Shown here: one piece after another, positions 1 through 59,163 of the stretch | How the letters are laid out: each line of letters begins with the position of its first letter | Position numbering within the stretch: position 1 is the first letter of the stretch | Notes under the pieces: model-generated | Databases searched by the model: none | Told to the model about the DNA's origin: nothing | Seen by the model: only the letters and a program-made list of their open reading frames with translations | Made by a program: the position numbers and the translations under genes | Assembly (NCBI GenBank): GCA_035554795.1 | Contig: DATMHT010000404.1 | Span: forward strand, 1-59,163 | Source of the DNA: Gemmatimonadaceae bacterium | Lineage (GTDB): Bacteria > Gemmatimonadota > Gemmatimonadetes > Gemmatimonadales > Gemmatimonadaceae | Reading direction: 5' to 3' | DNA length: 59,163 bases

Positions 1-61
1 TCGCGCCCACCGCCCACCGCGTCCCTCTTACCGCAATCCGCCGCCCGGCTACCTTCCGCCC

Positions 62-1186
62 ATGACGTCGCCCCAGACCGCTACCGACGCGCTCCACGTG
101 CGCGGCGCCGCCGTCGTCTACCGGCTCTACGACGTCGGCTACGAGATCGCGCTCGACCGCGCGCTCGACCTGCTCGCGTCGAGCGCGCCCGAGCGTGTGC
201 GGCCGGTGCGTGGCGAGGCGCAGGCGATCCAGATCCCGAATCCGCCGATCACCGTGATCCTTGGCGCCGAGCAGCTCGTCGTCGGCGGGCGGACGCGCGA
301 CGTCGAGCTCTCGGCGCGCATCTTCGACTTCGGCGTCGTCTCGATCCGCGTCCGCGTCCCCGCGCCCGGCGACCTGACGTGGGAGGCGTTCACCGCCTTC
401 GGCAACGCCATCGACGCCGACACCGATCTCGCCGCGCTCTTCGATCAGCACGCGCGGCTGCTGACCGAGCGGATCCGGCCGGCGATCGAGCGGCCGCAGC
501 GCGCGCCCGTCACCGAGGACTACATCGTCTACCGGATCACGCGGCTGCGCGGCCCGGACGATGCGCAGCTGCCGGCGGGGGTGCTGCGCGACGTGGACGT
601 CGTCCCGCTCCTGCTCAACGAGTCGCGCCCGCTCTCCGACGACGCGCGGCGCGAGCTGCTGCCGCACCGCTTCTCGTACTACGCCGACGACCTCGCGATC
701 CTGACCTGGGACAACGCGCTCGTCGTGGACCCGGTCGAGCACGACACGGACGTCCAGTTCATCCTCGAGTTCGCGAACGCGCAGCTGCTCGAGCTGCGCT
801 ACTACGACGCCGTCCTCGACGCCGAGCTGCCGGCGATGTACGACCGGATCGAGGCCGCGCGCACCGGGCTGCGGCTCACGCGTCGCTACGCCCAGCTCCT
901 CGCCGACCTGCAGCGTCTCGTCGCCGACTCGACCGAGCTCGTCGAGCGCGTCGAGAACTCGCTCAAGGTCACCGACGACGTCTACCTCGCGCGCATCTAC
1001 TCGGCGGCGCTCGACATCTTCCGCGGCCGCGCCTGGCGCGCCGGCATCGATCGGAAGCTCGGCATCATTCGCGAGACGTACGCGATGCTGAATGGCGAGG
1101 CGCAGGCCCGGCGCGGCGAGGTGCTCGAGGTCGCGATCGTTCTGCTCATCGTCGCCGAGCTGGTGCTCGGGCTGCTGCGCGCGTGA
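62..1186 (+). CDS. DUF155/RMD1-like protein with C-terminal membrane anchor
   Basis: 374-aa ORF with ATG at 62 and strong GC3 bias. Soluble domain followed by one C-terminal TM helix (VLEVAIVLLIVAELVLGLL). This architecture is typical of DUF155/Rmd1-YagE family proteins. Family call is from memory, not searched. Confidence 0.55.
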   Translation: MTSPQTATDALHVRGAAVVYRLYDVGYEIALDRALDLLASSAPERVRPVRGEAQAIQIPNPPITVILGAEQLVVGGRTRDVELSARIFDFGVVSIRVRVPAPGDLTWEAFTAFGNAIDADTDLAALFDQHARLLTERIRPAIERPQRAPVTEDYIVYRITRLRGPDDAQLPAGVLRDVDVVPLLLNESRPLSDDARRELLPHRFSYYADDLAILTWDNALVVDPVEHDTDVQFILEFANAQLLELRYYDAVLDAELPAMYDRIEAARTGLRLTRRYAQLLADLQRLVADSTELVERVENSLKVTDDVYLARIYSAALDIFRGRAWRAGIDRKLGIIRETYAMLNGEAQARRGEVLEVAIVLLIVAELVLGLLRA

Positions 1187-1195
1187 TGGAGTCGC

Positions 1196-1474
1196 CTACC
1201 AGTCCCCCCGCTTCTCCCCCCGCGCGTAGGCGGCGAGGGCGGTGAAGATCCACCCGCCGTTGCCGACGCCGACGCCCGCGTAGAACGCGGCGCGGCCGAG
1301 TGTCAGGTCGGTGGTGTGGGCGCTCCAGAGGATGAGGAAGATGCCGGCGCCCGCCCACGCGACGCACTGGATCGCCGTCCACGTCAGGTCGCGCCGCGTG
1401 ATGCGCCGCGCCTCCACCGCCTCCGCCGCCCGGCGGCGGCCCATCTCCTTCATCAGTTCGTCGCGGGTCTGCAT
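1196..1474 (-). CDS. small hypothetical membrane protein (2 predicted TM helices)
   Basis: Internal ATG (cat at 1472-1474) of the 1196..1561 ORF gives MQTRDELMKEM..., with two hydrophobic stretches (AIQCVAWAGAGIFLILW, GVGVGNGGWIFTALAAY). No recognisable family. Confidence 0.45.
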   Translation of the reverse strand: MQTRDELMKEMGRRRAAEAVEARRITRRDLTWTAIQCVAWAGAGIFLILWSAHTTDLTLGRAAFYAGVGVGNGGWIFTALAAYARGEKRGDW

Positions 1475-1576
1475 CGGCGCGGCTCCGAGTGGTGTCGTCG
1501 TCGTGGGCCACGAAGATATGGCGCACTCCGTGGCGGACACCAGCCACGCCGACGGCCTCACGTCGCTCGCGACCCG

Positions 1577-2428
1577 CTACCCCTTACCCGCTACCCGCTC
1601 CTCTACCCAGCGCACGATCTCGCTCGCCGGCTCTTCCCAGCCCGGCTCGATCAGGATGAGGTGGCCATGGTCGGCGAACTCGCGGTACGTCGCGCGCGCG
1701 CCGTACTTCTTCGCGATGCGCCGACCGACGCGTGCCGGCACCAGCCGGTCGTCCGTCGCCGTGCAGACGAGCAGCGGGCAGCGCACCCGCTCGGCGTCCA
1801 CCGCGAGCGCCCCGAGCGAGAGGTCGCGCCCGACGCGCCCGCTCTCGGGGACGAACCGCGCGTACAGCGCCGCGCGCTCCTCGAGCGGGATGCGGTTGAA
1901 GTTGAGCGCCTCGACGCCGGCGGCCGAGCCGACGATGGCGCGCCCGCGCAGGATCGGCCACAGATACTGCAGCTGGTAGCGGAGCAGCCTCGGGCTCGTC
2001 ACCGCGATCCCGCTCGGCGGCGCCGTGCACAGCAGCACCGCCGCGTCCACCACGCCACGCTCGGCCAGCTTCTGCGCGATCAGGCCACCCATCGAGTGGC
2101 CGACGATCACCGGCCGCTCGACGCCGTACGCGTCGGCCAGAGCGCGCGCCGCCTCCACGGCGTCGTCCACGTACGCCTGCAGCGGCAGGCGCCCGAAGTC
2201 CGCCACCGGTCGGCTGCCGTAGTGCCCGCGCAGGTTGACGGCCCAGCTCGCGTAGCCGCGCGCGGCGAAGAAGCGCTGGTAGCGCTCGAAGATCCAGGCG
2301 CCGGCCATCATCCCGTGCACGAAGAGCACGGGCGGCCGAGTCGGCGCCGCGCCCGGCAGGCCGGCAGCGGCGGCGTCGGCCGCCACAGAGACCGCGGTCA
2401 GACCGTCGAGGGTGACGAGTTGGGGCAT
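1577..2428 (-). CDS. alpha/beta-fold hydrolase
   Basis: Nucleophile elbow GHSMGG, oxyanion-region LFVHGMMAG and C-terminal His region (FADHGH). Start taken at MPQLVTLDG (ATG 2428); an upstream GTG/ATG at 2539/2536 is possible. Confidence 0.8.
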   Translation of the reverse strand: MPQLVTLDGLTAVSVAADAAAAGLPGAAPTRPPVLFVHGMMAGAWIFERYQRFFAARGYASWAVNLRGHYGSRPVADFGRLPLQAYVDDAVEAARALADAYGVERPVIVGHSMGGLIAQKLAERGVVDAAVLLCTAPPSGIAVTSPRLLRYQLQYLWPILRGRAIVGSAAGVEALNFNRIPLEERAALYARFVPESGRVGRDLSLGALAVDAERVRCPLLVCTATDDRLVPARVGRRIAKKYGARATYREFADHGHLILIEPGWEEPASEIVRWVEERVAGKG

Positions 2429-2581
2429 CGCGAGCCGCGGACGAGAGGAAGGGCAGGGCGCCGAGACGAGCGCACCATTCGCGCCGCGCCACGAACGGGC
2501 GGGTCGCTGCCGGGATAGACGACGCATCGGGTCCATCACGCTCGCACGACGCCCCGCCGCCGCGCGGCTACCTTTCCCCGC

Positions 2582-2932
2582 ATGTCGTCACCTCCCGCCG
2601 CCCCGGCGGTTCTTCCGCAGATGGAGCCGTACTCGCGCCACGTGCTCGTGTGCACCGGCGGCTACTGCTCCACCGACCGCCGCGGCCGGGCGCTGTACGC
2701 GCACCTCGCGTCGCTCCTGCAGCGCGAAGGACTCCTCTTCGGCCCGACGCGCGTCAAGCGCGGCGAGACGCCATGCCTCGGCGTCTGCGCCGGCGGCCCG
2801 ATCGTCGTCGTCTACCCCGACGGCATCTGGTACGCCGGCGTCACGCCCGCCCTCCTCGAGCGCATCGTCGTCGAGCATTTGAAGGGAGGAAAGGTGGTGG
2901 AGGAGGCGGTGTTTCACAGACTGAGGGCCTAG
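2582..2932 (+). CDS. thioredoxin-like [2Fe-2S] ferredoxin
   Basis: 116 aa. Cys ligand pattern VCTGGYC ... PCLGVCAGGP followed by VVVYPDGIWY, characteristic of thioredoxin-like 2Fe-2S ferredoxins. Confidence 0.75.
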   Translation: MSSPPAAPAVLPQMEPYSRHVLVCTGGYCSTDRRGRALYAHLASLLQREGLLFGPTRVKRGETPCLGVCAGGPIVVVYPDGIWYAGVTPALLERIVVEHLKGGKVVEEAVFHRLRA

Positions 2933-3020
2933 GGCCTGGGCCCTGTGTTCCCCGTCACTGCACCTCCCGATCCCCCCGCTCATCCTGACCGGTGACCCAT
3001 CCACCGGTACGCCACCAGCG

Positions 3021-3272
3021 ATGAAGGGAGATGGCATGCTGTACGAGCGTACGCGCACCGAGGGGAGCAGGGTCCGGATCCGTCGCGTGAGCGCCCGCGG
3101 CGCGATGCCGGTGATCGCGGTGCTGGAGTGCGCGACGACCGCGGCCCTGCCGCTCGCGCTGCTCGAGGTCGCCGCCGAGACCGAGCTCGACGCGCTGATC
3201 CTGCTCGAGCCCTACGCGCGCAGCGAGAGCGCGATCGCGAAGCTGGCGGAAGGGCTTGGGGGAGTCGCGTAA
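3021..3272 (+). CDS. hypothetical protein
   Basis: 83-aa ORF with very high GC3. Ends in TAA directly at the foot of a 32-bp perfect hairpin. No family recognised. Confidence 0.45.
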   Translation: MKGDGMLYERTRTEGSRVRIRRVSARGAMPVIAVLECATTAALPLALLEVAAETELDALILLEPYARSESAIAKLAEGLGGVA

Positions 3273-3345
3273 CGGGTAAGGGGTAACGGGTAAGGGGTAA
3301 CGGGTCTCGATCTCCCGTTACCCCTTACCCGTTACCCCTTACCCG
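3273..3345. terminator. perfect 32-bp inverted repeat (G-tract arm / C-tract arm) between convergent genes
   Basis: Left arm CGGGTAAGGGGTAACGGGTAAGGGGTAACGGG (3273-3304), loop TCTCGATCT, then the exact reverse complement (3314-3345). The right arm overlaps the last 7 nt of htpX. Each arm is itself 2x a 14-nt unit. Confidence 0.85.
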
Positions 3346-4184
3346 ACCACCATCGCCCGCAATCTCTCCACCCGCTCCTCCGTCGGCGGGTGTGTCGAGA
3401 AGAGCGACGTGATGCCGCGTCGGCCGTAGGCGGCGAGCGGGTCCACCTGCGCGAGTGGGGCGACCGCCGGCGAGACGTGCATCGGGATGCGGTGCGCCGC
3501 GGCGTCGAGCTTCTCGAGCGCCCCGGCGAGCGCGAGCGGCTGCCCCGAGATCTCGGCGCCGACCGCGTCCGCCTTGAACTCGCGCTGGCGGCTGATCGCG
3601 AACTGGATCAGCATCGCGGCGATCGGGGCCAACAGCGCGAGGGCGAGCGCGGCGATCGGGTTGCCGCCGTTGCCGTCGTCGTCGCGTCCGCCGCCGAACC
3701 AGAGGCCGAAGTGGGCGACGTTGCTGATCGCGCCGGCCATCGTCGCCGCCACCGTCTGCAGCAGCATGTCGTGGTTCTTCACGTGCGCGAGCTCGTGCGC
3801 GAGCACCCCCTCGAGCTCCTCGCGCGAGACGAGGCGCAGGATCCCCTCGGTCACGCACACCACCGCGTGCTCCGGGTTGCGACCGGTGGCGAAGGCGTTC
3901 GGCTGCTCGTGCGGCGCGATCGCGACCGTCGGCATCGGCAGCCCGGCCCGCTGGCGCAGCCGGTCCACGATCGCGTAGAGCTCCGGCGCCTGGCTCGCGT
4001 CCACGACCCGCGCGCCGTACATGCGCAGCACCATGGACGACGACGCGTAGTACATCACGAAGTTCATCACGCCCGCCATGACGAGCGCGATCGTCATGCC
4101 GCTCGAGCCGCCGATCATGCCGCCGAGCGCGACGAAGAGGGCCGTCAGGCCCGCCATCAGGACGAAGACTTTCACGTTGTTCAT
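3339..4184 (-). CDS. htpX: zinc metalloprotease HtpX (peptidase M48)
   Basis: 281 aa. N-terminal TM helices, HELAH zinc motif (LAHELAHVKNHD), PNAFATG motif and C-terminal STHPPTEERV. Textbook HtpX layout. Confidence 0.92.
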   Translation of the reverse strand: MNNVKVFVLMAGLTALFVALGGMIGGSSGMTIALVMAGVMNFVMYYASSSMVLRMYGARVVDASQAPELYAIVDRLRQRAGLPMPTVAIAPHEQPNAFATGRNPEHAVVCVTEGILRLVSREELEGVLAHELAHVKNHDMLLQTVAATMAGAISNVAHFGLWFGGGRDDDGNGGNPIAALALALLAPIAAMLIQFAISRQREFKADAVGAEISGQPLALAGALEKLDAAAHRIPMHVSPAVAPLAQVDPLAAYGRRGITSLFSTHPPTEERVERLRAMVVG

Positions 4185-4472
4185 GACCGATTCCTCCCGG
4201 GAATCGTGGGTCCGAACGCGCGAAAGGCGAGCCCTCCGCGCGGCCGCGTCGCGGCGAGGCCCATGCGCCTCGCCGACGTCGGCTGTGCGAAGGTCTCGCC
4301 TGGTCGGAACGGACCCGGCCGAACCGTGCGCCGCCCACCGGCAACTCCGGCGGCGCAGTCCTGACGATTCGGTCGCGCGACGCCCGGCTCATCGCTCGTG
4401 CGTCGCGTAGCTACTCCCCTTCTTGCCCGGGGAAATTTAATCGGCGCGCGCCGCGGGAGCGAGGGCCCGGCG

Positions 4473-4790
4473 TCAGTCGCCGAGCGCCGCCAGCCCGCCC
4501 TTGCGCATCTCCTCCTCGACCGCACGCAGGTGCCGGGCGTAGACGTGCGGCGCGGCGTAGCGGTAGAAGTTGGCGCGCGCCGCCGGCTCGGCGAGCAGGA
4601 ACTGCGCGAGGCGTCGATGCCCCTTGAGCGCGTTGCACGCCCCGCACGCGGTCACTACGTTTCCGGCGGAGTTGTCGCCCCCGCGCACCCGCGGCTGCAC
4701 GTGGTCCACGGTCAGCTCCTCGGCGGGAAAGGTCTGCCCGCAGTAGACGCACCGGTACCCGTCGCGCGCGAAGACCTCGTCACGCCGCAA
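4473..4790 (-). CDS. HNH endonuclease
   Basis: 105 aa. CVYCG ... DHVQP..RGG ... N ... CGACN matches the HNH CxxC...H...N...CxxC zinc-finger nuclease signature. The only available start is TTG at 4790. Confidence 0.8.
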
Positions 4791-5131
4791 TGATCGACCC
4801 CCTGGATCGCCGGCGCGCGATGATCGACGCCGCGAAGCGCTTCCTCATCGACCCCGCCGCGGAGCGACTCGGCGAGGGGCGCGACCCGCGCCTCGCGCCC
4901 GACGACTCGCCGCCGCGCCTCACGCTCCGAGCCCTCGAGAAAATCCGCATGTCCCGCTCCCGCGAACGGATCCTGGAAAACCTGGACGAGATGTACCGCG
5001 AGGCCTTCGAGCGCGCCAAGGCCACCGGCGACCAGGCCCAGATGACCACGCTCGACTTCGCCTACCGCCGCGAGCAGCTCTACTTCGAGATCCTCCTCGA
5101 CGTCCGCGACGCGGTGGAGCAGCGGCGATAA
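4790..5131 (+). CDS. hypothetical protein
   Basis: 113-aa ORF with high GC3, helical and charged. ATG at 4790, alternative ATG at 4820. No family recognised. Confidence 0.5.
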
Positions 5132-5266
5132 GCGGTAAGTGGGGCCGGTGAGCGGGAGGCGGTACGCGGGAAGCGCAAGCCGTGAATCGCGGCGGGGCCG
5201 GGATCCCGACACGGGCGCCGGCCCCTCGTAGGTTCTCGCTTACCGCTCACCGCCTCCCGCTTACCG
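5130..5266. repeat. imperfect long palindromic element between convergent genes
   Basis: CGGTGAGCGGGAGGCGGT (5146-5163) pairs 17/18 with ACCGCCTCCCGCTTACCG (5249-5266). Inner 8-bp hairpin GGGGCCGG (5194-5201) / CCGGCCCC (5218-5225). The arms are built from GGTAAG/GGTGAG/GGGAGG units. The right arm overlaps the terC 3' end. Confidence 0.7.
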
Positions 5267-6238
5267 GTCCATCTCCTTCGCCGGGAACAGCAGGCTCCCC
5301 CCGATGGATACCGCCAGCACCGCGGCGACGATGCCGAGCGACGCGACGATCGGCACTTCCACCCACCGCTCGCCGAGCATCTTCACGCCGATGAAGACGA
5401 GGATGACGGCGAGGCCGTAGCGCAGCAGGTAGAACTTCTGCACGACGTGCGCGAGCAGGAAGTAGAGCGAGCGCAGCCCGAGCACGGCGAAGATGTTCGA
5501 CGTGTAGACGAGAAACGGGTCGCGCGTGATCGAGAAGATCGCCGGGATCGAGTCGATGGCGAAGACGAGGTCCGTCACCTCGACCATCACGAGCACGAGC
5601 AGCAGTGGCGACGCCAGCCACCGCCCGTCCGGCCTGCCGCCCTCGCGCACGAAGAAGTGCTTCCCCTCGATCCGCGGCGCGAGCGGGATCACGCGGCGGA
5701 TGAAGCGGGCGACCGCGTTGTCGTCGCCATGGAAGCCGTCGTCGTCGCGGATCGCCATGCGCACGCCCGTGAACACGAGCAGCGCGCCGAAGAGGTAGAG
5801 CACCCAGTGGAAGCGGGTGATCAGCAGCGTGCCGAGGGCGATGAAGGTGCCGCGCATGATCAGCGCGCCGAGGATCCCCCAGAAGAGCACGCGGTGCTGG
5901 TACTTCGCCGGGATGTTGAAGTAGGCGAAGATCAGCACGATCACGAAGATGTTGTCGACGCTCAGCGCCTCCTCGATCACGTAGCCGGTGAGGAAGGTGA
6001 GCGCGGCCGGCGTGCCCGCGTACCAGTTCAGCCCGGCCGCGAAGGCGAGCGCCAGCGTCACCCACACCGCCGTCCACGTCCCCGCTTCCTTCGGCGTGAT
6101 GACGTGCGCCTTGCGGTTGAAGACGCCGAGGTCCAGCGCCAGCATCGCGAGGACGAAGACGTTGAAGCCGACCCAGAACCAGAGGTTGGGCGCGACGTGG
6201 GGCGTTTCGGCGGCGAGAGCGGCGGCGGTGAGGAGCAC
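5261..6238 (-). CDS. TerC/Alx-family integral membrane protein
   Basis: 325 aa and multi-TM. Conserved LSVDNIFV and AIDSIPAIF motifs of the TerC family. GTG start at 6238. Confidence 0.9.
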   Translation of the reverse strand: MLLTAAALAAETPHVAPNLWFWVGFNVFVLAMLALDLGVFNRKAHVITPKEAGTWTAVWVTLALAFAAGLNWYAGTPAALTFLTGYVIEEALSVDNIFVIVLIFAYFNIPAKYQHRVLFWGILGALIMRGTFIALGTLLITRFHWVLYLFGALLVFTGVRMAIRDDDGFHGDDNAVARFIRRVIPLAPRIEGKHFFVREGGRPDGRWLASPLLLVLVMVEVTDLVFAIDSIPAIFSITRDPFLVYTSNIFAVLGLRSLYFLLAHVVQKFYLLRYGLAVILVFIGVKMLGERWVEVPIVASLGIVAAVLAVSIGGSLLFPAKEMDR

Positions 6239-6334
6239 GGGCGGAAGTTAGCGCGCCCGGCGGCGCCACGTCAGCGAGGCTCGCCGCGCCGCGCCGGTCG
6301 CGCTGATCGCGCGCGGGCGCGCTACATTCCCGGC

Positions 6335-6808
6335 ATGTCCGACCCTTCGTTCCGCGATCCCTCGCGCGCCGACGCGGCGCGCGGCGACGCGACGAGTGGC
6401 GACACGCGCGCGCGCCTCGAGCGCGCCGTCGCGGGGCTCGTCTACTCGAGCGAGGGGGACGCGCCTTTCACGTACGTGGAGCTCGCGCCGCCGGGCGCGG
6501 TCGCCGAGCCGGTCTCGCCGGCGCTCGTCGCGCGTCTCGCGGGTGCGCCGGCCGGGTCGCGTCTCGAGGAGCGTACCCTCGACGCCTTCCTCGCCCGCCA
6601 CCGTGGGCGCGTGGACCCCGCCGACGCCGCGGCGCAGGCGCTCCGCCCCCGCTACGACGCGCTCGCCGCCGTGCTGCGCGAGACGCTCGCCGACCCGCGG
6701 GCGGTGCGGGTCGTGGTGCCGGGGCGGGCCGAGGTGCGCTGCTACGTGGTCGGGCGCGACGCCCGCGGCGCCATCGCCGGGCTGGCGACGACGGCGATCG
6801 AGACCTGA
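6335..6808 (+). CDS. nuiA: nuclease A inhibitor (NuiA)-like protein
   Basis: 157 aa, the 3' third of the 5447..6808 ORF, ATG at 6335. GLVYSSEGDAPFTYVEL and C-terminal CYVVGRDARGAIAGLATTAIET parallel Anabaena NuiA as I recall it (LLFMSESEYPFEVF ... VYVIGETPAGNLAGISTKVVET). It lies directly upstream of a NucA-type nuclease. Confidence 0.8.
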   Translation: MSDPSFRDPSRADAARGDATSGDTRARLERAVAGLVYSSEGDAPFTYVELAPPGAVAEPVSPALVARLAGAPAGSRLEERTLDAFLARHRGRVDPADAAAQALRPRYDALAAVLRETLADPRAVRVVVPGRAEVRCYVVGRDARGAIAGLATTAIET

Positions 6809-7065
6809 CGGAGCTGTCGCGGCCTAACGACGACTGTCGCGCGGAAGCGACGACCCGGCCCCGCCGCGGTCGCGCCGGCGGCGCGGACAATCTGTCCATT
6901 TTCGGCGCGTTCTCCCGGGGAGCGAGAGGGGCGTAGCACCGAGGGCTCTCGTCGCGTGGCCGCCGCACGCTCCTTGCCCCTCGCCCCCCCGCCGTGCCGT
7001 CGTCCGGCGTGACGCCGCCCTCCCGCGTCGCTGCCGACCCGCCGATACCCCCCAGAGTCGTCTCC

Positions 7066-10000
7066 ATGCGCCCCACTTCGACGCACACCCTGCGTAGCGC
7101 CCTGCTGGCGCTTGCGCTCGTTTCCTGTACGTCCGACCGCGCGCTCGGTCCCGATCGGGCCGGCCCGTCGCTCCGCGGCGACGGCCTGACGTCCGGCCCG
7201 TCGCTCGTCATCACCGAGTTCATGTCCGACCCGAGCGCGGTCCTCGACGGCTCGGGCGAGTGGTTCGAGCTCTACAACCCGACGGCGAGCGACATCGACC
7301 TGAGCGGCTATCGGATCGTCTCCGGCTCCGGGTCGCTCGGCACCGAGTCGGCGACGATCAACGCCGCCGCGGGCACCGTGATCGCCCCGGCCGGCGGCTA
7401 CGTCGTGATCGGCAACAACACGAATTTCGCGACGAACGGCGGCGTCACCGAGGCCTACTCGTACGGCGGCTCGATCGCCCTCGCCAACAACACGACCGAC
7501 TGGCTCGCGATCAAGGACCGCAACGGCGTCCTCCTCGACTCGATCGCCTACTCGGCCAGCACCGTGACCGTGGACGCGACGGGCAAGCTGCTCTCGCGGA
7601 CGATCACGTCGCCGTCCATCCAGCCGCCGGCCGGCGTCTCGCGCGCCGTGAAGGACCCGCTCGCCGACAACACGATCGTCGCCGACCCCACCAACTGGAC
7701 GAGCGGCGCGGCCCCCTACGGCGCCGGCGACCTCGGCTCGCCCGGCGCGGTGAACCCGGTCCCGGGTCCGGTGGCGACCGTCGTCCCGCGCATCTCGTAC
7801 GTCGTCCAGAACGCGCCCTTCACGATCACGGCGGTCGGCTACGACGCGAACGGGCTCCAGTCGAACACGACGTTCACCTGGACCAGCTCCAACCCCGAGA
7901 TCGCGACCATCACGTCGGCCGGCCGCGCGACCTTCGTCGCGCCCGGCGTCACGATGCTGACGGCGACGAGCGCGAACGGCGTCAGCGGCACGGCGCCGCT
8001 GTTCGCGGTGCTCCCCGGCGACGTCGCCAGCGTCAGCATCGAGTCGAACGACCCGCTGCGGATGCCGGTCGGCTTCACCAAGCCCGAGTTCCCGACGACG
8101 AAGACGACCACGGGCGCCACGGTCACGCCGACCCTCGTCTGGACGAGCTCCGATCCGTCGGTCGCGACGGTGGACCAGCTCGGCTACGTCACGGGCGTCG
8201 CGGCCGGCGACGTCACGATCAGGGCGACGGTGCAGGGCGGCTACGTCTACGGCATCAAGCAGTTCACCATCGAGCCGGCGACGGCGCCGACGAGCGCCGT
8301 CTACCGTAACCACCTCGAGTTCGGCAAGCCGATCTCGGCGACCGGCGACGGCGTGCTGCTCGCCAAGCCGCAGTACGTTCTCTCGTACAACGCGGCGCGT
8401 GGCGGCGCGAACTGGGTGAGCTGGGACATCAACGGCTCGCAGTTCGGCGCCGTGCCGCGCTGCGACTGCTTCTCCGCCGACCAGCAGCTCCCCGCCGACG
8501 TCTACCACGTCGTGGACTTCGACTACCGCAACGGCGGCTACGACCGCGGCCACATGGTGCAGTCGGAGTCGCGCACGACGACCGACCAGGAGAACGCCGC
8601 GACCTTCCTGCTGACGAACATCCTGCCGCAGGCCGCCGCGAACAATCAGGGGCCGTGGTCGCAGCTCGAGAACTACCTCAACGGCCTGGCGCGCAACGAG
8701 GGCAAGGAAGTCTACGTCGTCGCCGGCGGCATCTACGCCGACAACGCGCCGACGCTCAAGAACGAGGGGCGCGTCGCGATCCCGGACTACACGTGGAAGG
8801 TCGCGGTGGTCGTCCCGGCGGGCACGGGCCTCGCCAACATCCACTCGGCCGCCGACCTGCAGGTGATCGCGGTGAAGATGCCGAACCTCACCGAGGCCAA
8901 CGCCACCGCGAGCGCCCCGAACTTCGCCGGTACCAGGAGCGCGACGGGCAACATCCTCAACACGCCCTGGCAGACGTTCGCGACGACGGTGGACCAGATC
9001 GAGATCGCGACGGGCCTCGACCTGCTCTCCGCGCTTCCCGACAACATCGAGCGTCTCGTCGAGAGCACCGACAAGGCGCCGGTCGCGAACGCGGGCGGCC
9101 CGTACGCCGGAAGCGAGGGCTCGCCGATCACCTTCGACGCGGCCGCGTCGAGCGATCCGGACGCCGGTGACGTGCTCACCTACGCCTGGGACTTCGGCGA
9201 CGGCACCACCGGCACGGGCGCGAACCCGCAGCACGCCTACGCCGACAACGGCAGCTACACCGCGACCGTCACGGTCACCGACGGGACAGGCGTCTACGAT
9301 CAGGCGACGGCGACCGTGACCGTCGCCAACGTGGCGCCGGTGATCACGGGCGTCTCGTTCACGACGGATCCGGTGGCGGTCGGCACCCCGGTGACGATCA
9401 CGACGACGTTCACCGACGCCGGCACCGGCGATACGCACGCCGGCACCACCGTCACCTGGGACGACGGCCAGCTCTCCACGGCGACGGTGACGGAGTCGAG
9501 CGGTTCCGGCACCGCGACGGCGACGCGCACCTTCACGCAGGCCGGCGTGTACGTGGTGACCGTCACGGTGACGGACGACGACGGCGGCGCGGCGACGCAG
9601 ACGAGCCGGCAGTACGTCGTCGTCTACGACCCGACCGCGGGCTTCGTGACCGGCGGCGGCTGGATCGACTCGCCGGCGGGCGCCTACGCGTTCGACCCGA
9701 CGCTCGCGGGCAAGGCGACGTTCGGCTTCGTCGCCCGCTACCAGAAGGGCGCCACCGTGCCCAGCGGCAACACCGAGTTCCAGCTCCGCGAGGGCGGCTT
9801 CGAGTTCTCGAGCACCAGCTACCAGTGGCTCGTCGTCGCCGGCACGAGCAAGGCGCAGTTCAAGGGCACCGGCACGATCGCCGGCCGCCCCGGCAGCTAC
9901 GGCTTCCTGCTCACCGCCGTGGACGACGCGTCCGGCGACCGGTTCCGCATCAAGATCTGGGATACGGGCACGAGCACCGTCGTGTACGACAACCAGAGTG

Positions 10001-10068
10001 GCGCGGACGAGGACTCCGACGCCTCGACGCTGCTCGGCGGCGGCAGCATCACGGTGCACGCGCGGTAG
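7066..10068 (+). CDS. secreted multidomain DNA/RNA non-specific endonuclease lipoprotein (LTD + 2x Big_2 + Endonuclease_NS + 2x PKD + C-terminal domain)
   Basis: Lipobox LALVSC after the ATG at 7066. Lamin-tail-like segment (VITEFMSDP...GEWFELYN). Two Big_2-like repeats ([32 protein letters not shown]). Catalytic DRGHMVQSE...N motif of the Serratia/NucA family. Two PKD repeats ([11 protein letters not shown]...YTATVTVTD; TVTWDDG...[13 protein letters not shown]). Confidence 0.9.
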
Positions 10069-10105
10069 GGACGTCGGCGCTCGTAGCTCCTACCGCCTCA
10101 TGGAC

Positions 10106-10216
10106 GGCGGGTGGGGGGTGGCGGGTGGCGCGTGATCGGTGGACAACGACGGCGCGCGGAGCGATGCTCCTGCGCGCCGTCGTTCCATTTCCGCCACCCG
10201 CCACCCGCCATCCGCC
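10106..10216. repeat. nested palindromic element (G-tract outer arms plus 13-bp inner hairpin) between co-directional genes
   Basis: Outer arms GGCGGGTGGGGGGTGGCGGGTGGCG (10106-10130) vs CGCCACCCGCCACCCGCCATCCGCC (10192-10216), 23/25 complementary. Inner perfect stem AACGACGGCGCGC (10145-10157) / GCGCGCCGTCGTT (10172-10184). Confidence 0.8.
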
Positions 10217-11878
10217 GTGACGCGATTCGCACTCCTGCTCGCCGTCACAACGGCCTGCGCCACCGCTCCCCGCCGCGTGCCTAACGAATCCGCCGTCACC
10301 CTCGCCGTCGTCAATGCCCGCGTCTGGACGGGCGACCCGCGCCGTCCCTGGGCCGACGCCATCGCCGTGCGCGGCGACCGCATCGAGCTCGTGGGGTCGA
10401 GCGCGGCGGTCAAGAAGCTCGCCGGTCCGAACACGCGCGTGATGGACGCCGGCGGGCAGATGCTCGTCCCCGGCTTCATCGACGCGCACGTCCATTTCGT
10501 GGACGGTGGCTTCCGACTCGCCTCCGTGCAGCTCCGCGACGCCCGGACCCCGGCCGAGTTCACGGCACGCATCAAGGCGTTCGCGGCGACCGTGCCGAAG
10601 GGGACGTGGATCACCGGTGGCGACTGGGACCACACGGCCTGGGGCGGCACGCTCCCCGACCGGTCGTGGGTGGACTCGGTCACTCCCGACAATCCGGTCT
10701 GGGTGAACCGCCTCGACGGCCACATGGCGCTCGCCAACTCGGCGGCGCTGCGGGCCGCGGGCGTGGACCGCGCGACGCGCGACGTGGACGGCGGCACGAT
10801 CGTGCGCGACGCGGCCGGCGCGCCGGCGGGCGTCCTCAAGGACAACGCGATGGCGCTCGTGGATCGCGTCGTGCCGCCGCCGTCGGCCGAGATGAGCGAT
10901 CGCGCGCTCGACGCGGCGATGCGCTACGTGGCCGCGCGCGGCGTGACGACGGTCCACAACATGGGCACGTGGGACGACCTCGCCACGTTCGAGCGCGCGC
11001 ACCGCGCCGGCCGGCTCGTCACGCGCATCCACGCCGCCGTCCCGCTCGACACGTGGGAGCGGCTGCGCGACACCGTCGCCGCCCGCGGCCGCGGCGACGC
11101 CTGGCTCCGCATCGGCGGGCTCAAGGGCTTCGTGGACGGCTCGCTCGGCTCCCACACGGCGGCGATGCTCGCGCCGTTCACCGACGCGCCGGGCGACACC
11201 GGGCTGTTCGTCAACACGCCCGAGAATCTGTACCGGTGGACGAAGGGCGCCGACGCCGCCGGGCTCCAGGTGATCGTGCACGCGATCGGCGACCGCGCGA
11301 TCCGCACGCAGCTCGACGTGTTCGAGCGCGTCGAGCGCGAGAACGGCGCGCGCGACCGGCGGTTCCGCATCGAGCACGCGCAGCACATCGCGCCGGCCGA
11401 CGTGCCGCGCTTCGCCACGCTCCACGTCATCGCGAGCATGCAGCCCTACCACGCGATCGACGATGGGCGCTGGGCGGAGAAGGTGATCGGCCCCGAGCGC
11501 GCGCGGACGACGTACGCCTTCCGCTCGCTGCGCGACGCCGGCGCGACGCTCGCCTTCGGCAGCGACTGGTTCGTCGCGCCGCCGACGCCGCTCGAGGGGA
11601 TCTACGCCGCCGTCACCCGCCGCACGCTCGACGGCGCGCACCCGGACGGGTGGGTGCCGGAGCAGAAGATCGGCGTCGAGGACGCGCTGCGCGCCTACAC
11701 GAGCGGCGGTGCCTACGCCGGCTTCGCCGAGCGCGAGACGGGAACGCTCGAGCGCGGCAAGCTCGCCGACTTCGTGCTCGTCGATCGCGACATCACCCGC
11801 GTCCCGCCCGAGACCATCCGAGACGCGCGCGTCACGATGACCGTGGTCGGCGGGAAGGTCGTGTACGAGACGCACTGA
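10217..11878 (+). CDS. amidohydrolase-family metallohydrolase (Amidohydro_3 / YtcJ-like), probable lipoprotein
   Basis: PGFIDAHVHF HxH metal motif, VHAIGD and AFGSDW motifs. GTG at 10217 gives a lipoprotein-like N-terminus (VTRFALLLAVTTAC). The ATG at 10139 would place the palindromic element inside the CDS. Confidence 0.85.
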   Translation: MTRFALLLAVTTACATAPRRVPNESAVTLAVVNARVWTGDPRRPWADAIAVRGDRIELVGSSAAVKKLAGPNTRVMDAGGQMLVPGFIDAHVHFVDGGFRLASVQLRDARTPAEFTARIKAFAATVPKGTWITGGDWDHTAWGGTLPDRSWVDSVTPDNPVWVNRLDGHMALANSAALRAAGVDRATRDVDGGTIVRDAAGAPAGVLKDNAMALVDRVVPPPSAEMSDRALDAAMRYVAARGVTTVHNMGTWDDLATFERAHRAGRLVTRIHAAVPLDTWERLRDTVAARGRGDAWLRIGGLKGFVDGSLGSHTAAMLAPFTDAPGDTGLFVNTPENLYRWTKGADAAGLQVIVHAIGDRAIRTQLDVFERVERENGARDRRFRIEHAQHIAPADVPRFATLHVIASMQPYHAIDDGRWAEKVIGPERARTTYAFRSLRDAGATLAFGSDWFVAPPTPLEGIYAAVTRRTLDGAHPDGWVPEQKIGVEDALRAYTSGGAYAGFAERETGTLERGKLADFVLVDRDITRVPPETIRDARVTMTVVGGKVVYETH

Positions 11879-11893
11879 CCACCGAGGCGCATC

Positions 11894-12376
11894 ATGTCGG
11901 CATGCATCAGACGGTCTCTCGCCGCTCTGTTCGCCGCGACCGCGGCGCTCGCGGTGCCGGGGTGCTCTCCTCCGCGCTCCTCTTCCTCCGCCGGCGGCAG
12001 CAGCGGCAGTGCATCGGCGTCCGACAGCGCCGCGCGCGTCGAGGTGGACAGCGTGCGAATCGCACGGCTGGAGCGGGAGGCGCGCGCGCTGGCGAAAACG
12101 GACGGCTGCGCTCGCTCGGAGCAGTGCCGGACGGCGCCGGTCGGCCACCGCGCCTGCGGCGGCCCGCGCACCTACCTCGCGTACTGCGCGCGCACGACCG
12201 ACAGCACCGCGCTGTTCGCCAAGCTCGGCGAGCTCGCTCGCGCCGAAGAGGCGGCCCAGCGCCGGGAGGGCGTCGTGTCCACCTGCCTGATGCGGCTCCC
12301 GCCGACGGTGAGCCTCGGCGCCGGTCGGTGCGTCACGGTACCGGCGGACAGCGGCGGCACAGGCGGCGCGCCCTGA
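11894..12376 (+). CDS. hypothetical lipoprotein
   Basis: 160 aa. Signal peptide with lipobox (LAVPGC), Ser/Gly linker and several Cys. No family recognised. Confidence 0.55.
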   Translation: MSACIRRSLAALFAATAALAVPGCSPPRSSSSAGGSSGSASASDSAARVEVDSVRIARLEREARALAKTDGCARSEQCRTAPVGHRACGGPRTYLAYCARTTDSTALFAKLGELARAEEAAQRREGVVSTCLMRLPPTVSLGAGRCVTVPADSGGTGGAP

Positions 12377-13242
12377 CGTCCGGGCACCTGGGGGTGCGAG
12401 GCTGCATGCTGCCGGCCCGCACGTTCCGCGCGTGGTGCTGCGCGGTGAGCGGACCACCGCCGTGTCAGGCAAAGCAGCCCGTGATGTCAGGGCATGGGCT
12501 ATTGATTTAGCCACGTGACCGAACAATAGAATACGCAGCGCAAAGGCAGCCGGCCCTAACGTCGGTTGCGCCGCGCGTGCCGTGCAGCCGATGGCGTACT
12601 CTCGGCGCGCGGTTCCGCGGATCGACGAGCGAGCGGCGTACGCTGAGGACGCTCGGGCATCGTCGTTCGTGTCGCAGGAACGCAACAGAGGTGTGTCGGA
12701 TTGAGCAGCACGTCTCGTGCGGCATGCGGCTCCGAGCGGCGTAGCCCTCGCTTCGTAGGCTGGAGCCTGGGCCCGGAAACCGCTTCGTCCCGGCCTAACG
12801 CTTCTTACAAGAGACTCGTACCACGAGGCATCGCTAATGCATCGCCATTTCATTCGACCCGCGGACGCGGCACCGAGGCCGGCGCCGCCGCAGATCGATG
12901 GGCGATCGTACTTGCCTCGATTCCTGTATCGTCCGCAAGCAGGTCGGGTGCTCGACAATCTTGCGCGCCCACGTGGGGCGCACTACCGTGGGCGAAGGTG
13001 CGTTGCCGTTGGCCGTGCGGTACCGGCCACACCGCGCAACTCGCGCTTGCGCTTCGTCGAGTTCCGGTCAGCAGCGCCGAAAGCGGCGCCGGGTTGATGA
13101 CGAGGGCTGACCGAGAATGATGGACCGCGACAAACCTTCGCCCCAGTCTGCTTAGACGGATTCCCAAACTTCGGCTGTAGCTTCCTCCGCCGACGCGACG
13201 CAGCGCTGACGGTCGTCGTACCCGCTGTAACCGTGACTGTCC

Positions 13243-14871
13243 ATGCGTCCGGGACGATCCCCCGTCGTCGCCGAGTGTACGCCCCTCACGCGGGCGTACG
13301 CGCCGCCTAGCTACACCGCTCCGCCGCCACTGCGCGCGCCGGAGCCAGCGCCGGCCGTCGCCGGCGCCGCCGTGTTGCGCCACACGCCGGAGTCGGCGCT
13401 GGCCATCGCCGGCGCCGAAGAGTCGCGCCACGTACCGCGCGCGCGCCCGTACAACAGGCGCCTGTTCGTCGACTTGTGCCGGGCAGCCGACCCCGCCGTC
13501 GCGCTCCTCGTCTTCGGCGCCGTGTACGTCGTCGCCAACGCCGGCGAGATGCCGGGCGGCCTCGAGGGCTTCCTGCTGCTGCGGCTCTCGCTGGGCAACC
13601 TGTTGACGCTCGGCGCGTTCGCGTTCGCCTGGCAGCTCCTCTTCCTGCTGTTCGGCCTCTACGACGCCAGCGTGCCGCGCCGGCCGCTCGGCGAGTGGCA
13701 GAGCGTCGCCATGGCCGGCACCCTCGGCTCGCTGCTTGGCCTCGCGCCCGCGGCGTGGAGCCGGAGCGGCGCGTTCAGCGTCTGGGTGGTGCTCGTCGCC
13801 TGGCCGCTGACCGTGGCCGCGACGCTCGGCGTTCACGCCGCGCTCCGCCTCGTTGCGCGCCGCGGGGCGGCCCACCGCACGCAGCAGGTGATCATCGTCG
13901 GCAGCGGCCCGCTCGCGCTCCGGCTCTACCGAGAGGAGCTGAGCGATCCGGAGTCGCCGTACGACGTGCTCGGATTCGTGGATACGAACCCCGAGGTACA
14001 GTCGAGATTCGTGCGCGACCACCTGCTGGGCTCGCTCGAGGAGCTCGAGCAGCTGCTGATGCACACGGTCGTCGACGAGGTGCTGATCGCGCTGCCGGTC
14101 AAGTCCCACTACGACGAGATCCTGCGCGTGATCGAGGAGTGCGAGCGCGCGGGGGTCCAGTCGCGCTACAGCGCCGACGTCTTCCCGTCGCGCCTCGCGC
14201 AGCCGCGGGTGGAGACGCCCGAGAACGGCGGCCAGCCGGCCGTGGCCATGAAGGTCGTGAAGGACGATTACCGACTGGTCGTGAAGCGCGCGATCGACAT
14301 CGTGGCGTCGGTGGTCGCGCTCGTGATCCTCTCGCCCCTGTTCGCGCTGATCGCGATCGCCATCAAGGCCACGAATCCGGGGCCGGCGATCTTCGGTCAG
14401 GAGCGGTACGGGTGGAGGAAGCGCCAATTCACGATGTACAAGTTCCGCACGATGGTGACGAACGCCGAGGCGCTGCAGGGCGCGCTCGAGTCGCGCAACG
14501 AGGCGGCCGGGCCGGTCTTCAAGATCGCGAACGACCCGCGCGTCACCGCGTTCGGGCGCTTCCTGCGCAAGACGTCGCTCGACGAGCTGCCGCAGCTCTG
14601 GAACGTGCTCCGCGGCGACATGTCGCTCGTCGGCCCGCGCCCGCTTCCCCGGCGCGACGTGGACCGCTTCGACAGGGCGGCGCTGATGCGGCGCTTCAGC
14701 GTCGTGCCAGGGGTGACCTGCCTCTGGCAGATCAGCGGCCGCAGCGGGGTGTCCTTCGACCGCTGGATCGTGCTCGACCTCGAATACATCGACCGCTGGT
14801 CCCTCGCGCTCGACATGCAGATCCTCTGGAGGACCATCCCCGCGGTCGTCAAACGCCAAGGTGCCGTATGA
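13243..14871 (+). CDS. polyprenyl-phosphate glycosyl-1-phosphate transferase (priming 'bacterial sugar transferase', WbaP/WcaJ-like)
   Basis: 542 aa. N-terminal TM helices, Rossmann-like central region (VIIVGSGPLA). C-terminal Bac_transf motifs KRAIDIV...LSPLF, MYKFRTM, DPRVT..GRFLRKTSLDELPQLWNVLRGDMSLVGPRP. Confidence 0.9.
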   Translation: MRPGRSPVVAECTPLTRAYAPPSYTAPPPLRAPEPAPAVAGAAVLRHTPESALAIAGAEESRHVPRARPYNRRLFVDLCRAADPAVALLVFGAVYVVANAGEMPGGLEGFLLLRLSLGNLLTLGAFAFAWQLLFLLFGLYDASVPRRPLGEWQSVAMAGTLGSLLGLAPAAWSRSGAFSVWVVLVAWPLTVAATLGVHAALRLVARRGAAHRTQQVIIVGSGPLALRLYREELSDPESPYDVLGFVDTNPEVQSRFVRDHLLGSLEELEQLLMHTVVDEVLIALPVKSHYDEILRVIEECERAGVQSRYSADVFPSRLAQPRVETPENGGQPAVAMKVVKDDYRLVVKRAIDIVASVVALVILSPLFALIAIAIKATNPGPAIFGQERYGWRKRQFTMYKFRTMVTNAEALQGALESRNEAAGPVFKIANDPRVTAFGRFLRKTSLDELPQLWNVLRGDMSLVGPRPLPRRDVDRFDRAALMRRFSVVPGVTCLWQISGRSGVSFDRWIVLDLEYIDRWSLALDMQILWRTIPAVVKRQGAV

Positions 14872-15596
14872 CATCACCGATGCGTCCGTCGTCAGCGTGG
14901 CTCCGTGGGAGCGGCGTCGCCGCCTGCCACCGCCCGCGACTCGAAACCTCGCTCCTCTGCGCCGTGCTCGTCGCCGTCGCCGGCGTCACGCCGGTGTCGC
15001 GCGCCGCCGCGCAGTCGGACACGCTCGGCGTGCCGGCGATCGTCGTCCCCATGGACACGGTCAGGGGCCTGCGCCCCGGCGACGCGATCCGCGTCCGCGT
15101 GTGGCGCGAGCCCGACCTCACCGGCGACTTCGAGGTCGACGAGATGGGTGTGGCCGTCCTGCCGAAGATCGGACCGGTCAAGGTCGGCGGCATGTCGCCC
15201 GAGGCGCTGCGCGCGGTGCTCACGAAGACCTACGAGTCGTATCTGGTCCACACCGCCGTCGACGTCTCCCTGCTGCGCCGCGTGCAGGTGCTGGGCGCGG
15301 TGCGGAATCCCGGGCTCTACAAGACCGACGGCACGATGACGCTCGGGGACGCGCTGGCGCTCGCCGGCGGCGTCACGCCCCAGGGCAACGCGAAGGGCGT
15401 CCAGCTCACGCGCGAAGGCCGCGCGCTCAGTGGCAGCCTGTCGATGAACGATCGACTCGCGAACCTGCCGCTCAGGTCGGGCGACCAGATCTTCGTGCCG
15501 CAGCGGAACTGGGTCGCGCGGAACCCTGGCGTCCTCGTGTCGATGATCTCCTTGGCAGCGGGGATCACGACGAGAATCATGCTGAGTCACCGATAG
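14868..15596 (+). CDS. wza: polysaccharide export protein (OPX, Wza-like; Poly_export + SLBB)
   Basis: 242 aa. The ATG overlaps the upstream stop (ATGA). Signal peptide; GDAIRVRVW...DEMGVAVLPKIGPVKVGGMS and VQVLGAVRNPGLY...LGDALALAGG are typical Poly_export/SLBB segments. Confidence 0.85.
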   Translation: MTSPMRPSSAWLRGSGVAACHRPRLETSLLCAVLVAVAGVTPVSRAAAQSDTLGVPAIVVPMDTVRGLRPGDAIRVRVWREPDLTGDFEVDEMGVAVLPKIGPVKVGGMSPEALRAVLTKTYESYLVHTAVDVSLLRRVQVLGAVRNPGLYKTDGTMTLGDALALAGGVTPQGNAKGVQLTREGRALSGSLSMNDRLANLPLRSGDQIFVPQRNWVARNPGVLVSMISLAAGITTRIMLSHR

Positions 15597-15606
15597 GGAG
15601 CCCGAC

Positions 15607-18123
15607 ATGACTCGTCCCGGCCTGCCCGCGCCGCGGGAGAACAGAATGCTCGGCGCCGCCGTCGCCTCCCCGGTGGGAAGCTCCGACGACGGCACCTGGA
15701 TCGTGCGATACGGCGCCGGGTTGGTTCGCCGGCGCTGGCGCATGATCGCCGTCGTCGCGGTCGCGGTCGTGGCGGCGGCCACCGCCTACGTGCGGTCGCG
15801 GACGCCGCAGTACGAAGGCACGGCGACGGTGCGGGTGTACGAGAAGGACCGGCAGCTCCCGGTGGTCGACGTGGTGCCGTTCGACAACGACGTCACGACC
15901 GAGATGCAGATGCTGCAGAGTCGGACTCTCGCGGCGTACGTCGTGGACTCGCTCGGCCTGCGGCTGCAGCTCGTCGCGCCCGCCGACGCGCCGCGGAGTG
16001 GCGTGCTCTCGAGCGTCCGCGTCGCCGCGGACGCGCCGGTCGGCACGTACTCGCTGCGGCGACAGCCGAGCGGCGCGTACCTCCTGCAGGACCTCGCCGC
16101 CGGGGACACGCTCGCGACGGTCGGTCCGGGACAGCCCGTCGCCGTCCGCGGCGTGGCCCTCGCCGTCCAGCCGGCGCTCGACGCGGAGGAGAGCGTCGAC
16201 TTCGCGGTGACCGGCACCGACGAGGCGATCGCGGCGCTGAAGAGCGGCATCAGCGTCGCGCGGCCGCTGCCGACCGGTTCCGTCATCGCCGTCACGTACC
16301 GGTCGCCCGACCCGGCGCTCGCGCGCGACGTGCCGAACGTGCTCGTCGGCCGCTTCCTCCAGGATCGGCAGGACACGCGGCAGTCCTCGTCGCGCAGCAT
16401 GGCGGAGTTCCTCCGCGCCGAGATCGCGAAGATCTCGACGCGGCTCCGCGACGCGGAGGACTCGCTGCGCGTGTTTCGCGAGGCGCGCGGCGTCGTGAGC
16501 CTGCCGGACCAGGCGAGCAGCGACGTGCGCGAGCTGGCCGGGCTCGTCGAGCGGCGCAACACGGTCGCCACCGAGCGAACGGCGCTCGGCGCTCTCCTCG
16601 CGACCGCGGGTCCGACGTCCCGGGCCGACACCTCCCGGACGCCCAGTCCCTACCGTCACCTCGTCGCGTTCCCGACGCTCATCCAGAACCACGTCATCGG
16701 CCAGCTCCTCAGCTCCCTCACCGAGACCGAGGACCGGATCACGGAGCTGAGCACGCGACGCTCCGCCCAGGACCCCGACGTCAAGGTGCTCGTGGCGCGC
16801 GTCAAGTCGCTCGAGGAGCAGCTGCGCAACGTGTGCGACGCGTACCTCCAGGGTCTGACGAACGAGGCGGCGGCGCTCGACGGCACGATCGCGGACACGC
16901 GCCGCTCGATGGGCCGGCTCCCGGTCACCGAGATGCGGGTCCGCCAGCTCGAGCGCGATCAGCAGGGGCTGGAGCAGACGTACATGCAGCTGCAGACGAG
17001 ACTGAAGGACGCGGAGATCGCGGAAGTCTCGAGCGACCCGAGCGTACAACTCGTCGACGCCGCGGCGCTGCCGATCGCGCCGGTGAACACCCGGGCGCGT
17101 CTGCTGCTCGCCGGCTCGCTGGTCCTGGGCCTCCTCCTCGGGCTCGCCGCCGCGCTCGTCCGCGAGCTCGCCGACCCCGCCGTGCACACGCACGCCGACG
17201 TCGAGGCGGCCCTCGGCCGTCCGGTGCTGGCGATGATTCCGCGCATCGTGGAGGGCGGGGGGCGCCATCGCCTCTGGTCCTCGCGTGCGCAGCGTCTCCT
17301 CCCAGCCGTGTCGGGCGCGAACGGCGCCGACCGGGCGCCGCGGCTGGCCGCGCGCGCTCGGACCGCGCCGACGCCGACGCCGTTCACCCCACTCGCCGAC
17401 GCATACGACCGTCTCCACACGAACCTCGTGTGGTCGCAGCCCGAGGCGCCGACGCGGACGGTGCTCTTCACCAGCGCGCTGCCCGGCGACGGCAAGACGA
17501 CGAGTGCGACGAATTTCGCGATCACCCTGGTACAGCGCGGCCTGCGGGTCCTGCTCGTCGACGGCGACCTGCGGCGCGGCATGATCCACCGGGTCTTCAA
17601 GGCGCCGATCGGCCCGGGACTCTCGGAGCTCCTGGACGGATCGGTCGAGGTCGCGGAGGTCGTCCGCCGCGTGGAGATCGCCGGCGGCGGCTCGCTCGAC
17701 TACATCCCCGCCGGGCACATCATGGGCAACCCGACGCAGCTGCTGTCGTCCCCGCGCGCCGCTGCCCTCCTCGAGACGTTCGCCGGCCAGTACGACCGGG
17801 TCGTGATCGACTCGTCGCCGCTCAACGTCGTGTCGGAGGCGACGATTCTCGCCGGACTGGCCGATCGCGTCGTGTTCGTCGTCCGCGCGGGCGTCACGCC
17901 GTTCGACGCGCTCACCTACGCCGCCGAGCAGATGGCGCTGCTCAAGACACCGCTGGACGGGGTGGTGATGAACGCGGTCGACTTCGGTCGCGCCGCGAGC
18001 TACGACCCCGCGTACCGGTGGTATTCGCACGGCCAGCGGTACTACGCGGCGCAGGCGGAGGCGCGGCAGCGCCACCTCGCCGCGACCGAGCTCGACTCGC
18101 CAGCGGCGGCGGAGCGCGCATGA
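15607..18123 (+). CDS. wzc: polysaccharide co-polymerase with C-terminal BY-kinase (Wzc/GumC-like, PCP-2a type)
   Basis: 838 aa. Wzz-type N-terminus with TM helix, long coiled-coil periplasmic region, second TM helix. Walker A PGDGKTT, Walker A' LLVDGDLRRG, Walker B VVIDSSP. Tyr-rich tail (YDPAYRWYSHGQRYY). Confidence 0.9.
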   Translation: MTRPGLPAPRENRMLGAAVASPVGSSDDGTWIVRYGAGLVRRRWRMIAVVAVAVVAAATAYVRSRTPQYEGTATVRVYEKDRQLPVVDVVPFDNDVTTEMQMLQSRTLAAYVVDSLGLRLQLVAPADAPRSGVLSSVRVAADAPVGTYSLRRQPSGAYLLQDLAAGDTLATVGPGQPVAVRGVALAVQPALDAEESVDFAVTGTDEAIAALKSGISVARPLPTGSVIAVTYRSPDPALARDVPNVLVGRFLQDRQDTRQSSSRSMAEFLRAEIAKISTRLRDAEDSLRVFREARGVVSLPDQASSDVRELAGLVERRNTVATERTALGALLATAGPTSRADTSRTPSPYRHLVAFPTLIQNHVIGQLLSSLTETEDRITELSTRRSAQDPDVKVLVARVKSLEEQLRNVCDAYLQGLTNEAAALDGTIADTRRSMGRLPVTEMRVRQLERDQQGLEQTYMQLQTRLKDAEIAEVSSDPSVQLVDAAALPIAPVNTRARLLLAGSLVLGLLLGLAAALVRELADPAVHTHADVEAALGRPVLAMIPRIVEGGGRHRLWSSRAQRLLPAVSGANGADRAPRLAARARTAPTPTPFTPLADAYDRLHTNLVWSQPEAPTRTVLFTSALPGDGKTTSATNFAITLVQRGLRVLLVDGDLRRGMIHRVFKAPIGPGLSELLDGSVEVAEVVRRVEIAGGGSLDYIPAGHIMGNPTQLLSSPRAAALLETFAGQYDRVVIDSSPLNVVSEATILAGLADRVVFVVRAGVTPFDALTYAAEQMALLKTPLDGVVMNAVDFGRAASYDPAYRWYSHGQRYYAAQAEARQRHLAATELDSPAAAERA

Positions 18124-19043
18124 CGACGCTCGGGGGTGAGATGCTGACGCGCGCGGGCACCGCGGCGCCAGCCGGGTTCGAGGTGCCGTCGTCGCCGCTG
18201 TCGCCGCCGTCGGCGCGGGCGCTGCGCCGGACGAGGATCCAGGCGGCGCCGCGCTGGCCGACGCCGAACCTGCGCGAAGTGTGGGCCGCGCGCGGCCTGC
18301 TCCTCTTCCTGGTCTGGCGTGACGTGAAGGTGCGCTACGCGCAGACGGTGCTCGGGGCGTCCTGGGCGGTGCTCCAGCCGGTCGCGACGATGGTGGTCTT
18401 CACCGTGATCTTCGGCCGCTTCGCGCGCATTCCATCGGGCGGCGTCCCCTACGCCGTGTTCTCGCTCACCGCCCTGGTGGCCTGGAGCTACTTCGCCGGC
18501 GCGCTGTCGGGGGCGAGCAACAGTCTGCTGAGCAACCTCGGCCTCGTCACCAAGGTGTACTGCCCGCGGCTCGTCATCCCGCTCTCGGCGGTCTTCGCCG
18601 GGCTGCTGGATTTCGTGATCGCGTTCTCGATACTGCTCGTCGCGATCGCGGGGGCCGGCATCGTCCCGTCGCCCTGGGCGATTCTCGTCGTGCCGGTCTC
18701 GCTGCTGGCCGTGATGATGACCGCGGCGGGAGTCGGATGCTTCCTCGCGGCGATCAACATCCAGTACCGCGACGTGAAGCAGATCACCCCGTTTCTCGTG
18801 CAGCTCTGGATGTACGGCTCCCCCATCGTCTACCCGCTGTCGCTCGTGCCGGCGAAGTACCGCGCGCTCTACGCATTCAACCCGATGACCGGAGTCGTCG
18901 AAGGGCTGCGCGCGGCCATGCTGGGCACGGGGCCGATCCCCGCCGCGCTGATGGTCGCGTCCCTGGCGGTGAGCGCGGTGCTGCTCGCGTGCGGCACGCT
19001 GTACTTCCGTCACGTCGAGCGCGTCTTCGCCGACGTCGCCTGA
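18120..19043 (+). CDS. wzm: ABC-2 type polysaccharide exporter permease (Wzm-like)
   Basis: 307 aa with ATGA overlap to wzc. WRDVKVRYAQTVLGASWAVLQP motif and six hydrophobic helices typical of ABC-2/Wzm permeases. Confidence 0.85.
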   Translation: MTTLGGEMLTRAGTAAPAGFEVPSSPLSPPSARALRRTRIQAAPRWPTPNLREVWAARGLLLFLVWRDVKVRYAQTVLGASWAVLQPVATMVVFTVIFGRFARIPSGGVPYAVFSLTALVAWSYFAGALSGASNSLLSNLGLVTKVYCPRLVIPLSAVFAGLLDFVIAFSILLVAIAGAGIVPSPWAILVVPVSLLAVMMTAAGVGCFLAAINIQYRDVKQITPFLVQLWMYGSPIVYPLSLVPAKYRALYAFNPMTGVVEGLRAAMLGTGPIPAALMVASLAVSAVLLACGTLYFRHVERVFADVA

Positions 19044-19054
19044 GGATCGCGAGC

Positions 19055-20374
19055 ATGACGACGGTGATGATCGAGGCGGCTGGCCTCGGCAAGCGGTATC
19101 GCATCGGCGCGTTCCGCGGCCGACCGGGCAGCGAGAACCTTCGCGACGCCCTCGTGAGCGCGGCGCTGGCGCCGGCGCGGAACCTCCGCCGCCTGCGGGG
19201 CCTCGCCGATCCGGCGCGGCGCAGCGCCGACCCGTTGGTGTGGGCGCTCCGCGACGTGTCGTTCGAGGTCCGGGAGGGCGAGGTCCTCGGCATCATCGGG
19301 CGCAACGGCGCGGGCAAGAGCACGCTGCTCAAGATCCTGACGCGCGTCACGCAGCCGAGCGAAGGGCACGCGGACGTCTGGGGCCGCGTCGGCTCGCTGC
19401 TCGAGGTCGGGACGGGGTTTCACCCCGAGCTCACCGGGCGCGACAACGTGTACCTGAACGGCGCGGTGCTCGGGATGGACCGCGCCTACATCCGCCGCCG
19501 CTTCGACGAGATCGTGGAGTTCGCCGGCATCGGCGCGTACCTCGACACACCCGTCAAGCGCTACTCGAGCGGCATGTACGTCCGCCTCGCCTTCGCCGTC
19601 GCGGCCCATCTCGAGCCGGAGATCATGATCGTCGACGAGGTGCTCGCGGTCGGCGACGCGGAGTTCCAGCGCAAGTGCCTGGCGAAGATGGAAGACATCG
19701 CCCACGGCGGGCGCACGGTGCTCTTCGTCAGCCACAACCTGCCCTCGGTCCAGCGGCTCTGCCCGCGCGCGATCATGCTGCAGGCCGGCCGGATCGTCGC
19801 CGACGGGCCGACCGCGGAGGTCGTCGACAGTTACCTGACGGGCGGTGCTGGGCACGAAGCGTATCCGGGGCACTGGATAGACCTCACGCAGGCGGCCCGG
19901 ACCGGCTCCGGCGTCGCGCGCTTCACGGCGGCTCGCTTCAGCAGCGGGAGCGCCCGGCATCAGCTGCAGCCGTTCACGCATGGCCGCCTGGAATTCACGC
20001 TGACGGCGGCGTCGGATGCGCCGCGCGACGTCAACCTTTCGGTCAGCATCTGGAACCAGAGCGGGACGAAGCTGATCAACGCCGACACGACCACCCTGGA
20101 GCGCATGGTCGCGTTGCGGCACGGGACGAACAGCTGCCGCTTCACCATCGAGCGCCTCTACCTCAAGCCCGGCGTGTACGTGGTCGGGTTCTGGCTCGGC
20201 GACCGCGTCGGAGAGACGCTGGACCGGATCGAGTCGGCGTTCCGCATCGAGGTCGTGGACGCCCACCCGGAGCGGCCCGGCGTCCGCCTCGACTCGCGCT
20301 ACGACGGCCCGGTGGCGTGTCCATTCGAGGTCGTGGAGGTCCCGGAGCGGGAGGTAGAGTCGTGCGCGAGCTGA
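19055..20374 (+). CDS. wzt: ABC polysaccharide exporter ATPase with C-terminal extension (Wzt-like)
   Basis: 439 aa. Walker A GRNGAGKST, signature YSSGM, Walker B IMIVDE. About 190 extra C-terminal residues resemble the Wzt C-terminal glycan-binding domain in size and position. Confidence 0.85.
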   Translation: MTTVMIEAAGLGKRYRIGAFRGRPGSENLRDALVSAALAPARNLRRLRGLADPARRSADPLVWALRDVSFEVREGEVLGIIGRNGAGKSTLLKILTRVTQPSEGHADVWGRVGSLLEVGTGFHPELTGRDNVYLNGAVLGMDRAYIRRRFDEIVEFAGIGAYLDTPVKRYSSGMYVRLAFAVAAHLEPEIMIVDEVLAVGDAEFQRKCLAKMEDIAHGGRTVLFVSHNLPSVQRLCPRAIMLQAGRIVADGPTAEVVDSYLTGGAGHEAYPGHWIDLTQAARTGSGVARFTAARFSSGSARHQLQPFTHGRLEFTLTAASDAPRDVNLSVSIWNQSGTKLINADTTTLERMVALRHGTNSCRFTIERLYLKPGVYVVGFWLGDRVGETLDRIESAFRIEVVDAHPERPGVRLDSRYDGPVACPFEVVEVPEREVESCAS

Positions 20375-21819
20375 GCGTGATCATCCCGACCTACAACGGC
20401 GCCGCGCGCCTCCGCCGGTGCCTGGAAAGCTTCGGCAGGCAGACGCTGCCGGCCGAACGCTTCGAGGTCGTCGTGGTGCTCGACGGCTCGACCGACGAGA
20501 CCGCGCGCATGCTGGCGGACAGCGACACGCCCTTCGCGCTGGCGGTGATCGAGCAGCGGAACCAGGGGGCGGCGGCCGCGCGCAATGCGGGAGCCGCCGC
20601 CGCCCGCGGCAGGTACTGTGTGTTCGTGGACGACGACATCGTGGCCTCGCCGGAGCTGCTCGCCGAGCATCTCCGAGTGCAGCGCGACCGGCGCGGCGTG
20701 GCGGGGCTGGGCGCCATCCCGACCGTGGTCGCGGCCGACGCCGGGTGGCTGCCGCGTCGCGTTGCGGAAGATTTCAACGCGCACTACGCGAGGCTGGCCA
20801 GCGGCGCGCGCGCCCCGTCCTGGCGCGTTTGCTACGGCGGCAACCTGTCCGTGCCGCGCGCCGCATTCCGCGCGGTCGGTGGGTTCGCGTGCGACATGCG
20901 TCGCGGGCACGACGTGGAGCTCGGCTACCGGCTCGCGGAGTACGGGCTCGAGTTCGCGTACATCGCCGGGGCGGCGGGCACGCAGGAGCTGAGTAAGCGC
21001 GGCCGTGCCCTGTATTCCGACTTCGAGCACTACGGAGTCGCGGCCGTCGAGATCTTTCGCCGGCATCCACAGACGCTGCCGGAGGTGATTCCCGACTTCG
21101 GCGCGCCGGGCGCTGGCCCGGTGTGGCTGCGGCGTCTTCTGCTGGCGACGGAGATTCCACCACACGTTATCGGGACGGTCGTCGGCGCGCTCGCAGACGA
21201 GGAACGCTGGAGCCGGGCCTGGTACCGCCTCGTGCACCACTACTGCTACTGGCGCGGCGTGCGGCGAGCTCTGGCCGATCCCGGGAGCTGGTGGCAGCTG
21301 ACCCACGGCACCCCGGTCCTCGTCTATCGGGCGCTCGGGGCGGCAGGTCAGCCGGTGGAGCGCGATCGGGTTCCGCTCGCCCACTTCGCACGCCAGCTCG
21401 CCTGGCTGAAGCGGGCCGGGTACCGCGTACTCGGCCTGGAGCAGTATCGGCAGTTCCGGCGCGAACACCGCCTCCCCCCTCGTCGGTCCGTGGTCATCGT
21501 GCTCGGTGACGGCTGTGCCGACAGCTGCTCGCTGGCGGATGCCGTGCTGCGCCGACACGGCTATTCTGCGGCGGCTCTCCTGGCCGGTGGCGACGTCAGC
21601 GGAGAAGACGCGACGGTGGTGATCCCTCCGTCGCGGAGCGGAGTGAATAACCACCGGACGCCGCCGCAGGCTCTGCAGCCCACGGAGATCCACGGTACGG
21701 ATTCCCTCGTGCGGTTCGCATGGAAGGTGGCGCGTGCGAGCGGGAGTCTGCCACAGCCCGGGGCGAGGAGCTCGTTCCTGCACCTGGTCCGGCGGCGCAG
21801 CCTGCAGGTAGCGCGATGA
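20362..21819 (+). CDS. family-2 glycosyltransferase fused to a truncated, degenerate NodB-like segment
   Basis: GTG at 20362, a 13-nt overlap with wzt. SVIIPTYNG...VVVLDGSTDET...FVDDD GT-A motifs. C-terminal ~120 aa align to the N-terminal half of the NodB deacetylase at 27397 (VPLAHFARQLAWLKRAGYRVLGLE / SVVIVLGDGCADS vs VTPRAFAAQMRWLALAGYTPVGLD / PVVITFDDGFASC), with FDDG changed to LGDG. Confidence 0.75.
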   Translation: MRELSVIIPTYNGAARLRRCLESFGRQTLPAERFEVVVVLDGSTDETARMLADSDTPFALAVIEQRNQGAAAARNAGAAAARGRYCVFVDDDIVASPELLAEHLRVQRDRRGVAGLGAIPTVVAADAGWLPRRVAEDFNAHYARLASGARAPSWRVCYGGNLSVPRAAFRAVGGFACDMRRGHDVELGYRLAEYGLEFAYIAGAAGTQELSKRGRALYSDFEHYGVAAVEIFRRHPQTLPEVIPDFGAPGAGPVWLRRLLLATEIPPHVIGTVVGALADEERWSRAWYRLVHHYCYWRGVRRALADPGSWWQLTHGTPVLVYRALGAAGQPVERDRVPLAHFARQLAWLKRAGYRVLGLEQYRQFRREHRLPPRRSVVIVLGDGCADSCSLADAVLRRHGYSAAALLAGGDVSGEDATVVIPPSRSGVNNHRTPPQALQPTEIHGTDSLVRFAWKVARASGSLPQPGARSSFLHLVRRRSLQVAR

Positions 21820-23213
21820 GCACCCTCGAGCTGCCTGACACCGGGCGCCTCCGGCGGGAGAACGAAAGCACGGAGACAGGGCTGCGCGGCCAGCGGCCGA
21901 CGGTGGCCCTGATGCCCTGGGGTATCCTCGACGACTTCATCGAGCCCCTCGGCATCTCGCTCGAAGCGTTCTGCCGCGAGTTCACGGGCAGCTACGCATT
22001 CGGCTATGCCGACGCGCTGCAGCAGGCGGGCGTTCGCGTCGTGCTGATCTACGTCTCCCGTCGGATCACCTCGCCCATCCGCTGCAGACACGGCGCTACC
22101 GGAGCGACCCTCTGCATTCTACCGGCGCCCCGGATCTATCGCGCATTGCGTCGGCGTGTCCGCGCGCCGCGCGCGCGCACCGTGCGCGGCATGTTCGGCG
22201 CACTGACGGGGTTCCGGCGCCTCCTCTTTCCGGCGCTGGCGGTGCTGCGGGAGACGATCCTCTACCTCGAGACGCCGGTCCGGAGCCTCGCCGCGGAGCT
22301 CCGTCGCGAGAGGTGCACCGCCCTCCTTTGCCAGGAGTACGAGTACCCCCGCTTCGACGTGTGCGCCGCGCTGGGCCGCCTGCTTCGTCTGCCGGTCTTC
22401 GCCACCTTCCAGGGAGGCGATTACCAACGAAGCCGGATCGAGGCGTACCTTCGGCCGATTACGGTCCGTGGTTGCGCGGGGCTGATCATCGCCAGTCGAG
22501 CAGAAGCGACCAGGGTGCGGGCTCGCTACGGCGTGTCCCCGGCGAGGATCGCCGCGGTCGCGAACCCGATCGACCCGACGGTGTGGCGCCCCTTCGACCG
22601 CGGCGCCGCGCGCGACAGGCTGAGTATTCCCGCCGCGGCGCGCGTGGTCGCCTGGCACGGCCGCGTGTCGATGTGGAAGAAGGGTCTCGACGTCCTGCTC
22701 GACGCCTGGAGGCTGCTCCGCACCGAGGTCGCCGGGGACCTCCGCCTGATCCTGGTGGGAACTGGCGTGGACGCGGACCGCCTGCGCCGGATGCTCGGGG
22801 ATCCCGCCGGCCAGGGCATCATTTGGATCGACGACTTTCTCCAGGATCGTGACGCCGTTCGGCAGTACCTCGCCGCCGCCGACGTGTACGCCTTTCCCTC
22901 GCGCCACGAGGGATTCCCGGTCGCACCCATCGAGGCCATGGCCTGCGGGCTCCCGATCGCCGCCGCGGATGCGCGCGGGGTCGCCGACATCCTCGCCGAC
23001 GGCGAAGCGTCGGGCGGGGTGATGGTGCCGCGCGAGGATCCTCGCGCACTCGCCCGCGCCCTCCGCCGCTTCGTGGAGGACGAGCAGTGGTGTCGGCGGA
23101 TGGGAGACCGGGCTCGTCACAACGTGCTCACCCGCTTTTCCACCGAGGCGGTCGGCGGTCAGCTGCGCGCGGTACTCTGTCCATCCGATCGGGAGACTGC
23201 CCGTGCCGTCTGA
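21816..23213 (+). CDS. family-4 (GT-B, Glycos_transf_1) glycosyltransferase
   Basis: ATG at 21816 (ATGA overlap). C-terminal E-x7-E region SRHEGFPVAPIEAMACGLP. Confidence 0.8.
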   Translation: MSTLELPDTGRLRRENESTETGLRGQRPTVALMPWGILDDFIEPLGISLEAFCREFTGSYAFGYADALQQAGVRVVLIYVSRRITSPIRCRHGATGATLCILPAPRIYRALRRRVRAPRARTVRGMFGALTGFRRLLFPALAVLRETILYLETPVRSLAAELRRERCTALLCQEYEYPRFDVCAALGRLLRLPVFATFQGGDYQRSRIEAYLRPITVRGCAGLIIASRAEATRVRARYGVSPARIAAVANPIDPTVWRPFDRGAARDRLSIPAAARVVAWHGRVSMWKKGLDVLLDAWRLLRTEVAGDLRLILVGTGVDADRLRRMLGDPAGQGIIWIDDFLQDRDAVRQYLAAADVYAFPSRHEGFPVAPIEAMACGLPIAAADARGVADILADGEASGGVMVPREDPRALARALRRFVEDEQWCRRMGDRARHNVLTRFSTEAVGGQLRAVLCPSDRETARAV

Positions 23214-23241
23214 AGCCGTGCCCGGAACGGCAGGAAGCGGC

Positions 23242-24225
23242 ATGACGGGACGGCCACTCGTCTCGGTAGTCGTGCCGTTTTTCGACAGCGCCGCGTTTCT
23301 CGAGGAGTGCATCGAGAGCGTCCTCGGGCAGACGTACACGCGCTGGGAGCTGCTGTTGGTCGACGATGGGGCGACCGACGGGAGCACCGCGATCGCGCAG
23401 CGCTACGCCGCGCGCAACCCGGGGCGGGTGACATATCTGACGCACCCCGAGCGGGCGAACCGCGGCGTGAGCGGCTCGCGCAATCTCGGACTGCGTCGGG
23501 CTCAGGGCGAATTCATCGCCTTCCTCGACGCGGACGACGTGTGGGTGCCGGAGAAGTTGGAGGAGCAGGTCACCTGTCTCGAGCAGCACCCCGACGCGGT
23601 CATGGTCTACGGCAGCATGCGGTACTGGTACTCCTGGACCGGCGCACCGGAAGACGCGGCGCGTGACCACGTGCCCGACCAGGGCGGCTCGCCCGGCACG
23701 GTGTCGCCGCCGCCACAGCTGCTGGTCGGCATACTCGAGGGATCCGCGCGGGCGCCGCTGCCGTCGGACGCGCTGCTGCGCCTCTCCACCGTGCGCGAAG
23801 TCGGAGGCTTCGAGGAGGAGCGCAAGTTCTCGGTCTACGAAGACCGGGTGTTCTTCGTCAAGATAGCGTTGAGTGGCGGGGTATTTCTCGCCCCTCGATG
23901 CTGGGTCAAGTACCGCCAGCACGAGAACTCGAGCAGCTCCGTCGTCGACCGGACGGCGAAGCGAGCGGAGGCTCGGCGGGCGTACCTCGTCTGGCTCGAC
24001 CACTACCTCTCGGAGCAGGGCTATCGGGGGACCCGACTGTGGTCGCTCGCGCATTCGCGCTCGCGGCCGCCTCGGCACCCGCTCACGTCGTGGGCGCTCC
24101 ACCAGCTGCAGCGCGGCCGGCGCGCCGCGCTGGCCTGCAAGCGCCGAGTGCAGACGGGAGTATTCCGGCACAAGGCGTCACTCGCGGGCGCCGCGGACGG
24201 CTCCTCGCAGCGAGGCGCATCATGA
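23242..24225 (+). CDS. family-2 glycosyltransferase
   Basis: VSVVVPFFDSAAFLEECIESVLGQTY, LLLVDDGATDGS and AFLDADD motifs. ATG 23242 is preceded by AGGAAG. GTG 23203 is an alternative start overlapping the upstream gene. Confidence 0.8.
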   Translation: MTGRPLVSVVVPFFDSAAFLEECIESVLGQTYTRWELLLVDDGATDGSTAIAQRYAARNPGRVTYLTHPERANRGVSGSRNLGLRRAQGEFIAFLDADDVWVPEKLEEQVTCLEQHPDAVMVYGSMRYWYSWTGAPEDAARDHVPDQGGSPGTVSPPPQLLVGILEGSARAPLPSDALLRLSTVREVGGFEEERKFSVYEDRVFFVKIALSGGVFLAPRCWVKYRQHENSSSSVVDRTAKRAEARRAYLVWLDHYLSEQGYRGTRLWSLAHSRSRPPRHPLTSWALHQLQRGRRAALACKRRVQTGVFRHKASLAGAADGSSQRGAS

Positions 24226-25013
24226 CGCTGCGCAGCAGGGCGAAACACGTCGCCGAGAGCGTCCTCCCGCTCGGCGCGTACGCGTGGCTCCGCAGCCGAG
24301 TGGGGGACGGAGAGTACTCCCCTCCCGCGCGGCGCGTGCGGTTCGGCGACCTTCGCCGCCTCACGCCGATCAGCCGCCGGTGGGGGAAGGACCGGGGCGG
24401 CACGCCGATCGATCGCTACTACATGGAGCGCTTCCTCGGGGCGCACGCCGCCGACATCCGTGGCCGCGTCCTCGAAGTCGGCGACGACAGCTACACGCGC
24501 CGTTTCGGCGGCGAGGCCGTCGACCGGCGTGACGTGCTGCACGTCGTCCCGGGTAACCCGGCGGCAACGATCGTCGCCGATCTCGCGCAGGGCGACGCCA
24601 TCCCGACGGCTGCCTTCGACTGCGTCATCCTCACGCAGGTTCTTCAGTTCCTGATCGATCCGCAGGCGGCCGTCCGCACCGTGCGTCGCATCCTCAAGCC
24701 CGGTGGCGTGGTGCTGGCCACGGTCGCCGGCATCAGCCAGATCAGCCGCTGGGACATGAAGCGTTGGGGCGAGTACTGGCGGTTCACGACGTGTTCTGCC
24801 GAGCGGCTCTTCGCCGTCGCGTTTCCGCCGGACCACCTGTCCGTCGAGGCACACGGCAACGTGCTCTCGGCGATCGCCTTCCTGCACGGCCTGGCGGCGG
24901 AGGAGCTCCGCCCGTCGGAGCTGGACTACCGCGACGCCGATTACGAGATGCTCATCACCGTGCGGGCGCGAAAGCCCGAGAGCGCGGAGGGTGAGCGGGG
25001 CGGCGCGCCATGA
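24222..25013 (+). CDS. class I SAM-dependent methyltransferase
   Basis: 263 aa with ATGA overlap. RVLEVGDDSY (motif I-like), FDCVILTQVLQF and ILKPGGVVL are typical of the Methyltransf_11-type fold. Confidence 0.7.
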   Translation: MTLRSRAKHVAESVLPLGAYAWLRSRVGDGEYSPPARRVRFGDLRRLTPISRRWGKDRGGTPIDRYYMERFLGAHAADIRGRVLEVGDDSYTRRFGGEAVDRRDVLHVVPGNPAATIVADLAQGDAIPTAAFDCVILTQVLQFLIDPQAAVRTVRRILKPGGVVLATVAGISQISRWDMKRWGEYWRFTTCSAERLFAVAFPPDHLSVEAHGNVLSAIAFLHGLAAEELRPSELDYRDADYEMLITVRARKPESAEGERGGAP

Positions 25014-25033
25014 CTCGCCGAGCCGATATCCCG
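25002..25033 (+). repeat. direct repeat copy 1 (methyltransferase stop / remnant deacetylase start junction)
   Basis: GGCGCGCCATGACTCGCCGAGCCGATATCCCG is 30/32 identical to 27401-27432. The embedded ATG (25010) opens only a 36-codon ORF (MTRRADIPKR...). Confidence 0.85.
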
Positions 25034-25241
25034 AAGCGTTGCTCGATGAGCGCGTGCAACTCGAAGCCGCGACACGAGAGACGACGTGGACGACGTGGAC
25101 GACTTCGAGGACTTACATAGTCGACGACGGTTCCACTCGGCGCCCGCTGTGGGGCGCCGGTGCTGCATGGAGCGGGACCGGGTGAATCCGTCCGCATCCG
25201 CAGGCATGGCTGTACCGCAGGCCAAATTCGTGGAGTTCAAG

Positions 25242-27323
25242 ATGTCTGTGCAACCGCCGCGGCCTCGCCGGACCTCGCCGCCTGGATTCATGGCCGTCGC
25301 GGCGATTGCCCTGCTCGTCGCCGCCTGCGACCCCCAGCGTCTCACCGGTCCGGGTGACGGCCCCAGGCCGCCGAGAGTTCAAGCCGCGCTGGCGGCGGGA
25401 TCACCGACGTCCATCGACGTCTTCATCCACGCCCACCAGGACGACTGGCAGTTGTTCATGGGCGACAGGGTGTACCACGCGCTCCAGAACGGCGATCGAA
25501 TCGTGTTCGTGTACGCCACCGCTGGCGACGCGGGCCGCGAGCAGCTCTACTGGGAGACGCGGGAGGCGGCGGTGCAGGCATCCGTCGACTCGATCGCCGG
25601 CCCCGGCGCCTGGTCCTGCGCCACCCAGACGATCTCCACGCATCCGATCCGGCGCTGCACGAAGGCGAACACCGTCAGCTACTACATGCGCATGCCGGGC
25701 GGCAACGGCTCGGACGGGCTGGGCTACGGAAAGGGCAGCCTGGAGCGGCTACGCGACAGTGCGCAGGCCACGACCGCGATCGACGGGTCGACGACGTACC
25801 AGACGTGGAGCGACTTCTACACCACCGTCGGCCGGATCGTCGAGTTCGAATCCAGTGACCCGCTGCTCGCATCCGTCAAAGTCCATGCGCCGGACTACAG
25901 CCGTACGCTCAACCCGAATGACCACCCGGATCACTGGGTGACCGCGGACGCCGTCCAGGCCGCGGCCGCGCCGCGCGGCTGGAGCATGTCGTGGTACGTG
26001 GATTACGAGACGCGCAACAAGTCCATCAACCTGAGCACCGCCGACCACGACATCAAGCAGAAGGAGTTCTACGCGTACGACGACGTGATGTACGCGGCCG
26101 GATACGAGACGCTGAAGAGCGACTCGTGGTACCAGGCGTGGCTCTGGCGCACCTACCTGCGGGTCGTCCAGCCCGGCGCGCCGAGCGCCCCGTCGAGCCT
26201 GAGCGCGACGGCCGCGTCCACGTCGCAGATCGACCTCGTGTGGCGGGACAACTCGGGTAACGAGAGCGGCTTCAAGATCGAGCGCGCCCCGGACGTCAAC
26301 GGCGCCCCCGGCACCTACGCGCAGATCGCGGTCGTGGGAACGAACGTGACCGGCTACAGCGACACCGGCCTGGACGCCGGCACCAGGTACTGGTACCGCG
26401 TCCGCGCGTACAACGGTGCGGGCAACTCCGGGTATTCGAACGCGGCATCTGCCACCACCACCGTCCTGGCGGGGCCGCCTGCCGCGCCGTCGAACCTCGC
26501 GGCCACGGCGCTCTCCTCGGCCGAGATCGGCCTGACCTGGACGGACAACGCCGCGAACGAGACGGAGTACCGGGTGCATCGGAGCACCACGGCGGGCTTC
26601 ACTCCGGACGCGACCAATCAGATCGCGACGCTGGCCGCCGGCAGCACCTCGTACGACGACAGCGGCGTGACCCCGTCGACCACCTACTACTACCGCGTGG
26701 TCGCCGCGAACTCCGCCGGCACCGCGGCGAGCAACGAAGCGAGTGCGACCACTCCGGCCGCCCTGCAGCTACCCTCCGCACCGACGAATCTCGTCGCGAC
26801 GGCTGCGTCCACGTCGCAGATCGACCTCGCATGGAATGACAACGCGAGCAACGAGAGCGGCTTCAGGATCGAGCGCGCCCCGGACGTCGGCGGCGTCCCC
26901 GGCACGTACGCGGAGGTCGCGGTCGTCGGAGCGAACGTGACCGGTTACAGCGACGCGGGCCTCGCCGCCGGCACGCGCTACTGGTACCGCGTCCGCGCGT
27001 ACAACACGGACGGCAACTCGGCGTACTCGAATGCCGTCGCGGCCCGCACGAACGACGTGCCGCCCAGCAACCTGACGGTGGTCCGGTCCAGCAGCGGCGC
27101 GAAGGCCAAGGGATCGAACAAGGCCCAGCTGAGCTGGACGAAGGGCACGGCGCCCAGCGTGGACCTCTGGCGCAACGGCAGCAGGATCGCCGCGGGCACC
27201 GGCAACTCCGGCTCCTACAGCGACAACCTCGGCAACAAGGTGGGCACCTTCAGCTATCAGGTGTGCCTTGCCGGGAAGACCGGCACCGCCAACTGCAGCA
27301 ACGCCGCCCAGGTGACGTTCTAG
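25242..27323 (+). CDS. secreted PIG-L/LmbE-family deacetylase-like lipoprotein with three fibronectin type III repeats
   Basis: Lipobox LLVAAC after the ATG at 25242. IHAHQDDW and NDHPDHW motifs of the LmbE/PIG-L fold. Three FN3-like repeats (LVWRDNSGNESGFKIER...RYWYRVRAYN, and two more). Confidence 0.8.
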   Translation: MSVQPPRPRRTSPPGFMAVAAIALLVAACDPQRLTGPGDGPRPPRVQAALAAGSPTSIDVFIHAHQDDWQLFMGDRVYHALQNGDRIVFVYATAGDAGREQLYWETREAAVQASVDSIAGPGAWSCATQTISTHPIRRCTKANTVSYYMRMPGGNGSDGLGYGKGSLERLRDSAQATTAIDGSTTYQTWSDFYTTVGRIVEFESSDPLLASVKVHAPDYSRTLNPNDHPDHWVTADAVQAAAAPRGWSMSWYVDYETRNKSINLSTADHDIKQKEFYAYDDVMYAAGYETLKSDSWYQAWLWRTYLRVVQPGAPSAPSSLSATAASTSQIDLVWRDNSGNESGFKIERAPDVNGAPGTYAQIAVVGTNVTGYSDTGLDAGTRYWYRVRAYNGAGNSGYSNAASATTTVLAGPPAAPSNLAATALSSAEIGLTWTDNAANETEYRVHRSTTAGFTPDATNQIATLAAGSTSYDDSGVTPSTTYYYRVVAANSAGTAASNEASATTPAALQLPSAPTNLVATAASTSQIDLAWNDNASNESGFRIERAPDVGGVPGTYAEVAVVGANVTGYSDAGLAAGTRYWYRVRAYNTDGNSAYSNAVAARTNDVPPSNLTVVRSSSGAKAKGSNKAQLSWTKGTAPSVDLWRNGSRIAAGTGNSGSYSDNLGNKVGTFSYQVCLAGKTGTANCSNAAQVTF

Positions 27324-27396
27324 TGAGAGCCATGCTCCGGTTCTCGTCGCCCCGCCGTCCGGCGGCGCAGTCGAAGCACACCGCAAGGGGTGAAGG

Positions 27397-28248
27397 ATGC
27401 GGCGCGTCATGACTCGCCGAGCCGATGTCCCGGCTGCGCCGCCGCGGGCGGCGGAGCGTGCGCTCGCCGGCCGCACGGTGCCGATCCTGATGTACCATCA
27501 GGTGAGCCCGTGGCCGGCGAAGGGATTCGAGAAGTACACGGTCACGCCACGCGCCTTCGCCGCGCAGATGCGCTGGCTCGCGCTGGCGGGGTACACGCCG
27601 GTCGGCCTCGACGCCCTGCTCGCGCACCGCGCTACCGGCGCGCCGCTGCCGCGGCGGCCGGTCGTCATCACGTTCGACGACGGCTTTGCGAGCTGCGTCG
27701 AGCACGCCGTGCCGGTCCTGCAATCCCGCGGCTTCACCGCCACGTTCTACCTGGTCGCGGGGCTGATGGGGCAGCCGAGCCGGTGGCTGTTGCGCGAGCG
27801 CGGCGTCGAGTTCCCGCTCATGGACCGGAGCGCCGCCCGCGAGCTGCAGGCAGCCGGGTTCACCTGCGGCGCGCACTCGGTGACGCACCCGCGCCTGGCG
27901 CAGCTCCCGGCGGCGGAGTGCCGCGACGAGCTACGGCGCTCGCGCGACCTGCTCGAGGAGCAGCTCGGGAGCGAGGTGGCGCACCTGGCCTACCCGTTCG
28001 GCTCCTACGACGCGCGCGTGCGCGATCTGGCGGCGGAAACCGGATATCGCTCGGCGTGCACGGTCGAGATCAGCCTCTCGGCCCCCGACGACGATCCGCT
28101 GGCGCTGCACCGCGTGCCTGTCGTCGGCTACGAGTCGCTCGCCGACTTCGCCTGCCGCCTGCGCACGGCGCGCGCGGCGTCGGAGATACTGCGGCGCGCG
28201 TGGCGGCGCGTGCGCCGGCGCCTCGTCGGCGGGAGGGCGTCGGCATGA
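27397..28248 (+). CDS. polysaccharide deacetylase (NodB homology domain, CE4)
   Basis: ITFDDG (motif 1), GAHSVTHP (motif 2) and LAYPFGSY (motif 3). Start ATG 27397 (GGGGTGAAGG upstream) or ATG 27409 (MTRRAD). Confidence 0.88.
   Translation: MRRVMTRRADVPAAPPRAAERALAGRTVPILMYHQVSPWPAKGFEKYTVTPRAFAAQMRWLALAGYTPVGLDALLAHRATGAPLPRRPVVITFDDGFASCVEHAVPVLQSRGFTATFYLVAGLMGQPSRWLLRERGVEFPLMDRSAARELQAAGFTCGAHSVTHPRLAQLPAAECRDELRRSRDLLEEQLGSEVAHLAYPFGSYDARVRDLAAETGYRSACTVEISLSAPDDDPLALHRVPVVGYESLADFACRLRTARAASEILRRAWRRVRRRLVGGRASA
27401..27432 (+). repeat. direct repeat copy 2 (start of NodB deacetylase)
   Basis: GGCGCGTCATGACTCGCCGAGCCGATGTCCCG. See copy 1 at 25002-25033, 2399 bp upstream. Confidence 0.85.
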
Positions 28249-29261
28249 GCGCCGCACCGCGCATCTCCGTCGTGATCCCCACCTACGAGCGCGGCGCGTC
28301 CGTCCGCCGCACCCTCGACGCGCTCGCGCGCCAGACGCTGCCCGCCGCCGAGTTCGAGGTCGTCGTGTCCGTCGACGGCTCGACCGATGGTACGAGCGAG
28401 ATGGTCGCCGCGTACGCGGCGCCGTACGCGCTGCGCGCCGTCGAGTCACGGACGAACCGCGGGCGCGCCGCGGCCTGCAACGCCGGCGTGCGCGAGAGCC
28501 GCGGCGCGATCGTGGTCCTGCTGGACGACGACATGGAGCCGCGTCCCGCGTTCCTCGAGGCGCACCTGGCGGCGCACGCGGGCGGCGCGCGGCGCGGCGT
28601 GCTGGGCGCGGTACCGATCGACGTGGACGCGAGCGCGTCGCCGACGGTCCGGTTCGTCGGGACGAAGTTCAACCGCCACCTCGAGTCGCTCGCCCGCAGC
28701 GGAGAGATCGGCGTCCGCGCCTTCTACAGCGGGAACTTCTCCATCCCCCGCGACCTGCTGCTCGAGGTGGGTGGGTACGACGAGTCGTTCCACGTCTACG
28801 GCAACGAGGACGTCGACCTCGCCGCGCGCCTGCTCGCGGCCGGCGTCGCGCTCGCGTACAGCGCGGAGGCGGTGGCGGGCCAGCACTACGAGAAGGACGT
28901 GGCGGGCCTCGCGCGCGACCACGTCGCGAAGGGGATGACCGCCGTGCTGTGCGCGCGCAAGCACCCGGAGATGATCGCGCGCCTGCGCATCGGCACGTTC
29001 CGCCAGGGCTCGCGCAAGTGGCGCCTCGCCCGGGCGGCGCTGCTCGCGGTGAGCGACTCGTCGGGGCGCGTGCCGGGCGCGGCGATCGCGCTCCTGCGGT
29101 GGGCCGAGCGCCACCGGCCGGCGGAGCTGCTGCGCTACTACCCGCTCGCGCTCGACTACTTCTTCTGGTGCGGCGTCCGGCGGGCGCTGCGGGAGGGCGG
29201 CGGGGAGCAGCCCGTCGTCGCCGCGATCTTCGGGCGCCCGACCGGGGGACGGTTCGCATGA
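28245..29261 (+). CDS. family-2 glycosyltransferase (paralogue of the 20362 GT2 domain)
   Basis: ATGA overlap. SVVIPTYERG...VVVSVDGSTDGT...LLDDD. The C-terminal FFWCGVRRAL matches YCYWRGVRRAL in the 20362 product. Confidence 0.85.
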   Translation: MSAAPRISVVIPTYERGASVRRTLDALARQTLPAAEFEVVVSVDGSTDGTSEMVAAYAAPYALRAVESRTNRGRAAACNAGVRESRGAIVVLLDDDMEPRPAFLEAHLAAHAGGARRGVLGAVPIDVDASASPTVRFVGTKFNRHLESLARSGEIGVRAFYSGNFSIPRDLLLEVGGYDESFHVYGNEDVDLAARLLAAGVALAYSAEAVAGQHYEKDVAGLARDHVAKGMTAVLCARKHPEMIARLRIGTFRQGSRKWRLARAALLAVSDSSGRVPGAAIALLRWAERHRPAELLRYYPLALDYFFWCGVRRALREGGGEQPVVAAIFGRPTGGRFA

Positions 29262-32116
29262 GGCGCACCGTCGTGCACTACACCGACTCGACGGTGTTCG
29301 GCGGGGCGGAGCAGATGCTCTTCACGCTGCTGGCCGCGCTCGACCGGCGGCGGTGGCGCCCGGTTCTGATCCACCACGACGCGCGGGGCGCCACGCCGAT
29401 CGGCGAGCGCGCTCGGGCGCTCGACGTGGAGGTGCGCTGCCTGCCGCGGCCGCGGCGCACCCTGCTCGTGCGCGAGCTGCACACCTTCGCGCGCGCGATC
29501 CGCGCAGAGCGCGCGTCGGTCTTCCACGCCCACCTCGGCTGGCCGCTGCGCTGCTCGCGGGCCCTGCTCGGCGCGCGCCTCGCGCGCGTGCCGGCGGTCG
29601 TGGCCACGCAGCAGCTGTTCAGCGGGGCGTGGGTCCGCCGGTACGAGTCCGCCGGACGGCACCGCCTCGTGTCGACGGCCGTCGACCGCTACATCGCGGT
29701 CTCGCGCGCGATCGCCGACGAGATGCAGCCGTTCTGCGTGCGCCGCGACCGGCAAGTCACGGTCGTCTACAACGCCGTCGACCCGTCGCGGATCACGACG
29801 CCCGCGAGCGCGAGGGCGCACGAGGCGTGCGGCGGCCGCCCCACGATCCTGACCCTCGCGCGCCTGGAGGAGCAGAAGGGGCTCGAGCACCTGGTCGCCG
29901 CGGCGGCGCTGGTGCCCGAGGCGACGTTCGTGGTGGCCGGCGAGGGACGCGAGCGCGCGTCCCTCGAGGCGCGCGCGCGGGAGGCAGGCGTCGCGGACCG
30001 CGTGCGGTTCGTCGGCCACCGGTCCGACGTGCCGGAGCTGCTCGCCGCCTGCGACCTGTTCGTGCTGCCCTCGTTGGTCGAGGGGAGCCCGATCTCGGTG
30101 ATGGAGGCGATGGCCGCGGGACGGCCCGTCGTCGCCACCGACATCGGCGGCACCAACGAAGTTGTCCTCGACGGCGCCACCGGCCTCCTCGTCCCGCCGG
30201 CCGATCCGGAGGCGTTGGCCATGGCGATCCGCGCGGTGCTCGGCGACGCCGAGCTGCGCGACCGACTCGGCGCGGCGGGTCGCGAGCGCGCGCGGCGCGA
30301 GTTCTCCGCCGAGGCGATGGCCGCGCAGGTGTCGACCGTGTACGAGGAGCTTCTGGAGGTGGTCGGTGACGCCGCATCGCGTGAGCGCCCCGCCGCGACC
30401 GCCGCGCACGCAGCGCCCCGCGAAGCGCAGAGCGAGCTCTCGGCTCCGGTGTCGGTGCGCGGGGGCGGATGCGCGAGCCTGCCCGAGGAGCGCCGCAACG
30501 CGCGGCTGCGGCGCGCCGACTGGCGCTTCCTGCTCCCACAGCCGCGCGTGGAGCGCGCGGTCTGCTTCGCCCACGGCGCGCTCGCCGACGCGGCGCGCAC
30601 CTTCGCCGACCGGGTCTGGCAGGCGGCCGGCGCGAGCCCGAGCGATCTCCCGGCCGACGGCACCTGCGAGCTCGCCGTCGCCGCCGATCCCGACGACCGC
30701 GTCCTGCGCGCCGCCGCGCGGGCGCTCGAGGACGGAGGCGCGTGCTACACCGAGTGGCGCGGCTCCCGCTGGCAGTCGCCGGCGCGCGTGCGCGCGCGGC
30801 TCCATGCGGCCGGCTTCGAGCGCGCCGCGTGCTACGCGGTCCGCCCCGGCCCCGACGAGGCGCAACCGCTCGTGTGGGCTTCGCTCGACACGCGCGCCGC
30901 CGCGACCGACTTCCTGGCGCGGCTGCCGCAGGCGCGCACACGACGGAGCCGCCTGCGCCGGCGGTTGCGGCACGCGCTCTGGCTCGTCGCCCCCGCGCTG
31001 CGCACCGCGCCGTTCATCTGCGCCGTGGCGCGGAAGCGGGGCGCCGTCGGCCGCGGCGAGAGCCCGCGCCGCGCCGGCACCCAGCGCCGCGACGAGGGGC
31101 GGCCGGACTCGCTGCGCGAGACGATCCGCAGCGAATGGAGCGCCTGGGGGCTCGGGGACACGCCCCCACGACTGGGCTGGACGCTGCTCACCGGCGGGCG
31201 GCGGAGTATCAACAAGGTGGTGGCGCTCGCGTTCTCCGACCGCGACACCGTCCCACGCGTCGCGCTGAAGATCGCGCGCGTCCCGGAGTCGCACGCCTCG
31301 CTGCGCAACGAGGCGTGCGCGCTCGAGGCGCTCCGACGCGTGCGCCCGGACGGTCTCGCCGGCGTGCCGCGCCTGCTGCTCTGCCGCGCCGACGCGGACA
31401 CGGTCGTCGTGGCCGAGACAGCGCTGCGCGGCCGGCCGCTCGCGACGCTGCTGCGCGACCAGCCCGACGCGCTCGCCGCGCGCGCGACCGACTGGCTGCT
31501 GCAATTGGTCGTGGAGGGCGACGCGCGGCGGGCGGCCGACCGCCGGCGGCGCATCGTCGACCCGGTCGTCGCGGAGTTCGAGGCATCGTTCGGGTCCGTC
31601 GTCGACCGCGCCATGCTGCGCGACGCGGTCGCCTCGCTCGCCACGCTCGGCGAGCTGGACGCGCTGCCCGTGACGCACGAGCAGCGCGACTTCGCGCCCT
31701 GGAACCTGCTCGTCGGCGACGACGGCGGGCTCGTGGTGCTCGACTGGGAGTCGTCGGAGCCGCTCGGGCTGCCGCTGCTCGACCTGGTGTACTTCCTCGC
31801 GCACTTCGCCTTCGACCTCGCACGCGCCTATGACCTCCGCTCGCGGCGGGAGGCCCATCGGGCCGTGCTCGATCCGGCGACGCGGATGGGCGCGCTCGCG
31901 CACGCGTGCGTCGGCTGGTACGGACAGCGCGTCGCGCTTCCGGCGGAGGCGGTGCGGCCACTCCGGCTGCTGACCTGGATGCTGCACTCGCGCTCGGAGT
32001 ACCGCCAGCTCTGCGCGGAGACGGCGCGGGGCGGTGTGCCCGACGCGGAGGCGCTGCGCCGCAGCCTCTTTCTCGCCCTCTGGGAGGACGAGATGCGGCA
32101 CGGGCGAGAGAGCTGA
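29258..32116 (+). CDS. fusion protein: GT4 glycosyltransferase + central uncharacterised (methyltransferase-fold-like?) region + C-terminal APH/choline-kinase-like phosphotransferase domain
   Basis: 952 aa in a single frame with no in-frame stop; ATGA overlap with the upstream gene. GT4 E-x7-E (VEGSPISVMEAMAAGRP). The C-terminus has kinase catalytic-loop-like HEQRDFAPWNLLV and metal-binding VVLDWES motifs. Confidence 0.75.
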   Translation: MRRTVVHYTDSTVFGGAEQMLFTLLAALDRRRWRPVLIHHDARGATPIGERARALDVEVRCLPRPRRTLLVRELHTFARAIRAERASVFHAHLGWPLRCSRALLGARLARVPAVVATQQLFSGAWVRRYESAGRHRLVSTAVDRYIAVSRAIADEMQPFCVRRDRQVTVVYNAVDPSRITTPASARAHEACGGRPTILTLARLEEQKGLEHLVAAAALVPEATFVVAGEGRERASLEARAREAGVADRVRFVGHRSDVPELLAACDLFVLPSLVEGSPISVMEAMAAGRPVVATDIGGTNEVVLDGATGLLVPPADPEALAMAIRAVLGDAELRDRLGAAGRERARREFSAEAMAAQVSTVYEELLEVVGDAASRERPAATAAHAAPREAQSELSAPVSVRGGGCASLPEERRNARLRRADWRFLLPQPRVERAVCFAHGALADAARTFADRVWQAAGASPSDLPADGTCELAVAADPDDRVLRAAARALEDGGACYTEWRGSRWQSPARVRARLHAAGFERAACYAVRPGPDEAQPLVWASLDTRAAATDFLARLPQARTRRSRLRRRLRHALWLVAPALRTAPFICAVARKRGAVGRGESPRRAGTQRRDEGRPDSLRETIRSEWSAWGLGDTPPRLGWTLLTGGRRSINKVVALAFSDRDTVPRVALKIARVPESHASLRNEACALEALRRVRPDGLAGVPRLLLCRADADTVVVAETALRGRPLATLLRDQPDALAARATDWLLQLVVEGDARRAADRRRRIVDPVVAEFEASFGSVVDRAMLRDAVASLATLGELDALPVTHEQRDFAPWNLLVGDDGGLVVLDWESSEPLGLPLLDLVYFLAHFAFDLARAYDLRSRREAHRAVLDPATRMGALAHACVGWYGQRVALPAEAVRPLRLLTWMLHSRSEYRQLCAETARGGVPDAEALRRSLFLALWEDEMRHGRES

Positions 32117-32122
32117 CGGGAG

Positions 32123-33313
32123 ATGCACATGCGCCCCACGGTCATCGTCATCACGGATCGGACGCTCTTTCCGCAGCGCGCGGGGAACGTCGCGCGCATC
32201 GTCTCGCTCATCCGCGGACTGCGCGCGACGGGTCATCGCGTGGTGCTCGTCGCGCGGCGTATCGAGGGGCGATTCTCACCCCTGCTGCCGTCCGTGAATC
32301 GCACGCTCCGAACGCACCTCCTCGTGGACCGCTACCTGCCCGTCCGCGCGGCGCGGTTCGTGTCCGGCCCACTCGAATACGACTGCTCGCCGTACCTGCC
32401 GGAGGTCTCGCGCGCGGTGCGGACGTACGACCCCGTCTGCGTGATCGCCGAGTACGCCTGGATGGCGCCCTGCCTCGACGCGGTGACGAACGGCGCGCTG
32501 ACGGCGGTGGACACGCACGACCTGATGCACGTCCGCGCCGGCATGTACGGGGTGGTCCACGGCGGCGCCTGGCTCGACTGCACGCGCGACGAGGAGGCGC
32601 GGGCGCTCGGCCACGCGGACGTGGTCATCGCGATCCAGCGGCACGAGCAGCGCGAGTTCCAGTCGATGCTGCCCGGGCGCCGCGTCATCTGCGTGCCCCA
32701 CCTCTGCGAGCCCGTCGCCGCGCCGGCCGCGGCGAGCGCGCCGGGAGACGTCGTCGTCTTCGTTGGGAGCACGAACGCCGGCAATCGCGACGGCCTCGAG
32801 GCGTTCGTTCGCGACGCGTGGCCGGCGGTCCGCCGCGCGCGTCCCGGCGCGGAGTTCCACGTCTACGGCGACACCGCGCGCCGCCTGCGCGACGCGGGGG
32901 TCGACGGCGTGGACGGCGTGCGCTGCGTGGGATACACGCGACGGCTCGCCGACGCGTACGCCAGCGCCGCGGTCGTGATCAACCCCGTCCGCCTCGGCAC
33001 GGGCCTCAAGATCAAGACGGTGGAGGCGCTGGCGTTCCGGAAGGCGGTCGTGACCACGTCGTGCGGCGCGGCCGGGATCGAGGAGGGCACCGGGTCCGCG
33101 TTCGTGCTGGAAGACCAGATGCCGGAGTTCGGCGAGGCCGTCGCGCGGCTGCTCGCGGACGCCGACGCGCGCGCGGCCCTCGGGCGCGAGGCGGCGGCGT
33201 TCGTGAGCGCGCGCTTCGCCCCGCCCGCTGCGCTCCGCGAGCTGCTGGACGCCGTGGCGTCGTGCGCGGCGGCCCGCCGCGCGGCGCCCGCCGCCGAACG
33301 GAGGGCGTCGTGA
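32123..33313 (+). CDS. GT-B fold glycosyltransferase (GT4/Glyco_trans_1_2-like)
   Basis: 396 aa. VVFVGSTNAGNRDGL ... VINPVRLGTGLKIKTVEALAFRKAVVTT is typical of group-1-like glycosyltransferases. Confidence 0.65.
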   Translation: MHMRPTVIVITDRTLFPQRAGNVARIVSLIRGLRATGHRVVLVARRIEGRFSPLLPSVNRTLRTHLLVDRYLPVRAARFVSGPLEYDCSPYLPEVSRAVRTYDPVCVIAEYAWMAPCLDAVTNGALTAVDTHDLMHVRAGMYGVVHGGAWLDCTRDEEARALGHADVVIAIQRHEQREFQSMLPGRRVICVPHLCEPVAAPAAASAPGDVVVFVGSTNAGNRDGLEAFVRDAWPAVRRARPGAEFHVYGDTARRLRDAGVDGVDGVRCVGYTRRLADAYASAAVVINPVRLGTGLKIKTVEALAFRKAVVTTSCGAAGIEEGTGSAFVLEDQMPEFGEAVARLLADADARAALGREAAAFVSARFAPPAALRELLDAVASCAAARRAAPAAERRAS

Positions 33314-34404
33314 TGCGCGTCCTGGCGCACCCGGCGTTCGCGAACCGCGAGCGCAACCCGTACAACGCGCTGCTGTACGAGCACCTCGCCGACGCCGGCG
33401 TCGATGTGCGCGAGTTCACGCGCGACGCGCTCCTGCGCGGGCGCTACGACGTCTGGCACATGCACTGGCCCGAGGGCTCGATCAACCACCGCGGCGTCGC
33501 GCACGCGGTGCGCAAGTCGCTGGCGCTGCTCGCGCTGGTCTGGCTCGCCCGCCGGCGCGGAACGCGGATCGTGTGGACGGTCCACAATCTGTCCTCGCAC
33601 GACCGCCGCTTCCCGCGCATCGAGGGGTGGTTCTGGCGCGGCTTCGTGCGGCAGCTGGACGGCGTGATCCACCTCAGTCGCGCCGGCCAGCGCGAGGCGT
33701 TGCGCCGCTACCCGGCGCTGCGGCGGGCCGCGCACTTCGTGATCCCGCACGGTCATTACCGCGCCGCCTATCCCAACGACGTCACGCGCGCCGAAGCGCG
33801 CGAGCGCCTCGGCATCGCGCCGGACGCGCGCGTCGTGGCGTTCGTCGGCCAGGTGCGCGCGTACAAGAACGTGCCCGAGCTCGTCGTGGCCGCGCGTGCG
33901 CTGCCCGACGCCGACGTGGTGGCGCTCGTCTGTGGCAAGCCGGCGTCGGCGGCGCTGGGCGACGAGCTCCGCGCGCTCGCCGGCGACGACGCGCGCGTCC
34001 GCCTGTACCTCGCGCCGATCGCCGCGACGGAGATGCAGCTCTTCGTGAACGCCGCCGACCTCGTGGTGCTGCCGTACCGCGACGTGCTGAACTCGGGCGC
34101 CGCGCTGCTCGCGCTCTCCTTCGACCGCCCGGTGCTGGTGCCGAACGCCGGCGCGCTCGCCGAGCTGCAGCAGCTCGTCGGCCCGGGCTGGGTCCGCACG
34201 TACGACGGCCCGGTCACGGCGCAGGAGCTCGACCACGCGCTGGCGTGGAGTCGCGATCAGCGCGCGGCCGCCGGCGGCCGCGCGCCGCTCGACGCGCTCG
34301 ACTGGGAGGTGCTCGCGCGCGAGACGGCCAGTGCGTACGCGCGGGTCGTCGCCCGGCGCGACCGCCGCGCCGCGGTCGAGCGCCTCGCCCCCGAGGTACC
34401 GTGA
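33313..34404 (+). CDS. GT-B fold glycosyltransferase (group 1-like)
   Basis: 363 aa. The ATG shares 1 nt with the upstream stop (TGATG). HMHWPE / VWTVHNL N-terminal motifs and VVLPYRDVLNSGAALLALSFDRPVLV C-terminal region. Confidence 0.6.
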   Translation: MRVLAHPAFANRERNPYNALLYEHLADAGVDVREFTRDALLRGRYDVWHMHWPEGSINHRGVAHAVRKSLALLALVWLARRRGTRIVWTVHNLSSHDRRFPRIEGWFWRGFVRQLDGVIHLSRAGQREALRRYPALRRAAHFVIPHGHYRAAYPNDVTRAEARERLGIAPDARVVAFVGQVRAYKNVPELVVAARALPDADVVALVCGKPASAALGDELRALAGDDARVRLYLAPIAATEMQLFVNAADLVVLPYRDVLNSGAALLALSFDRPVLVPNAGALAELQQLVGPGWVRTYDGPVTAQELDHALAWSRDQRAAAGGRAPLDALDWEVLARETASAYARVVARRDRRAAVERLAPEVP

Positions 34405-35471
34405 TGACGACGAGGACGACGACGATGCCGACGGCGGCCGAACGCGGGGGCGACGGGACTCCGATCGCCACGGAGCTGGTGTCGGTCGTGACGCCGTGCC
34501 GCGACGCGGCGCCCTGGGTCGCCGAGACGATCCGCTCGGTGCTCGCCCAGCGTCACCCGGCGGTGGAGCACATCGTCGTGGACGACGCGTCGCGCGACGG
34601 GAGCTGGGAGGCGATCGCGGCATTCGGCGACCGCGTGCGCGCCGTGCGGCTCGACCGCAACGTCGGCGGCGGCGCGGCGCGCAACCACGGCGCGTCGCTC
34701 GCCCGCGGGACGTACGTGATGTTCCTCGACGCGGACGACGTGCTCGCGCCCGACGCGCTCGCGTCGCTGGTGGCCGCGCTGCGCGCGGGCGGCGGCGACC
34801 TGGCCGCGTGCCGCTGGTCGCGCCTGAGAGCGGACCGGCGGGGGCGATGGAGCGCGGTGTCGCCCCACGTCCCGCAGCCGCGCGCGGGCGGCGCGAACCT
34901 GCTGCGCGCCTGGCTCGAGGGCGCGTGGATCCCGCCGTGCGCGCTCCTCTGGCGCCGCGCGTCGTACGATCGCACGGGTGGCTGGGACGAGCGGCTCGCG
35001 GCGAACCAGGACGGCGACCTCGTGCTCCGCGCGCTGCTGCTCGGGCAGCGCCTCGTCGTCGCCGAGGGTGGGCACGCCTTCTACCGCGCCCACGACGGGC
35101 CGTCGGTCGGCACCGACCACGCCGACGTCCGGAAGCTCGCGTCGCGCCTCGCGGTGCTCGAGAAGGTCGAGGGACTCCTCGCGGCCAGCGGCGGGCTCGA
35201 CGAGTCGCGCCGCTCGCTCGGCGTCGCCTACCAGCGGCTGGCCCTCTTCGCCTTCCCGACCGACCGCGCCTTCGCGCGCCGCTGCCTGGAGCACGGAGAG
35301 CGGCTCGCCGGCCGGCGCGCCGTCGTCTCGCGCACCCGCGCGGGACGACTCGCGTGTCGCGTCCTGGGGCTCGAGCGCAAGGAGCGACTGGCGGCATGGT
35401 TCGCCGCTCGCGGTCTCGCCACGCGCGTGCGCCGTCGCGCCTCGCGCACGCCGTCACCTCTGCCCGAGTGA
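34404..35471 (+). CDS. family-2 glycosyltransferase
   Basis: 355 aa with TGATG junction. VSVVTPCRDAAPWVAETIRSVLAQ, IVVDDASRDGS and FLDADD motifs. Confidence 0.8.
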   Translation: MTTRTTTMPTAAERGGDGTPIATELVSVVTPCRDAAPWVAETIRSVLAQRHPAVEHIVVDDASRDGSWEAIAAFGDRVRAVRLDRNVGGGAARNHGASLARGTYVMFLDADDVLAPDALASLVAALRAGGGDLAACRWSRLRADRRGRWSAVSPHVPQPRAGGANLLRAWLEGAWIPPCALLWRRASYDRTGGWDERLAANQDGDLVLRALLLGQRLVVAEGGHAFYRAHDGPSVGTDHADVRKLASRLAVLEKVEGLLAASGGLDESRRSLGVAYQRLALFAFPTDRAFARRCLEHGERLAGRRAVVSRTRAGRLACRVLGLERKERLAAWFAARGLATRVRRRASRTPSPLPE

Positions 35472-35473
35472 CC

Positions 35474-37057
35474 ATGCGGCGACTGCGTCATCATCTCGCT
35501 CCCTCCGGCGGCGGTCTCCTGCCGCTCCGCCCTCACGCGTCCGACGGTCGTCCCGATGCCGCCGGTGACTCGGCCGCGGGCGTCGCGGGCGTGATGAACG
35601 ACGTGTCGCCGCGCATCGCCGGTGCCCGCGCCGAAGGCAAGACCGACGACGGCGTGCCGCGGATCGGCGTGCTGCCGCCACCGCCGCCGTCCGTCTCGGC
35701 GGCGGCGCCCTCGCCCGCGGCGGGGCGGCACGTGCGCGCCGCGCTGCTGCTCGTCGAGCCGGCCTTCTGCGCGCTCGCGCTGTTCGTGATGTCCGGCGGG
35801 TTGAGCCGCGCGTTCGACGGCGCGGCGGCCGACGGCGGCGGCGACGCCGCTGGCGACCCGATCACGCGCACGCTGCTGCTCGCCATCTACCTGACGGCGG
35901 CGCTCGTCTCGGTCACGCACCTGCGCAGCGTCCTGCGCGCCGCGCGGCGCGCGTGGCTGGCGTGGGCGCTCGTCGCGATGGCGGCCGCGTCGGTGCTGTG
36001 GTCCGCCGCGCCACGGGTGACGCTGCAGCGCAGCGTCGCGCTCGGCGCCGCGACGCTGTTCGGCGTCTACGTCGCCGCACGCTTCGACCGGCGAACGCAG
36101 CTGCGCGTCTTCGGCTGGGCGCTCGGGATCGCCGCGGCGCTCAGTCTGGCGACGGCGCTGCTGGTCCCTGACGCCGGCGTCACCGCCGGATACCACGAGG
36201 GCGCCTGGCGCGGCATCTACGGCAACAAGAACATGCTCGGCCGCCTCTGCGCGCTCGGCACGACGATCCACCTGCTCCGGGCCCAGGCCGCGCATCGGCG
36301 GCCGTGGGGCGCGTGGGCGGGCGCGGCGCTCTGCGGCGTGCTCACGCTCCTCTCGCGATCGGCGACGGCCGTCGTCGTCCTCGCGACGCTGGTGCTGCTC
36401 CTGCCACTCTACCGGACGCTCCGCTGGCGGCCGTCGCTGCGGCTCGTGCTGCTCACGTTCGCCGTGCTCGCGGCTGGAGCGCTCGCCGTCCTCTTCGCGA
36501 CGGAGTCCGACTCGATGCTGTCGCTCGTCGGGCGCGACGCGACGCTGAGCGGCCGCACGAAGCTCTGGAAGGTCGTGCTGTGGTTCATCGAGCAGCGACC
36601 GCGGCTGGGCTACGGCTACGGCGCGTTCTGGTCGAGCGGCAGCGCGACGGCCGCCGCGGTCGTGAACGCGATCCGGTGGAACGCGCCGCACGCCCACGAC
36701 AACTTCCTCGATGTCGCGCTCGACCTCGGGCTCGCGGGGCTCGCCCTGTTCGTGTTCGGGATTCTGGCCGCCGCGCGCCGCGCGGTCGCCGCGTACCGGG
36801 CCAGCGCGGACCCGGCCGAGCTCTGGCCGCTGCTCCTGCTGACCTTCCTGGTGTTGTTCAGCATCACCGACACCATCGTGCTGCGCCAGAACCACCTGGT
36901 CTGGGTGCTGTACGTCGCCACGATCGCGCTGCCGACGCCCACGGCGGCCGGGCTCCCGCTCCGGCCGCGCGCCGGCCGCCACGCCGTCTCGATCGGCGTG
37001 CGCGTGCGCCACGCGCGGCACGCCCTCATACCCGACCGCGCTCCGTCCCGCTCATGA
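35474..37057 (+). CDS. O-antigen polymerase/ligase-family membrane protein (Wzy_C domain; Wzy- or WaaL-like)
   Basis: At least 10 hydrophobic helices. Periplasmic-loop motif RWNAPHAHDNFLDVALDLGLAG is typical of the O-antigen ligase/polymerase family. The start is uncertain: ATG 35474 or a downstream Met (MNDVSP). Confidence 0.75.
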   Translation: MRRLRHHLAPSGGGLLPLRPHASDGRPDAAGDSAAGVAGVMNDVSPRIAGARAEGKTDDGVPRIGVLPPPPPSVSAAAPSPAAGRHVRAALLLVEPAFCALALFVMSGGLSRAFDGAAADGGGDAAGDPITRTLLLAIYLTAALVSVTHLRSVLRAARRAWLAWALVAMAAASVLWSAAPRVTLQRSVALGAATLFGVYVAARFDRRTQLRVFGWALGIAAALSLATALLVPDAGVTAGYHEGAWRGIYGNKNMLGRLCALGTTIHLLRAQAAHRRPWGAWAGAALCGVLTLLSRSATAVVVLATLVLLLPLYRTLRWRPSLRLVLLTFAVLAAGALAVLFATESDSMLSLVGRDATLSGRTKLWKVVLWFIEQRPRLGYGYGAFWSSGSATAAAVVNAIRWNAPHAHDNFLDVALDLGLAGLALFVFGILAAARRAVAAYRASADPAELWPLLLLTFLVLFSITDTIVLRQNHLVWVLYVATIALPTPTAAGLPLRPRAGRHAVSIGVRVRHARHALIPDRAPSRS

Positions 37058-38343
37058 CCATCGAGACCGCGCACGAGAAGCTCGCCTTCGCCGCGCCGTT
37101 CGCGGCCGCCGAATCGCGCGAGGCGACCGCGGGCCGCCTCGGCTATCTCTCCGGCTCGCCGCGTGTCTCCACGCGGGCCGACGCCGAGACGACCGGCGCG
37201 CGCGCCCACATCCTCGGCACCATCGGCGGTTTCGAGGCGCACGGGTGGCGGGTGGAGCGCTACGTCGTTGGCGACATGGTGCCGCGCGCGTGGACGCGCA
37301 AGGGCTCGCAGCAGGCGATCAGCAAGAGCCTTCCGCGACGCCTCGCCGCCGACGCCGCGCGGATCGTGCTCGCGCGTCGCAACGCGCGGCGCGCGCACCG
37401 CGCGCTCGCCGGCCGCGTCGATCTCGTCTACGAGCGCTTCGGCGCGTTCCAGGCGCTCGGGGCCGCGTTCCGGCGCGACGGCGTGCCGTGGATCCTCGAG
37501 ACCAACGGGCCGCTCTTCCACGAGGCGAAGGTCGAGCGCCGGAGCCTCGCGCTGTCGGGCCTGGCGAAGCGGATGGAGCGCGCAGCCTACCGCGACTGCG
37601 ACCTGCTGGTGTGCGTCAGCGACGATCTGCGCGAGATCATCGTGGACGCGTGCGGCGTGTCGCGCGACAAGGTCGTGGTGATCCCGAACGGCGTCGACAC
37701 CGCGTTCCACGACCCCGCGTCGTACGCGCCGCGGCGCCTCTTCCCGGGCTTCACCGTGGGCTTCGTCGGCAACCTGTACGCGTGGGCGGCGGTCGACCTC
37801 CTGCTCGACGCGGTCGCCGATCTCCGGCGCGAGGGCGTGGCCGTCCACGTGACGGTGGTGGGCGACGGGCTGACGCGCGAGCGGCTGGAGGCGCAGGTGC
37901 GCGCGCTGGAGCTGGGCGACCGCATCGCGTTCGTCGGCCGCGTGGAGCGCGCGGAGGTGCCGCCCTACGTGGCGGGCTTCGACGTCGGCTACTCGGGCCA
38001 GGTCTCGTCGCAGCTCGGCCGCATGTACCACTCGCCCCTCAAGATCTACGAGTACCTGGCGATGGCGACGCCGGTCGTCGCCTCGGCGTTCGCCGACGCC
38101 CGTCGCGCGACCGGCGACGGCGCCACCGGCTGGCTGTTCGCGCCCGGCGACCGCGCGGGGCTCGTTGCCGCGCTGCGCCGCGCGCACGAGGCGCACGCCG
38201 CCGGCGACGTCCTGCCGCGGATGGGACGCCTGGCGCGCGAGACGGTCGTCGCTCACCACGGCTGGCCCGCGCGCGTCGAGATGCTGATCGAGCGCGCCCG
38301 GCGGCTCCTGCCCGGGCGGCTGCCGCCCGGCGGCGCGGGGTGA
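37054..38343 (+). CDS. family-4 glycosyltransferase
   Basis: 429 aa with ATGA overlap. VVIPNGVD and the PLKIYEYLAMATPVV (E-x7-E-like) region. Confidence 0.75.
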   Translation: MTIETAHEKLAFAAPFAAAESREATAGRLGYLSGSPRVSTRADAETTGARAHILGTIGGFEAHGWRVERYVVGDMVPRAWTRKGSQQAISKSLPRRLAADAARIVLARRNARRAHRALAGRVDLVYERFGAFQALGAAFRRDGVPWILETNGPLFHEAKVERRSLALSGLAKRMERAAYRDCDLLVCVSDDLREIIVDACGVSRDKVVVIPNGVDTAFHDPASYAPRRLFPGFTVGFVGNLYAWAAVDLLLDAVADLRREGVAVHVTVVGDGLTRERLEAQVRALELGDRIAFVGRVERAEVPPYVAGFDVGYSGQVSSQLGRMYHSPLKIYEYLAMATPVVASAFADARRATGDGATGWLFAPGDRAGLVAALRRAHEAHAAGDVLPRMGRLARETVVAHHGWPARVEMLIERARRLLPGRLPPGGAG

Positions 38344-38348
38344 TCTCG

Positions 38349-39686
38349 ATGCCTGCCTATCGCGGCCTCGAGCGCGGCGTCGCGCGCGCACTGGAGTCGC
38401 TGCCGTGGGTGCGGAGCTCCGTCCGCGCCGCTTACCGCCGCGCCAACTACGTGTACTTCCACGAGCGCGGATTCCGGTGCGAGCTGCACCCCGCGGCGCG
38501 CATCGAGTCGGCCACCGAGTGGTGCGGCGGCAGCCTGCGCGCCGAGCGCGGCGTCTTCTTCGGCTACTTCGACAAGTCGCCGTGGTCGCCCGACATGCGA
38601 CGCGCGATCGTACACCGCGTCGCGGCCGACGGGCGGCGCGCAGAAATCCTCGTGCTCGACCGCGAGGCGCGGCGCTGCTCGGTCGTCGGCGACTCCAGCG
38701 CGTGGACCCACCAGCAGGGGAGCATGGCGCAGTGGCTCCCGTGCGACGGCGGCCGGAGCCTTCTCTTCAACGACTGTGTGGGCGGCGTGCTGATGACGCG
38801 CATCGTCACGATTGCCAACGGCGCGCACGACGCCGACGCGACCGAGGAGCGGCGCGTGCTCTACCCGGTGCAGGCCGTGCACCCGCGCGCGCCCGTGGCG
38901 CTCTCGCTCAACTACCGCCGCCTCGCGTCCGTGGGATCGGAGTACGGCTACGCGGCGGACGCGAGCAACTTCGCTCCCGACCAGTCGCCCGAGCGCGACG
39001 GGCTGTGGCGCGTGGACCTGACGAGCGGCGAGGGCGCGCTCGTCGTCCGCCTCGCCGACCTCGTGGCGAACGCGCCGCGGCCGGCGATGGCGGGAAGTCG
39101 GCACCAGGTCAACCACGCGCTCTACTCACCGTCGGGGCGTCGCTACCTGTTCCTGCACCGGTGGACCGGGCCGCGCGGCCGCTTCTCGCGCCTGTACGTC
39201 GCGAACGACGACGGCGGCGGCGACGGCGGCGAGCCGCGCCTCCTGCTCGACGACCGCATGGTGTCGCACTACGCCTGGCTCGACGAGACGCGCGTCCTCG
39301 CCTGGGCGCGCACGCGCGAGGCCGGCGACGGCTACCACGTGATCGACGTCGCGACCGGCGCGCGCCAGCGCCTCGGCGCGGGCGTGCTCGACGTCTACGG
39401 CGACGGGCACCCGTCGCTCTCGCCCGACGGCCGCTGGCTCGTGACCGACAGCTACCCGGACCGCGGGCGGCAGCGGCACCTGCTGCTCTACGACCTCGCC
39501 GCCGGCACGCGCGTGGACGTCGGCCGCTTTCACGCGCCCTGGCGCTTCGACGGCGCCGAGCGGTGCGACCTGCACCCGCGCTGGAGCCCCGACGGCCGCG
39601 CGATCTGCATCGACTCCGCGCACTCGGGGCACCGCATGACGTACTTCGTGGACGTGCACGCCCTCGTGGGCGCGCCGCCGGCCTGA
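38349..39686 (+). CDS. hypothetical TolB-like beta-propeller protein embedded in the polysaccharide locus
   Basis: 445 aa. Repeated xSPDGRxL strand motifs (YSPSGRRYLF, LSPDGRWLVTDS, WSPDGRAICIDS) are typical of PD40/WD40-like propellers. I see no signal peptide. Confidence 0.6.
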   Translation: MPAYRGLERGVARALESLPWVRSSVRAAYRRANYVYFHERGFRCELHPAARIESATEWCGGSLRAERGVFFGYFDKSPWSPDMRRAIVHRVAADGRRAEILVLDREARRCSVVGDSSAWTHQQGSMAQWLPCDGGRSLLFNDCVGGVLMTRIVTIANGAHDADATEERRVLYPVQAVHPRAPVALSLNYRRLASVGSEYGYAADASNFAPDQSPERDGLWRVDLTSGEGALVVRLADLVANAPRPAMAGSRHQVNHALYSPSGRRYLFLHRWTGPRGRFSRLYVANDDGGGDGGEPRLLLDDRMVSHYAWLDETRVLAWARTREAGDGYHVIDVATGARQRLGAGVLDVYGDGHPSLSPDGRWLVTDSYPDRGRQRHLLLYDLAAGTRVDVGRFHAPWRFDGAERCDLHPRWSPDGRAICIDSAHSGHRMTYFVDVHALVGAPPA

Positions 39687-39704
39687 GAAGGGAAGGAGGT
39701 CACC

Positions 39705-40484
39705 GTGAACACCGGCTCGCACCGTCTCCTCGACACGCACGTGGACGCGCTGACCGTCGACGACCTGCACGCACGCATCGCCGAGAGCGTGCAGGCCGGC
39801 ACGCGCCGCGTCTTCGCGTCGCACAACCTGCACAGCCTCTACCTGCTCCGCGAGGACTCCCGGCTGCGCTGCTTCTACGAGCGCGTCGACTACGTGCGCG
39901 TCGATGGCATGTCCATCGTGCTTCTCGGCCGCATGCTCGGCGTGCCGCTCCGGCGCGACCACCGCGTCACGTACGTGGACTGGCTGCCGCTGTTCATGGC
40001 CGAAGCGGCGCGCGTGGGGTGGCGCGTGTTCTACCTGGGCTCGCGGCCCGGCGTGGCCGAGCGCGCCGCCGAGGTTCTGCGCGCGCGCCACCCCGGGCTC
40101 GCGATCGCGACCGCGCACGGGTACTTCGACACCGCCCCGGGCAGCGCGGACAACGAACGCGTGATCGCCGCGATCAACGACTTCCGGCCGCACGTGCTGC
40201 TCGTCGGCATGGGGATGCCGCGGCAGCAGCACTGGGTGCTGGAGAACGAGTCGCGGCTCGCGGTGAACGCGATCTCCACCTCCGGCGCGGCGCTCGACTA
40301 CGTCGTGGGCGAGATCCCGACACCGCCGCGCTGGGCGGGACGGGTCGGGCTCGAATGGCTGTTCCGGCTCGCGGCCGAGCCGCGGCGGCTGGCGGGCCGC
40401 TATCTCGTCGAGCCGTGGTACGTGATGCCGCTTCTCGCGCGGCACCTCGTGCGGCGCGCGCGCACGGCCGCGGCGGGCAGCTGA
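39705..40484 (+). CDS. WecB/TagA/CpsF-family glycosyltransferase (GT26)
   Basis: 259 aa. GTG start preceded by GGAAGGAGG. VDGMSIV, FYLGSRPGV and LVGMGMPRQQHW motifs of the GT26 family. Confidence 0.85.
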   Translation: MNTGSHRLLDTHVDALTVDDLHARIAESVQAGTRRVFASHNLHSLYLLREDSRLRCFYERVDYVRVDGMSIVLLGRMLGVPLRRDHRVTYVDWLPLFMAEAARVGWRVFYLGSRPGVAERAAEVLRARHPGLAIATAHGYFDTAPGSADNERVIAAINDFRPHVLLVGMGMPRQQHWVLENESRLAVNAISTSGAALDYVVGEIPTPPRWAGRVGLEWLFRLAAEPRRLAGRYLVEPWYVMPLLARHLVRRARTAAAGS

Positions 40485-40491
40485 GCGACGC

Positions 40492-41805
40492 ATGAGCGCG
40501 ACGTTCGAGTCACCGACGCGAGAGGCCGCGGGCGACACGCTCCCGGTGTCCGCACGCGCGCGGCGCACCCCGTCGCTGGCGCAACGGGTCGTCCGGGCCG
40601 CGCGCGACTCGCGACCCGCGTACGCGCTCTCGAAGCTCGGTCAGTACCGCCGCGCGCTCTTGCCGTCACTCTATCCCTACACGCGCGACGTGCTGCTCCC
40701 CCGACTGAGGACGCCGTCGCCGCCGCCCGCGGACGCGGACGTGTACCTCTTCGTGCGCGAGAGCATCGGGCGTTACCTCTATCTCCTGTTGCGCTTCCTC
40801 ACGGCCCGCGGCGCGACCGTCGCGGTGCTCGGGCGGATGCCCCTCGCGGACTACCTGCACCCGTACGGCCGCATGAGCCTGGGGATGGAGCGCGTCACCT
40901 TCGCCCGCGCTCTCCCGGCGCGCACCGAGGACAAGGTGCTCGTGGCCGACCGCCCGCCGCCGGAGGTCGCGGCGCACCGGTGGCGTCGGGTCGTGAACCT
41001 CGACTTCGACGTGTCCGCGCCGGCGGCGCGTCACACGAACTGTCTCGTCATGCCGTATCCGATGCACCCGCTGCAGTACGCCGCGCGGCATCACGAACGG
41101 CTCGCCGCCCTCCGCGGGCACCCGCGGAGCATGAAGGTGCTGTTCGCCGGCAACTTCCGCGCGTCCACGCACGCGAGCTTCAGGAACGCCTATCTCACCG
41201 AGCGGTTCCATGCGCTCCTCCGCCCGCAAATCGTCGCGGCCGTGCTCGCGCAACCGGCGGACGACGTGCTGCTCGTGAGCGACGCGGCGGGGCTGGCGGA
41301 GCTGCTGGCAGCCGAAGGAGGCGACGCCGCCGCCGACCGTTGCGTGGTCGTGGACGGCGCGCGCGTGCACGTGCCGCCCGCGCACTGGCTCGGCTTCGTC
41401 GCGCGCAGCGAGTTCTTTCTCTGCGCGCCCGGCGTCTCCATGCCGCTCTGCCACAACGCGATCGAGGCGATGGCCGTGGGAACGATCCCGATCCTGAACT
41501 ACCGCGAGTGGTTCCGGCCATGGCTGGAGGACGGCCGCACGTGCGTGGCCTTCGCCGACGAGGAGGAGCTCGTGGAGCGGCTGCGCGAGGTCAGAGCGCT
41601 GCCGCCGGCGCGCATCGCGGCGATGCGGCGGTGGGTCGCGGAGTACTACGACGCGTACCTGGCGCCCGAGCCGTTCGCCGAGGCCGTGGTGAACGGCACC
41701 GCCGCCGAGGCGACGCTGTTCGTGAACGCCGAGCAGTTCCACCGGCTGGCACGCGTGGACCGGGACTCCGTCATCCTCGCCGGCCACTCCCCGGCGGACG
41801 CGTGA
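40492..41805 (+). CDS. putative glycosyltransferase (exostosin/GT47-like C-terminal region); function uncertain
   Basis: 437 aa with strong GC3. KVLFAGNFRAS ... FFLCAPGVSMPLCHNAIEAMAVGTIPIL resembles the exostosin-type C-terminal region. Family call is weak. Confidence 0.45.
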   Translation: MSATFESPTREAAGDTLPVSARARRTPSLAQRVVRAARDSRPAYALSKLGQYRRALLPSLYPYTRDVLLPRLRTPSPPPADADVYLFVRESIGRYLYLLLRFLTARGATVAVLGRMPLADYLHPYGRMSLGMERVTFARALPARTEDKVLVADRPPPEVAAHRWRRVVNLDFDVSAPAARHTNCLVMPYPMHPLQYAARHHERLAALRGHPRSMKVLFAGNFRASTHASFRNAYLTERFHALLRPQIVAAVLAQPADDVLLVSDAAGLAELLAAEGGDAAADRCVVVDGARVHVPPAHWLGFVARSEFFLCAPGVSMPLCHNAIEAMAVGTIPILNYREWFRPWLEDGRTCVAFADEEELVERLREVRALPPARIAAMRRWVAEYYDAYLAPEPFAEAVVNGTAAEATLFVNAEQFHRLARVDRDSVILAGHSPADA

Positions 41806-41882
41806 TCGCGCCGCCGTCCGACGCATTCCACGCCTGCTCGACCCCGCCGACGACGATCACCCGAACGCCGAGGCGCCTCACG

Positions 41883-42758
41883 ATGCCGCCACTCAGTCAC
41901 CTCGCCGTGCGCGCGCTCCGCAGGACGCACCTGCTCGGCTACGCGAACTTTCGCACGCGAATGCCGATCGGCGACCGCACGTTCGTCATCCCGATCCGCG
42001 GCTCGGCCGGGTACGACAACATCCGACAGTCGGAGCCGTGGCTCCTGCAGGCCCTCGTCGCCATGCACGACTGGCGTCCCGGCGCCTTCCTCGACGTCGG
42101 CGTGAACGTCGGCCAGACGCTGCTCAAGTACGCCGCCGCCGGCGGACGCGGGCCCTACTACGGCTTCGACCCGAACACCGCCGCCGTCGCCTACGTGAAG
42201 GAGCTGGCGCGGCTGAACGCGCTCGACTGGGCGCAGGTGATCCCGGTGGCGCTGTCCGACCACACGGGATGCGTGCGGCTGCACCTGTCGTCGCCGGTGG
42301 ACGCGGCGGCGAGCATCGTGGATGGGTTCCGTCCGGACTCCTTCTACGAGCGGACGGAGCCGGCGGTCGCGTTCCGCGGCGACGAGATCGTGGCGGCGCT
42401 GCAGCCCGGCCCCGTCTCCATCGTGAAAGTGGACGTCGAGGGCGGGGAGCTCGAGGTGCTGACCGGATTGGAGGGAACGATCGCGGCCCACCGGCCCGTC
42501 ATCTTCTGCGAGGTGCTGCCGGTCTACGAGACGGACAGCAACTCCGGGAGGCGCCGGCGCGAGCGCACCGACGCGCTCGTCGCGCTGCTCGACCGCCACG
42601 ACTACCGCATCGTGCGTCTGCTGCGCGACGGCCCGCCGACGGCGCTGACGGGAATCGAGACGCACGGCGACCGCACCCTGTGCGAGTACATGTTCCATCC
42701 CGCGGAGACGGCGGCGATCGTGGCGTCGCGCATGAGCGCGCACGCCCTCTCGCGCTAG
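41883..42758 (+). CDS. FkbM-family methyltransferase
   Basis: 291 aa. FLDVGVNVGQT (SAM motif) and IVKVDVEGGELEVLTG are hallmarks of the FkbM family. Confidence 0.8.
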   Translation: MPPLSHLAVRALRRTHLLGYANFRTRMPIGDRTFVIPIRGSAGYDNIRQSEPWLLQALVAMHDWRPGAFLDVGVNVGQTLLKYAAAGGRGPYYGFDPNTAAVAYVKELARLNALDWAQVIPVALSDHTGCVRLHLSSPVDAAASIVDGFRPDSFYERTEPAVAFRGDEIVAALQPGPVSIVKVDVEGGELEVLTGLEGTIAAHRPVIFCEVLPVYETDSNSGRRRRERTDALVALLDRHDYRIVRLLRDGPPTALTGIETHGDRTLCEYMFHPAETAAIVASRMSAHALSR

Positions 42759-42795
42759 CGGCTCGCAATCCGCGGCTGCGATGGCGAGCGCATTA

Positions 42796-42836
42796 AACGA
42801 GAGGGGACCCGGGCCAGGCCCGGGTCCCCTCTCGTT
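42796..42836. terminator. 20-bp perfect hairpin between convergent operon end and lyase-like gene
   Basis: AACGAGAGGGGACCCGGGCC a GGCCCGGGTCCCCTCTCGTT. It lies between the stop at 42758 (+) and the stop at 42861 (-). There is no clear U-tract. Confidence 0.7.
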
Positions 42837-42860
42837 CAGCTGAGTCGCTGCGGCGCTCGC

Positions 42861-44444
42861 TTACTGGCAGCTGCGGTTGCTCAGCTTCCCGCTCACCATC
42901 GTGTTGTCGCAGCCCACCACGATGCCCGTCGGGGCAGAGCCCACGTAGACGCCGTAGCCCGAGGCGCCGGACAGGTCGATGGAGTTGTTGTGGAAGACGT
43001 TCCCGTTGCCCCAGCCGCTCGTGATCGCCTCGACCTTGTAGCCGTTCTGCGCGGCCACCTTGCCGGTGTTGTCGGTGATGATCGCGTTGTTGCCGTAGGC
43101 GTTGACCCACGCCGACGCGTTGCCGCTGCTGTAGCCGGTACCGTCGAACGAGTTGCCCTGTACGACCGTGCCGGTGGTGCCGTCCTTCATGTCCACGGCC
43201 TCGACGGTGATGTTCGGACCGAACTGCGACGAGCGGACCGTGTTCGAGTCGCTGCGATCGGGCACGCCGTTCACCCACTGCGAGCTCGTCGTACCGATGT
43301 AGACGCCCTCGCCGTAGCCCGGCGACGAGCGGCCCGTGTTGTAGACGTGCACGCCGTCGATCAGGTTGTGCTTGCTCGTCTCCTTGAGGACGATGCCCTC
43401 CTGACCCAGGTCGTGGACCGTGAGGTGGCGAGCGGTCACGTTGGAGGAGCCGCCCTTGATGCGGATGCCGACGATGCCGTTGGTGACCGTGAAGCCGTCG
43501 AGCGTCACGTTATGGGCGCCGGAGACGATGAGCACCGTCGCGCTGGTCACGCCGCTCGTTCCGCTCAGCACGGCGTTCGACGAGCCGCAGACCACGATCG
43601 GCGCGCTGCTGCTGCCCGACTTGCCGAGCGTGAACGACCCGCCGTAGGTGCCGTCGGCGAGCTTGATAAGGTCGCCGGCCTGCGCGTTGCTGAGCGCCGA
43701 GGCGAGCGCGCTCGCCGAGCTCACCGACACGAGCCGCGAGTAGCTGTACGCCGAGCAGCCGCTGCTCGAGGAAGACGACGTGGACGTCGTCGAGGTCGAC
43801 GTGCTGCTCACCGTGACGAGCGCCGTCCCGCTCTGGCCGCCGCTGCTGGCGGTGATGGTCGCGGTGCCGCCGGCGACGGCGCTGACGACGCCGGACGCGC
43901 TCACCGTCGCGACGGCGGAGTTCGAGGTCGTCCAGCTGAACGACGCGCCGCTGATCGTGTTGCCCGACCCGTCCTTGGCCTGCGCGCTGAGCTGCGAGGT
44001 CTGACCGGCGAGCAGCGACACGCTGCTCGGCGACACGCTCACGGAGGCGACGGTCGCGCTGCTGGTCGTGCCGCCCGGGACGTAGACGTCCGCGGTGTCG
44101 CTCGCCGACTTGTACGACGCGACGATGCGGGCGTGGCCGGCGGCGCGGGCGCGGACGACGCCGCTCGAGCTGACGACGGCGATGGCCGTGTCGGCGCTGT
44201 GCCAGCTGGCCGTGGCGCTATTGCCGGGCGCGCCCGTGACGGTCGCCTTCAGCGTGTCGAGGATGCCGACGGCCAGGGTGTCGTGCTTCGGCGAAACCGT
44301 CACGTCGAGCGTCGTGCTCGACCGCGAGGAGCGGGGCGAGACGGCGTCCGTTGGATTGGTGATGGTATCGCCGGAGCAACCGGCGGAGGCGAGAATACCG
44401 GACGCGGCAATAACCGCGAACATGACCATGCGCGGAAAATGCAT
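42861..44444 (-). CDS. secreted lipoprotein: 2x Big_2 + Ser/Thr linker + right-handed parallel beta-helix (polysaccharide lyase/hydrolase-like)
   Basis: Start ATG 44444 (MHFPRMVMFAVIAASGILASAGC lipobox), preceded by AGAGGAG. Big_2-like repeats (WHSADTAIAVVSSSG, WTTSNSAVATVSASG). Poly-S/T linker. Beta-helix coils (NVTLDGFTVTNG, NVTARHLTVHD, HNLIDGVHVYN). Confidence 0.8.
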   Translation of the reverse strand: MHFPRMVMFAVIAASGILASAGCSGDTITNPTDAVSPRSSRSSTTLDVTVSPKHDTLAVGILDTLKATVTGAPGNSATASWHSADTAIAVVSSSGVVRARAAGHARIVASYKSASDTADVYVPGGTTSSATVASVSVSPSSVSLLAGQTSQLSAQAKDGSGNTISGASFSWTTSNSAVATVSASGVVSAVAGGTATITASSGGQSGTALVTVSSTSTSTTSTSSSSSSGCSAYSYSRLVSVSSASALASALSNAQAGDLIKLADGTYGGSFTLGKSGSSSAPIVVCGSSNAVLSGTSGVTSATVLIVSGAHNVTLDGFTVTNGIVGIRIKGGSSNVTARHLTVHDLGQEGIVLKETSKHNLIDGVHVYNTGRSSPGYGEGVYIGTTSSQWVNGVPDRSDSNTVRSSQFGPNITVEAVDMKDGTTGTVVQGNSFDGTGYSSGNASAWVNAYGNNAIITDNTGKVAAQNGYKVEAITSGWGNGNVFHNNSIDLSGASGYGVYVGSAPTGIVVGCDNTMVSGKLSNRSCQ

Positions 44445-44460
44445 GCGACACTCCTCTGGT

Positions 44461-44592
44461 CCGTTCGGCGGCCCGACTGGCATGGCCGCCTCGCACCAGT
44501 GGAGGACGGCTGTAGCCTCGTAGCTTTGCGTCCCCGGCTTTCGCCGGGTTTGCCTTTGTCGCTGGCCCCCGAGGGGGTGTCGCGATCCTGCC
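44461..44592 (-). promoter_or_regulatory. c-di-GMP-I (GEMM-I) riboswitch, copy 1
   Basis: The minus-strand RNA reads ...GCGACAAAGGCAAACCCGGCGAAAGCCGGGGACGCAAAGCUACGAGGCUAC...GCCAGUCGGGCCGCCGAACGG. This has the GGCAAACC-stem-GAAA-stem-GGGACGCAAAGC core and the 3' segment of GEMM-I. It ends ~17 nt before the ATG at 44444. Boundaries are approximate. Confidence 0.85.
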
Positions 44593-44948
44593 GATCAATT
44601 TGGCCCAATCGACCTTGTCGGCTTCCGAGGGGGTGCATCCCCCACTCAGTCAACGAACGGCTCGAGCCGCTCGTCACGCCGGAGGTCCACGAAGAACGTA
44701 GACAAAATGTCTGGGTCGAACAAGTGCTAATACAACATTTGTTGTTTCTAACGTTAGGCGACGGACCGAATTGTTCTGCAGCTGTCGAGATCGTGCGCCC
44801 GTACTGCCGAGCCCATGGGCGGCCTAACGCTGTGAACTCGTCTCGGCCGCGGCGGCGGAAGGTGGTGCAGGCGCGCGGCCGAAACGGGGCGGGCGCCCGC
44901 CGCGGCAGCGATGCCTAACGGCACCCTGGTCCCGGCCTAACGCCTAAC

Positions 44949-45008
44949 GGGCAGCCTGCCGGGCGGCCTGCCGGGCAGCCTGACGGGCGGCCTGCCGGGC
45001 AGCCAGAC
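44949..45008. repeat. 12-bp tandem repeat x5 (GGGC[A/G]GCCTGCC)
   Basis: GGGCAGCCTGCC GGGCGGCCTGCC GGGCAGCCTGAC GGGCGGCCTGCC GGGCAGCCAGAC. Non-coding, immediately 3' of the epimerase stop (45024, minus strand). Confidence 0.9.
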
Positions 45009-45023
45009 GCTGTCCGATGTCGC

Positions 45024-46031
45024 CTAACGCTGCCGGATGGCGCCGGACGACGCTTCCTCGTGGGTGTCGAGCCAGCGCGCGAAGCGCTCGAGGCCCACCG
45101 CGAGCGGCGTCGAGGGGGAGTAGCCCAGAAGGCGCCCGGCCTTGGAGACGTCGGCCCAGGTCTGCGGCACGTCGCCCGGTTGCGGCGGGAGCGGCTCGAT
45201 GCGCCCCTCGACGTGCAGCGCCGACTCGAGCGCGTCGAGCAGCTCGCGGAGGCTGACCGGGCTGGCGTTGCCGAGGTTGATCACCTCGTAGTCGCTCGCC
45301 CGGTAGTCGACGCTCGCGACGACGCCGCTCACGACGTCGTCGATGTAGGTGTAGTCGCGGCGGGTCGCCGCCGGGTCCCCGTAGACGGGGATCGGCTCTC
45401 CGCGTCGCATCAGCGTCGCGAAGCGGTGGATGGCGAGGTCCGGCCGCTGGCGCGGCCCATACACTGTGAAGAACCGCAGGGCGATGAAGCGGAGCCCGGA
45501 CAGGTGGCTGTAGCTGTGCCCCAGGAGCTCCCCGCTCACCTTCGTCGCGGCGTACGGGCTGATCGGCCTCAGTCCGACGTCGGACTCGCGCCAGGGGACG
45601 TCGGGGTCGACGCCGTACACCGAGCTGGAAGAGGCGAACACGAACTGCGGAATGCGCCGGACGCGCGCCCACTCCAGGAGCACCTGCGTGCCTCTGACGT
45701 TGACGTCCACGTACTCGACCGGGCGGGCGATCGACGGGCGGACTCCGGCGAGCGCGGCGAGGTGCACCACGGCATCGATGTCGTCGGGGAGCGCCGCGAG
45801 CGCGGCGGCGTCGCGCACGTCCCCCTCGATCAGGCGGAACCCCGGGTGTCCTGCGGCCGAGGCGAGGTTCTGCCGCTTGACGCCGGCGTCGTAGAATGGG
45901 TCGAAGTTGTCGATCGCGGTGACGGCCCGTCCCTGCCCGAGCAGCGCGTCGACGACGTGGCTGCCGATGAATCCCGCGCCACCGGTGACGAGAACGTGGC
46001 GCGGCGCGCTGGTGCTCGACGCCTTCGGCAT
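45024..46031 (-). CDS. NAD-dependent sugar-nucleotide epimerase (SDR family; UDP-glucuronate/UDP-glucose 4-epimerase-like)
   Basis: 335 aa. ATG 46031 preceded by GAGGAGGAG. VTGGAGFIGSH Rossmann motif and YAATK catalytic YxxxK. The longer 518-aa ORF upstream is a GC artefact. Confidence 0.88.
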   Translation of the reverse strand: MPKASSTSAPRHVLVTGGAGFIGSHVVDALLGQGRAVTAIDNFDPFYDAGVKRQNLASAAGHPGFRLIEGDVRDAAALAALPDDIDAVVHLAALAGVRPSIARPVEYVDVNVRGTQVLLEWARVRRIPQFVFASSSSVYGVDPDVPWRESDVGLRPISPYAATKVSGELLGHSYSHLSGLRFIALRFFTVYGPRQRPDLAIHRFATLMRRGEPIPVYGDPAATRRDYTYIDDVVSGVVASVDYRASDYEVINLGNASPVSLRELLDALESALHVEGRIEPLPPQPGDVPQTWADVSKAGRLLGYSPSTPLAVGLERFARWLDTHEEASSGAIRQR

Positions 46032-46093
46032 TCGCTCCTCCTCTCTCCGCGGTCCCGCCGATCGTCGAGCTGCCGCGCCTCGCTGCGCGCCGC

Positions 46094-47245
46094 CTAGGGC
46101 GCGGCGCTGGCGTCGGCCCACTGCTCGACCGAGCGCAGGAGCGACGGCACCTGGGCGCGCGACGTGGCGCCGAGCTTGTCGAGCACCTTCTGCGTGTGAT
46201 GACGCGCGGTGTGCGGACTGACCCCGAGTGTGTGCGCGATGTCGGCGTTCGACTTCCCGTGCAGGAGCAGATGCGTGACGTCCACCTCGCGATCGGTGAG
46301 ACCGTAGGTCCGCCGCAGCGCTTCGACCGGCAGCGCCGTCACCGCGGTGGATGCGTCGGCGGGCGAGTCCACGCGCATCAGGCGCTCGAGCGAGACGGCG
46401 ATCGCCGCCGCGCCACCCGGCCCGTCCGGCGCGATCTCGCAGCAGCGGACGCGATAGCGCCCCGTGTCGCTGCGCAGCTCGATCGGCTGCGCGACGAAGT
46501 CGCGCAGGGCGGCGGGACAGTCGCCGCCGCCGCTCAGCGCCGCTGCCTCGCGCATCCGGAATCCCATCGCCGCGCGCCACAGCTCGTTGCGGATGCGGGT
46601 GCGCTGCGGCTCGGCCGCGAGCAGCCGCGCGAGCGCGGCGTTCTCATACAGCACGCTCCCGTCGCGGGCGAAGAGCAGGGTGCCGGCGCTGAGCGCGTCG
46701 AGCAGGCGGGTGAGCGCACGGTGGCTCGGCGCCGCGAACATCCGCTCGCGCGCGCCGGCGACGAACGCCGGCATGACGAGCCGCAGCGTCTCGAGGTGGC
46801 CCCGCGTCTCCGCCGCCGAGCGCGGCCCGTGGTAGTGGCAGGCGAGGCTCGCGTTGACGCCCGGAAGGTCGAGCGCGGCGGTCATGCCGACCGCCTCGTA
46901 GCGCGCGCCGTCCACCGCGACCTCGGAGATCTCGCCGTGACCGGCGCGGCGGCACCAGACGCGTGTGCGCGGCGGCGGCAGGTCGTCGGCGCCCGAGGTC
47001 GGAGACGCCTTCGGCGACTGCACGATGCGGTGCAGCAGCTCGTGGGAGATGCCGTCGCCGAAGGCGCGGACCGCGCGGCCGCACTGGAGGACGAGCACCG
47101 CGTTGGCGGCGTCGGCGAGCCGGGTGAGCGCCGCGGTCGCCGCGCGTCCCCATCGCTCGTCGTCGTCGTGTGCCGCGGCCGAGAGCAGAGCGTCGAGTGC
47201 CGTGGTGAAGCGCTCGCGGCCGTCGGGGGAAAGCGTGAGATCCAT
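46094..47245 (-). CDS. LuxR/GerE-family transcriptional regulator with uncharacterised N-terminal domain (paralogue 1)
   Basis: 383 aa (ATG 47245). C-terminal HTH LTDREVDVTHLLLHGKSNADIAHTLGVSPHTARHHTQKVLDKLG. It shares YEAVGMTA, LLFA..G..LY and GRY.(V/L)RCCEI motifs with the next gene. Confidence 0.8.
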   Translation of the reverse strand: MDLTLSPDGRERFTTALDALLSAAAHDDDERWGRAATAALTRLADAANAVLVLQCGRAVRAFGDGISHELLHRIVQSPKASPTSGADDLPPPRTRVWCRRAGHGEISEVAVDGARYEAVGMTAALDLPGVNASLACHYHGPRSAAETRGHLETLRLVMPAFVAGARERMFAAPSHRALTRLLDALSAGTLLFARDGSVLYENAALARLLAAEPQRTRIRNELWRAAMGFRMREAAALSGGGDCPAALRDFVAQPIELRSDTGRYRVRCCEIAPDGPGGAAAIAVSLERLMRVDSPADASTAVTALPVEALRRTYGLTDREVDVTHLLLHGKSNADIAHTLGVSPHTARHHTQKVLDKLGATSRAQVPSLLRSVEQWADASAAP

Positions 47246-47397
47246 CGTGCGGATCTCCGGGAGCGGGTGGTCCGGCGCGCGTTCCGGCGCCGGTACGTCA
47301 CGCACTGCTGCACGCCGACGACCGGCGACGGTCACCGAGCGGCCCAGCCGATTATAGCGAACTCCGGAGGGGCCGCAAGCCAGGCAGCGGCGGCCCG

Positions 47398-48549
47398 CTA
47401 GGCGTCGCCGGCCCGAGGCGGCGCCAGGTGCGCGTGCAGGACGGCCGGGACCTCGGCGCGCGAGCGCACGCCGAGCTTCTCGAGCACGTGCTCCGTGTGC
47501 CGGCGGGCCGTGAACTCGCTGATGCCGAGCTGGCGCGCCACCTCGGCGTTCGGCTTGCCGGCGAGCAGGAGCCTCGCCACGTCGAGCTCGCGCGTGGTCA
47601 GGCCGTAGCGGGTGCGCAGGGTCGAGGCCGCGCCCTCGAGAGGGTCCGCGGTGCTCCCGATCGTCGCGACCAACTCGATCGTCGTCGCGACGAGCGCCGG
47701 CGGCCCCGGCTCCTCGGGCGGGATCTCGCAGCAGCGCAGCACGTACCGGCCGTGCGTGGTCTCGACGGTGCACGAGTCGGTGGCGAGCGTTCGCTGGTCG
47801 GCGTCGCTCTGCCGCGTCGCCGGACGATCCGCCAGGAAGGTGCGGACGAGCTGCGCCATCTCCTCACGAACGAGGTCCCGGGCGGGGTCTCCGCCGAGGA
47901 GGCGCGTGAGGGCCGTCGTCGCGTAGAGCGGCTCGCCGTTGCCGGCGAAGAGCAGGGCGCTCGCGCCCGATGCCTCGAGCAGGCGCGCGGCGAGTCGCCG
48001 CGTTCCTGCGGCGCTGGTGCGCACGCGCGCCGCGGAGGCGAAGGCTGGAAGGAGGCTTCGCAGGAGCTCGAGGCGGCGTTGCGTCTGAATCGCGTCACGG
48101 TGCGGCGACAGCCGACATACCGCCGTCGCGAACACACCCGGAAGCCCGAGCTCCGCGGTCATCCCGACCGCCTCGTAGGCGGCGCCGTCCGCCGCGACGC
48201 CGGCGACCGCCTCCAGGGCGCGGTGGGGCACGTGCTGGGTCGTCGTCGCGGGGCGACACCAGGCGTAGGCGCGGTAGGGCGAGTGGCCGATGTCGTCGGG
48301 GATCGCCGGCGCGTTGGGCGCGCGCAGCGCGCCGCGGACCATGCCGGCCGAGACGCCGGCCGCGAGGGGCCCGATCGTCTCGCCTCCCTGGAGCACGAGG
48401 GTGACGTCGTCCGCGCCGGTGAGGGACGCCAGGGCGCGAACGACCCCGCGCTCCCACACCTCGAGCGGGGCGCTCAGTGACAGCGCGAACAACGCGGCGA
48501 GAACGTCTCCAATGCTGGAGAGGACGTTAGGCGCGAGCGTGTCGTCCAT
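47398..48549 (-). CDS. LuxR/GerE-family transcriptional regulator (paralogue 2, same 383-aa length)
   Basis: ATG 48549 (MDDTLAP). C-terminal HTH LTTRELDVARLLLAGKPNAEVARQLGISEFTARRHTEHVLEKLG. Confidence 0.8.
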   Translation of the reverse strand: MDDTLAPNVLSSIGDVLAALFALSLSAPLEVWERGVVRALASLTGADDVTLVLQGGETIGPLAAGVSAGMVRGALRAPNAPAIPDDIGHSPYRAYAWCRPATTTQHVPHRALEAVAGVAADGAAYEAVGMTAELGLPGVFATAVCRLSPHRDAIQTQRRLELLRSLLPAFASAARVRTSAAGTRRLAARLLEASGASALLFAGNGEPLYATTALTRLLGGDPARDLVREEMAQLVRTFLADRPATRQSDADQRTLATDSCTVETTHGRYVLRCCEIPPEEPGPPALVATTIELVATIGSTADPLEGAASTLRTRYGLTTRELDVARLLLAGKPNAEVARQLGISEFTARRHTEHVLEKLGVRSRAEVPAVLHAHLAPPRAGDA

Positions 48550-48739
48550 GCGTGGCTCCGTCGGAGCGCGGTGCCTGGCTACGGGCGTCGGTACCGGGGC
48601 GCGGCGATCGCCTAACGGTGGATTCCGGCCGCTCGCGCCTGACGCGGGCACGATTCGCACCGGAACTCGTGAGGCAGATCACCAAAAAAATAGGCGAAAT
48701 GACCAATGGCTCGAATTAAGGGACTCCCATATCGTGACG

Positions 48740-48845
48740 CGCGTCACAAACCCTTCTCCGAGAAGAGCACCCCGGCTGCGAGGCCGGTCCGCAGAGCCAC
48801 AGGTCTCCGATGCTGGAGACAGCTGGGCCGCCGAAGAGAGTTGAA
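48740..48845 (+). promoter_or_regulatory. structured 5' leader with partial resemblance to the two GEMM-I elements (candidate divergent riboswitch)
   Basis: CACAAACC-hairpin-...CGCAGAGCCACAGG...CAGCUGGGCCGCCGAAG compares with copy 1/2 GGCAAACC-hairpin-GGGACGCAAAGC(U/C)ACGAGG...(A/G)GUCGGG(CC/UU)GCCGAAC. The GNRA loop and the GGGAC are not conserved. Confidence 0.3.
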
Positions 48846-48902
48846 CCGGCGCGTACAACCCTGGTGGCGCCGGCGCCTTCAGCAGTGCGGAGGGATGTCT
48901 CT

Positions 48903-50831
48903 ATGAGGAAACGGTATGTGGTAGCCGCGACCGTGGCAGCGGTCGCGGTCGCGACGGCGTGTTCCGACTCGCCGACCGAGCTGGCGAAGCAGCGGACGCG
49001 GGCGCCGTCGGCCCCCTCGGCCAACAACGTGGCCGGCGCGGCGTTCACCTCCGTGAACGAGACCGTGGACGGCACCGGTCACTGCGCCAACGGGAACCCG
49101 AACAACAACTGCAACATCTACGACGGCAAGCAGTACGTCTGGCTCGACGGCGGGCCTGCCGCGGCGTTCCTCGGCGGCGACGGCGACTACTTCTTCGCCG
49201 TGCTCTCGCCGTCGGGCCAGGCCAACCCGAACGATGCCGCCACCGTTCCGGACGGCGGCAGCGGCTCGCCGACGAACCTGTCGGACGACTTCGACGCCTA
49301 CACGAATCGCACGTTCAGCGTGTCGGGCAACTCGGTCTCCTACAGCGGGACCCACGACTTCGACAGCGGCAAGATCCGGCTGATGCCGTACTCGAACACG
49401 CTCAATCCGGGCGGCGTCTACATCCTGGCCGTCTGCTCGCTCGCCGACGGCTACCCGGTCGCGTCGAGCAAGTGCAAGTACGACGCGTTCAAGGTCAACG
49501 TCGAGGGCGGTGGGACCGAGGCCGCGGCTCCGACGATCCTCAAGGACGCGAACGGCGCGTACGACAACACGTACGCGTGGACGATCCAGAAGGCCGTGGA
49601 CAAGACGCTCGTCAAGCAGGTCGGGGGGAGCGCGACGTTCAACTACACCGTCACCGTGACGCACGACGGCGGCACGGTCAGCAACGTCGCGGTCAGCGGA
49701 ACGATCCAGGTCTTCAACCCCAACGCCAGCGCCATCACCGGCGCCGACGTCACCGATCAGCTCAGCGACGGCACGACCTGCACCGTCACCGGCGGCGCGA
49801 ACGTGACGCTGGCGTCGGGCGCCAACAACTTCGCCTACTCGTGCAGCCTGAGCGCCCTCCCGTCCGGGTCGCTCGACAACACGGCGACGGTGACGTGGCC
49901 CGCGCAGACGCTCACCGAGGGCGCACTCGCCGCCGGGTCGGACAACTTCATGGTCGCGGGCATCACGTTCACCGCGAACGTGATCGACGAGACGATCTCC
50001 GTCACCGACACCTATGCCGGTACCCTGGGAACCGTGTCGGTCGGCGACGCCAACCCGAGTACGTTCACGTACTCGCGGACGATCGCGATTCCGGCATCGA
50101 GCTGCGTGAGCTACGGCAACACGGCGACCTTCACGACGAACGACACCGGCGCCACCGGCTCGGCCAGCCAGACGGTCACGGTCTGCGGTCCCGCCCGGAC
50201 CGGCGCGCTGACGATCGGCTTCTGGAAAGGCCCGAACGGCAACAGCCTGATTCAGAACTACTGCATGGGCAGCCCGTCGCTGGCGACGTACCTCTCCAGC
50301 CTCGGCTCGGGCTCCGGTCCGTTCGCGAACGCCGCCGGCAAGACGTGCAGCCAGCTCGTCACCTACGTCAACGGCATCATCAATGGCGCCTCGGCGACCA
50401 ACATGAACACGATGCTCAAGGCGCAGATGCTGGCCACCGCGCTCGACGTCTACTTCAGCTCGGCCGGTTACAGCACGACCGCGTACGGGTCGGGCAAGAA
50501 CCAGGTCAAGCCGCCGTCGAGCTTCCTGCCGAATGGCGGGATCGGGACGTTCACCATGGATCTCACGGCGATCTGCCCGATGGTGGACAACACGACGACC
50601 GGCACCGCGACGTGCCAGGGCGGCACGCCGTCCACCAACGGCTTCGCGTCGGGCGCGCTGCCGTCGGCGGCGATGACCATCAACAGCATCCTGAACTTCG
50701 CCGCGACCACGCCGTCGCCGTTCAACGGCTCGACGTCGAACAGCATCTGGTACGCGGGCGACCGCACGAAGGAAGAGATCCTGAAGAACGTGTTCGATCA
50801 GATCAACAACCAGGACGCCTTCGCGCCGTAA
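48903..50831 (+). CDS. secreted lipoprotein of unknown function (Ig-like/DUF11-like repeats, Cys-rich)
   Basis: ATG 48903. Lipobox AVATAC. Beta-rich, Thr/Ser/Asn-rich repeats (ATFNYTVTVTHDGGTVSNVAVSGTIQVFNP...). No catalytic motif recognised. Confidence 0.7.
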   Translation: MRKRYVVAATVAAVAVATACSDSPTELAKQRTRAPSAPSANNVAGAAFTSVNETVDGTGHCANGNPNNNCNIYDGKQYVWLDGGPAAAFLGGDGDYFFAVLSPSGQANPNDAATVPDGGSGSPTNLSDDFDAYTNRTFSVSGNSVSYSGTHDFDSGKIRLMPYSNTLNPGGVYILAVCSLADGYPVASSKCKYDAFKVNVEGGGTEAAAPTILKDANGAYDNTYAWTIQKAVDKTLVKQVGGSATFNYTVTVTHDGGTVSNVAVSGTIQVFNPNASAITGADVTDQLSDGTTCTVTGGANVTLASGANNFAYSCSLSALPSGSLDNTATVTWPAQTLTEGALAAGSDNFMVAGITFTANVIDETISVTDTYAGTLGTVSVGDANPSTFTYSRTIAIPASSCVSYGNTATFTTNDTGATGSASQTVTVCGPARTGALTIGFWKGPNGNSLIQNYCMGSPSLATYLSSLGSGSGPFANAAGKTCSQLVTYVNGIINGASATNMNTMLKAQMLATALDVYFSSAGYSTTAYGSGKNQVKPPSSFLPNGGIGTFTMDLTAICPMVDNTTTGTATCQGGTPSTNGFASGALPSAAMTINSILNFAATTPSPFNGSTSNSIWYAGDRTKEEILKNVFDQINNQDAFAP

Positions 50832-50877
50832 CGGCTTCGAGGCCGCCGTTCGATAGCGGCCGCGAACGAGGCAAGAG

Positions 50878-50907
50878 CTGCGGGGTCCCGTTCGCGGGGC
50901 CCCGCAG
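50878..50907 (+). terminator. 13-bp stem / UUCG tetraloop hairpin after the 48903 gene
   Basis: CTGCGGGGTCCCG TTCG CGGGGCCCCGCAG (one G-U pair), 47 nt after the stop at 50831. Confidence 0.65.
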
Positions 50908-50941
50908 TGCTTCCCGGGCCGGACGTTGCTCGAAAGGAAAG

Positions 50942-50977
50942 CGAGTGGGGTGGGGAACGCGTTCCCCACCCCGCTCG
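50942..50977 (-). terminator. G-tract/C-tract palindrome after the protease gene
   Basis: CGAGTGGGGTGGGGAACG / CGTTCCCCACCCCGCTCG is 17/18 complementary with no spacer. It lies 30 nt beyond the protease stop (51007, minus strand). Confidence 0.65.
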
Positions 50978-51006
50978 TCACTTCGCATAACCTGGCTCGG
51001 TCCGCG

Positions 51007-52608
51007 TCAGAGCCTCTTCACGGTAACCGTCGCGGTCCGCGTGTTCTGCTGACCGGCCGTGTCGGTGACCGTCAGCGTCACCGTGTAGCTGCCGGCCGCC
51101 TTGTAAGTGTACAGGAGCTTGGTGAGCGAGCTGCCCGTCGCCGCGGAGGTGCCGTCGCCGAAGTCCCAGGTGTACGACGCGATGCCGGCGTCGTCGGTGG
51201 AACCCGACGCGTCGAACTTGCACTTGCCGCGCGCGCAGCTCCACGTGAAGCTCGCCACCGGCGGCTGGTCCACCGTCGCCGGCGGAGGCGGCGATGTCAC
51301 CACTGTCGTCGTGTCCGGCGGCGGCGTGGTGGTGTCGGGGGCGGGCTGCATCGTGCCCGACGTGATGCTCGAGTACAGGAGCAGGTTCGCGGTGCCCGAC
51401 GGTACGGACGACAGCACGTTCGGCGTCGCGCCGCCGACGATCGCCGACGTCACCTGCGCCGGCGTCGCGCCCGGGTTGGCCGAGAGATACAGCGCGGCCA
51501 CGCCGGCGACGTGCGGCGACGCCATGGAGGTGCCGCCCATGACCGTGGAGCTCGTGTCGTCCACGTAGGAGGCGGAGCGGATCGCCGAACCGGGGGCGAA
51601 GAGGTCCACGCACGGGCCGAAGTTCGAGTACCCGGACATGCCGTCGCCATTCCACGACGCGCCGACCGTGAGCGCCTCGGGCGTGCTCGCGGGTGAGTAG
51701 TTGCAGGCGTCGGTCGAGCTGTTCCCGGCGGCGACGGCGTACACGACGCCCGCCTTGATCGAGCTCTGGACGGCCGAGTTGAGGGTCGAGGAGACGCTGC
51801 CCGTCAAGGACATGTTGGCGACGGCGGGGAGCGTGCGATGCTGCGTGACCCAGTCGATGCCGGCGATGATGCCGCTGTACGAGCCGTAGCCCGTGCAGTC
51901 GAGCACCCGGACCGAGTAGAGCGTGGCGCCCTTCGCCACGCCGTAGCTCTTCCCGCCGACGATGCCGGCGACGTGCGTGCCGTGGCCGCTGCAGTCGCTC
52001 GTGCCGTTGCCGTCGTTGATCGCCGAGTAGGCGCCGAGCGCGCGCCCGCCGAACTCCGCGTGCGTCGCGCGGATCCCCGAATCGAGGATGTAGACGCTCA
52101 CGCGGGCGCCCGTGGTGGCGTAGCCGTAGCTCTTGTCCAGCGGCAGCGTGCGCTGGTCGAGGCGATCGAGCCCCCAGTCGGGCGAGCTCTGCACGTCGCT
52201 CGCGCGCACGCGCTGGTCGGCCTCGACGCCCGCGACCATCGGGTTCCGCGCCAGCGCGTCCACCGCCGCGGCGGGGAAGTGCGCGGCGAAGCCCTTGATC
52301 GCGCTCGTGTAGGTGTAGCGCAGCGTGCCGCCCAGGGTGGTCGCCAACTCGCGTGCCCGCGCCGGCACGTCGCGTACCGAATCGCGGAAGACGACGATAT
52401 ACTCGTCGGGGATGACGTCGCTGGAGGAGCCCGCCGCGACCGCCGAACGGCGAAGCGTCGGCGCGGCCGCGGGGGCCGGTGGCGCGCTGGCGTCCTGACA
52501 GGCGGCGAGCGTGGCGAGGGTGCAGAGGGCGAGCGCGGTGCGCACACGCGCGCGGCGGTCGGGACGCGCGCCAACGAGCGCGGTCCCGCGACGGGTCGTC
52601 GCGGACAT
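51007..52608 (-). CDS. secreted subtilisin-like serine protease (S8, proteinase K-like) with I9 propeptide and C-terminal PKD domain
   Basis: Lipobox LATLAAC. Catalytic triad VYILDSGI (Asp), GHGTHVAG (His), GGTSMASPHVAG (Ser). C-terminal PKD (YTWDFGDGTSA...YTVTLTVTD). Confidence 0.92.
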   Translation of the reverse strand: MSATTRRGTALVGARPDRRARVRTALALCTLATLAACQDASAPPAPAAAPTLRRSAVAAGSSSDVIPDEYIVVFRDSVRDVPARARELATTLGGTLRYTYTSAIKGFAAHFPAAAVDALARNPMVAGVEADQRVRASDVQSSPDWGLDRLDQRTLPLDKSYGYATTGARVSVYILDSGIRATHAEFGGRALGAYSAINDGNGTSDCSGHGTHVAGIVGGKSYGVAKGATLYSVRVLDCTGYGSYSGIIAGIDWVTQHRTLPAVANMSLTGSVSSTLNSAVQSSIKAGVVYAVAAGNSSTDACNYSPASTPEALTVGASWNGDGMSGYSNFGPCVDLFAPGSAIRSASYVDDTSSTVMGGTSMASPHVAGVAALYLSANPGATPAQVTSAIVGGATPNVLSSVPSGTANLLLYSSITSGTMQPAPDTTTPPPDTTTVVTSPPPPATVDQPPVASFTWSCARGKCKFDASGSTDDAGIASYTWDFGDGTSAATGSSLTKLLYTYKAAGSYTVTLTVTDTAGQQNTRTATVTVKRL

Positions 52609-52620
52609 GGGGCATCTCCG

Positions 52621-52775
52621 TCGGTTCGTTCGGCAACCCGACCGGCGTGGCCGTCGCGCGGCATCGTCGCCGTGCGATCGTGCGGTAGCCTCGTGGCTTT
52701 GCGTCCCCGCCTTTCGACGGGTTTGCCCTTGTCGCGACCCCGTGCCCGCGTGGGCGGTGGAGGTGCGATCCTGCC
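52621..52775 (-). promoter_or_regulatory. c-di-GMP-I (GEMM-I) riboswitch, copy 2
   Basis: The minus-strand RNA reads ...GCGACAAGGGCAAACCCGUCGAAAGGCGGGGACGCAAAGCCACGAGGCUAC...GCCGGUCGGGUUGCCGAACGAACC, followed by GGAG and the AUG at 52608. The tetraloop stem differs from copy 1 by a G-C to U-G change. Boundaries are approximate. Confidence 0.85.
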
Positions 52776-52809
52776 GAGGGATCGTCTGCCCTGCACTTTC
52801 CTGACGGAC

Positions 52810-52843
52810 GACGGCGCCGCACCGTCACCGGCGCGGCGCCGTC
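52810..52843 (-). terminator. hairpin downstream of the E1 dehydrogenase gene
   Basis: GACGGCGCCGC (52810-52820) / GCGGCGCCGTC (52833-52843), an 11-bp perfect stem about 40 nt past the stop at 52884. Confidence 0.55.
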
Positions 52844-52883
52844 GCCGCAAACAAGCGTCCCGATTCGACGTCCCGCGACGTCG

Positions 52884-55007
<2,124 letters not shown>

Positions 55008-55267
55008 CGGTCTCCAGTGAGAGGAAGGACGTCTCCGGGAGAATCTAGCGGCGCCGTTCGCGCGCTGGCCATAGCCCGAACGGCGTCAGCCGGAGGAAGG
55101 GCAGTTCTGCCCATGCGCTGCCCTGGGGCCACCACATGATTGTCACTGGCCCTCTCCCCAAAGCGATGTCGTTGCGGCCATGCGACCCAGCCCGACCGGG
55201 CTCGGGCAGGTCCCACGGGGAGCCAGCCGGCGCGATGCCGGTGTTGCAGTAGCAGGTGGAGGTCCAT

Positions 55268-55840
55268 ATGAAGCGCTCCCTCCTTCTCCCCCTCGCCGCG
55301 CTCGCGCTCGCCGCGTGCGCCGACGCTCCGACCACGCCGTCCGCCACCCCTCCCAACCTCAACGTCACGCAGGGCGCGCAGTACAAATCGGTGAGCAGGG
55401 CCATCAGCATCGCCGTGAGCACCCTGGGGTACCTGTTCGTGACGTTCGACGAGTCGGGTGTCGGCAACGCGACGGGCACGACCATCGAACGCGTCTACTA
55501 CCACGTGGACGCGCTGTACGCGTGCAAGAACAACGGCGGCAACTGGCCGACGGATCCGAAGAAGCAGGGCGTATCGTTCAGCGGCGCCTTCCAGTCAGAG
55601 TTCGCGAACAAGGGCGGCCGCACCAGTGGCACCCTCGAGGTGCCCGCCCCATCGGGAACGCTCTCGTGCCCAGGGGGGCAGAGCAAGACGCTCGTCGCGA
55701 TCCAGTGGATCACTGGTGGGGATCCCTCCGTGCGGTTCCGGCTCGTGGACGAGACCAACAGCGTGACCTACCTCCTCGCCAACATCGGGCCGGTGGTCCT
55801 CGACAGCTCGTACGACCTCTCGACGTCTCTGCCGCAGTAG
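55268..55840 (+). CDS. hypothetical lipoprotein
   Basis: ATG 55268 preceded by GGAGG. Signal peptide with lipobox (LALAAC). 190 aa, no family recognised. Confidence 0.6.
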   Translation: MKRSLLLPLAALALAACADAPTTPSATPPNLNVTQGAQYKSVSRAISIAVSTLGYLFVTFDESGVGNATGTTIERVYYHVDALYACKNNGGNWPTDPKKQGVSFSGAFQSEFANKGGRTSGTLEVPAPSGTLSCPGGQSKTLVAIQWITGGDPSVRFRLVDETNSVTYLLANIGPVVLDSSYDLSTSLPQ

Positions 55841-55887
55841 CCCGAGACTCGGGGCGGCGCGCTCGCGACGCCCGCCGCGTCGGCTAA

Positions 55888-55929
55888 CGCGATCGGGGCG
55901 AATGGCGCAGGCCATTCGCCCCGATCGCG
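55888..55929. terminator. 19-bp perfect hairpin between convergent genes
   Basis: CGCGATCGGGGCGAATGGC gcag GCCATTCGCCCCGATCGCG. Confidence 0.75.
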
Positions 55930-55984
55930 TCGGACAATGCGGAATCCCGCACGCCGAGCGGTCACGGTAGGGAGCGGGGGTCGG

Positions 55985-56878
55985 TCAGACCGTGCGCATC
56001 GGCCCGGACGGCCGCCGCGTTCCGAGCACCTTGCCGCCCACCTCGGCGCGCGAGTGGACGTTCAGCTTGAGCAGGACGCTCTCGGTGTGATGGCGCGCCG
56101 TGTGGGGACTGATCTCGAGCGTCTTCGCGATCTCGCCGTTGGAGTGTCCCTGCGCCAGCAGGAGCGCGACACCCGCCTCGCAGGCGGTGAGGTTGAATCG
56201 GTTGGCGAGCGCGAGCGGTGAGGGCAGCGACAGGGTGAGTCGCTCGAGCGTGACGATCACCGCGTGCTCGGCGCCGGGGAGCGCGTCCCCCAGCGGCGTC
56301 GCGTGCATCCGGTAGCGCGCGGTGGCGGTGCGCGTCTCGCGAGTCGCGGGACCGCATCCGGTCGCGGCGCCACCCGTGCCGCCACCATCGTCGTGGGCGC
56401 CGTCGCGGTGGGAGTCGCTGCCGTGGGCGCCGTTGCCGTGGTCTCGCGTGCCGGCCGGCGCGTGCCGCGGCAGCGAGAGGGCGAAGTAGCGCATCTCGCG
56501 GAGCAGCGCGCCGCGGTCGTCGTCCTCCAGCAGCGTGCGCTCGAGCGACGGGTTGCGGTAGAACATGCTCCCGGCGTCGTCGACGAGCAGCACTCCTTCG
56601 GTGAGGAAGTCGAGGACGCGCAGGAGCGCGCGGCCGGGCCGCTCGAGCTCCAGTGCCGGTAGGCGCACGGCGTCGGAGTGTGGCGTCAGCTCGATCGCGC
56701 GATCGGTGAAGCGACGGTCGGCGTGCTGGACGTGGTGGTGGAGCGACGCGAGCGAGTCGGTGAGCGACGGGCGGAGCACGGATTGCCTCCACTGAGCAGC
56801 GCCGCCGGGCGCCGTCGGCGTGGCCATGCGGGACGTCCATGACGCGACCGCTGCCACGATCGTGATCACGCGGCCCAT
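55985..56878 (-). CDS. LuxR/GerE-family transcriptional regulator (shorter third paralogue)
   Basis: C-terminal HTH LTACEAGVALLLAQGHSNGEIAKTLEISPHTARHHTESVLLKLN. The central VLLVDDAGSMFYRNPSLERTLL resembles LLFARDGSVLYENAALARLL of paralogue 1. Start ATG 56878 or 56827. Confidence 0.75.
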   Translation of the reverse strand: MGRVITIVAAVASWTSRMATPTAPGGAAQWRQSVLRPSLTDSLASLHHHVQHADRRFTDRAIELTPHSDAVRLPALELERPGRALLRVLDFLTEGVLLVDDAGSMFYRNPSLERTLLEDDDRGALLREMRYFALSLPRHAPAGTRDHGNGAHGSDSHRDGAHDDGGGTGGAATGCGPATRETRTATARYRMHATPLGDALPGAEHAVIVTLERLTLSLPSPLALANRFNLTACEAGVALLLAQGHSNGEIAKTLEISPHTARHHTESVLLKLNVHSRAEVGGKVLGTRRPSGPMRTV

Positions 56879-57109
56879 GGCCGCGGTCTGGCCGCGCGCA
56901 GGCGTCGTCGCCACGCCGGGGGCCAGTGCGGGTTGGATATAGTGCGCCAGATCACAATGGACAAGAGGGGGTCTCCCTATGGCGAGGGCCGAACCGGCGA
57001 GCTCTCGGAGACTTTCTAGGCAATTTTGCCCATCCGGGTCGGCGGACGACTGGCTATCTAGGCGCTGCCGTCCTCGCTTGCTCGCCGTCTTCGATCCCCG
57101 GGGTGCCAG

Positions 57110-57436
57110 ATGCCGGCGAACCCGGACCTCGCCAGCAAGAGCACGTTCGCCCGCGCCGTCGATGCGCTCTGTCTCTCGCGCGACGAGATCGCCCGCGCGC
57201 TGGGGCTGACGCCCGTGCTCCTCGACGCGTACACGGCGGGCACCGAGCCCGTCCCCTCCATCACGCAGCTCGAGCTCGTGGACGTGCTCAAGTCGCACGA
57301 GGCGATGCTCGGCGCGGCCGCGGGATCGCTGTACGAGGAGGCGATGCATCGCCTCGAGAGCAGCGGTCTTTCCCACCCGGTCTCCGGTCGCGAGCCGCCG
57401 CCGCCGCCGCATCCATCGTCGCGCCCGCGCGCCTAA
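57110..57436 (+). CDS. small hypothetical protein with possible HTH
   Basis: 108 aa with high GC3. LSRDEIARALGLTPVLLDAYTAG looks like a helix-turn-helix. Divergent from the third LuxR gene. Confidence 0.5.
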   Translation: MPANPDLASKSTFARAVDALCLSRDEIARALGLTPVLLDAYTAGTEPVPSITQLELVDVLKSHEAMLGAAAGSLYEEAMHRLESSGLSHPVSGREPPPPPHPSSRPRA

Positions 57437-57646
57437 CCGCTGGCGTGGCGGCAACCGCGCGCTGGCGCGCGCGGTGAGCGGGTGTGGCGGGTGCGGGCTC
57501 CTCGTCCGCTCGCCGGCGGCCGCTCCTTGACACGTGCCCATGTCCGCCAGATGTTCGCGCGGCGAGTCGCCCACTGGAGAGGGCCGGCTCCGGCACGAAC
57601 GCGCGACGCGGCGCGAACCTCGTCCGATCATCATCAGGAGCAGCGC

Positions 57647-58957
57647 ATGCCCACCCGCTCATCGCGCGCGCCGGCGCGCGTCGTCGCGGCGTTCGTCGCC
57701 CTCGTCGCCGCACTCACCATCATCCCGCAGCACGCCGCCGACGCCCAGAGCTTCGGCGACCGCCTGAAGAAGCGCGCCGAGGAGGCGGCGAAGCGCGCCG
57801 CCGAAGCACGCGCGGACCAGAAGGCCACCGAGGCGACGAACGCCGCGATGGACAAGGCCGAGAACGTGGTCAAGTGCGCGGCGAGCGACAAGAAGTGCAT
57901 CGACGACGCGAAGAAGGCCGGCAAGCGGGTGGAGACGGCGCCTGACGCGAGCGCCTCCGCTGGCGGCGGCGCTGGCGGGAGCGGGGCGGAGTCCGCGGCG
58001 GCGGGGAAGGTCGGCGAGGGCGCGTGGGTCAACTACGACTTCGTGCCCGGCAGCCGCCCGCTGTTCGTGGACGACTTCGCCGCCGACAACGTCGGCGACT
58101 TCCCGCGCCGCCTCGAGCTGGTGGACGGCAACATGGAGGTCGCGGAGCTCAAGAGCGGCGGGCGCATGCTCCGCGTGACGAGCTGGCCGGGGAAGTTCGC
58201 GATCCAGCTCCCCGAGACGCTCCCCGAGCGGTTCACGATCGAGTTCGACGCGACGCCGGGCTACAACGGCAACTACACCATCTTCCGGTTCGCCGACAAC
58301 GCGACCGACGACGTCCGCTTCCGCCGCTACGGCGACAAGGGGCAGGGAGGCGTCTTCGGGCGCAACCATCAGTCGCTCGGCTCGACGTCGGGCCGCGTGG
58401 ACGACGGCCAGACGTACCGCGGGCGGATCATGGCCGATGGGAAGTACGTGAAGGTGTACATGAACGACACCCGCATCGCGAACATCCCGAACGCGGACCT
58501 CGGCCGGTCGAACAAGATCCTCGTCGAGATCCCGGGCAAGGAGGACGCGCCGGCGTTCATCGGCAACGTGAGCGTGATGGCGGGCGGGAAGAAGCTCTAC
58601 GACGCGATCGCCGAGAAGGGACGCGTGGCGACGCAGGGCATCTACTTCGACATCGGCTCCGATCGCCTGCGTCCGGAATCGTCGCCGACGCTGAAGGAGA
58701 TCGCCGCCATGCTCAACGACCACCCCGATCTCAAGCTCACGATCGAGGGGCACACCGACAACGCCGGGGCGGCGGCGGCGAACCTGACGCTCTCGCAGAA
58801 GCGCGCCGACGCGGTGAAGGCGGCACTCGTCTCCACTTATGGCGTGGACGGTGGCCGGCTCGTCGCCCGGGGCCTCGGCCAGACGAAGCCGGCGGCGCCG
58901 AACACGACGCCCGAGGGTCGGCAGCAGAACCGCCGCGTCGAGCTCGTGAGGATGTAG
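57647..58957 (+). CDS. OmpA-family (peptidoglycan-associated) protein with N-terminal jelly-roll/lectin-like domain
   Basis: ATG 57647 preceded by AGGAG. Signal peptide. C-terminal OmpA_C motif TIEGHTDNAGAAAANLTLSQKRADAV...NRRVELV. Confidence 0.88.
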   Translation: MPTRSSRAPARVVAAFVALVAALTIIPQHAADAQSFGDRLKKRAEEAAKRAAEARADQKATEATNAAMDKAENVVKCAASDKKCIDDAKKAGKRVETAPDASASAGGGAGGSGAESAAAGKVGEGAWVNYDFVPGSRPLFVDDFAADNVGDFPRRLELVDGNMEVAELKSGGRMLRVTSWPGKFAIQLPETLPERFTIEFDATPGYNGNYTIFRFADNATDDVRFRRYGDKGQGGVFGRNHQSLGSTSGRVDDGQTYRGRIMADGKYVKVYMNDTRIANIPNADLGRSNKILVEIPGKEDAPAFIGNVSVMAGGKKLYDAIAEKGRVATQGIYFDIGSDRLRPESSPTLKEIAAMLNDHPDLKLTIEGHTDNAGAAAANLTLSQKRADAVKAALVSTYGVDGGRLVARGLGQTKPAAPNTTPEGRQQNRRVELVRM

Positions 58958-58976
58958 CGCCGAGCAGAGCGGCGGC

Positions 58977-59037
58977 GGGAATGGGGAGCGGGAGCGGGCT
59001 TGCCGTTTGCAATCGCTACTCCCGACTCCCCCTTCCC
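58977..59037. repeat. G-tract/C-tract imperfect palindrome after the OmpA-like gene
   Basis: GGGAATGGGGAGCGGGAGCGGG (58977-58998) vs CTCCCGACTCCCCCTTCCC (59019-59037). Complementary apart from one bulge and one mismatch. Confidence 0.65.
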
Positions 59038-59052
59038 ACCGTCCCCACTCCG

Positions 59053-59163
59053 ATGCCAGCCGAGACATCTCCCTGCGTTTTCTGCGACATCATCCACGGC
59101 GCCGCCGAAGTCTCCGTGTGCTACGAGGACGCGACGGCGATCGCGTTCATGGACATCCAGCCG
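59053..59163 (+). CDS. HIT-family (histidine triad) protein, 5' partial (runs off the window)
   Basis: ATG 59053. MPAETSPCVFCDIIHGAAEVSVCYEDATAIAFMDIQP has the typical HIT N-terminus (C-x-F-C-x-I ... AF.D). Only 37 codons are visible. Confidence 0.6.
   Translation, partial: MPAETSPCVFCDIIHGAAEVSVCYEDATAIAFMDIQP

What the first reader, a model, noticed from the sequence alone, without database searches (positions are those of the whole stretch)
14868..20374. Hybrid export module: Wza/Wzc (OPX + PCP-2a BY-kinase) translationally coupled to a Wzm/Wzt ABC exporter; no Wzx flippase seen
**Why the combination is unusual.**
- In canonical systems, a PCP-2a tyrosine autokinase plus OPX accompanies Wzx/Wzy-dependent assembly.
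- Wzm/Wzt-type ABC exporters belong to ABC-dependent O-antigen or capsule pathways, which use PCP-3/KpsE-type partners.
- Here wza, wzc, wzm and wzt are consecutive. wzc and wzm overlap by 4 nt.

**Other relevant observations.**
- The only Wzy_C-family membrane protein (35474..37057) could be a polymerase or a WaaL-type ligase.
- No MOP-family flippase is present in the window.

**Two readings.** Either one ABC-dependent pathway has recruited a BY-kinase PCP/OPX conduit, or two pathways share one operon.
Basis: partly seen in the sequence, partly recalled or inferred. Interest (0 to 1): 0.65.

Follow-up and report, generated by a model that had tools for sequence, protein, structure and literature searches.

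The report
ABC exporter wired to Wzc/Wza machinery
A soil Gemmatimonadaceae bacterium has one 28-kb sugar-polymer operon where an O-antigen-type ABC exporter takes the place of the usual Wzx flippase beside a Wzc-type tyrosine kinase and a Wza-type outer-membrane channel; the same mix recurs in relatives and other phyla, so it is probably a real, undescribed pathway variant.

Summary
OPX (14868-15596), PCP-2a BY-kinase (15607-18123), Wzm (18120-19043, ATGA overlap with the PCP) and Wzt with a Wzt_C domain (19055-20374) lie in a 21-gene + strand operon (13243-41805). The operon has one Wzy_C gene and no MOP flippase.

- The same core recurs in the sister genome and two metagenome contigs, at 42-75% protein identity.
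- The closest canonical relatives carry a Wzx where this operon has Wzm/Wzt. In Gemmatimonadota OPX-PCP-PGT loci, 9 have Wzx, 7 have Wzm/Wzt and none has both.
- Four genomes with hybrid loci have no detectable Wzx anywhere.
- 27 of the 80 closest Wzm loci across phyla have a BY-kinase PCP within 10 kb and no MOP flippase.
- On a Wzm tree the link arose at least 9 times.

Nothing is shown biochemically. Two co-transcribed pathways with a Wzx acting in trans is not excluded, because this genome has two Wzx genes elsewhere.

The scan has noted this combination before in at least 33 other genomes. I found no paper describing it. The nearest precedent is V. cholerae NRT36S.

The parts
13243..14871 (+). 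Initiating phosphoglycosyl transferase (large WbaP/WcaJ-type PGT, 542 aa)
   Evidence: Bac_transf 228 bits plus CoA_binding_3. TIGR03025 scores 383 against a cut-off of 296. ATGA overlap with the OPX.
14868..15596 (+). Short OPX (242 aa): PES domain, one SLBB domain and a C-terminal helix
   Evidence: Pfam. AF2 gives pLDDT above 93 for residues 70-242 and a helix at 220-241. Foldseek matches Wza structures 7xff and 2j58 at E about 1e-12. The C-terminal motif RSWISRNPG plus a hydrophobic helix is conserved in 42 homologues.
15607..18123 (+). PCP-2a with a BY-kinase domain (838 aa)
   Evidence: Wzz, GNVR and AAA_31. TIGR01007 above cut-off. Walker A, A' and B motifs and a Tyr-rich tail.
18120..19043 (+). 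Wzm, ABC-2 permease; its start overlaps the PCP stop (ATGA)
   Evidence: ABC2_membrane 65 bits. Junction sequence. No paralogue in the genome by tblastn.
19055..20374 (+). Wzt, the ABC ATPase, with a C-terminal carbohydrate-binding domain
   Evidence: ABC_tran 78.8 bits and Wzt_C 46.2 bits (cut-off 30.4).
20362..21819 (+). GT2 glycosyltransferase (485 aa)
   Evidence: Glycos_transf_2 98 bits.
21720..23213 (+). GT4 glycosyltransferase (start codon uncertain)
   Evidence: Glyco_trans_1_4 109 bits. A homologue lies next to Wzt in L037.
23203..24225 (+). GT2 that travels with Wzm/Wzt in relatives
   Evidence: Glycos_transf_2 122 bits. Homologues of 46-58% identity lie beside Wzm/Wzt in L037, L049, L050, L053, L056, L204 and L206.
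24222..25013 (+). SAM methyltransferase; candidate for capping the chain end
   Evidence: Methyltransf_11/23. Homologues of 52-63% identity lie beside Wzm/Wzt in L044, L046, L049, L050, L056, L102 and L206.
25086..27323 (+). PIG-L-type deacetylase with three fn3 domains
   Evidence: Pfam. It is flanked by the only sizeable intergenic gaps in the operon, about 73 nt each.
27397..28248 (+). NodB-type polysaccharide deacetylase
   Evidence: Polysacc_deac_1 92.7 bits. A 66% identical homologue lies between the PCP and Wzm in sister genome G401.
28245..29261 (+). GT2 glycosyltransferase
   Evidence: Pfam. Homologues lie beside Wzm/Wzt in L043, L053 and L056.
29258..32116 (+). GT4 with a roughly 570-aa C-terminal extension of unknown fold
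   Evidence: GT4 domains. The extension has no Pfam or PDB sequence match. A homologue of the extension lies next to Wzt in L056.
32123..35471 (+). Three glycosyltransferases: GT4 32123-33313, GT4 33310-34404, GT2 34401-35471
   Evidence: Pfam.
35474..37057 (+). Wzy_C-family polytopic enzyme (Wzy-type polymerase or ligase)
   Evidence: Wzy_C 61.5 bits. 8 or more TM segments. 37-42% identical to the Wzy_C proteins of Wzx-containing loci L095, L097 and L106. Not in the housekeeping C234 group.
37054..38343 (+). GT4 shared with canonical Wzx/Wzy relatives
   Evidence: Pfam. 47-49% identical to a GT4 in L087, L089, L090 and L092.
38340..39686 (+). PD40 beta-propeller-like protein; role unknown
   Evidence: Weak PD40 repeat hit only. 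No NCBIfam hit.
39705..40484 (+). WecG/TagA-family glycosyltransferase shared with canonical relatives
   Evidence: Glyco_tran_WecG 170 bits. 52-57% identical to homologues in L087-L094.
40492..41805 (+). GT1-like protein; last gene of the operon
   Evidence: Glyco_trans_1_2 24 bits.

Best explanation
The operon encodes one pathway. The steps below are marked as shown or inferred.
1. The PGT starts a glycan on undecaprenyl phosphate, and the roughly 11 glycosyltransferases and modifying enzymes build it on the cytoplasmic face. This is inferred from the families.
2. The chain end is probably capped; the methyltransferase that travels with Wzm/Wzt in relatives is the candidate enzyme. The cap would be recognised by the Wzt_C domain. 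This is inferred by analogy with E. coli O8/O9a.
3. Wzm/Wzt, not a Wzx, moves the lipid-linked glycan across the inner membrane. This is inferred from comparative genomics.
4. In the periplasm the Wzy_C-family enzyme joins or transfers the glycan. The octameric PCP-2a, regulated by tyrosine autophosphorylation, and the short Wza-like OPX, whose C-terminal helix would span the outer membrane, carry it to the surface. This is inferred.
In effect the periplasmic half of a Wzy-dependent capsule/EPS system is fed by an O-antigen-type ABC exporter. What is shown: the gene content, order, coupling and motifs; the conservation of the core; the complementarity with Wzx; and the recurrence.
For: 1. Tight coupling. 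PGT/OPX and PCP/Wzm each overlap as ATGA, and terminator-like sites do not exceed chance.
2. The same PGT-OPX-PCP-(NodB)-Wzm-Wzt core is found in sister genome G401 and in contigs L204 and L206, at 42-75% protein identity. The ATGA overlap and the TerC flank are kept.
3. The closest canonical relatives (L087 and others) read OPX-PCP-PGT-Wzx-GT4-WecG-Wzy_C. The window keeps homologues of all of these except Wzx.
4. Among Gemmatimonadota OPX-PCP-PGT loci, 9 have Wzx and no Wzm/Wzt, 7 have Wzm/Wzt and no Wzx, and 0 have both.
5. G230, G307, G286 and G401 have hybrid loci and no Wzx by PF01943 (not run on G401), PF13440 or a phylum-specific profile. The profile found Wzx in the control genomes. 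G230 and G307 each have a single OPX gene, and it lies in the hybrid locus.
6. A second, independent hybrid lineage exists in G077 and G230: PGT-OPX-PCP-X-Wzy_C-...-Wzm-Wzt.
7. 27 of the 80 nearest Wzm loci across phyla have a BY-kinase PCP within 10 kb. Their 25 polytopic ORFs include 12 Wzy_C, 4 GT-C-like and 0 MOP.
8. On the Wzm tree the link needs 15 changes, at least 9 of them forced by well-supported branches, and it is clustered (0 of 500 shuffles as low).
9. In V. cholerae NRT36S a wzm transposon mutant lost the capsule, and that locus also holds wza-wzb-wzc (PMC1847822).
Against: There is no biochemical or genetic evidence for this organism. This genome has two Wzx genes elsewhere (C94 in an exosortase-type locus; C243 with its own PGT and Wzy_C), and either could act in trans. 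Most Gemmatimonadota Wzm/Wzt loci stand alone with the same methyltransferase/GT2/NodB partners, so the ABC module works without an OPX/PCP. The window keeps the GT4e/WecG/Wzy_C genes of a Wzx/Wzy-type ancestor, which looks like two gene sets joined. Polysaccharide loci often cluster for reasons other than shared function; E. coli and Klebsiella cps and rfb are an example. The genome is a MAG (97% complete, 581 contigs), so absence claims are limited. A polymerase has no obvious role if the chain is finished in the cytoplasm. Some canonical loci (L207, L208) hold unannotated 10-11 TM proteins, so Pfam-negative flippases may exist elsewhere; none is present in this operon.
Confidence: 0.6

Rival explanations
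1. Two independent pathways share one transcription unit. One is an ABC-dependent O-antigen: Wzm/Wzt, the methyltransferase, GT2, NodB and the long GT4, with ligation to lipid A-core by the housekeeping WaaL-like protein on C234. The other is a Wzy-dependent EPS/capsule (PGT, WecG, GT4e, Wzy_C, PCP-2a, OPX) whose repeat units are flipped by a Wzx encoded elsewhere (C243 or C94).
For: The two gene subsets occur separately in relatives: the ABC module alone in 19 of 20 wide Wzm loci, and the OPX-PCP-PGT-Wzx-...-Wzy_C module alone in 9 loci. In G019 the two are adjacent but transcribed divergently. The genome has two Wzx genes and a separate conserved WaaL-like gene. Adjacent cps (wza-wzb-wzc) and rfb (wzm-wzt) loci in E. 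coli O9a:K30 and Klebsiella are the established precedent (my own knowledge).
Against: Both Wzx genes already sit in loci with their own partners (C243 gene map). Sister genome G401 and the g8 genomes carry hybrid loci but no detectable Wzx. No locus carries both Wzx and Wzm/Wzt. Wzm starts inside the PCP stop codon, and this is conserved in L204 and L206.
Confidence: 0.25
2. The OPX/PCP/Wzy_C half is a non-functional remnant. Insertion of the ABC module displaced the Wzx, and only the ABC-dependent glycan is still made.
For: The closest canonical relatives have a Wzx at the equivalent place. The ABC module is self-sufficient elsewhere.
Against: All the genes are intact, with the codon-position GC pattern expected of real genes. 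The kinase motifs and Tyr tail are preserved. The core has been kept through divergence down to 42-55% PCP identity in G401, L204 and L206, which implies selection.
Confidence: 0.06
3. The PCP-2a/OPX pair exports a polymer made elsewhere in the genome, for example by a synthase or by the exosortase-type locus, and is only co-located with this operon.
For: Several Gemmatimonadota OPX-PCP pairs stand without a PGT or Wzy within 10 kb (L088, L093, L096, L098, L099, L105).
Against: Here the OPX overlaps the PGT and the PCP overlaps Wzm. The genome has other OPX/PCP pairs (C73, C68, C502/C49) available for other polymers.
Confidence: 0.04

Closest known systems
ABC-transporter-dependent O-polysaccharide pathway with a terminal cap and a Wzt carbohydrate-binding domain (E. 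coli O8/O9a WbdD, Wzm/Wzt; PMC3482155)
   Same: ABC-2 permease plus an ATPase with a Wzt_C domain. A methyltransferase co-travels with the transporter. Many cytoplasmic GTs act on a polyprenol carrier.
   Different: The known system ends with WaaL ligation and Lpt transport, and has no PCP-2a or OPX. It starts with WecA rather than a WbaP-type PGT. A WbdD-like kinase was not detectable here.
Wzx/Wzy-dependent group 1 capsule / colanic acid system (E. coli Wza-Wzb-Wzc, WbaP/WcaJ, Wzx, Wzy; PMC8285477, PMC12881504)
   Same: WbaP/WcaJ-type PGT. PCP-2a with Walker A/A'/B motifs and a Tyr cluster. A Wza-fold OPX with a C-terminal helix. A Wzy_C-family membrane enzyme.
   Different: No Wzx in the operon and no Wzb in the window; the only LMW-PTP is on C510. 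The OPX has one SLBB domain rather than two, 242 aa against about 360.
ABC-dependent group 2/3 capsules (KpsMT-KpsE-KpsD; Neisseria ctrABCD)
   Same: The gene order OPX-PCP-permease-ATPase matches ctrABCD. The logic is the same: an ABC exporter hands a finished polymer to a PCP/OPX conduit.
   Different: The PCP here is PCP-2a with a kinase, not the kinase-less PCP-3. The operon has no KpsC/KpsS-type Kdo-linker enzymes. The ATPase carries a Wzt_C domain. The carrier is presumably Und-PP rather than a lyso-PG-Kdo lipid.
Vibrio cholerae O31 NRT36S capsule/O-antigen region (PMC1847822)
   Same: A single region holds wzm, wzt and wza-wzb-wzc, and a wzm transposon insertion abolished the capsule.
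   Different: That region also carries wzx and wzy. How the parts work together was not resolved.
E. coli group 4 (O-antigen) capsule: one polymer shared between WaaL and a Wza/Etk-type exporter (my own knowledge)
   Same: A possible model for one Und-PP-linked polymer pool feeding both an LPS ligase (C234 group) and a PCP-2a/OPX exporter.
   Different: In group 4 capsules the polymer is made by Wzx/Wzy, not by an ABC route.

Membership tests
PCP-2a (BY-kinase polysaccharide co-polymerase) | N-terminal Wzz-type domain with two TM segments flanking a periplasmic coiled-coil region | tested here: met
   Wzz 34 bits and GNVR 44 bits. Hydrophobic segments at about residues 46 and 500.
PCP-2a (BY-kinase polysaccharide co-polymerase) | Fused C-terminal P-loop kinase domain with Walker A, A' and B motifs and a Tyr-rich tail | tested here: met
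   ALPGDGKT, VLLVDGDLR, VVIDSSP; 5 Tyr in the last 40 residues. TIGR01007 scores 126 against a cut-off of 108.
PCP-2a (BY-kinase polysaccharide co-polymerase) | Tyrosine autophosphorylation and a cognate phosphatase | not testable with these tools
   The only LMW-PTP gene is on C510, not in the window. Activity needs experiments.
OPX (Wza-like) | PES (Poly_export) domain plus one or more SLBB domains | tested here: met
   Pfam hits above cut-offs. Foldseek matches Wza at E about 1e-12.
OPX (Wza-like) | C-terminal helix able to form the outer-membrane pore | tested here: met
   AF2 predicts a helix at 220-241 with pLDDT about 96, and the segment is conserved and hydrophobic in 42 homologues. 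Octamer formation was not tested.
Wzm/Wzt O-polysaccharide-type ABC exporter | ABC-2 permease adjacent to an ATPase that carries a C-terminal Wzt_C carbohydrate-binding domain | tested here: met
   ABC2_membrane 65 bits, ABC_tran 78.8 bits, Wzt_C 46.2 bits against a cut-off of 30.4.
Wzm/Wzt O-polysaccharide-type ABC exporter | Dedicated chain terminator (WbdD-type kinase/methyltransferase or equivalent) | tested here: inconclusive
   The methyltransferase is present and co-travels with Wzm/Wzt in relatives. No kinase domain is detectable in the 952-aa GT4 protein by Pfam or PDB sequence search. Its fold was not tested.
Wzx/Wzy-dependent pathway | MOP-family Wzx flippase serving the locus | tested here: not met
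   No PF01943 or PF13440 hit on C404. No spare polytopic protein in the operon. A Wzx acting in trans from C94 or C243 cannot be excluded.
Wzx/Wzy-dependent pathway | Wzy polymerase | tested here: inconclusive
   A Wzy_C-family protein is present and is homologous to those of canonical Wzx loci. Sequence alone does not separate a polymerase from a ligase.
Group 2/3 ABC capsule (KpsMTED type) | Kinase-less PCP-3 (KpsE) and KpsC/KpsS Kdo-linker enzymes | tested here: not met
   The PCP has a kinase domain. No operon protein matched Capsule_synth in the Pfam scans.

The most novel reading that the evidence does not exclude
Wzm/Wzt has replaced Wzx as the inner-membrane translocase of an otherwise Wzy-type machine. 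It would deliver pre-assembled Und-PP-linked glycan blocks, which a Wzy-type enzyme then joins under PCP-2a control before export through the OPX. This 'ABC-fed, Wzy-finished' route would be an addition to the three textbook pathways. It has evolved repeatedly in Gemmatimonadota, Acidobacteriota and other phyla.
Probability: 0.3. Interest if true: 0.85.

Novelty: new variant of a known kind. Interest (0 to 1): 0.62.

Why it matters
Textbooks tie PCP-2a tyrosine kinases and their Wza partners to Wzx/Wzy-dependent assembly, and tie ABC exporters to PCP-3 partners or to WaaL. If an O-antigen-type Wzm/Wzt routinely feeds a PCP-2a/OPX/Wzy_C machine, three things follow. The inner-membrane and periplasmic halves of polysaccharide pathways would be interchangeable modules. 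Pathway assignment from marker genes, as used in EPS and capsule surveys, would mislabel many loci from soil phyla. And BY-kinase regulation would extend to ABC-dependent polymers. The pattern of Wzx-less genomes and Wzx-or-Wzm/Wzt complementarity found here gives a concrete hypothesis that knock-outs could test.

Tried and rejected
- **Cryptic flippase.** I looked for one among the operon proteins by TM counting, and found none. The unknown 429-aa and X proteins of the G230/G077 loci are not MOP-like either.
- **Window Wzy_C as the housekeeping WaaL.** Rejected. A distinct conserved group exists.
- **WbdD-like kinase in the 952-aa GT4 protein.** No Pfam or PDB sequence support, so I do not claim it.
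- **L208 as a same-polymer locus that uses Wzx instead of Wzm/Wzt.** Its GTs are only about 30-36% identical to the window's, so the idea was dropped.
- **Closest Wzm loci at 1.5 kb.** None of the 29 had a PCP within that distance, which at first suggested a one-off. Wider flanks and other lineages changed that picture.
- **Preprint on E. coli HS (PMC13622650).** It concerns separate pathways and is not a precedent.
- **First run of the Wzx profile.** It lacked a positive control. I repeated it with controls. The profile misses C243, so it is not fully sensitive.

Full report
**What is in the window.** The window is a whole 59-kb contig (C404) of a 4.5-Mb MAG: 72% GC, 97% complete, 581 contigs. 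Its closest relatives are deposited as Gemmatimonadaceae bacterium MAGs. A GC3 frame plot and Pfam/NCBIfam scans define a + strand operon of 21 tightly packed genes, 13243-41805. The order is:
- WbaP/WcaJ-type PGT
- short OPX
- PCP-2a
- Wzm
- Wzt with a Wzt_C domain
- GT2, GT4, GT2
- methyltransferase
- PIG-L/fn3 protein
- NodB deacetylase
- GT2
- a 952-aa GT4
- GT4, GT4, GT2
- Wzy_C
- GT4
- PD40-like protein
- WecG/TagA
- GT1-like protein

The finding's coordinates are exact. PGT/OPX and PCP/Wzm each overlap as ATGA, and the OPX-PCP and Wzm-Wzt gaps are 10-11 nt. Terminator-like sites inside the operon do not exceed chance.

- The PCP has Wzz, GNVR and AAA_31 domains and passes the NCBIfam BY-kinase domain model. 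It has Walker A (ALPGDGKT), A' (VLLVDGDLR) and B (VVIDSSP) motifs and five tyrosines in its tail.
- The OPX is only 242 aa. A confident AF2 model (pLDDT above 93 for residues 70-242) shows a PES domain, one SLBB domain and a 22-residue C-terminal helix. The model matches Wza structures at E about 1e-12.
- The motif RSWISRNPG followed by a hydrophobic helix is conserved in 42 homologues. The OPX therefore falls among the short OPX proteins with a C-terminal helix, which Schwabe et al. (PMC9601211) suggest work like Wza without a beta-barrel partner.
- Wzt carries a Wzt_C domain above the Pfam cut-off.

**No flippase in the window.** Whole-genome searches with Polysacc_synt and Polysacc_synt_3 hit only three other contigs:
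- C94, a Wzx in an exosortase-type locus with EpsH-like, EpsI-like, WecB and GT genes.
- C243, a Wzx with its own PGT and Wzy_C.
- C251, which is MurJ-like.

In the operon only the PGT, Wzm and Wzy_C are polytopic. Wzm has no paralogue in the genome.

**The two gene sets occur separately in relatives.** Wzm homologues occur in 137 of 401 sampled genomes of the phylum. In 19 of the 20 best loci viewed at ±10 kb, Wzm/Wzt sits with homologues of the window's methyltransferase, GT2, NodB, GT2 and long GT4, and has no OPX/PCP/PGT/Wzy_C nearby. Conversely, the closest PCP relatives sit in loci of the form OPX-PCP-PGT-Wzx-GT4-WecG-Wzy_C. The window keeps homologues of every one of those genes, at 26-57% identity, except the Wzx. 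So the operon looks like a Wzy-type locus in which Wzm/Wzt and its biosynthetic partners stand where the Wzx would be.

**The hybrid core is conserved and selected.** Three further examples share the core:
- Sister genome G401 has PGT-OPX-PCP-NodB-Wzm-Wzt, on two contigs that overlap by 431 nt at 98% identity.
- Metagenome contig L204 has PGT-OPX-PCP-Wzm-Wzt-GT2..., with the same 4-nt PCP/Wzm overlap.
- Metagenome contig L206 has the same core and overlap, and also the same upstream TerC gene.

Protein identities to the window are 42-75%, so the arrangement has persisted through long divergence. It is not an assembly artefact.

**A second, independent hybrid lineage.** G077 has PGT-OPX-PCP-X-Wzy_C-Wzm-Wzt-GT4 on one strand, with overlapping genes. 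G230, G307 and G286 have PGT-OPX-PCP-X-Wzy_C-...-Wzt-Wzm within 9-13 kb. Their Wzm proteins form a separate, well-supported clade.

**Complementarity with Wzx.** Among the Gemmatimonadota OPX-PCP-PGT loci I examined, nine have a Wzx and no Wzm/Wzt. Seven have Wzm/Wzt and no Wzx: the window, G401, G077, G230, G307, G286 and G019. None has both. These loci are related to one another, so this is a pattern, not a statistic.

**Wzx-less genomes.** G230 (100% complete), G307, G286 and G401 give no hit above cut-off with Polysacc_synt (not run on G401), none with Polysacc_synt_3, and none with a phylum-specific Wzx profile. That profile did find Wzx genes outside its training set in four control genomes, though it misses C243. 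G230 and G307 each have a single OPX gene, and it lies in the hybrid locus. In those genomes the OPX/PCP-2a/Wzy_C set must work without a canonical Wzx.

**Beyond the phylum.** A Wzm alignment retrieved the 80 best loci from one genome per species across prokaryotes.
- 27 have a PCP with a kinase domain within 10 kb, 13 of them with an OPX. In several the PCP lies directly upstream on the same strand (L131, L165, L169, L129, L150).
- The taxa are Acidobacteriota, Armatimonadota, Anaerolineae, Desulfobaccales and Nitrospira.
- These PCPs have Walker motifs and mostly 4-11 tail tyrosines.
- All 25 polytopic ORFs in those loci were put through Pfam: 12 are Wzy_C, 4 are GT-C/PMT_2-like and none is MOP.
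- On a Wzm tree the PCP-linked state needs 15 changes, at least 9 forced by well-supported branches, and is more clustered than any of 500 shuffles.

The link is therefore gained repeatedly and then inherited.

**Role of the Wzy_C protein.** A separate Wzy_C group is conserved once per genome: C234 with G230:C7, G204:C3 and G085:C24, at 44-56% identity. It is the better WaaL candidate. The window's Wzy_C is homologous to those of canonical Wzx loci. The G230/G077 hybrid Wzy_C proteins are closest to this genome's C243 Wzy_C, which lies beside a Wzx. Wzy-type enzymes thus pair with either translocase. Whether they act as polymerase or ligase in the hybrids cannot be told from sequence.

**Most likely mechanism (about 0.6).** One pathway, with every step inferred rather than shown:
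1. The glycan is assembled on Und-PP in the cytoplasm.
2. The chain end is probably capped, with the methyltransferase as the candidate, and the Wzt_C domain recognises it.
3. Wzm/Wzt translocates the glycan.
4. The Wzy_C enzyme processes it in the periplasm, and the PCP-2a/OPX conduit exports it.

The main rival (about 0.25) is two co-transcribed pathways with a Wzx acting in trans. This genome does have two Wzx genes, and adjacent cps and rfb loci are a known precedent.

**Relation to the literature and the scan.** Reviews assign PCP-2a to Wzy-dependent systems and PCP-3 to ABC-dependent systems (PMC12220298). I found no paper describing this architecture. The nearest precedent is V. cholerae NRT36S, where a wzm insertion abolished the capsule in a region that also holds wza-wzb-wzc, though wzx and wzy are present there too (PMC1847822). 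The scan's own notes report the same combination in at least 33 other genomes. I treated these as leads and tested cross-phylum recurrence independently.

**Limits.** All of the evidence is comparative. The genome is a fragmented MAG. My TM counts and gene calls are crude. Context is limited to ±10 kb.

Noticed in passing
G000 contig C68:6706-14023 (own genome, outside the window): A second OPX/PCP locus in the same genome (PCP, OPX, small PGT, Wzy_C). The 44-kb contig has no Wzx and no Wzm/Wzt, so flippase-less OPX/PCP loci are not limited to the window.
   Followed up: partly
L100:12335-13003 and L101:7858-8583: A conserved small membrane protein 'X' (222-241 aa, about 3 TM, no Pfam hit) always lies between the PCP and Wzy_C in the G077/G230 hybrid lineage. 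The window has no counterpart.
   Followed up: partly
L100:6127-7317(-) and L101:1847-3034(-): A T2SSE-type secretion ATPase gene, with a TPR protein in G077, lies divergently upstream of the PGT in both G077 and G230 hybrid loci. This suggests a conserved neighbour of unknown relevance.
   Followed up: no
L207:13868-15109 and L208:18481-19848: In canonical OPX-PCP-PGT-WecG-GT4 loci an unannotated 10-11 TM protein (413-455 aa, no Pfam hit on record) lies just before Wzy_C. It could be a divergent flippase or a second polymerase.
   Followed up: partly
window 12377-13242: About 860 nt upstream of the PGT lack the coding GC3 pattern. This is a long leader or promoter region for the operon.
   Followed up: no
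window 29258-32116: The 952-aa GT4 has a roughly 570-aa C-terminal extension with no Pfam or PDB sequence match. A homologous piece lies next to Wzt as a separate stretch in L056.
   Followed up: partly
window 5261-6238(-) and L206:638-1618(-): A TerC gene lies upstream of the operon both in the window and in metagenome contig L206, so the hybrid locus occupies the same chromosomal neighbourhood in diverged relatives.
   Followed up: partly
L181:8421-9932 and L182:8445-9935: In two Acidobacteriota hybrid loci a PMT_2/GT-C-like 8-TM protein lies directly upstream of Wzm, where other loci have Wzy_C. This hints that different GT-C-fold enzymes can fill the periplasmic step.
   Followed up: no

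What the first reader, a model, noticed from the sequence alone, without database searches (positions are those of the whole stretch)
42861..52608. c-di-GMP / LuxR-wired 'secreted enzyme' neighbourhood adjacent to the polysaccharide locus
**Contents, immediately downstream of the 29.5-kb polysaccharide operon.**
- A riboswitch-controlled Big_2 + beta-helix lipoprotein, the fold used by polysaccharide lyases and depolymerases.
- A sugar-nucleotide epimerase.
- Two tandem LuxR-type regulators.
- An unknown Ig-like-repeat lipoprotein.
- A riboswitch-controlled S8 protease with a PKD domain.

**Inference.** This is a matrix or cell-surface remodelling module whose enzymes respond directly to c-di-GMP at the RNA level. 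The polysaccharide operon itself has a separate long leader.

**Open question.** Whether c-di-GMP turns these genes on or off cannot be read from the sequence.
Basis: inference. Interest (0 to 1): 0.7.

Follow-up and report, generated by a model that had tools for sequence, protein, structure and literature searches.

The report
Three riboswitch-controlled secreted proteins beside EPS operon
A soil Gemmatimonadaceae-like bacterium puts a polysaccharide lyase, a protease and an unknown surface protein, all next to a polysaccharide-synthesis operon, each under its own cyclic-dinucleotide-sensing RNA switch; this is a new example of a known kind of control, not a new kind.

Summary
All six genes are present. 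There are three GEMM-I riboswitch aptamers, not two (Rfam 69.6, 60.2 and 46.8 bits). The third sits upstream of the "unknown Ig-like lipoprotein".

- **Genes.** The beta-helix protein is a PL31 alginate-lyase homologue (PDB 6KFN, E 8e-39). The epimerase resembles UDP-glucuronate 4-epimerases. The protease is proteinase-K-like. The LuxR pair are PAS plus HTH regulators of the VqmA/EL222 type.
- **RS1 and RS3.** Both carry the canonical c-di-GMP contacts. They are not the "GGC" variant that Rfam's best-scoring model suggests. They belong to a soil-metagenome subfamily that recurrently precedes Big_2 lipoproteins (28 of 46) and I9-S8 proteases (14 of 46).
- **Control.** There is no terminator. 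The start codon lies 18-19 nt after the aptamer, so control is translational.
- **Direction.** Flank covariation and folding favour an OFF switch, in which an upstream anti-Shine-Dalgarno pairs once P1 closes. This is inference.
- **RS2.** It carries A at ligand position 20, the cGAMP/bispecific signature. Its orthologue elsewhere has G.

"Matrix remodelling" is plausible but untested, and no evidence ties the LuxR proteins to c-di-GMP. Verdict: new member of a known kind, moderate interest.

The parts
42861..44444 (-). Gene 1: exported (lipobox-like SAG|C) protein of 527 aa. It has two Big_2 domains and a C-terminal right-handed beta-helix homologous to the PL31 alginate lyase PsAly.
   Evidence: Pfam Big_2 E 1.3e-17 and a weak Chondroitinase_B hit. 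PDB 6KFN E 7.8e-39 over aa 236-504. 6KFN is PsAly, PL31, EC 4.2.2.3 (PMC8618178).
44445..44462 (-). RS1 expression platform: the 3' strand of the P1 extension (GGACC, 44462-44458), the Shine-Dalgarno GAGGAG (44456-44451) and GUGUCGC (44451-44445), directly before the ATG at 44444.
   Evidence: Sequence read directly. The pairing partners lie upstream at 44583-44571.
44463..44563 (-). RS1: GEMM-I aptamer with G20 (44554), A47 and C92, the canonical c-di-GMP contacts.
   Evidence: Rfam 69.6 bits, E 2e-14. Best-scoring model RF03167, but A rather than G at the variant-defining position.
44564..44592 (-). RS1 5' leader: conserved motif GGCAGGATCGC (44592-44582), upstream anti-SD GCGACAC-CC-CCUC (44583-44571) and the G-run (44570-44564). 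The G-run forms either the 5' hairpin or the P1 extension.
   Evidence: The motif and hairpin are conserved in about 50 related leaders. Complementarity to 44456-44445.
45024..46031 (-). Gene 2: NAD-dependent SDR sugar-nucleotide epimerase, most like UDP-glucuronate 4-epimerases. GGAGFIG at aa 17, YAATK at aa 160.
   Evidence: Pfam Epimerase E 5e-56. PDB 5U4Q E 1e-70, Bacillus cereus UDP-GlcA 4-epimerase 6ZL6/6ZLA E 6e-60, MoeE5 E 5e-49. Motifs.
46094..47245 (-). Gene 3: LuxR/GerE-HTH one-component regulator with an N-terminal sensor region of about 300 aa. Paralogue of gene 4.
   Evidence: GerE E 4e-12. 38% identity to gene 4 over the full length.
47398..48549 (-). Gene 4: LuxR/GerE-HTH regulator with a PAS/GAF-like module, a PAS domain and an HTH. 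Transcribed divergently from RS2 and gene 5.
   Evidence: GerE E 4e-14. AlphaFold2 pLDDT 76. Foldseek top hits EL222 and VqmA, probability 1.0. Only 4 relatives at E<=1e-10.
48754..48840 (+). RS2: GEMM-I aptamer (Rfam 48756-48835) with a P1 extension UUCUC (48754-48758) / GAGAG (48836-48840). A at position 20 (48766), A47 (48793), G48 (48794), C92 (48831).
   Evidence: Rfam RF01051 46.8 bits, gathering score 35, E 4.8e-6. The orthologue in L207 has G at position 20.
48841..48902 (+). RS2 spacer: GC hairpin CCGGCGC (48846-48852) / GCGCCGG (48867-48873) without a U tract, and the Shine-Dalgarno GGAGGG (48889-48894).
   Evidence: Sequence read directly. No terminator-like site on this strand.
48903..50831 (+). 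Gene 5: exported (ATA|C) 642-aa protein of a large uncharacterised family. It has a Cys-rich N-terminal domain, tandem Ig-like domains and a C-terminal helical domain.
   Evidence: No Pfam, NCBIfam or PDB sequence match. More than 1300 homologues. AlphaFold2 pLDDT 74. Only generic Ig-fold matches.
51007..52608 (-). Gene 6: lipoprotein (LAA|C) subtilase of the proteinase K/aqualysin type, with an I9 propeptide, an S8 domain (D176, H209, N296, S361) and a C-terminal PKD domain.
   Evidence: Pfam. PDB aqualysin 4DZT E 5e-103. Catalytic motifs DSG (176), HGTH (209), AAGN (293) and GTSMA (359).
52609..52627 (-). RS3 expression platform: the 3' strand of the P1 extension (GAACC, 52627-52623) and the Shine-Dalgarno GGAG (52619-52616) within GGAGAUGC (52619-52612). 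ATG at 52608.
   Evidence: Sequence read directly. Pairing analysis.
52628..52736 (-). RS3: GEMM-I aptamer with G20 (52727), A47 and C92.
   Evidence: Rfam 60.2 bits, E 9.6e-12. Orthologous riboswitches precede the S8 orthologues in L020 (63.4 bits) and L206 (60.5 bits).
52737..52775 (-). RS3 5' leader: GGCAGGATCGC (52775-52765), anti-SD GCACCUCC (52766-52759), an inner hairpin (52755-52744) and GGGGUCG (52741-52735).

Best explanation
**What it is.** The segment comes from a soil bacterium related to Gemmatimonadaceae. It holds three separately transcribed genes for exported proteins, each preceded by its own GEMM-I cyclic-dinucleotide riboswitch:
- a PL31-type polysaccharide lyase;
- a proteinase-K-type subtilase;
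- a 642-aa Ig-repeat protein of unknown function.

They flank a UDP-glucuronate-4-epimerase-like gene and two PAS-LuxR regulators. The whole set abuts the 3' end of a 29.5-kb Wzx/Wzy- and ABC-type polysaccharide operon.

**RS1 (lyase) and RS3 (protease).**
- They are canonical c-di-GMP aptamers.
- They act on translation. There is no terminator, and the Shine-Dalgarno sits 8-12 nt after the aptamer.
- Helix P1 is prolonged by the flanking sequences.
- A pyrimidine-rich anti-Shine-Dalgarno lies upstream of the aptamer, held in a small 5' hairpin.

**Inferred mechanism.** Without ligand, the 5' hairpin holds the anti-SD and ribosomes can load. When c-di-GMP binds, the extended P1 forms and strips the hairpin's 3' arm. 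The freed anti-SD then pairs with the Shine-Dalgarno as a continuation of P1, and translation stops. On this reading, lyase and protease are made at low c-di-GMP (motile or dispersing state) and shut off at high c-di-GMP (matrix-building state).

**RS2 (gene 5).** It is a diverged aptamer with a G20A change and a different, longer platform. Its ligand (c-di-GMP, 3'3'-cGAMP or both) and its direction are open.

**Shown versus inferred.**
- Shown: the aptamers, the gene identities, the recurrence of the riboswitch-gene pairs, and the flank covariation.
- Inferred: the OFF direction, and that the enzymes act on the cell's own matrix.
For: - **Aptamers.** All three exceed Rfam gathering scores. 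The canonical contacts are read from the same alignment.
- **Recurrence.** The same aptamer type with the same 17-26 nt spacing to a start codon was found on soil contigs. Of 46 downstream proteins, 28 carry Big_2, 14 carry I9 (11 with S8 detected) and 41 have a lipobox-like signal. S8 orthologues in L020 and L206 keep the riboswitch.
- **No terminator or sigma-70 promoter pattern** in the leaders.
- **P1 extension covaries between subclasses**: GGGUCG/CGAACCC, GGGAGC/GCUCUC, GGGGUG(A)CG/CGCACCCC and GGGAGGG/CCCUCCC.
- **Flank pairing.** Cognate 5'/3' flanks pair better than shuffled partners: -28.1 vs -25.6 kcal/mol, 11.4 vs 8.5 inter-flank pairs, permutation p about 2e-4.
- **SD accessibility.** With P1 enforced, the unpaired probability of the SD falls from 0.45 to 0.19 (n=35). 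It drops by more than 0.3 in 15 of 35 and rises by more than 0.3 in none. In the window, RS1 goes 0.82 to 0.20 and RS3 goes 0.63 to 0.21.
- **RS1 pairing.** A 7-bp GCGACAC/GUGUCGC helix plus a 4-bp CCUC/GAGG helix covers the SD up to the AUG. The 7-bp part lies outside the 5' hairpin, so it is not a by-product of that hairpin.
- **Gene identities.**
- **Precedent.** In C. difficile, a class I riboswitch represses the protease gene zmpI at high c-di-GMP (PMC6366702).
Against: - **Both-states problem.** The 3' strand of the P1 extension is itself complementary to the SD region in many members, for example AACCC...GGGUU. That is the classic layout of an ON switch. Nearest-neighbour folding shows the SD substantially paired in both states for several members, such as L020.
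- **Weak window signal.** The window's own flanks rank only 16th and 29th of 36 in the cognate-partner test.
- **No experimental data.** The runs labelled RNA-Seq behaved like DNA.
- **Own-EPS link rests on adjacency only.** The PL31 catalytic domain was not found under this riboswitch type on other contigs; only the Big_2 parts matched.
- **Taxonomy is indirect.** Most metagenome contigs have no taxon. The Gemmatimonadota assignment rests on L005 and L020.
Confidence: 0.5

Rival explanations
1. The parts are the same, but RS1 and RS3 are translational ON switches. The segment just 3' of P1 (c) is the anti-SD. Without ligand it forms a local hairpin with the Shine-Dalgarno. Ligand-stabilised P1 plus its extension captures c and frees the ribosome-binding site. 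The upstream hairpin only serves to keep the 5' strand of the extension busy in the absence of ligand. Lyase and protease would then be made at high c-di-GMP, for instance to trim or process the matrix while it is being built, as with AlgL, PslG or PelA.
For: - Local c:d hairpins that occlude the SD are frequent and vary together with c. Examples are AACCC/GGGUU, ACCCC/GGGGU, CUCUC/GAGAG and CCUC/GAGG.
- Folded alone, the 3' flank leaves the SD less than 25% unpaired in about a third of members.
- Class I switches can be ON, for example Bc2-cap in B. thuringiensis (PMC6366702).
Against: - In the window's own RS1 and RS3 the c:d hairpin is weak: E -1.8 and -0.5 kcal/mol, with the SD 0.82 and 0.63 unpaired.
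- The upstream anti-SD complementarity would be counter-productive in an ON switch. It is nonetheless widespread, and in RS1 it extends 7 bp beyond what the 5' hairpin explains.
- c:d complementarity can arise as a by-product of a:b, b:c and a:d pairing.
Confidence: 0.3
2. The three proteins are not a remodelling kit for the adjacent EPS. They are ordinary surface-anchored foraging or adhesion proteins: a lyase for plant or algal polyuronates, a protease for soil proteins, and an adhesin. Their translation is tied to the attached-versus-free lifestyle through c-di-GMP. The position next to the EPS operon is incidental.
For: - The same riboswitch type precedes many different Big_2 lipoproteins and S8 proteases on contigs with other neighbours.
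- In relatives, the S8 and gene 5 pair occurs without an adjacent EPS operon in the loci seen (L204, L206).
- PL31 PsAly and aqualysin/proteinase K are scavenging exoenzymes.
- The organism is common in soil and rhizosphere metagenomes.
Against: - The lyase gene ends 100 bp from the EPS operon.
- It sits beside a UDP-glucuronate-4-epimerase-like gene that would supply a uronic-acid sugar.
- Many EPS systems encode a dedicated lyase or hydrolase (general knowledge of alginate, Pel and Psl systems).
Confidence: 0.4
3. RS2 no longer senses c-di-GMP selectively. Its G20A change makes it a 3'3'-cGAMP-selective or bispecific (GEMM-Ib-like) switch. The locus would then integrate two cyclic dinucleotides.
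For: - RS2 has A where the consensus and its orthologue in L207 have G.
- G20 contacts one guanine of c-di-GMP. Natural cGAMP riboswitches carry A there.
- The Vc2 G20A mutant binds both ligands, cGAMP at 120 nM and c-di-GMP at 53 nM (PMC6140456).
- The A is present in all four independent assemblies of this organism.
Against: - A20 alone does not give selectivity. G20A RNAs still bind c-di-GMP through a protonated adenine.
- No cGAMP synthase (Hypr-GGDEF or CD-NTase) is visible in the window.
- RS2 also has other core changes (C6G, A48G, an altered P2 internal loop). It could instead be a weakened or decaying aptamer.
- Validated cGAMP riboswitches are so far concentrated in Geobacter and relatives (PMC8835794).
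Confidence: 0.25

Closest known systems
Clostridioides difficile class I c-di-GMP riboswitch upstream of zmpI (PPEP-1), with class II riboswitches upstream of its substrates CD2831 and CD3246
   Same: A secreted protease and cell-surface proteins are each placed under their own c-di-GMP riboswitch. The protease is repressed at high c-di-GMP (PMC6366702). In the window, a protease and a neighbouring Ig-repeat surface protein each have a switch. The gene 5 / S8 convergent pair recurs in 10 of 63 genome loci.
   Different: - A different protease class: S8 serine protease versus M34 metalloprotease.
- The C. difficile switches act by transcription termination, whereas here control is translational.
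- Both switches here are class I.
- No evidence that gene 5 protein is a substrate.
- A diderm soil bacterium, not a Firmicute.
Vibrio cholerae Vc2 / Vc1 (GEMM-I, RF01051)
   Same: RS1 and RS3 share the fold and the same ligand contacts, G20, A47 and C92.
   Different: - High-GC sequences with a long variable insert in P3.
- A conserved 5' motif, GGCAGGATCGC.
- An upstream hairpin and a P1 extension.
- Different regulated genes.
Rfam RF03167 c-di-GMP-I-GGC variant
   Same: It is the best-scoring Rfam model for RS1, RS3 and their relatives.
   Different: The model consensus has G at the position equivalent to A47 (GACGC-G-AA). The window sequences have the parental A (GACGC-A-AA). They are therefore not the variant. 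The meaning of the name "GGC" is from my recollection of Weinberg et al. 2017, which could not be read here.
Geobacter GEMM-Ib 3'3'-cGAMP riboswitches (e.g. Gs1761, Gm0970)
   Same: RS2 has A at the position equivalent to Vc2 G20, within the same overall fold.
   Different: - A different phylum.
- Selectivity untested.
- RS2's orthologue has G.
- Further core differences are present.
- No cGAMP synthase is seen in the window.
PsAly, PL31 alginate lyase of Paenibacillus sp. FPU-7 (PDB 6KFN)
   Same: The beta-helix catalytic domain aligns over about 270 residues at E 7.8e-39.
   Different: The window protein adds a lipoprotein-type signal and two Big_2 domains. Its substrate is unknown, and catalytic residues were not checked.
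VqmA (Vibrio) and EL222 (Erythrobacter): PAS-LuxR one-component regulators
   Same: A PAS sensor fused to a GerE/LuxR HTH. These are the top Foldseek matches.
   Different: The window proteins have an extra N-terminal PAS/GAF-like module and no sequence similarity outside the HTH. Their ligand is unknown. They do not match the VpsT c-di-GMP motif.

Membership tests
c-di-GMP-I / GEMM-I riboswitch (Rfam clan CL00126) | Covariance-model score at or above the curated gathering score | tested here: met
   RS1 69.6 bits (gathering 59), RS3 60.2 (59), RS2 46.8 (35).
c-di-GMP-I / GEMM-I riboswitch (Rfam clan CL00126) | Ligand-contact nucleotides G20, A47 and C92 (Vc2 numbering) | tested here: met
   Met for RS1 (G at 44554) and RS3 (G at 52727), read from the cmscan alignments. 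The roles of these positions are from PMC6140456. RS2 fails at position 20 (A at 48766); see the GEMM-Ib rows.
c-di-GMP-I / GEMM-I riboswitch (Rfam clan CL00126) | Sense-strand position in the 5' UTR of a gene, conserved with that gene in relatives | tested here: met
   18-19 nt (RS1, RS3) and 67 nt (RS2) upstream of start codons. Conserved with S8 in L020 and L206, and with gene 5 in L207.
c-di-GMP-I / GEMM-I riboswitch (Rfam clan CL00126) | Binds c-di-GMP and changes expression | not testable with these tools
   Needs in-line probing or ITC, and reporter assays.
c-di-GMP-I-GGC variant (RF03167) | G instead of A at the position equivalent to A47 | tested here: not met
   The model consensus reads CGC-G-AA. 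RS1, RS3, L020 and L206 read CGC-A-AA, a mismatch column in the alignments.
GEMM-Ib (3'3'-cGAMP riboswitch) | A at the position equivalent to G20 | tested here: met
   RS2 reads GAAG-A-GC where the consensus reads AAa-G-GC. The L207 orthologue has G.
GEMM-Ib (3'3'-cGAMP riboswitch) | Selective binding of cGAMP over c-di-GMP | not testable with these tools
   G20A alone gives bispecific binding in Vc2.
GEMM-Ib (3'3'-cGAMP riboswitch) | A cGAMP synthase (Hypr-GGDEF or DncV-like) in the same genome | tested here: inconclusive
   No GGDEF or CD-NTase domain was found among the ORFs scanned in the 59-kb window. The rest of the genome is not available.
Polysaccharide lyase family 31 | Sequence homology of the beta-helix domain to a characterised PL31 member | tested here: met
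   6KFN (PsAly) E 7.8e-39, aa 236-504 against 3-277.
Polysaccharide lyase family 31 | Conserved catalytic residues and lyase activity | not tested
   The catalytic residues of PsAly were not looked up. Activity needs an assay.
Subtilase S8A, proteinase K subfamily | Asp/His/Ser triad with the oxyanion Asn, an I9 propeptide, and homology to proteinase K or aqualysin | tested here: met
   DSG at 176, HGTH at 209, AAGN at 293, GTSMA at 359. I9 and S8 by Pfam. 4DZT E 5e-103.
UDP-glucuronate 4-epimerase (extended SDR) | GxxGxxG and YxxxK motifs, with closest homology to characterised UDP-GlcA 4-epimerases | tested here: met
   GGAGFIG and YAATK. 6ZL6/6ZLA E 6e-60 and MoeE5 E 5e-49. Substrate specificity itself is not testable here. 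The top hit 5U4Q is deposited as a dTDP-glucose dehydratase.
c-di-GMP-binding LuxR/CsgD regulators (VpsT type) | W[F/L/M][T/S]R c-di-GMP-binding motif in a REC-like domain | tested here: not met
   No match in either LuxR protein. The sensor domains are PAS-like, not REC.

The most novel reading that the evidence does not exclude
**Core claim.** The locus is a two-messenger, opposing-logic surface switch.
- The protease (RS3) and the lyase (RS1) are repressed by c-di-GMP through an unusual upstream anti-SD platform.
- The neighbouring Ig-repeat surface protein is controlled by a G20A aptamer (RS2) that has shifted towards 3'3'-cGAMP or dual recognition.
- That surface protein belongs to a family of more than 1300 members with no annotation. 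Across three phyla it is repeatedly paired convergently with an S8 protease, and it would be the protease's substrate or partner.

**What would follow.** This would extend cGAMP-type riboswitch signalling beyond Geobacter. It would also give the first functional handle on the gene 5 family.
Probability: 0.12. Interest if true: 0.75.

Novelty: new member of a known kind. Interest (0 to 1): 0.45.

Why it matters
- **An unstudied phylum.** Gemmatimonadota are abundant in soils but almost unstudied genetically. Here the c-di-GMP regulon can be read directly from RNA switches. It consists largely of surface lipoproteins (Big_2 proteins, S8 proteases, a PL31 lyase) rather than motility genes.
- **Candidate effectors.** The locus offers concrete candidates for how such bacteria build and dismantle a matrix next to a large EPS operon.
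- **A testable RNA mechanism.** It offers a compact mechanism: an upstream anti-SD released by P1 extension.
- **A natural specificity pair.** A G20 aptamer and its G20A orthologue are available for studying ligand specificity.
- **A lead on an unknown family.** It gives a starting point for a large unannotated family of exported proteins (gene 5) that often travels with an S8 protease.

None of this overturns current understanding. It extends it.

Tried and rejected
1. **The Rfam label "c-di-GMP-I-GGC" for RS1 and RS3: rejected.** The variant-defining G is not present.
2. **Full-leader MFE and partition folding, with two P1 pairs enforced or forbidden.** Bound and free ensembles were nearly identical, so this was uninformative. 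I replaced it with flank-only and P1-mimic folding plus a partner-permutation test.
3. **Expression evidence.** Runs labelled RNA-Seq that contain the locus gave flat depth of about 1-5x over genes and spacers alike. They are probably DNA, so they give no transcription start, termination or expression information.
4. **Function of gene 5.** Pfam, NCBIfam and relaxed Pfam found nothing. A PDB profile search found nothing. AlphaFold2 plus Foldseek gave only generic Ig, macroglobulin-domain and RbmA-like matches at TM below 0.2.
5. **Is gene 5 generally riboswitch-controlled? No.** No GEMM-I hit was found upstream in 16 genome loci by Rfam, in 79 loci by a permissive pattern, or in the Gemmatimonadota loci L005, L010 and L020 at E<=1. 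Only L207 has one.
6. **Sigma-70 promoters and intrinsic terminators in the leaders: none.**
7. **CGTTAGGC as a LuxR/GerE operator.** It occurs 11 times against 1.2 expected. It contains TAG/TAA, so it is excluded from coding frames in a 72% GC genome. It is also common in related contigs, including inside genes. I did not use it as evidence.
8. **Papers not held.** The primary papers on the GGC variant and on cGAMP riboswitch selectivity (Weinberg 2017, Kellenberger 2015, Ren 2015) could not be read.

Full report
**Source and setting.** The window is about 72% G+C. Identical gene products occur on soil-metagenome contigs. The stretch is found nearly intact in at least 20 soil or rhizosphere runs from at least 8 studies. 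The best genome-level relative of gene 5 is a Gemmatimonadaceae MAG at 66% identity. I therefore treat the organism as a soil member of Gemmatimonadota, by inference.

**The observation.** Every item in the finding is present.
- Gene calls made from codon-position GC and start-site context coincide with independent calls on public contigs of 335, 383, 383 and 642 aa.
- The + strand from about 13.2 to 42.76 kb is a polysaccharide operon. It encodes an initiating sugar transferase, a Wzz/GNVR-ATPase co-polymerase kinase, a Wzt-type ABC ATPase, many GT2 and GT4 enzymes, PIG-L and Polysacc_deac_1 deacetylases, a Wzy_C polymerase/ligase, WecG and FkbM/SAM methyltransferases.
- Its last gene ends at 42758. 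Gene 1 ends at 42861 on the other strand, so the two are convergent.

**Three riboswitches, not two.** Rfam at gathering thresholds finds three members of the GEMM-I clan.
- RS1, 44563-44463(-): 69.6 bits.
- RS3, 52736-52628(-): 60.2 bits.
- RS2, 48756-48835(+): 46.8 bits against a threshold of 35.

RS2 lies 67 nt upstream of gene 5, the "unknown Ig-like lipoprotein". All three exported proteins of the segment are therefore switch-controlled. RS3 and its leader lie beyond the finding's end coordinate.

**Which ligand.**
- RS1 and RS3 score best against RF03167 (c-di-GMP-I-GGC). The alignment shows the parental A (CGC-A-AAGC) where that model has G (CGC-G-AAgC). With G at position 20 and C at position 92, they carry the canonical c-di-GMP contacts (roles of G20 and C92 from PMC6140456). 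That "GGC" names positions 20, 47 and 92 is my recollection, because the source paper was not available.
- RS2 differs. It reads GAAG-A-GC, with A at position 20 (48766), and also has G at position 48 and an altered P2 internal loop.
- Natural cGAMP riboswitches carry A at this position. The Vc2 G20A mutant binds c-di-GMP (53 nM) and cGAMP (120 nM) alike.
- An orthologous aptamer with the same unusual P2 sits 65 nt upstream of a 66%-identical gene 5 homologue on a forest-soil contig (L207, 47.4 bits). It has G at position 20.
- The A is therefore a derived change. It is present in all four assemblies of this organism. Whether it alters specificity cannot be decided here.

**What the genes are.**
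- **Gene 1.** A signal peptide ending in Cys, two Big_2 domains, and a beta-helix that aligns to the PL31 alginate lyase PsAly (6KFN) at E 7.8e-39 over about 270 residues.
- **Gene 2.** An extended SDR with GGAGFIG and YAATK. Its nearest structures include Bacillus cereus UDP-glucuronate 4-epimerase (E 6e-60) and MoeE5. Lyases cleave only uronate-containing polymers, so a uronate epimerase next door is a coherent but circumstantial link.
- **Gene 6.** A proteinase-K/aqualysin-type subtilase (4DZT, E 5e-103) with an I9 propeptide, an intact D/H/N/S set and a PKD domain.
- **Genes 3 and 4.** Paralogues, 38% identical over their full length, with only four relatives at E<=1e-10. An AlphaFold2 model (pLDDT 76) shows a PAS/GAF-like module, a PAS domain and a GerE HTH. 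Its best structural matches are EL222 and VqmA. Neither protein has the VpsT-type c-di-GMP motif. A shorter third paralogue lies at about 55985-57100(-). A homologue sits divergently next to a riboswitch-controlled S8 gene on contig L134.
- **Gene 5.** It belongs to a family of more than 1300 proteins (55-70% identity among the top 120) in Actinomycetota, Chloroflexota and Gemmatimonadota. None is annotated. The model (pLDDT 74) shows a Cys-rich N-terminal domain, tandem Ig-like domains and a helical C-terminal domain. Structure search gives only generic Ig-type matches, and sequence searches against Pfam, NCBIfam and PDB give nothing.

**Is the riboswitch-gene pairing more than chance?** Yes.
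- About 50 of them share the window's leader architecture. The order is the motif CGGCAGGATCGC, a short hairpin, the aptamer, and a start codon 17-26 nt after GCCGAA.
- Of 46 downstream proteins in this subfamily, 28 contain Big_2, 14 contain an I9 propeptide (11 with S8 detected), 7 contain PKD and 3 contain a beta-helix. A lipobox-like signal is present in 41 of 46.
- The S8 orthologues in L020 and L206 keep the switch.
- By contrast, gene 5 homologues are generally not switch-controlled. L207 is the one exception found.
- A convergent gene 5 / S8 pair recurs in 10 of 63 genome loci across three phyla, and in L206.

**How RS1 and RS3 probably work.** There is no room or pattern for a terminator. 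The SD lies 8-12 nt after the aptamer, so control is translational.

Across the subfamily, four segments recur:

| Segment | Position | Character |
|---|---|---|
| a | 5' arm of the upstream hairpin | Pyrimidine-rich |
| b | 3' arm of that hairpin, abutting P1 | Purine-rich |
| c | Immediately after GCCGAA | Pairs with b |
| d | Downstream of c | The Shine-Dalgarno |

- b pairs with c as an extension of P1. The pairing covaries between subclasses: GGGUCG/CGAACCC, GGGAGC/GCUCUC, GGGGUG(A)CG/CGCACCCC and GGGAGGG/CCCUCCC.
- a is complementary to d. c is often complementary to d as well.
- Cognate 5' and 3' flanks pair better than non-cognate combinations: -28.1 vs -25.6 kcal/mol, 11.4 vs 8.5 inter-flank pairs, permutation p about 2e-4.
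- When the P1 core is enforced in a mimic construct, the flanks form one long helix (b:c continued by a:d). The unpaired probability of the SD then falls from 0.45 to 0.19 on average. It never rises by more than 0.3.
- In the window, RS1 goes from 0.82 to 0.20 and RS3 from 0.63 to 0.21.
- RS1 shows GCGACAC (44583-44577) pairing with GUGUCGC (44451-44445), and CCUC (44574-44571) pairing with GAGG (44456-44453).
- RS3 shows GCAcCUCC (52766-52759) pairing with GGAGaUGC (52619-52612).

I therefore favour an OFF switch. Ligand-closed P1 releases an upstream anti-SD that then blocks the ribosome site. The ON alternative, with c as the anti-SD, remains viable. c:d hairpins are common, and for several members the SD is predicted to be paired in both states. 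I put OFF at roughly 0.5-0.55 and ON at 0.3.

For RS2, a P1 extension (UUCUC/GAGAG) is visible. The 67-nt spacer has a GC hairpin without a U tract. With only one orthologue available, I give no direction.

**Biological reading.** If OFF is right, lyase and protease are made when c-di-GMP is low. That parallels C. difficile, where a class I switch represses the protease ZmpI while its surface-protein substrates are induced (PMC6366702). That the lyase acts on the neighbouring operon's product is plausible from adjacency and the uronate epimerase, but it is unproven. A foraging role is an equally ordinary reading.

**What failed.** Public runs labelled RNA-Seq that contain the locus behave like DNA, so no expression evidence was obtained.

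**Verdict.** The finding is real and its coordinates need small extensions. Its core inference, RNA-level cyclic-dinucleotide control of exported enzymes, is well supported. The "matrix remodelling" and "LuxR-wired" parts are not established. It is a new member of a known kind. Three features deserve experiment: the upstream anti-SD platform, the G20A aptamer, and the gene 5 / S8 pairing.

Noticed in passing
window 6937-10068 (+): A 1043-aa ORF encoding a large secreted nuclease with LTD, Big_2, Endonuclease_NS and two PKD domains. It lies a few kb upstream of the EPS operon, separated from it by an amidohydrolase gene. It is a candidate eDNA-degrading matrix enzyme. No riboswitch precedes it.
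   Followed up: partly
window 52933-52943 (+), with 52765-52775 (-) and 44582-44592 (-): The 11-mer GGCAGGATCGC occurs exactly three times in the window. My rough estimate is about 0.1 exact copies by chance. Two copies are the conserved leader motif of RS1 and RS3. The third is an inverted copy 157 bp upstream of the RS3 copy, inside the 3' end of the E1 dehydrogenase gene. Whether the motif is RNA, promoter or operator is unknown.
   Followed up: partly
L084-L203 leaders; window about 52829-52803 (-): Many subfamily leaders have an ECF-sigma-like pattern 23-30 nt upstream of GGCAGGATCGC: GTGACC, GTTACC or GGAAACC, then about 16 nt, then CGTC. In the window's RS3, GGTGACGG (52829-52822) and CGTC (52806-52803) fit. 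This suggests a dedicated sigma factor on top of the riboswitch. It was seen by eye only.
   Followed up: no
window 44752-45029, 48525-48617, 6822, 10279, 12793: The 8-mer CGTTAGGC occurs 11 times against 1.2 expected. Six copies lie in the 280 bp between the epimerase gene and the RS1 leader, and one lies upstream of the EPS operon. It contains stop codons and is also frequent in related contigs, so its meaning is unclear.
   Followed up: partly
window 44745-44732 (-): A perfect AT-rich palindrome, ACAACAAATGTTGT, in an otherwise GC-rich spacer about 170 nt upstream of RS1. It is a possible operator.
   Followed up: no
window 55985-57100 (-): A third, shorter LuxR-type paralogue with PAS-like and GerE domains. 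It is 36% identical to gene 3 over 211 aa.
   Followed up: partly
L018, L020, L031, L040, L042, L043, L048, L052, L053, L058, L206: Gene 5 homologues are followed by a convergently oriented S8 protease gene in 10 of 63 genome loci with enough flank, spanning Gemmatimonadota, Actinomycetota and Chloroflexota. The same holds in the close relative L206. This hints at a functional pair.
   Followed up: partly
L135, L140, L186: Some metagenome contigs carry two GEMM-I aptamers of this sequence type. They lie about 170-200 nt apart on the same strand in L135 and L140, possibly in tandem, and about 1 kb apart in L186.
   Followed up: no
L001 (ENA NODE_264), 5186-7929: This public contig repeats gene 5 and the LuxR gene as an inverted copy of itself. 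It looks like a palindromic assembly artefact, not biology.
   Followed up: no
window 5261-6247 (-): A TerC-family membrane protein gene with no yybP-ykoY (Mn2+) riboswitch detected upstream. Such genes often have one in other phyla.
   Followed up: no

What the first reader, a model, noticed from the sequence alone, without database searches (positions are those of the whole stretch)
44461..44592. GEMM-I c-di-GMP riboswitch controlling a secreted beta-helix (polysaccharide lyase-like) lipoprotein
**What the sequence shows.** On the minus strand, the leader of the 42861..44444 gene reads CGACAAAGGCAAACCCGGCGAAAGCCGGGGACGCAAAGCUACGAGGCUAC...GCCAGUCGGGCCGCCGAACGG.

**Match to GEMM-I.** As I recall it, the Vibrio Vc2 aptamer reads ACAGGGCAAACCAUUCGAAAGAGUGGGACGCAAAGCCUCC...GGUAGCGGGGUUACCGAUGG. 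The leader has the same core:
- GGCAAACC.
- A 6-bp stem (CCCGGC/GCCGGG) capped by a GAAA tetraloop.
- GGGACGCAAAGC.
- A similar 3' closing segment.

**Expression platform.** The conserved 3' segment ends about 17 nt before the ATG, directly abutting the SD-like AGAGGAG. This suggests translational control.

**Effect on the gene model.** The upstream in-frame ATG at 44483 lies inside the aptamer, so I reject it as the start.
Basis: partly seen in the sequence, partly recalled or inferred. Interest (0 to 1): 0.8.

Follow-up and report, generated by a model that had tools for sequence, protein, structure and literature searches.

The report
c-di-GMP riboswitch before a polysaccharide lyase
This is a genuine but ordinary c-di-GMP-sensing riboswitch in the leader of a gene for a surface-anchored polysaccharide lyase in a Gemmatimonadota bacterium, built so that it can hide or expose the ribosome-binding site.

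Summary
Rfam places a full-length GEMM-I-clan aptamer at 44463-44563 (-), 69.6 bits, E 2e-14.

**Class.** The best-scoring model is the "c-di-GMP-I-GGC" variant (RF03167). The diagnostic nucleotide is A, not G, so the pocket is the canonical G20/A47/C92. Near-identical relatives flip between RF03167 and RF01051, so the label is not informative.

**Gene.** The gene at 42861-44444 encodes a lipoprotein with two Big_2 domains. Its C-terminal beta-helix matches the PsAly alginate lyase (PDB 6KFN, E 2e-39), with the catalytic Tyr/Lys and cation ligands conserved. It lies at the edge of an exopolysaccharide locus. Five of six distinct orthologues also carry a GEMM-I aptamer.

**Control.** No terminator follows the aptamer, and the Shine-Dalgarno (SD) sequence lies 5 nt after it. 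More than 119 near-identical aptamers occur in Gemmatimonadota genomes, almost all 13-33 nt before a lipoprotein start codon. Most share an upstream hairpin whose 5' arm is an anti-SD. This hairpin competes with a long helix made of P1, a covarying P1 extension and the anti-SD:SD pairing.

**Direction.** I infer that c-di-GMP represses translation (about 55-60%).

**Verdict.** A new member of a known class, of modest interest.

The parts
44463..44563 (-). GEMM-I (c-di-GMP-I clan) aptamer with helices P1, P2 (GAAA tetraloop) and P3.
   Evidence: cmscan RF03167, 69.6 bits (gathering score 59), E 2e-14, model 1-80/80. The helices are 90% paired, with covariation in 45 relatives versus 15-38% for slid controls.
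44554..44554 (-). G equivalent to Vc2 G20, which contacts one guanine of c-di-GMP.
   Evidence: Aligned to the G just 5' of the GC pair of P2. It lies 27 nt before the A47 equivalent, the same spacing as Vc2 and Vc1 (PMC4744006). A G here, not an A, argues against the c-AMP-GMP type.
44527..44527 (-). A equivalent to Vc2 A47. This is the position that is G in the RF03167 'GGC' consensus.
   Evidence: In the alignment the model reads GACGC-G-AA and the sequence reads GACGC-A-AA, which is scored as a mismatch.
44468..44468 (-). C equivalent to Vc2 C92, which makes a Watson-Crick pair with the second guanine.
   Evidence: Aligned to model position 75, in the junction GC before the P1 3' strand.
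44482..44514 (-). A 33-nt insertion at the tip of P3. It folds as its own hairpin (GCCG-U-CCUC...GAGG-CGGC) and contains a second CCUCC.
   Evidence: Shown as an insert in the alignment. The hairpin forms in the aptamer-enforced fold. Inserts of 19-41 nt occur in relatives.
44582..44592 (-). Conserved leader motif GGCAGGAUCGC.
   Evidence: Present 34-48 nt (one at 56) before the aptamer core in 44 of 86 related leaders. Its UCGC pairs with the GCGA at the aptamer's 5' edge in most predicted folds. The role of the GGCAGG part is unexplained.
44566..44577 (-). P0 hairpin (CCCC-loop-GGGG) just upstream of the aptamer. The 5' arm is an anti-SD and the 3' arm is a G-rich SD mimic.
   Evidence: Fold of the upstream region. 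The same hairpin type recurs across the family. Arm-to-arm complementarity is better in native than in swapped combinations, 0 of 5000 permutations.
44571..44583 (-). Anti-SD strand GCGACACCCCCUC.
   Evidence: Complementary to 44445-44456: 11 pairs, one mismatch and one bulge (read from the sequence). It pairs with that segment in the aptamer-enforced minimum-energy fold.
44562..44567 (-). 5' strand of the P1 extension (GGCCAG).
   Evidence: It faces CGGACC (44458-44463) across an AA bulge. 4 of 6 positions pair in this window. The three positions next to P1 covary in relatives: CG/UA/GC/GU.
44458..44463 (-). Linker, the 3' strand of the P1 extension (CGGACC).
   Evidence: The conserved 'CGRAC' linker is seen in W1, W2 and L003.
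44451..44457 (-). Shine-Dalgarno sequence AGAGGAG, 6 nt before the AUG.
   Evidence: Read directly from the sequence. Predicted pairing probability is 0.8-1.0 in both the free and the aptamer-enforced ensembles.
44445..44456 (-). SD-side strand of the sequestering helix, GAGGAGUGUCGC. It runs up to the base before the AUG.
42861..44444 (-). Regulated gene: a 527-aa lipoprotein with a signal peptide and Cys, two Big_2 domains and a PsAly-like beta-helix polysaccharide lyase domain.
   Evidence: Pfam. PDB 6KFN alginate lyase, E 2.2e-39 over residues 13-281 of the C-terminal query, with GEGvY and E-x-x-D-x-K conserved (residues defined in PMC6796002). Orthologues carry Beta_helix / Pel9A-like domains.
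42805..42821 (-). Terminator-like hairpin 40 nt after the stop codon.
   Evidence: The T-run is weak. It suggests a monocistronic unit.

Best explanation
**What it is.** The leader of the 42861-44444 (-) gene is a class I c-di-GMP riboswitch (GEMM-I) with the canonical binding pocket (G20/A47/C92 equivalents). It belongs to a sequence type that is very abundant in Gemmatimonadota.

**What it controls.** It acts on translation initiation of a surface lipoprotein. That protein's catalytic domain is a PsAly-like beta-helix polyuronate lyase, encoded at the edge of an exopolysaccharide locus.

**Proposed switch.**
- Without ligand, the leader folds into a local hairpin (P0). Its 5' arm is the anti-SD and its 3' arm is an SD mimic.
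- In most relatives this hairpin is closed by UCGC:GCGA, which captures the 5' strand of P1. The SD is then free.
- With c-di-GMP bound, P1 forms and is prolonged across an AA bulge by a P1 extension.
- This opens P0, and the released anti-SD (GCGACACCCCCUC, 44583-44571) pairs with GAGGAGUGUCGC (44456-44445). That pairing buries the SD up to the base before the AUG. High c-di-GMP would therefore lower synthesis of the lyase.

**Shown.** The aptamer, its pocket nucleotides, the gene's identity, the conserved riboswitch-gene link, the two alternative pairings and their co-variation.

**Inferred.** That c-di-GMP is the ligand in vivo, that control is translational, and the direction (OFF).

**My probabilities.**
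- Genuine c-di-GMP aptamer: 0.95.
- Translational control: 0.8.
- OFF direction: 0.55-0.6.
For: **Aptamer.**
- RF03167 hit at 69.6 bits, E 2e-14.
- The pocket nucleotides are read from that alignment, with residue roles taken from PMC4744006 and PMC5888326.
- In 45 relatives, 90% of cells are paired against 85% in shuffles (0/500) and 15-38% when slid. Both-side changes occur in P2 (GC/UG/CG/UA) and P3 (UA/CG/UG).

**Link to the gene.**
- 9 of 10 loci encoding orthologues have a GEMM-I hit directly upstream. These represent 5 of 6 distinct proteins.

**Gene identity.**
-. Exopolysaccharide locus context. Orthologues lie in similar loci.

**Translational platform.**
- No terminator follows the aptamer.
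- In 87 related leaders the start codon lies 13-33 nt after the aptamer in all but three.
- Upstream-versus-SD duplex energy is -19.9 kcal/mol for native pairs and -16.9 for swapped pairs, 0 of 2000 permutations.
- 5' arm versus 3' arm, 5' arm versus SD, and 3' arm resembling the SD all exceed swapped controls: 0, 0 and 1 of 5000 permutations.
- P1-extension pairs covary: CG 15 / UA 12 / GU 3 / GC 2, and so on.
- In this window, the aptamer-enforced fold forms the anti-SD:SD helix.

**Direction.**
- The sequestering helix is nested outside P1 and continuous with it, while P0 competes with P1 for GCGA.
- Across 73 leaders, the mean probability that the SD is paired is 0.79 with the aptamer enforced and 0.67 with P1 penalised. 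35 leaders rise by more than 0.1 and 3 fall. Wilcoxon p = 4e-8.
Against: - No experiment exists. Ligand identity rests on sequence homology alone.
- Rfam's best model is the GGC variant, not RF01051. The RF01051 score for this site is hidden by clan competition.
- For this window's own leader the thermodynamic model shows no direction. The SD is predicted to be paired both with the aptamer enforced (0.83) and with P1 penalised (0.82). In the unconstrained fold it is sequestered partly by a second CCUCC in the P3 insert.
- The window's P1 extension is imperfect (4 of 6 pairs).
- The second aptamer of the window goes the other way in the same computation (0.21 versus 0.72).
- Effect sizes of native versus swapped energies are modest (1-3 kcal/mol).
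- The aptamer fold is never the nearest-neighbour minimum: it lies 1-18 kcal/mol above the unconstrained minimum across the 73 leaders, 13 for this window's leader. This is expected, but it limits such modelling.
- The closest orthologue (L001, 56% identity) has no riboswitch.
Confidence: 0.72

Rival explanations
1. Same aptamer and translational control, but an ON switch. Without ligand the SD is held by an anti-SD (the P0 5' arm or the CCUCC in the P3 insert). c-di-GMP binding locks the P3 insert and P0 into their own hairpins and frees the SD, so the lyase is made together with the exopolysaccharide.
For: - In this window's unconstrained fold, the SD pairs with the CCUCC of the P3 insert. 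That pairing needs the P3 3' strand to be mis-paired, so it is incompatible with the aptamer.
- When the aptamer is enforced, the insert sequesters its own CCUC with GAGG.
- The window's second aptamer shows less SD pairing with the aptamer enforced.
- Many exopolysaccharide operons co-express a lyase or hydrolase (general knowledge).
Against: - With the aptamer enforced, the upstream anti-SD still takes the SD in the same fold.
- CCUCC-bearing inserts are not a family feature, whereas the upstream anti-SD hairpin is.
- The sequestering helix is coaxial with P1, and the family trend is towards more pairing with the aptamer formed.
Confidence: 0.2
2. It is a member of the c-di-GMP-I-GGC variant class, as Rfam labels it. 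It therefore senses a ligand other than c-di-GMP, or c-di-GMP with altered affinity.
For: RF03167 is the top-scoring model for this site and for the second aptamer.
Against: - The nucleotide that distinguishes the two consensus sequences (GACGC-G-AA versus GACGC-A-AA) is A here, in both window hits.
- Aptamers with the same 40-nt core, all with A at that position, are assigned to RF01051 (up to 81 bits) or to RF03167 from locus to locus. 11 double hits were hidden.
- No aptamer with G at that position was found among 129 related loci.
Confidence: 0.05
3. The aptamer acts on transcription or mRNA fate rather than on ribosome binding. For example, the ligand-dependent fold could expose or hide a Rho loading site or an RNase site.
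For: - No experiment distinguishes these options.
- SD occlusion often couples to Rho termination (general knowledge).
- Orthologues with the A20-type aptamer have 77-111-nt leaders carrying GC-rich hairpins and U-runs, which suggests terminators.
Against: - No intrinsic terminator lies between the aptamer and the AUG.
- Only 18 nt separate the aptamer and the AUG.
- Co-variation directly involves the SD flanks.
Confidence: 0.08

Closest known systems
c-di-GMP-I riboswitch (GEMM-I, Rfam RF01051), for example Vc2 of Vibrio cholerae
   Same: - Three-helix junction and GAAA tetraloop on P2.
- A conserved CUA...AUG internal loop in P3, at the place of the tetraloop receptor.
- G20, A47, C92 and the C44-G83 equivalents.
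- Location in the 5' leader of a gene for an extracellular function.
   Different: - High-GC, lineage-specific sequence flavour.
- A 33-nt insertion at the tip of P3.
- Very short core P1 (2 bp), prolonged across an AA bulge.
- Most relatives have an A.C pair at the base of P3.
- A conserved upstream anti-SD hairpin that is not part of the Rfam model.
c-di-GMP-I-GGC variant (Rfam RF03167; described, as I recall, by Weinberg et al. 2017 PNAS, which I could not read here)
   Same: It is the best-scoring covariance model. It shares the GC-rich P2, the short P1 and tolerance of a long P3 loop.
   Different: The defining G at the A47 position is absent: A in this window. I therefore do not file it as a GGC variant.
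c-AMP-GMP riboswitch (GEMM-Ib, Geobacter)
   Same: Same fold and clan. Orthologues of this very gene in other Gemmatimonadota, and the window's third aptamer, carry the A-for-G change at position 20 that is typical of that class.
   Different: This aptamer has G at position 20.
PsAly alginate lyase of Paenibacillus sp. FPU-7 (PDB 6KFN; CAZy family PL31, as I recall)
   Same: The C-terminal 270 aa align at E 2e-39. [quoted passage not shown]
   Different: - Subsite residues differ: His154, Arg156, Asp250 and Lys252 are replaced by Val, Lys, Asn and Tyr. The substrate is therefore probably not alginate itself.
- The protein has an added lipoprotein signal and two Big_2 domains.
Translational riboswitches in which the closing helix P1 runs on into an SD-sequestering helix (general design of OFF switches)
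   Same: The ligand-stabilised P1 is continuous with the helix that covers the SD. A competing local hairpin acts as the anti-sequestrator.
   Different: The anti-SD lies 5' of the aptamer, inside a hairpin with an SD mimic. The switch is therefore a strand swap spanning the whole aptamer.

Membership tests
c-di-GMP-I / GEMM-I clan (CL00126) | Covariance-model score at or above the curated gathering score. | tested here: met
   RF03167 scores 69.6 bits against 59. A second clan model also passed but was hidden by clan competition. The RF01051 score itself was not shown.
c-di-GMP-I / GEMM-I clan (CL00126) | P2 capped by a GNRA tetraloop, P3 with a receptor-like internal loop, and a three-way junction. 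| tested here: met
   CCCGGC-GAAA-GCCGGG. GGCUAC...CAUGCC is conserved in relatives. Helices are supported by co-variation. Tertiary docking was not testable.
c-di-GMP-I (canonical specificity) | G20, A47 and C92 equivalents, plus the interhelical C44-G83 pair. | tested here: met
   G at 44554, A at 44527, C at 44468. C and G are present at the C44 and G83 positions (alignment; residue roles from PMC4744006 and PMC5888326).
c-di-GMP-I (canonical specificity) | Binds c-di-GMP with high affinity and selectivity. | not testable with these tools
   Needs in-line probing or ITC.
c-di-GMP-I-GGC variant (RF03167) | G in place of A47 (consensus GACGC-G-AA). | tested here: not met
   The sequence has A. 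The label flips among identical cores.
c-AMP-GMP riboswitch (GEMM-Ib) | A in place of G20. | tested here: not met
   G at 44554. By contrast, A is present in the third aptamer of the window and in the aptamers of L002, L004, L007 and L009.
Translational riboswitch | The SD or start codon can be sequestered by a structure that depends on the aptamer's state, with no intervening terminator. | tested here: inconclusive
   The alternative pairings exist and co-vary, and there is no terminator. The dependence on ligand is inferred only.
PsAly-like beta-helix polysaccharide lyase | Sequence similarity across the catalytic domain, with the catalytic Tyr and Lys and the cation-binding Glu, Glu and Asp. 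| tested here: met
   6KFN at E 2.2e-39. GEGvY and E-a-v-D-m-K align with E181/Y184 and E216/D219/K221 (PMC6796002). Activity and substrate were not testable.
Bacterial lipoprotein | Signal peptide followed by a lipobox Cys. | tested here: inconclusive
   The N-terminus reads MHFPRMVMFAVIAASGILASAG-C. Position -3 is Ser rather than Leu. 90% or more of the proteins behind related aptamers have a Cys at the same place. No predictor was run.

The most novel reading that the evidence does not exclude
Gemmatimonadota carry a phylum-specific, modular GEMM-I leader: the GGCAGGAUCGC motif, an anti-SD / SD-mimic hairpin, the aptamer, and an SD 5-20 nt downstream.

This module has been copied in front of a large set of surface lipoprotein genes (Big_2 proteins, lyases, subtilases, glycosidases). 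It works as a strand-swap translational OFF switch.

Alongside it sits a sister set of A20-type aptamers. One is in this window, and several stand in front of orthologues of this very lyase. They would imply that c-AMP-GMP signalling also operates in this phylum.

Neither the upstream module nor the A20 set appears in the literature I could search.
Probability: 0.4. Interest if true: 0.45.

Novelty: new member of a known kind. Interest (0 to 1): 0.3.

Why it matters
- **Gene model.** It fixes the start codon at 44444.
- **Physiology.** It links c-di-GMP directly to turnover of an exopolysaccharide in a phylum that is almost unstudied experimentally.
- **Annotation warning.** Rfam's 'GGC variant' label is assigned to canonical-pocket aptamers in this lineage. 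Automated annotation could therefore wrongly suggest an orphan ligand.
- **Testable regulon.** The family-wide leader architecture gives a compact, testable model for how dozens of surface lipoproteins per genome are tied to one second messenger.

Tried and rejected
- **Reading the variant papers.** I tried to read the paper that defined the GGC/UAU variants (PNAS 2017, PMC5358364) and Nelson 2015 (PMC4418907). Neither is held. The meaning of 'GGC' therefore rests on comparing the two Rfam consensus lines and on my memory.
- **RF01051 score.** It could not be obtained for this site because the tool keeps only the best clan member.
- **Degenerate second aptamer.** I looked for one in 44600-44900 and found none.
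- **Promoter.** The sigma-70 scan found nothing. An A/T-rich stretch precedes GGCAGG in many leaders, but no consensus emerged, so the transcription start is unknown.
- **CCUCC in the P3 insert as the main anti-SD.** I considered this and rejected it as the family mechanism, because inserts in relatives are plain GC hairpins. It may still contribute in this window.
- **GGCAGG pairing with GCCGCC of the aptamer.** I considered this. The variable positions do not compensate, so it is not supported.
- **L001.** The closest orthologue has no GEMM-like hit even at E = 10.
- **Literature.** A search for Gemmatimonadota plus c-di-GMP riboswitch found nothing relevant.

Full report
**1. Observation**

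A scan of the whole window against all 4227 Rfam families gives three hits, all in the c-di-GMP-I clan:

| Location | Strand | Model | Bits | Gathering score | E-value |
|---|---|---|---|---|---|
| 44463-44563 | - | RF03167 | 69.6 | 59 | 2e-14 |
| 52628-52736 | - | RF03167 | 60.2 | 59 | 9.6e-12 |
| 48756-48835 | + | RF01051 | 46.8 | 35 | 4.8e-06 |

- The first hit matches model positions 1-80 of 80.
- Two further clan matches that passed their own thresholds were hidden by clan competition.
- A permissive scan of 44300-45000 adds nothing credible.

**2. Which class**

The top model is the 'c-di-GMP-I-GGC' variant, not RF01051. The two consensus lines printed differ at the base just 3' of P2: GACGC-A-AA in RF01051 and GACGC-G-AA in RF03167.

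That base corresponds to A47 of the Vibrio Vc2 aptamer. Together with G20 and C92 it contacts the ligand (PMC4744006, PMC5888326). The mapping onto the window is as follows:

- G20 equivalent at 44554.
- A47 equivalent at 44527, 27 nt later, the same spacing as in Vc2 and Vc1.
- C92 equivalent at 44468.
- The C44-G83 interhelical pair has C and G at the expected places.

The pocket is therefore G/A/C, the canonical c-di-GMP signature. The defining G of the GGC variant is not met. My reading of what 'GGC' stands for comes from the two consensus lines and from memory, because I could not read the defining paper.

Further evidence against taking the label at face value:

- Among 18 related loci, aptamers that share the same 40-nt core, all with A at that position, are labelled RF01051 (up to 81 bits) or RF03167 (up to 70.6 bits) from case to case. 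Eleven double hits were hidden.
- No aptamer with G at that position turned up among 129 related loci.
- The RF03167 label thus reflects lineage flavour, not the pocket. That flavour is a GC-rich P2, a short P1 and, as I read the alignments, a long P3 loop.

**3. The gene**

- The ORF from 44444 begins MHFPRMVMFAVIAASGILASAGC. This is a signal peptide ending in Cys.
- Pfam finds two Big_2 domains and a sub-threshold Chondroitinase_B match.
- The C-terminal 300 aa match a single solved structure strongly: 6KFN, the PsAly alginate lyase, at E 2.2e-39 over nearly its full length.
- PsAly is a right-handed beta-helix, polymannuronate-preferring endolyase. Its catalytic residues are Tyr184 and Lys221, and its cation ligands are Glu181, Glu216 and Asp219 (PMC6796002). 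With the +34 offset between chain and paper numbering, all five are conserved here (GEGvY and E-a-v-D-m-K).
- Four subsite residues differ (His154, Arg156, Asp250, Lys252). The chemistry is probably uronate beta-elimination, but the substrate need not be alginate.
- The gene sits at the end of a 30-kb exopolysaccharide locus. That locus encodes a priming sugar transferase, a Wzz/GNVR kinase, Wzt, several GT4 enzymes, deacetylases, Wzy_C and WecG.
- Orthologues lie next to WecG, Wzy_C, GT2/GT4 and methyltransferase genes.
- A terminator-like hairpin follows the stop codon.
- The in-frame ATG at 44483 is inside P3. The SD, the signal peptide and the orthologue N-termini support 44444 as the start.

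**4. Conservation of the link**

- Homologues are all from Gemmatimonadota. The window has 72% G+C.
- I fetched contigs for six full-length orthologues.
- Nine of the ten loci, representing five of the six distinct proteins, have a GEMM-I hit directly upstream. The exception is the closest orthologue, L001.
- L003 has the same type as the window: G20, with the SD 22 nt after the aptamer.
- L002, L004-6, L007-8 and L009-10 have an A at position 20 and leaders of 77-111 nt.

**5. A lineage-wide family**

Every listed record is from Gemmatimonadota, namely Gemmatimonadales and Longimicrobiaceae, apart from one deposited as an unidentified bacterium.
- In 87 unique leaders with a recognisable start, the start codon lies 13-33 nt after the aptamer in all but three.
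- The proteins behind the aptamers almost all begin with a signal peptide and a Cys.
- Of the 66 proteins scanned, 42 contain Big_2 domains. Others are beta-helix proteins, subtilases, polysaccharide lyases, glycoside hydrolases and M23/M15 peptidases.
- On an ungapped alignment of 45 distinct members, the aptamer helices plus a 3-bp extension of P1 score as follows:

| Measure | Observed | Control |
|---|---|---|
| Cells forming a standard pair | 90% | 85% in shuffles (0/500); 15-38% when slid |
| Covariation score | 0.157 | 0.079 in shuffles |

Both-side changes occur in P2 (GC/UG/CG/UA), in P3 (UA/CG/UG) and in the P1 extension (CG/UA/GU/GC).

**6. Expression platform**

No terminator follows the aptamer.

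- A motif GGCAGGAUCGC, present in 44 of 86 leaders, 34-48 nt (one at 56) before the core.
- Then a hairpin (P0) whose 5' arm is CCCUCC-like (an anti-SD) and whose 3' arm is GAGGG-like (an SD mimic).
- Then GCGAC, which contains the 5' strand of P1.

In most predicted folds, UCGC of the motif pairs with GCGA. The extended P0 therefore captures the P1 strand. The same upstream nucleotides can instead pair with the region downstream of the aptamer:

- The bases next to P1 pair with the linker, forming the P1 extension.
- The P0 5' arm pairs with the SD and its flanks.

Alignment-free tests support both alternatives.

| Comparison | Native | Swapped | Permutations reaching native |
|---|---|---|---|
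| Whole upstream region vs SD region (kcal/mol) | -19.9 | -16.9 | 0 of 2000 |
| P0 5' arm vs 3' arm (kcal/mol) | -11.4 | -9.4 | 0 of 5000 |
| P0 5' arm vs SD region (kcal/mol) | -12.7 | -11.5 | 0 of 5000 |
| Longest shared substring, 3' arm vs SD region (nt) | 4.5 | 4.1 | 1 of 5000 |

In this window:

- The motif is at 44592-44582.
- P0 is at 44577-44566.
- The anti-SD strand GCGACACCCCCUC (44583-44571) can form 11 pairs with GAGGAGUGUCGC (44456-44445).
- With the aptamer enforced, this helix is part of the minimum-energy fold.

**7. Direction**

- The sequestering helix is nested outside P1 and continuous with it, whereas P0 competes with P1. Ligand-stabilised P1 should therefore favour SD sequestration, which makes this an OFF switch.
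- Across 73 leaders, the mean probability that the SD is paired is 0.79 with the aptamer enforced and 0.67 with P1 penalised. Thirty-five leaders rise by more than 0.1 and three fall (p = 4e-8).

This is modest support, and the window's own leader gives no signal:

- Its values are 0.83 versus 0.82.
- Its unconstrained fold sequesters the SD partly through a second CCUCC in the 33-nt P3 insert.
- The second aptamer of the window goes the other way in the same computation.

I therefore commit to OFF at about 55-60% and keep ON as the main rival. Repressing a matrix-degrading lyase, and the subtilase behind the second aptamer, at high c-di-GMP would make biological sense. Co-expression of a lyase with exopolysaccharide synthesis is also common.

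**8. Comparison and novelty**

- This is a member of the c-di-GMP-I class.
- It is not a GGC variant, because that defining feature was tested and not met.
- It is not a c-AMP-GMP type, because it has G at position 20.
- It is a new member of a known kind.
- The points of some interest are the Rfam mislabelling, the size of the Gemmatimonadota lipoprotein regulon, and the conserved upstream anti-SD module. I found no mention of that module in the searchable literature.

**9. Limits**

- There is no binding or reporter data.
- The transcription start is unknown.
- Nearest-neighbour folding ignores tertiary and ligand energy.
- The family set is biased by the search pattern and contains related sequences, so the permutation counts are not true probabilities.

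Noticed in passing
window 52628-52736 (-), gene 51007-52608 (-): A second aptamer of the same type (RF03167 60.2 bits; G20/A47/C92). It has the same GGCAGGAUCGC motif and an ACCUCC anti-SD upstream, and an SD 12 nt downstream. It stands in front of a secreted subtilase (Inhibitor_I9 + Peptidase_S8 + PKD).
   Followed up: partly
window 48756-48835 (+), gene start about 48903 (+): A third GEMM-I aptamer (RF01051 46.8 bits) with A at the G20 position, a GCGA tetraloop and CAGAGC after P2. This is the signature associated with c-AMP-GMP-sensing variants. It precedes a lipoprotein of about 640 aa with no Pfam match. The mechanical ORF start at 48810 lies inside the aptamer, and 48903 (MRKRYVVAATVAAVAVATAC...) is the likely start.
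   Followed up: partly
L002:3832-3923, L004:1585-1676, L007:2789-2889, L009:826-917: Orthologues of the same lyase gene in other Gemmatimonadota are preceded by A20-type GEMM-I aptamers. Their leaders are 77-111 nt long and carry GC-rich hairpins and U-runs. The same gene therefore appears to be wired to a different pocket variant and a different platform in different lineages. Ten distinct A20/G48 aptamers were seen among the fetched loci.
   Followed up: partly
window 44582-44592 (-) and 44 of 86 related leaders: The GGCAGG half of the conserved GGCAGGAUCGC motif has no partner that I could support. It is preceded by an A/T-richer stretch, so it may mark the transcription start.
   Followed up: partly
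L094 (three aptamers within 3 kb), L033:5346-5434 and 5530-5619, L048, L023, L026, L037: Many Gemmatimonadota loci hold two or three GEMM-I aptamers. In L033 two lie 96 nt apart, possibly in tandem. In L094 three paralogous lipoprotein genes each have their own aptamer.
   Followed up: no
window 13243-41805: A large exopolysaccharide locus: Bac_transf, Wzz/GNVR tyrosine-kinase type, Wzt ABC ATPase, several GT4 enzymes, a methyltransferase, PIG-L and Polysacc_deac_1 deacetylases, Wzy_C and WecG.
   Followed up: partly
window 46094-47773 (-), 47398-48660 (-), 55985-57634 (-): Three LuxR-type (GerE) regulators with long N-terminal regions that match no Pfam family are interspersed with the three riboswitch-controlled genes. 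The first two ORFs overlap as called, so their starts need revision.
   Followed up: no
window 44533-44548 (+): The terminator-like site reported on the plus strand is simply the reverse complement of the P2 hairpin and the A-rich junction. It is an artefact of the aptamer. The long plus-strand ORF 42990-44918 is likewise spurious.
   Followed up: yes
window 6994-10068 (+): A 1024-aa protein that combines a lamin-tail domain, Big_2, a non-specific DNA/RNA endonuclease domain and PKD domains. It may be an extracellular nuclease.
   Followed up: no
L063:3929-4003 (-): A SAM_alpha (RF00521) hit at 42 bits (gathering score 36) in a Gemmatimonadales genome. That family is named for Alphaproteobacteria.
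   Followed up: no
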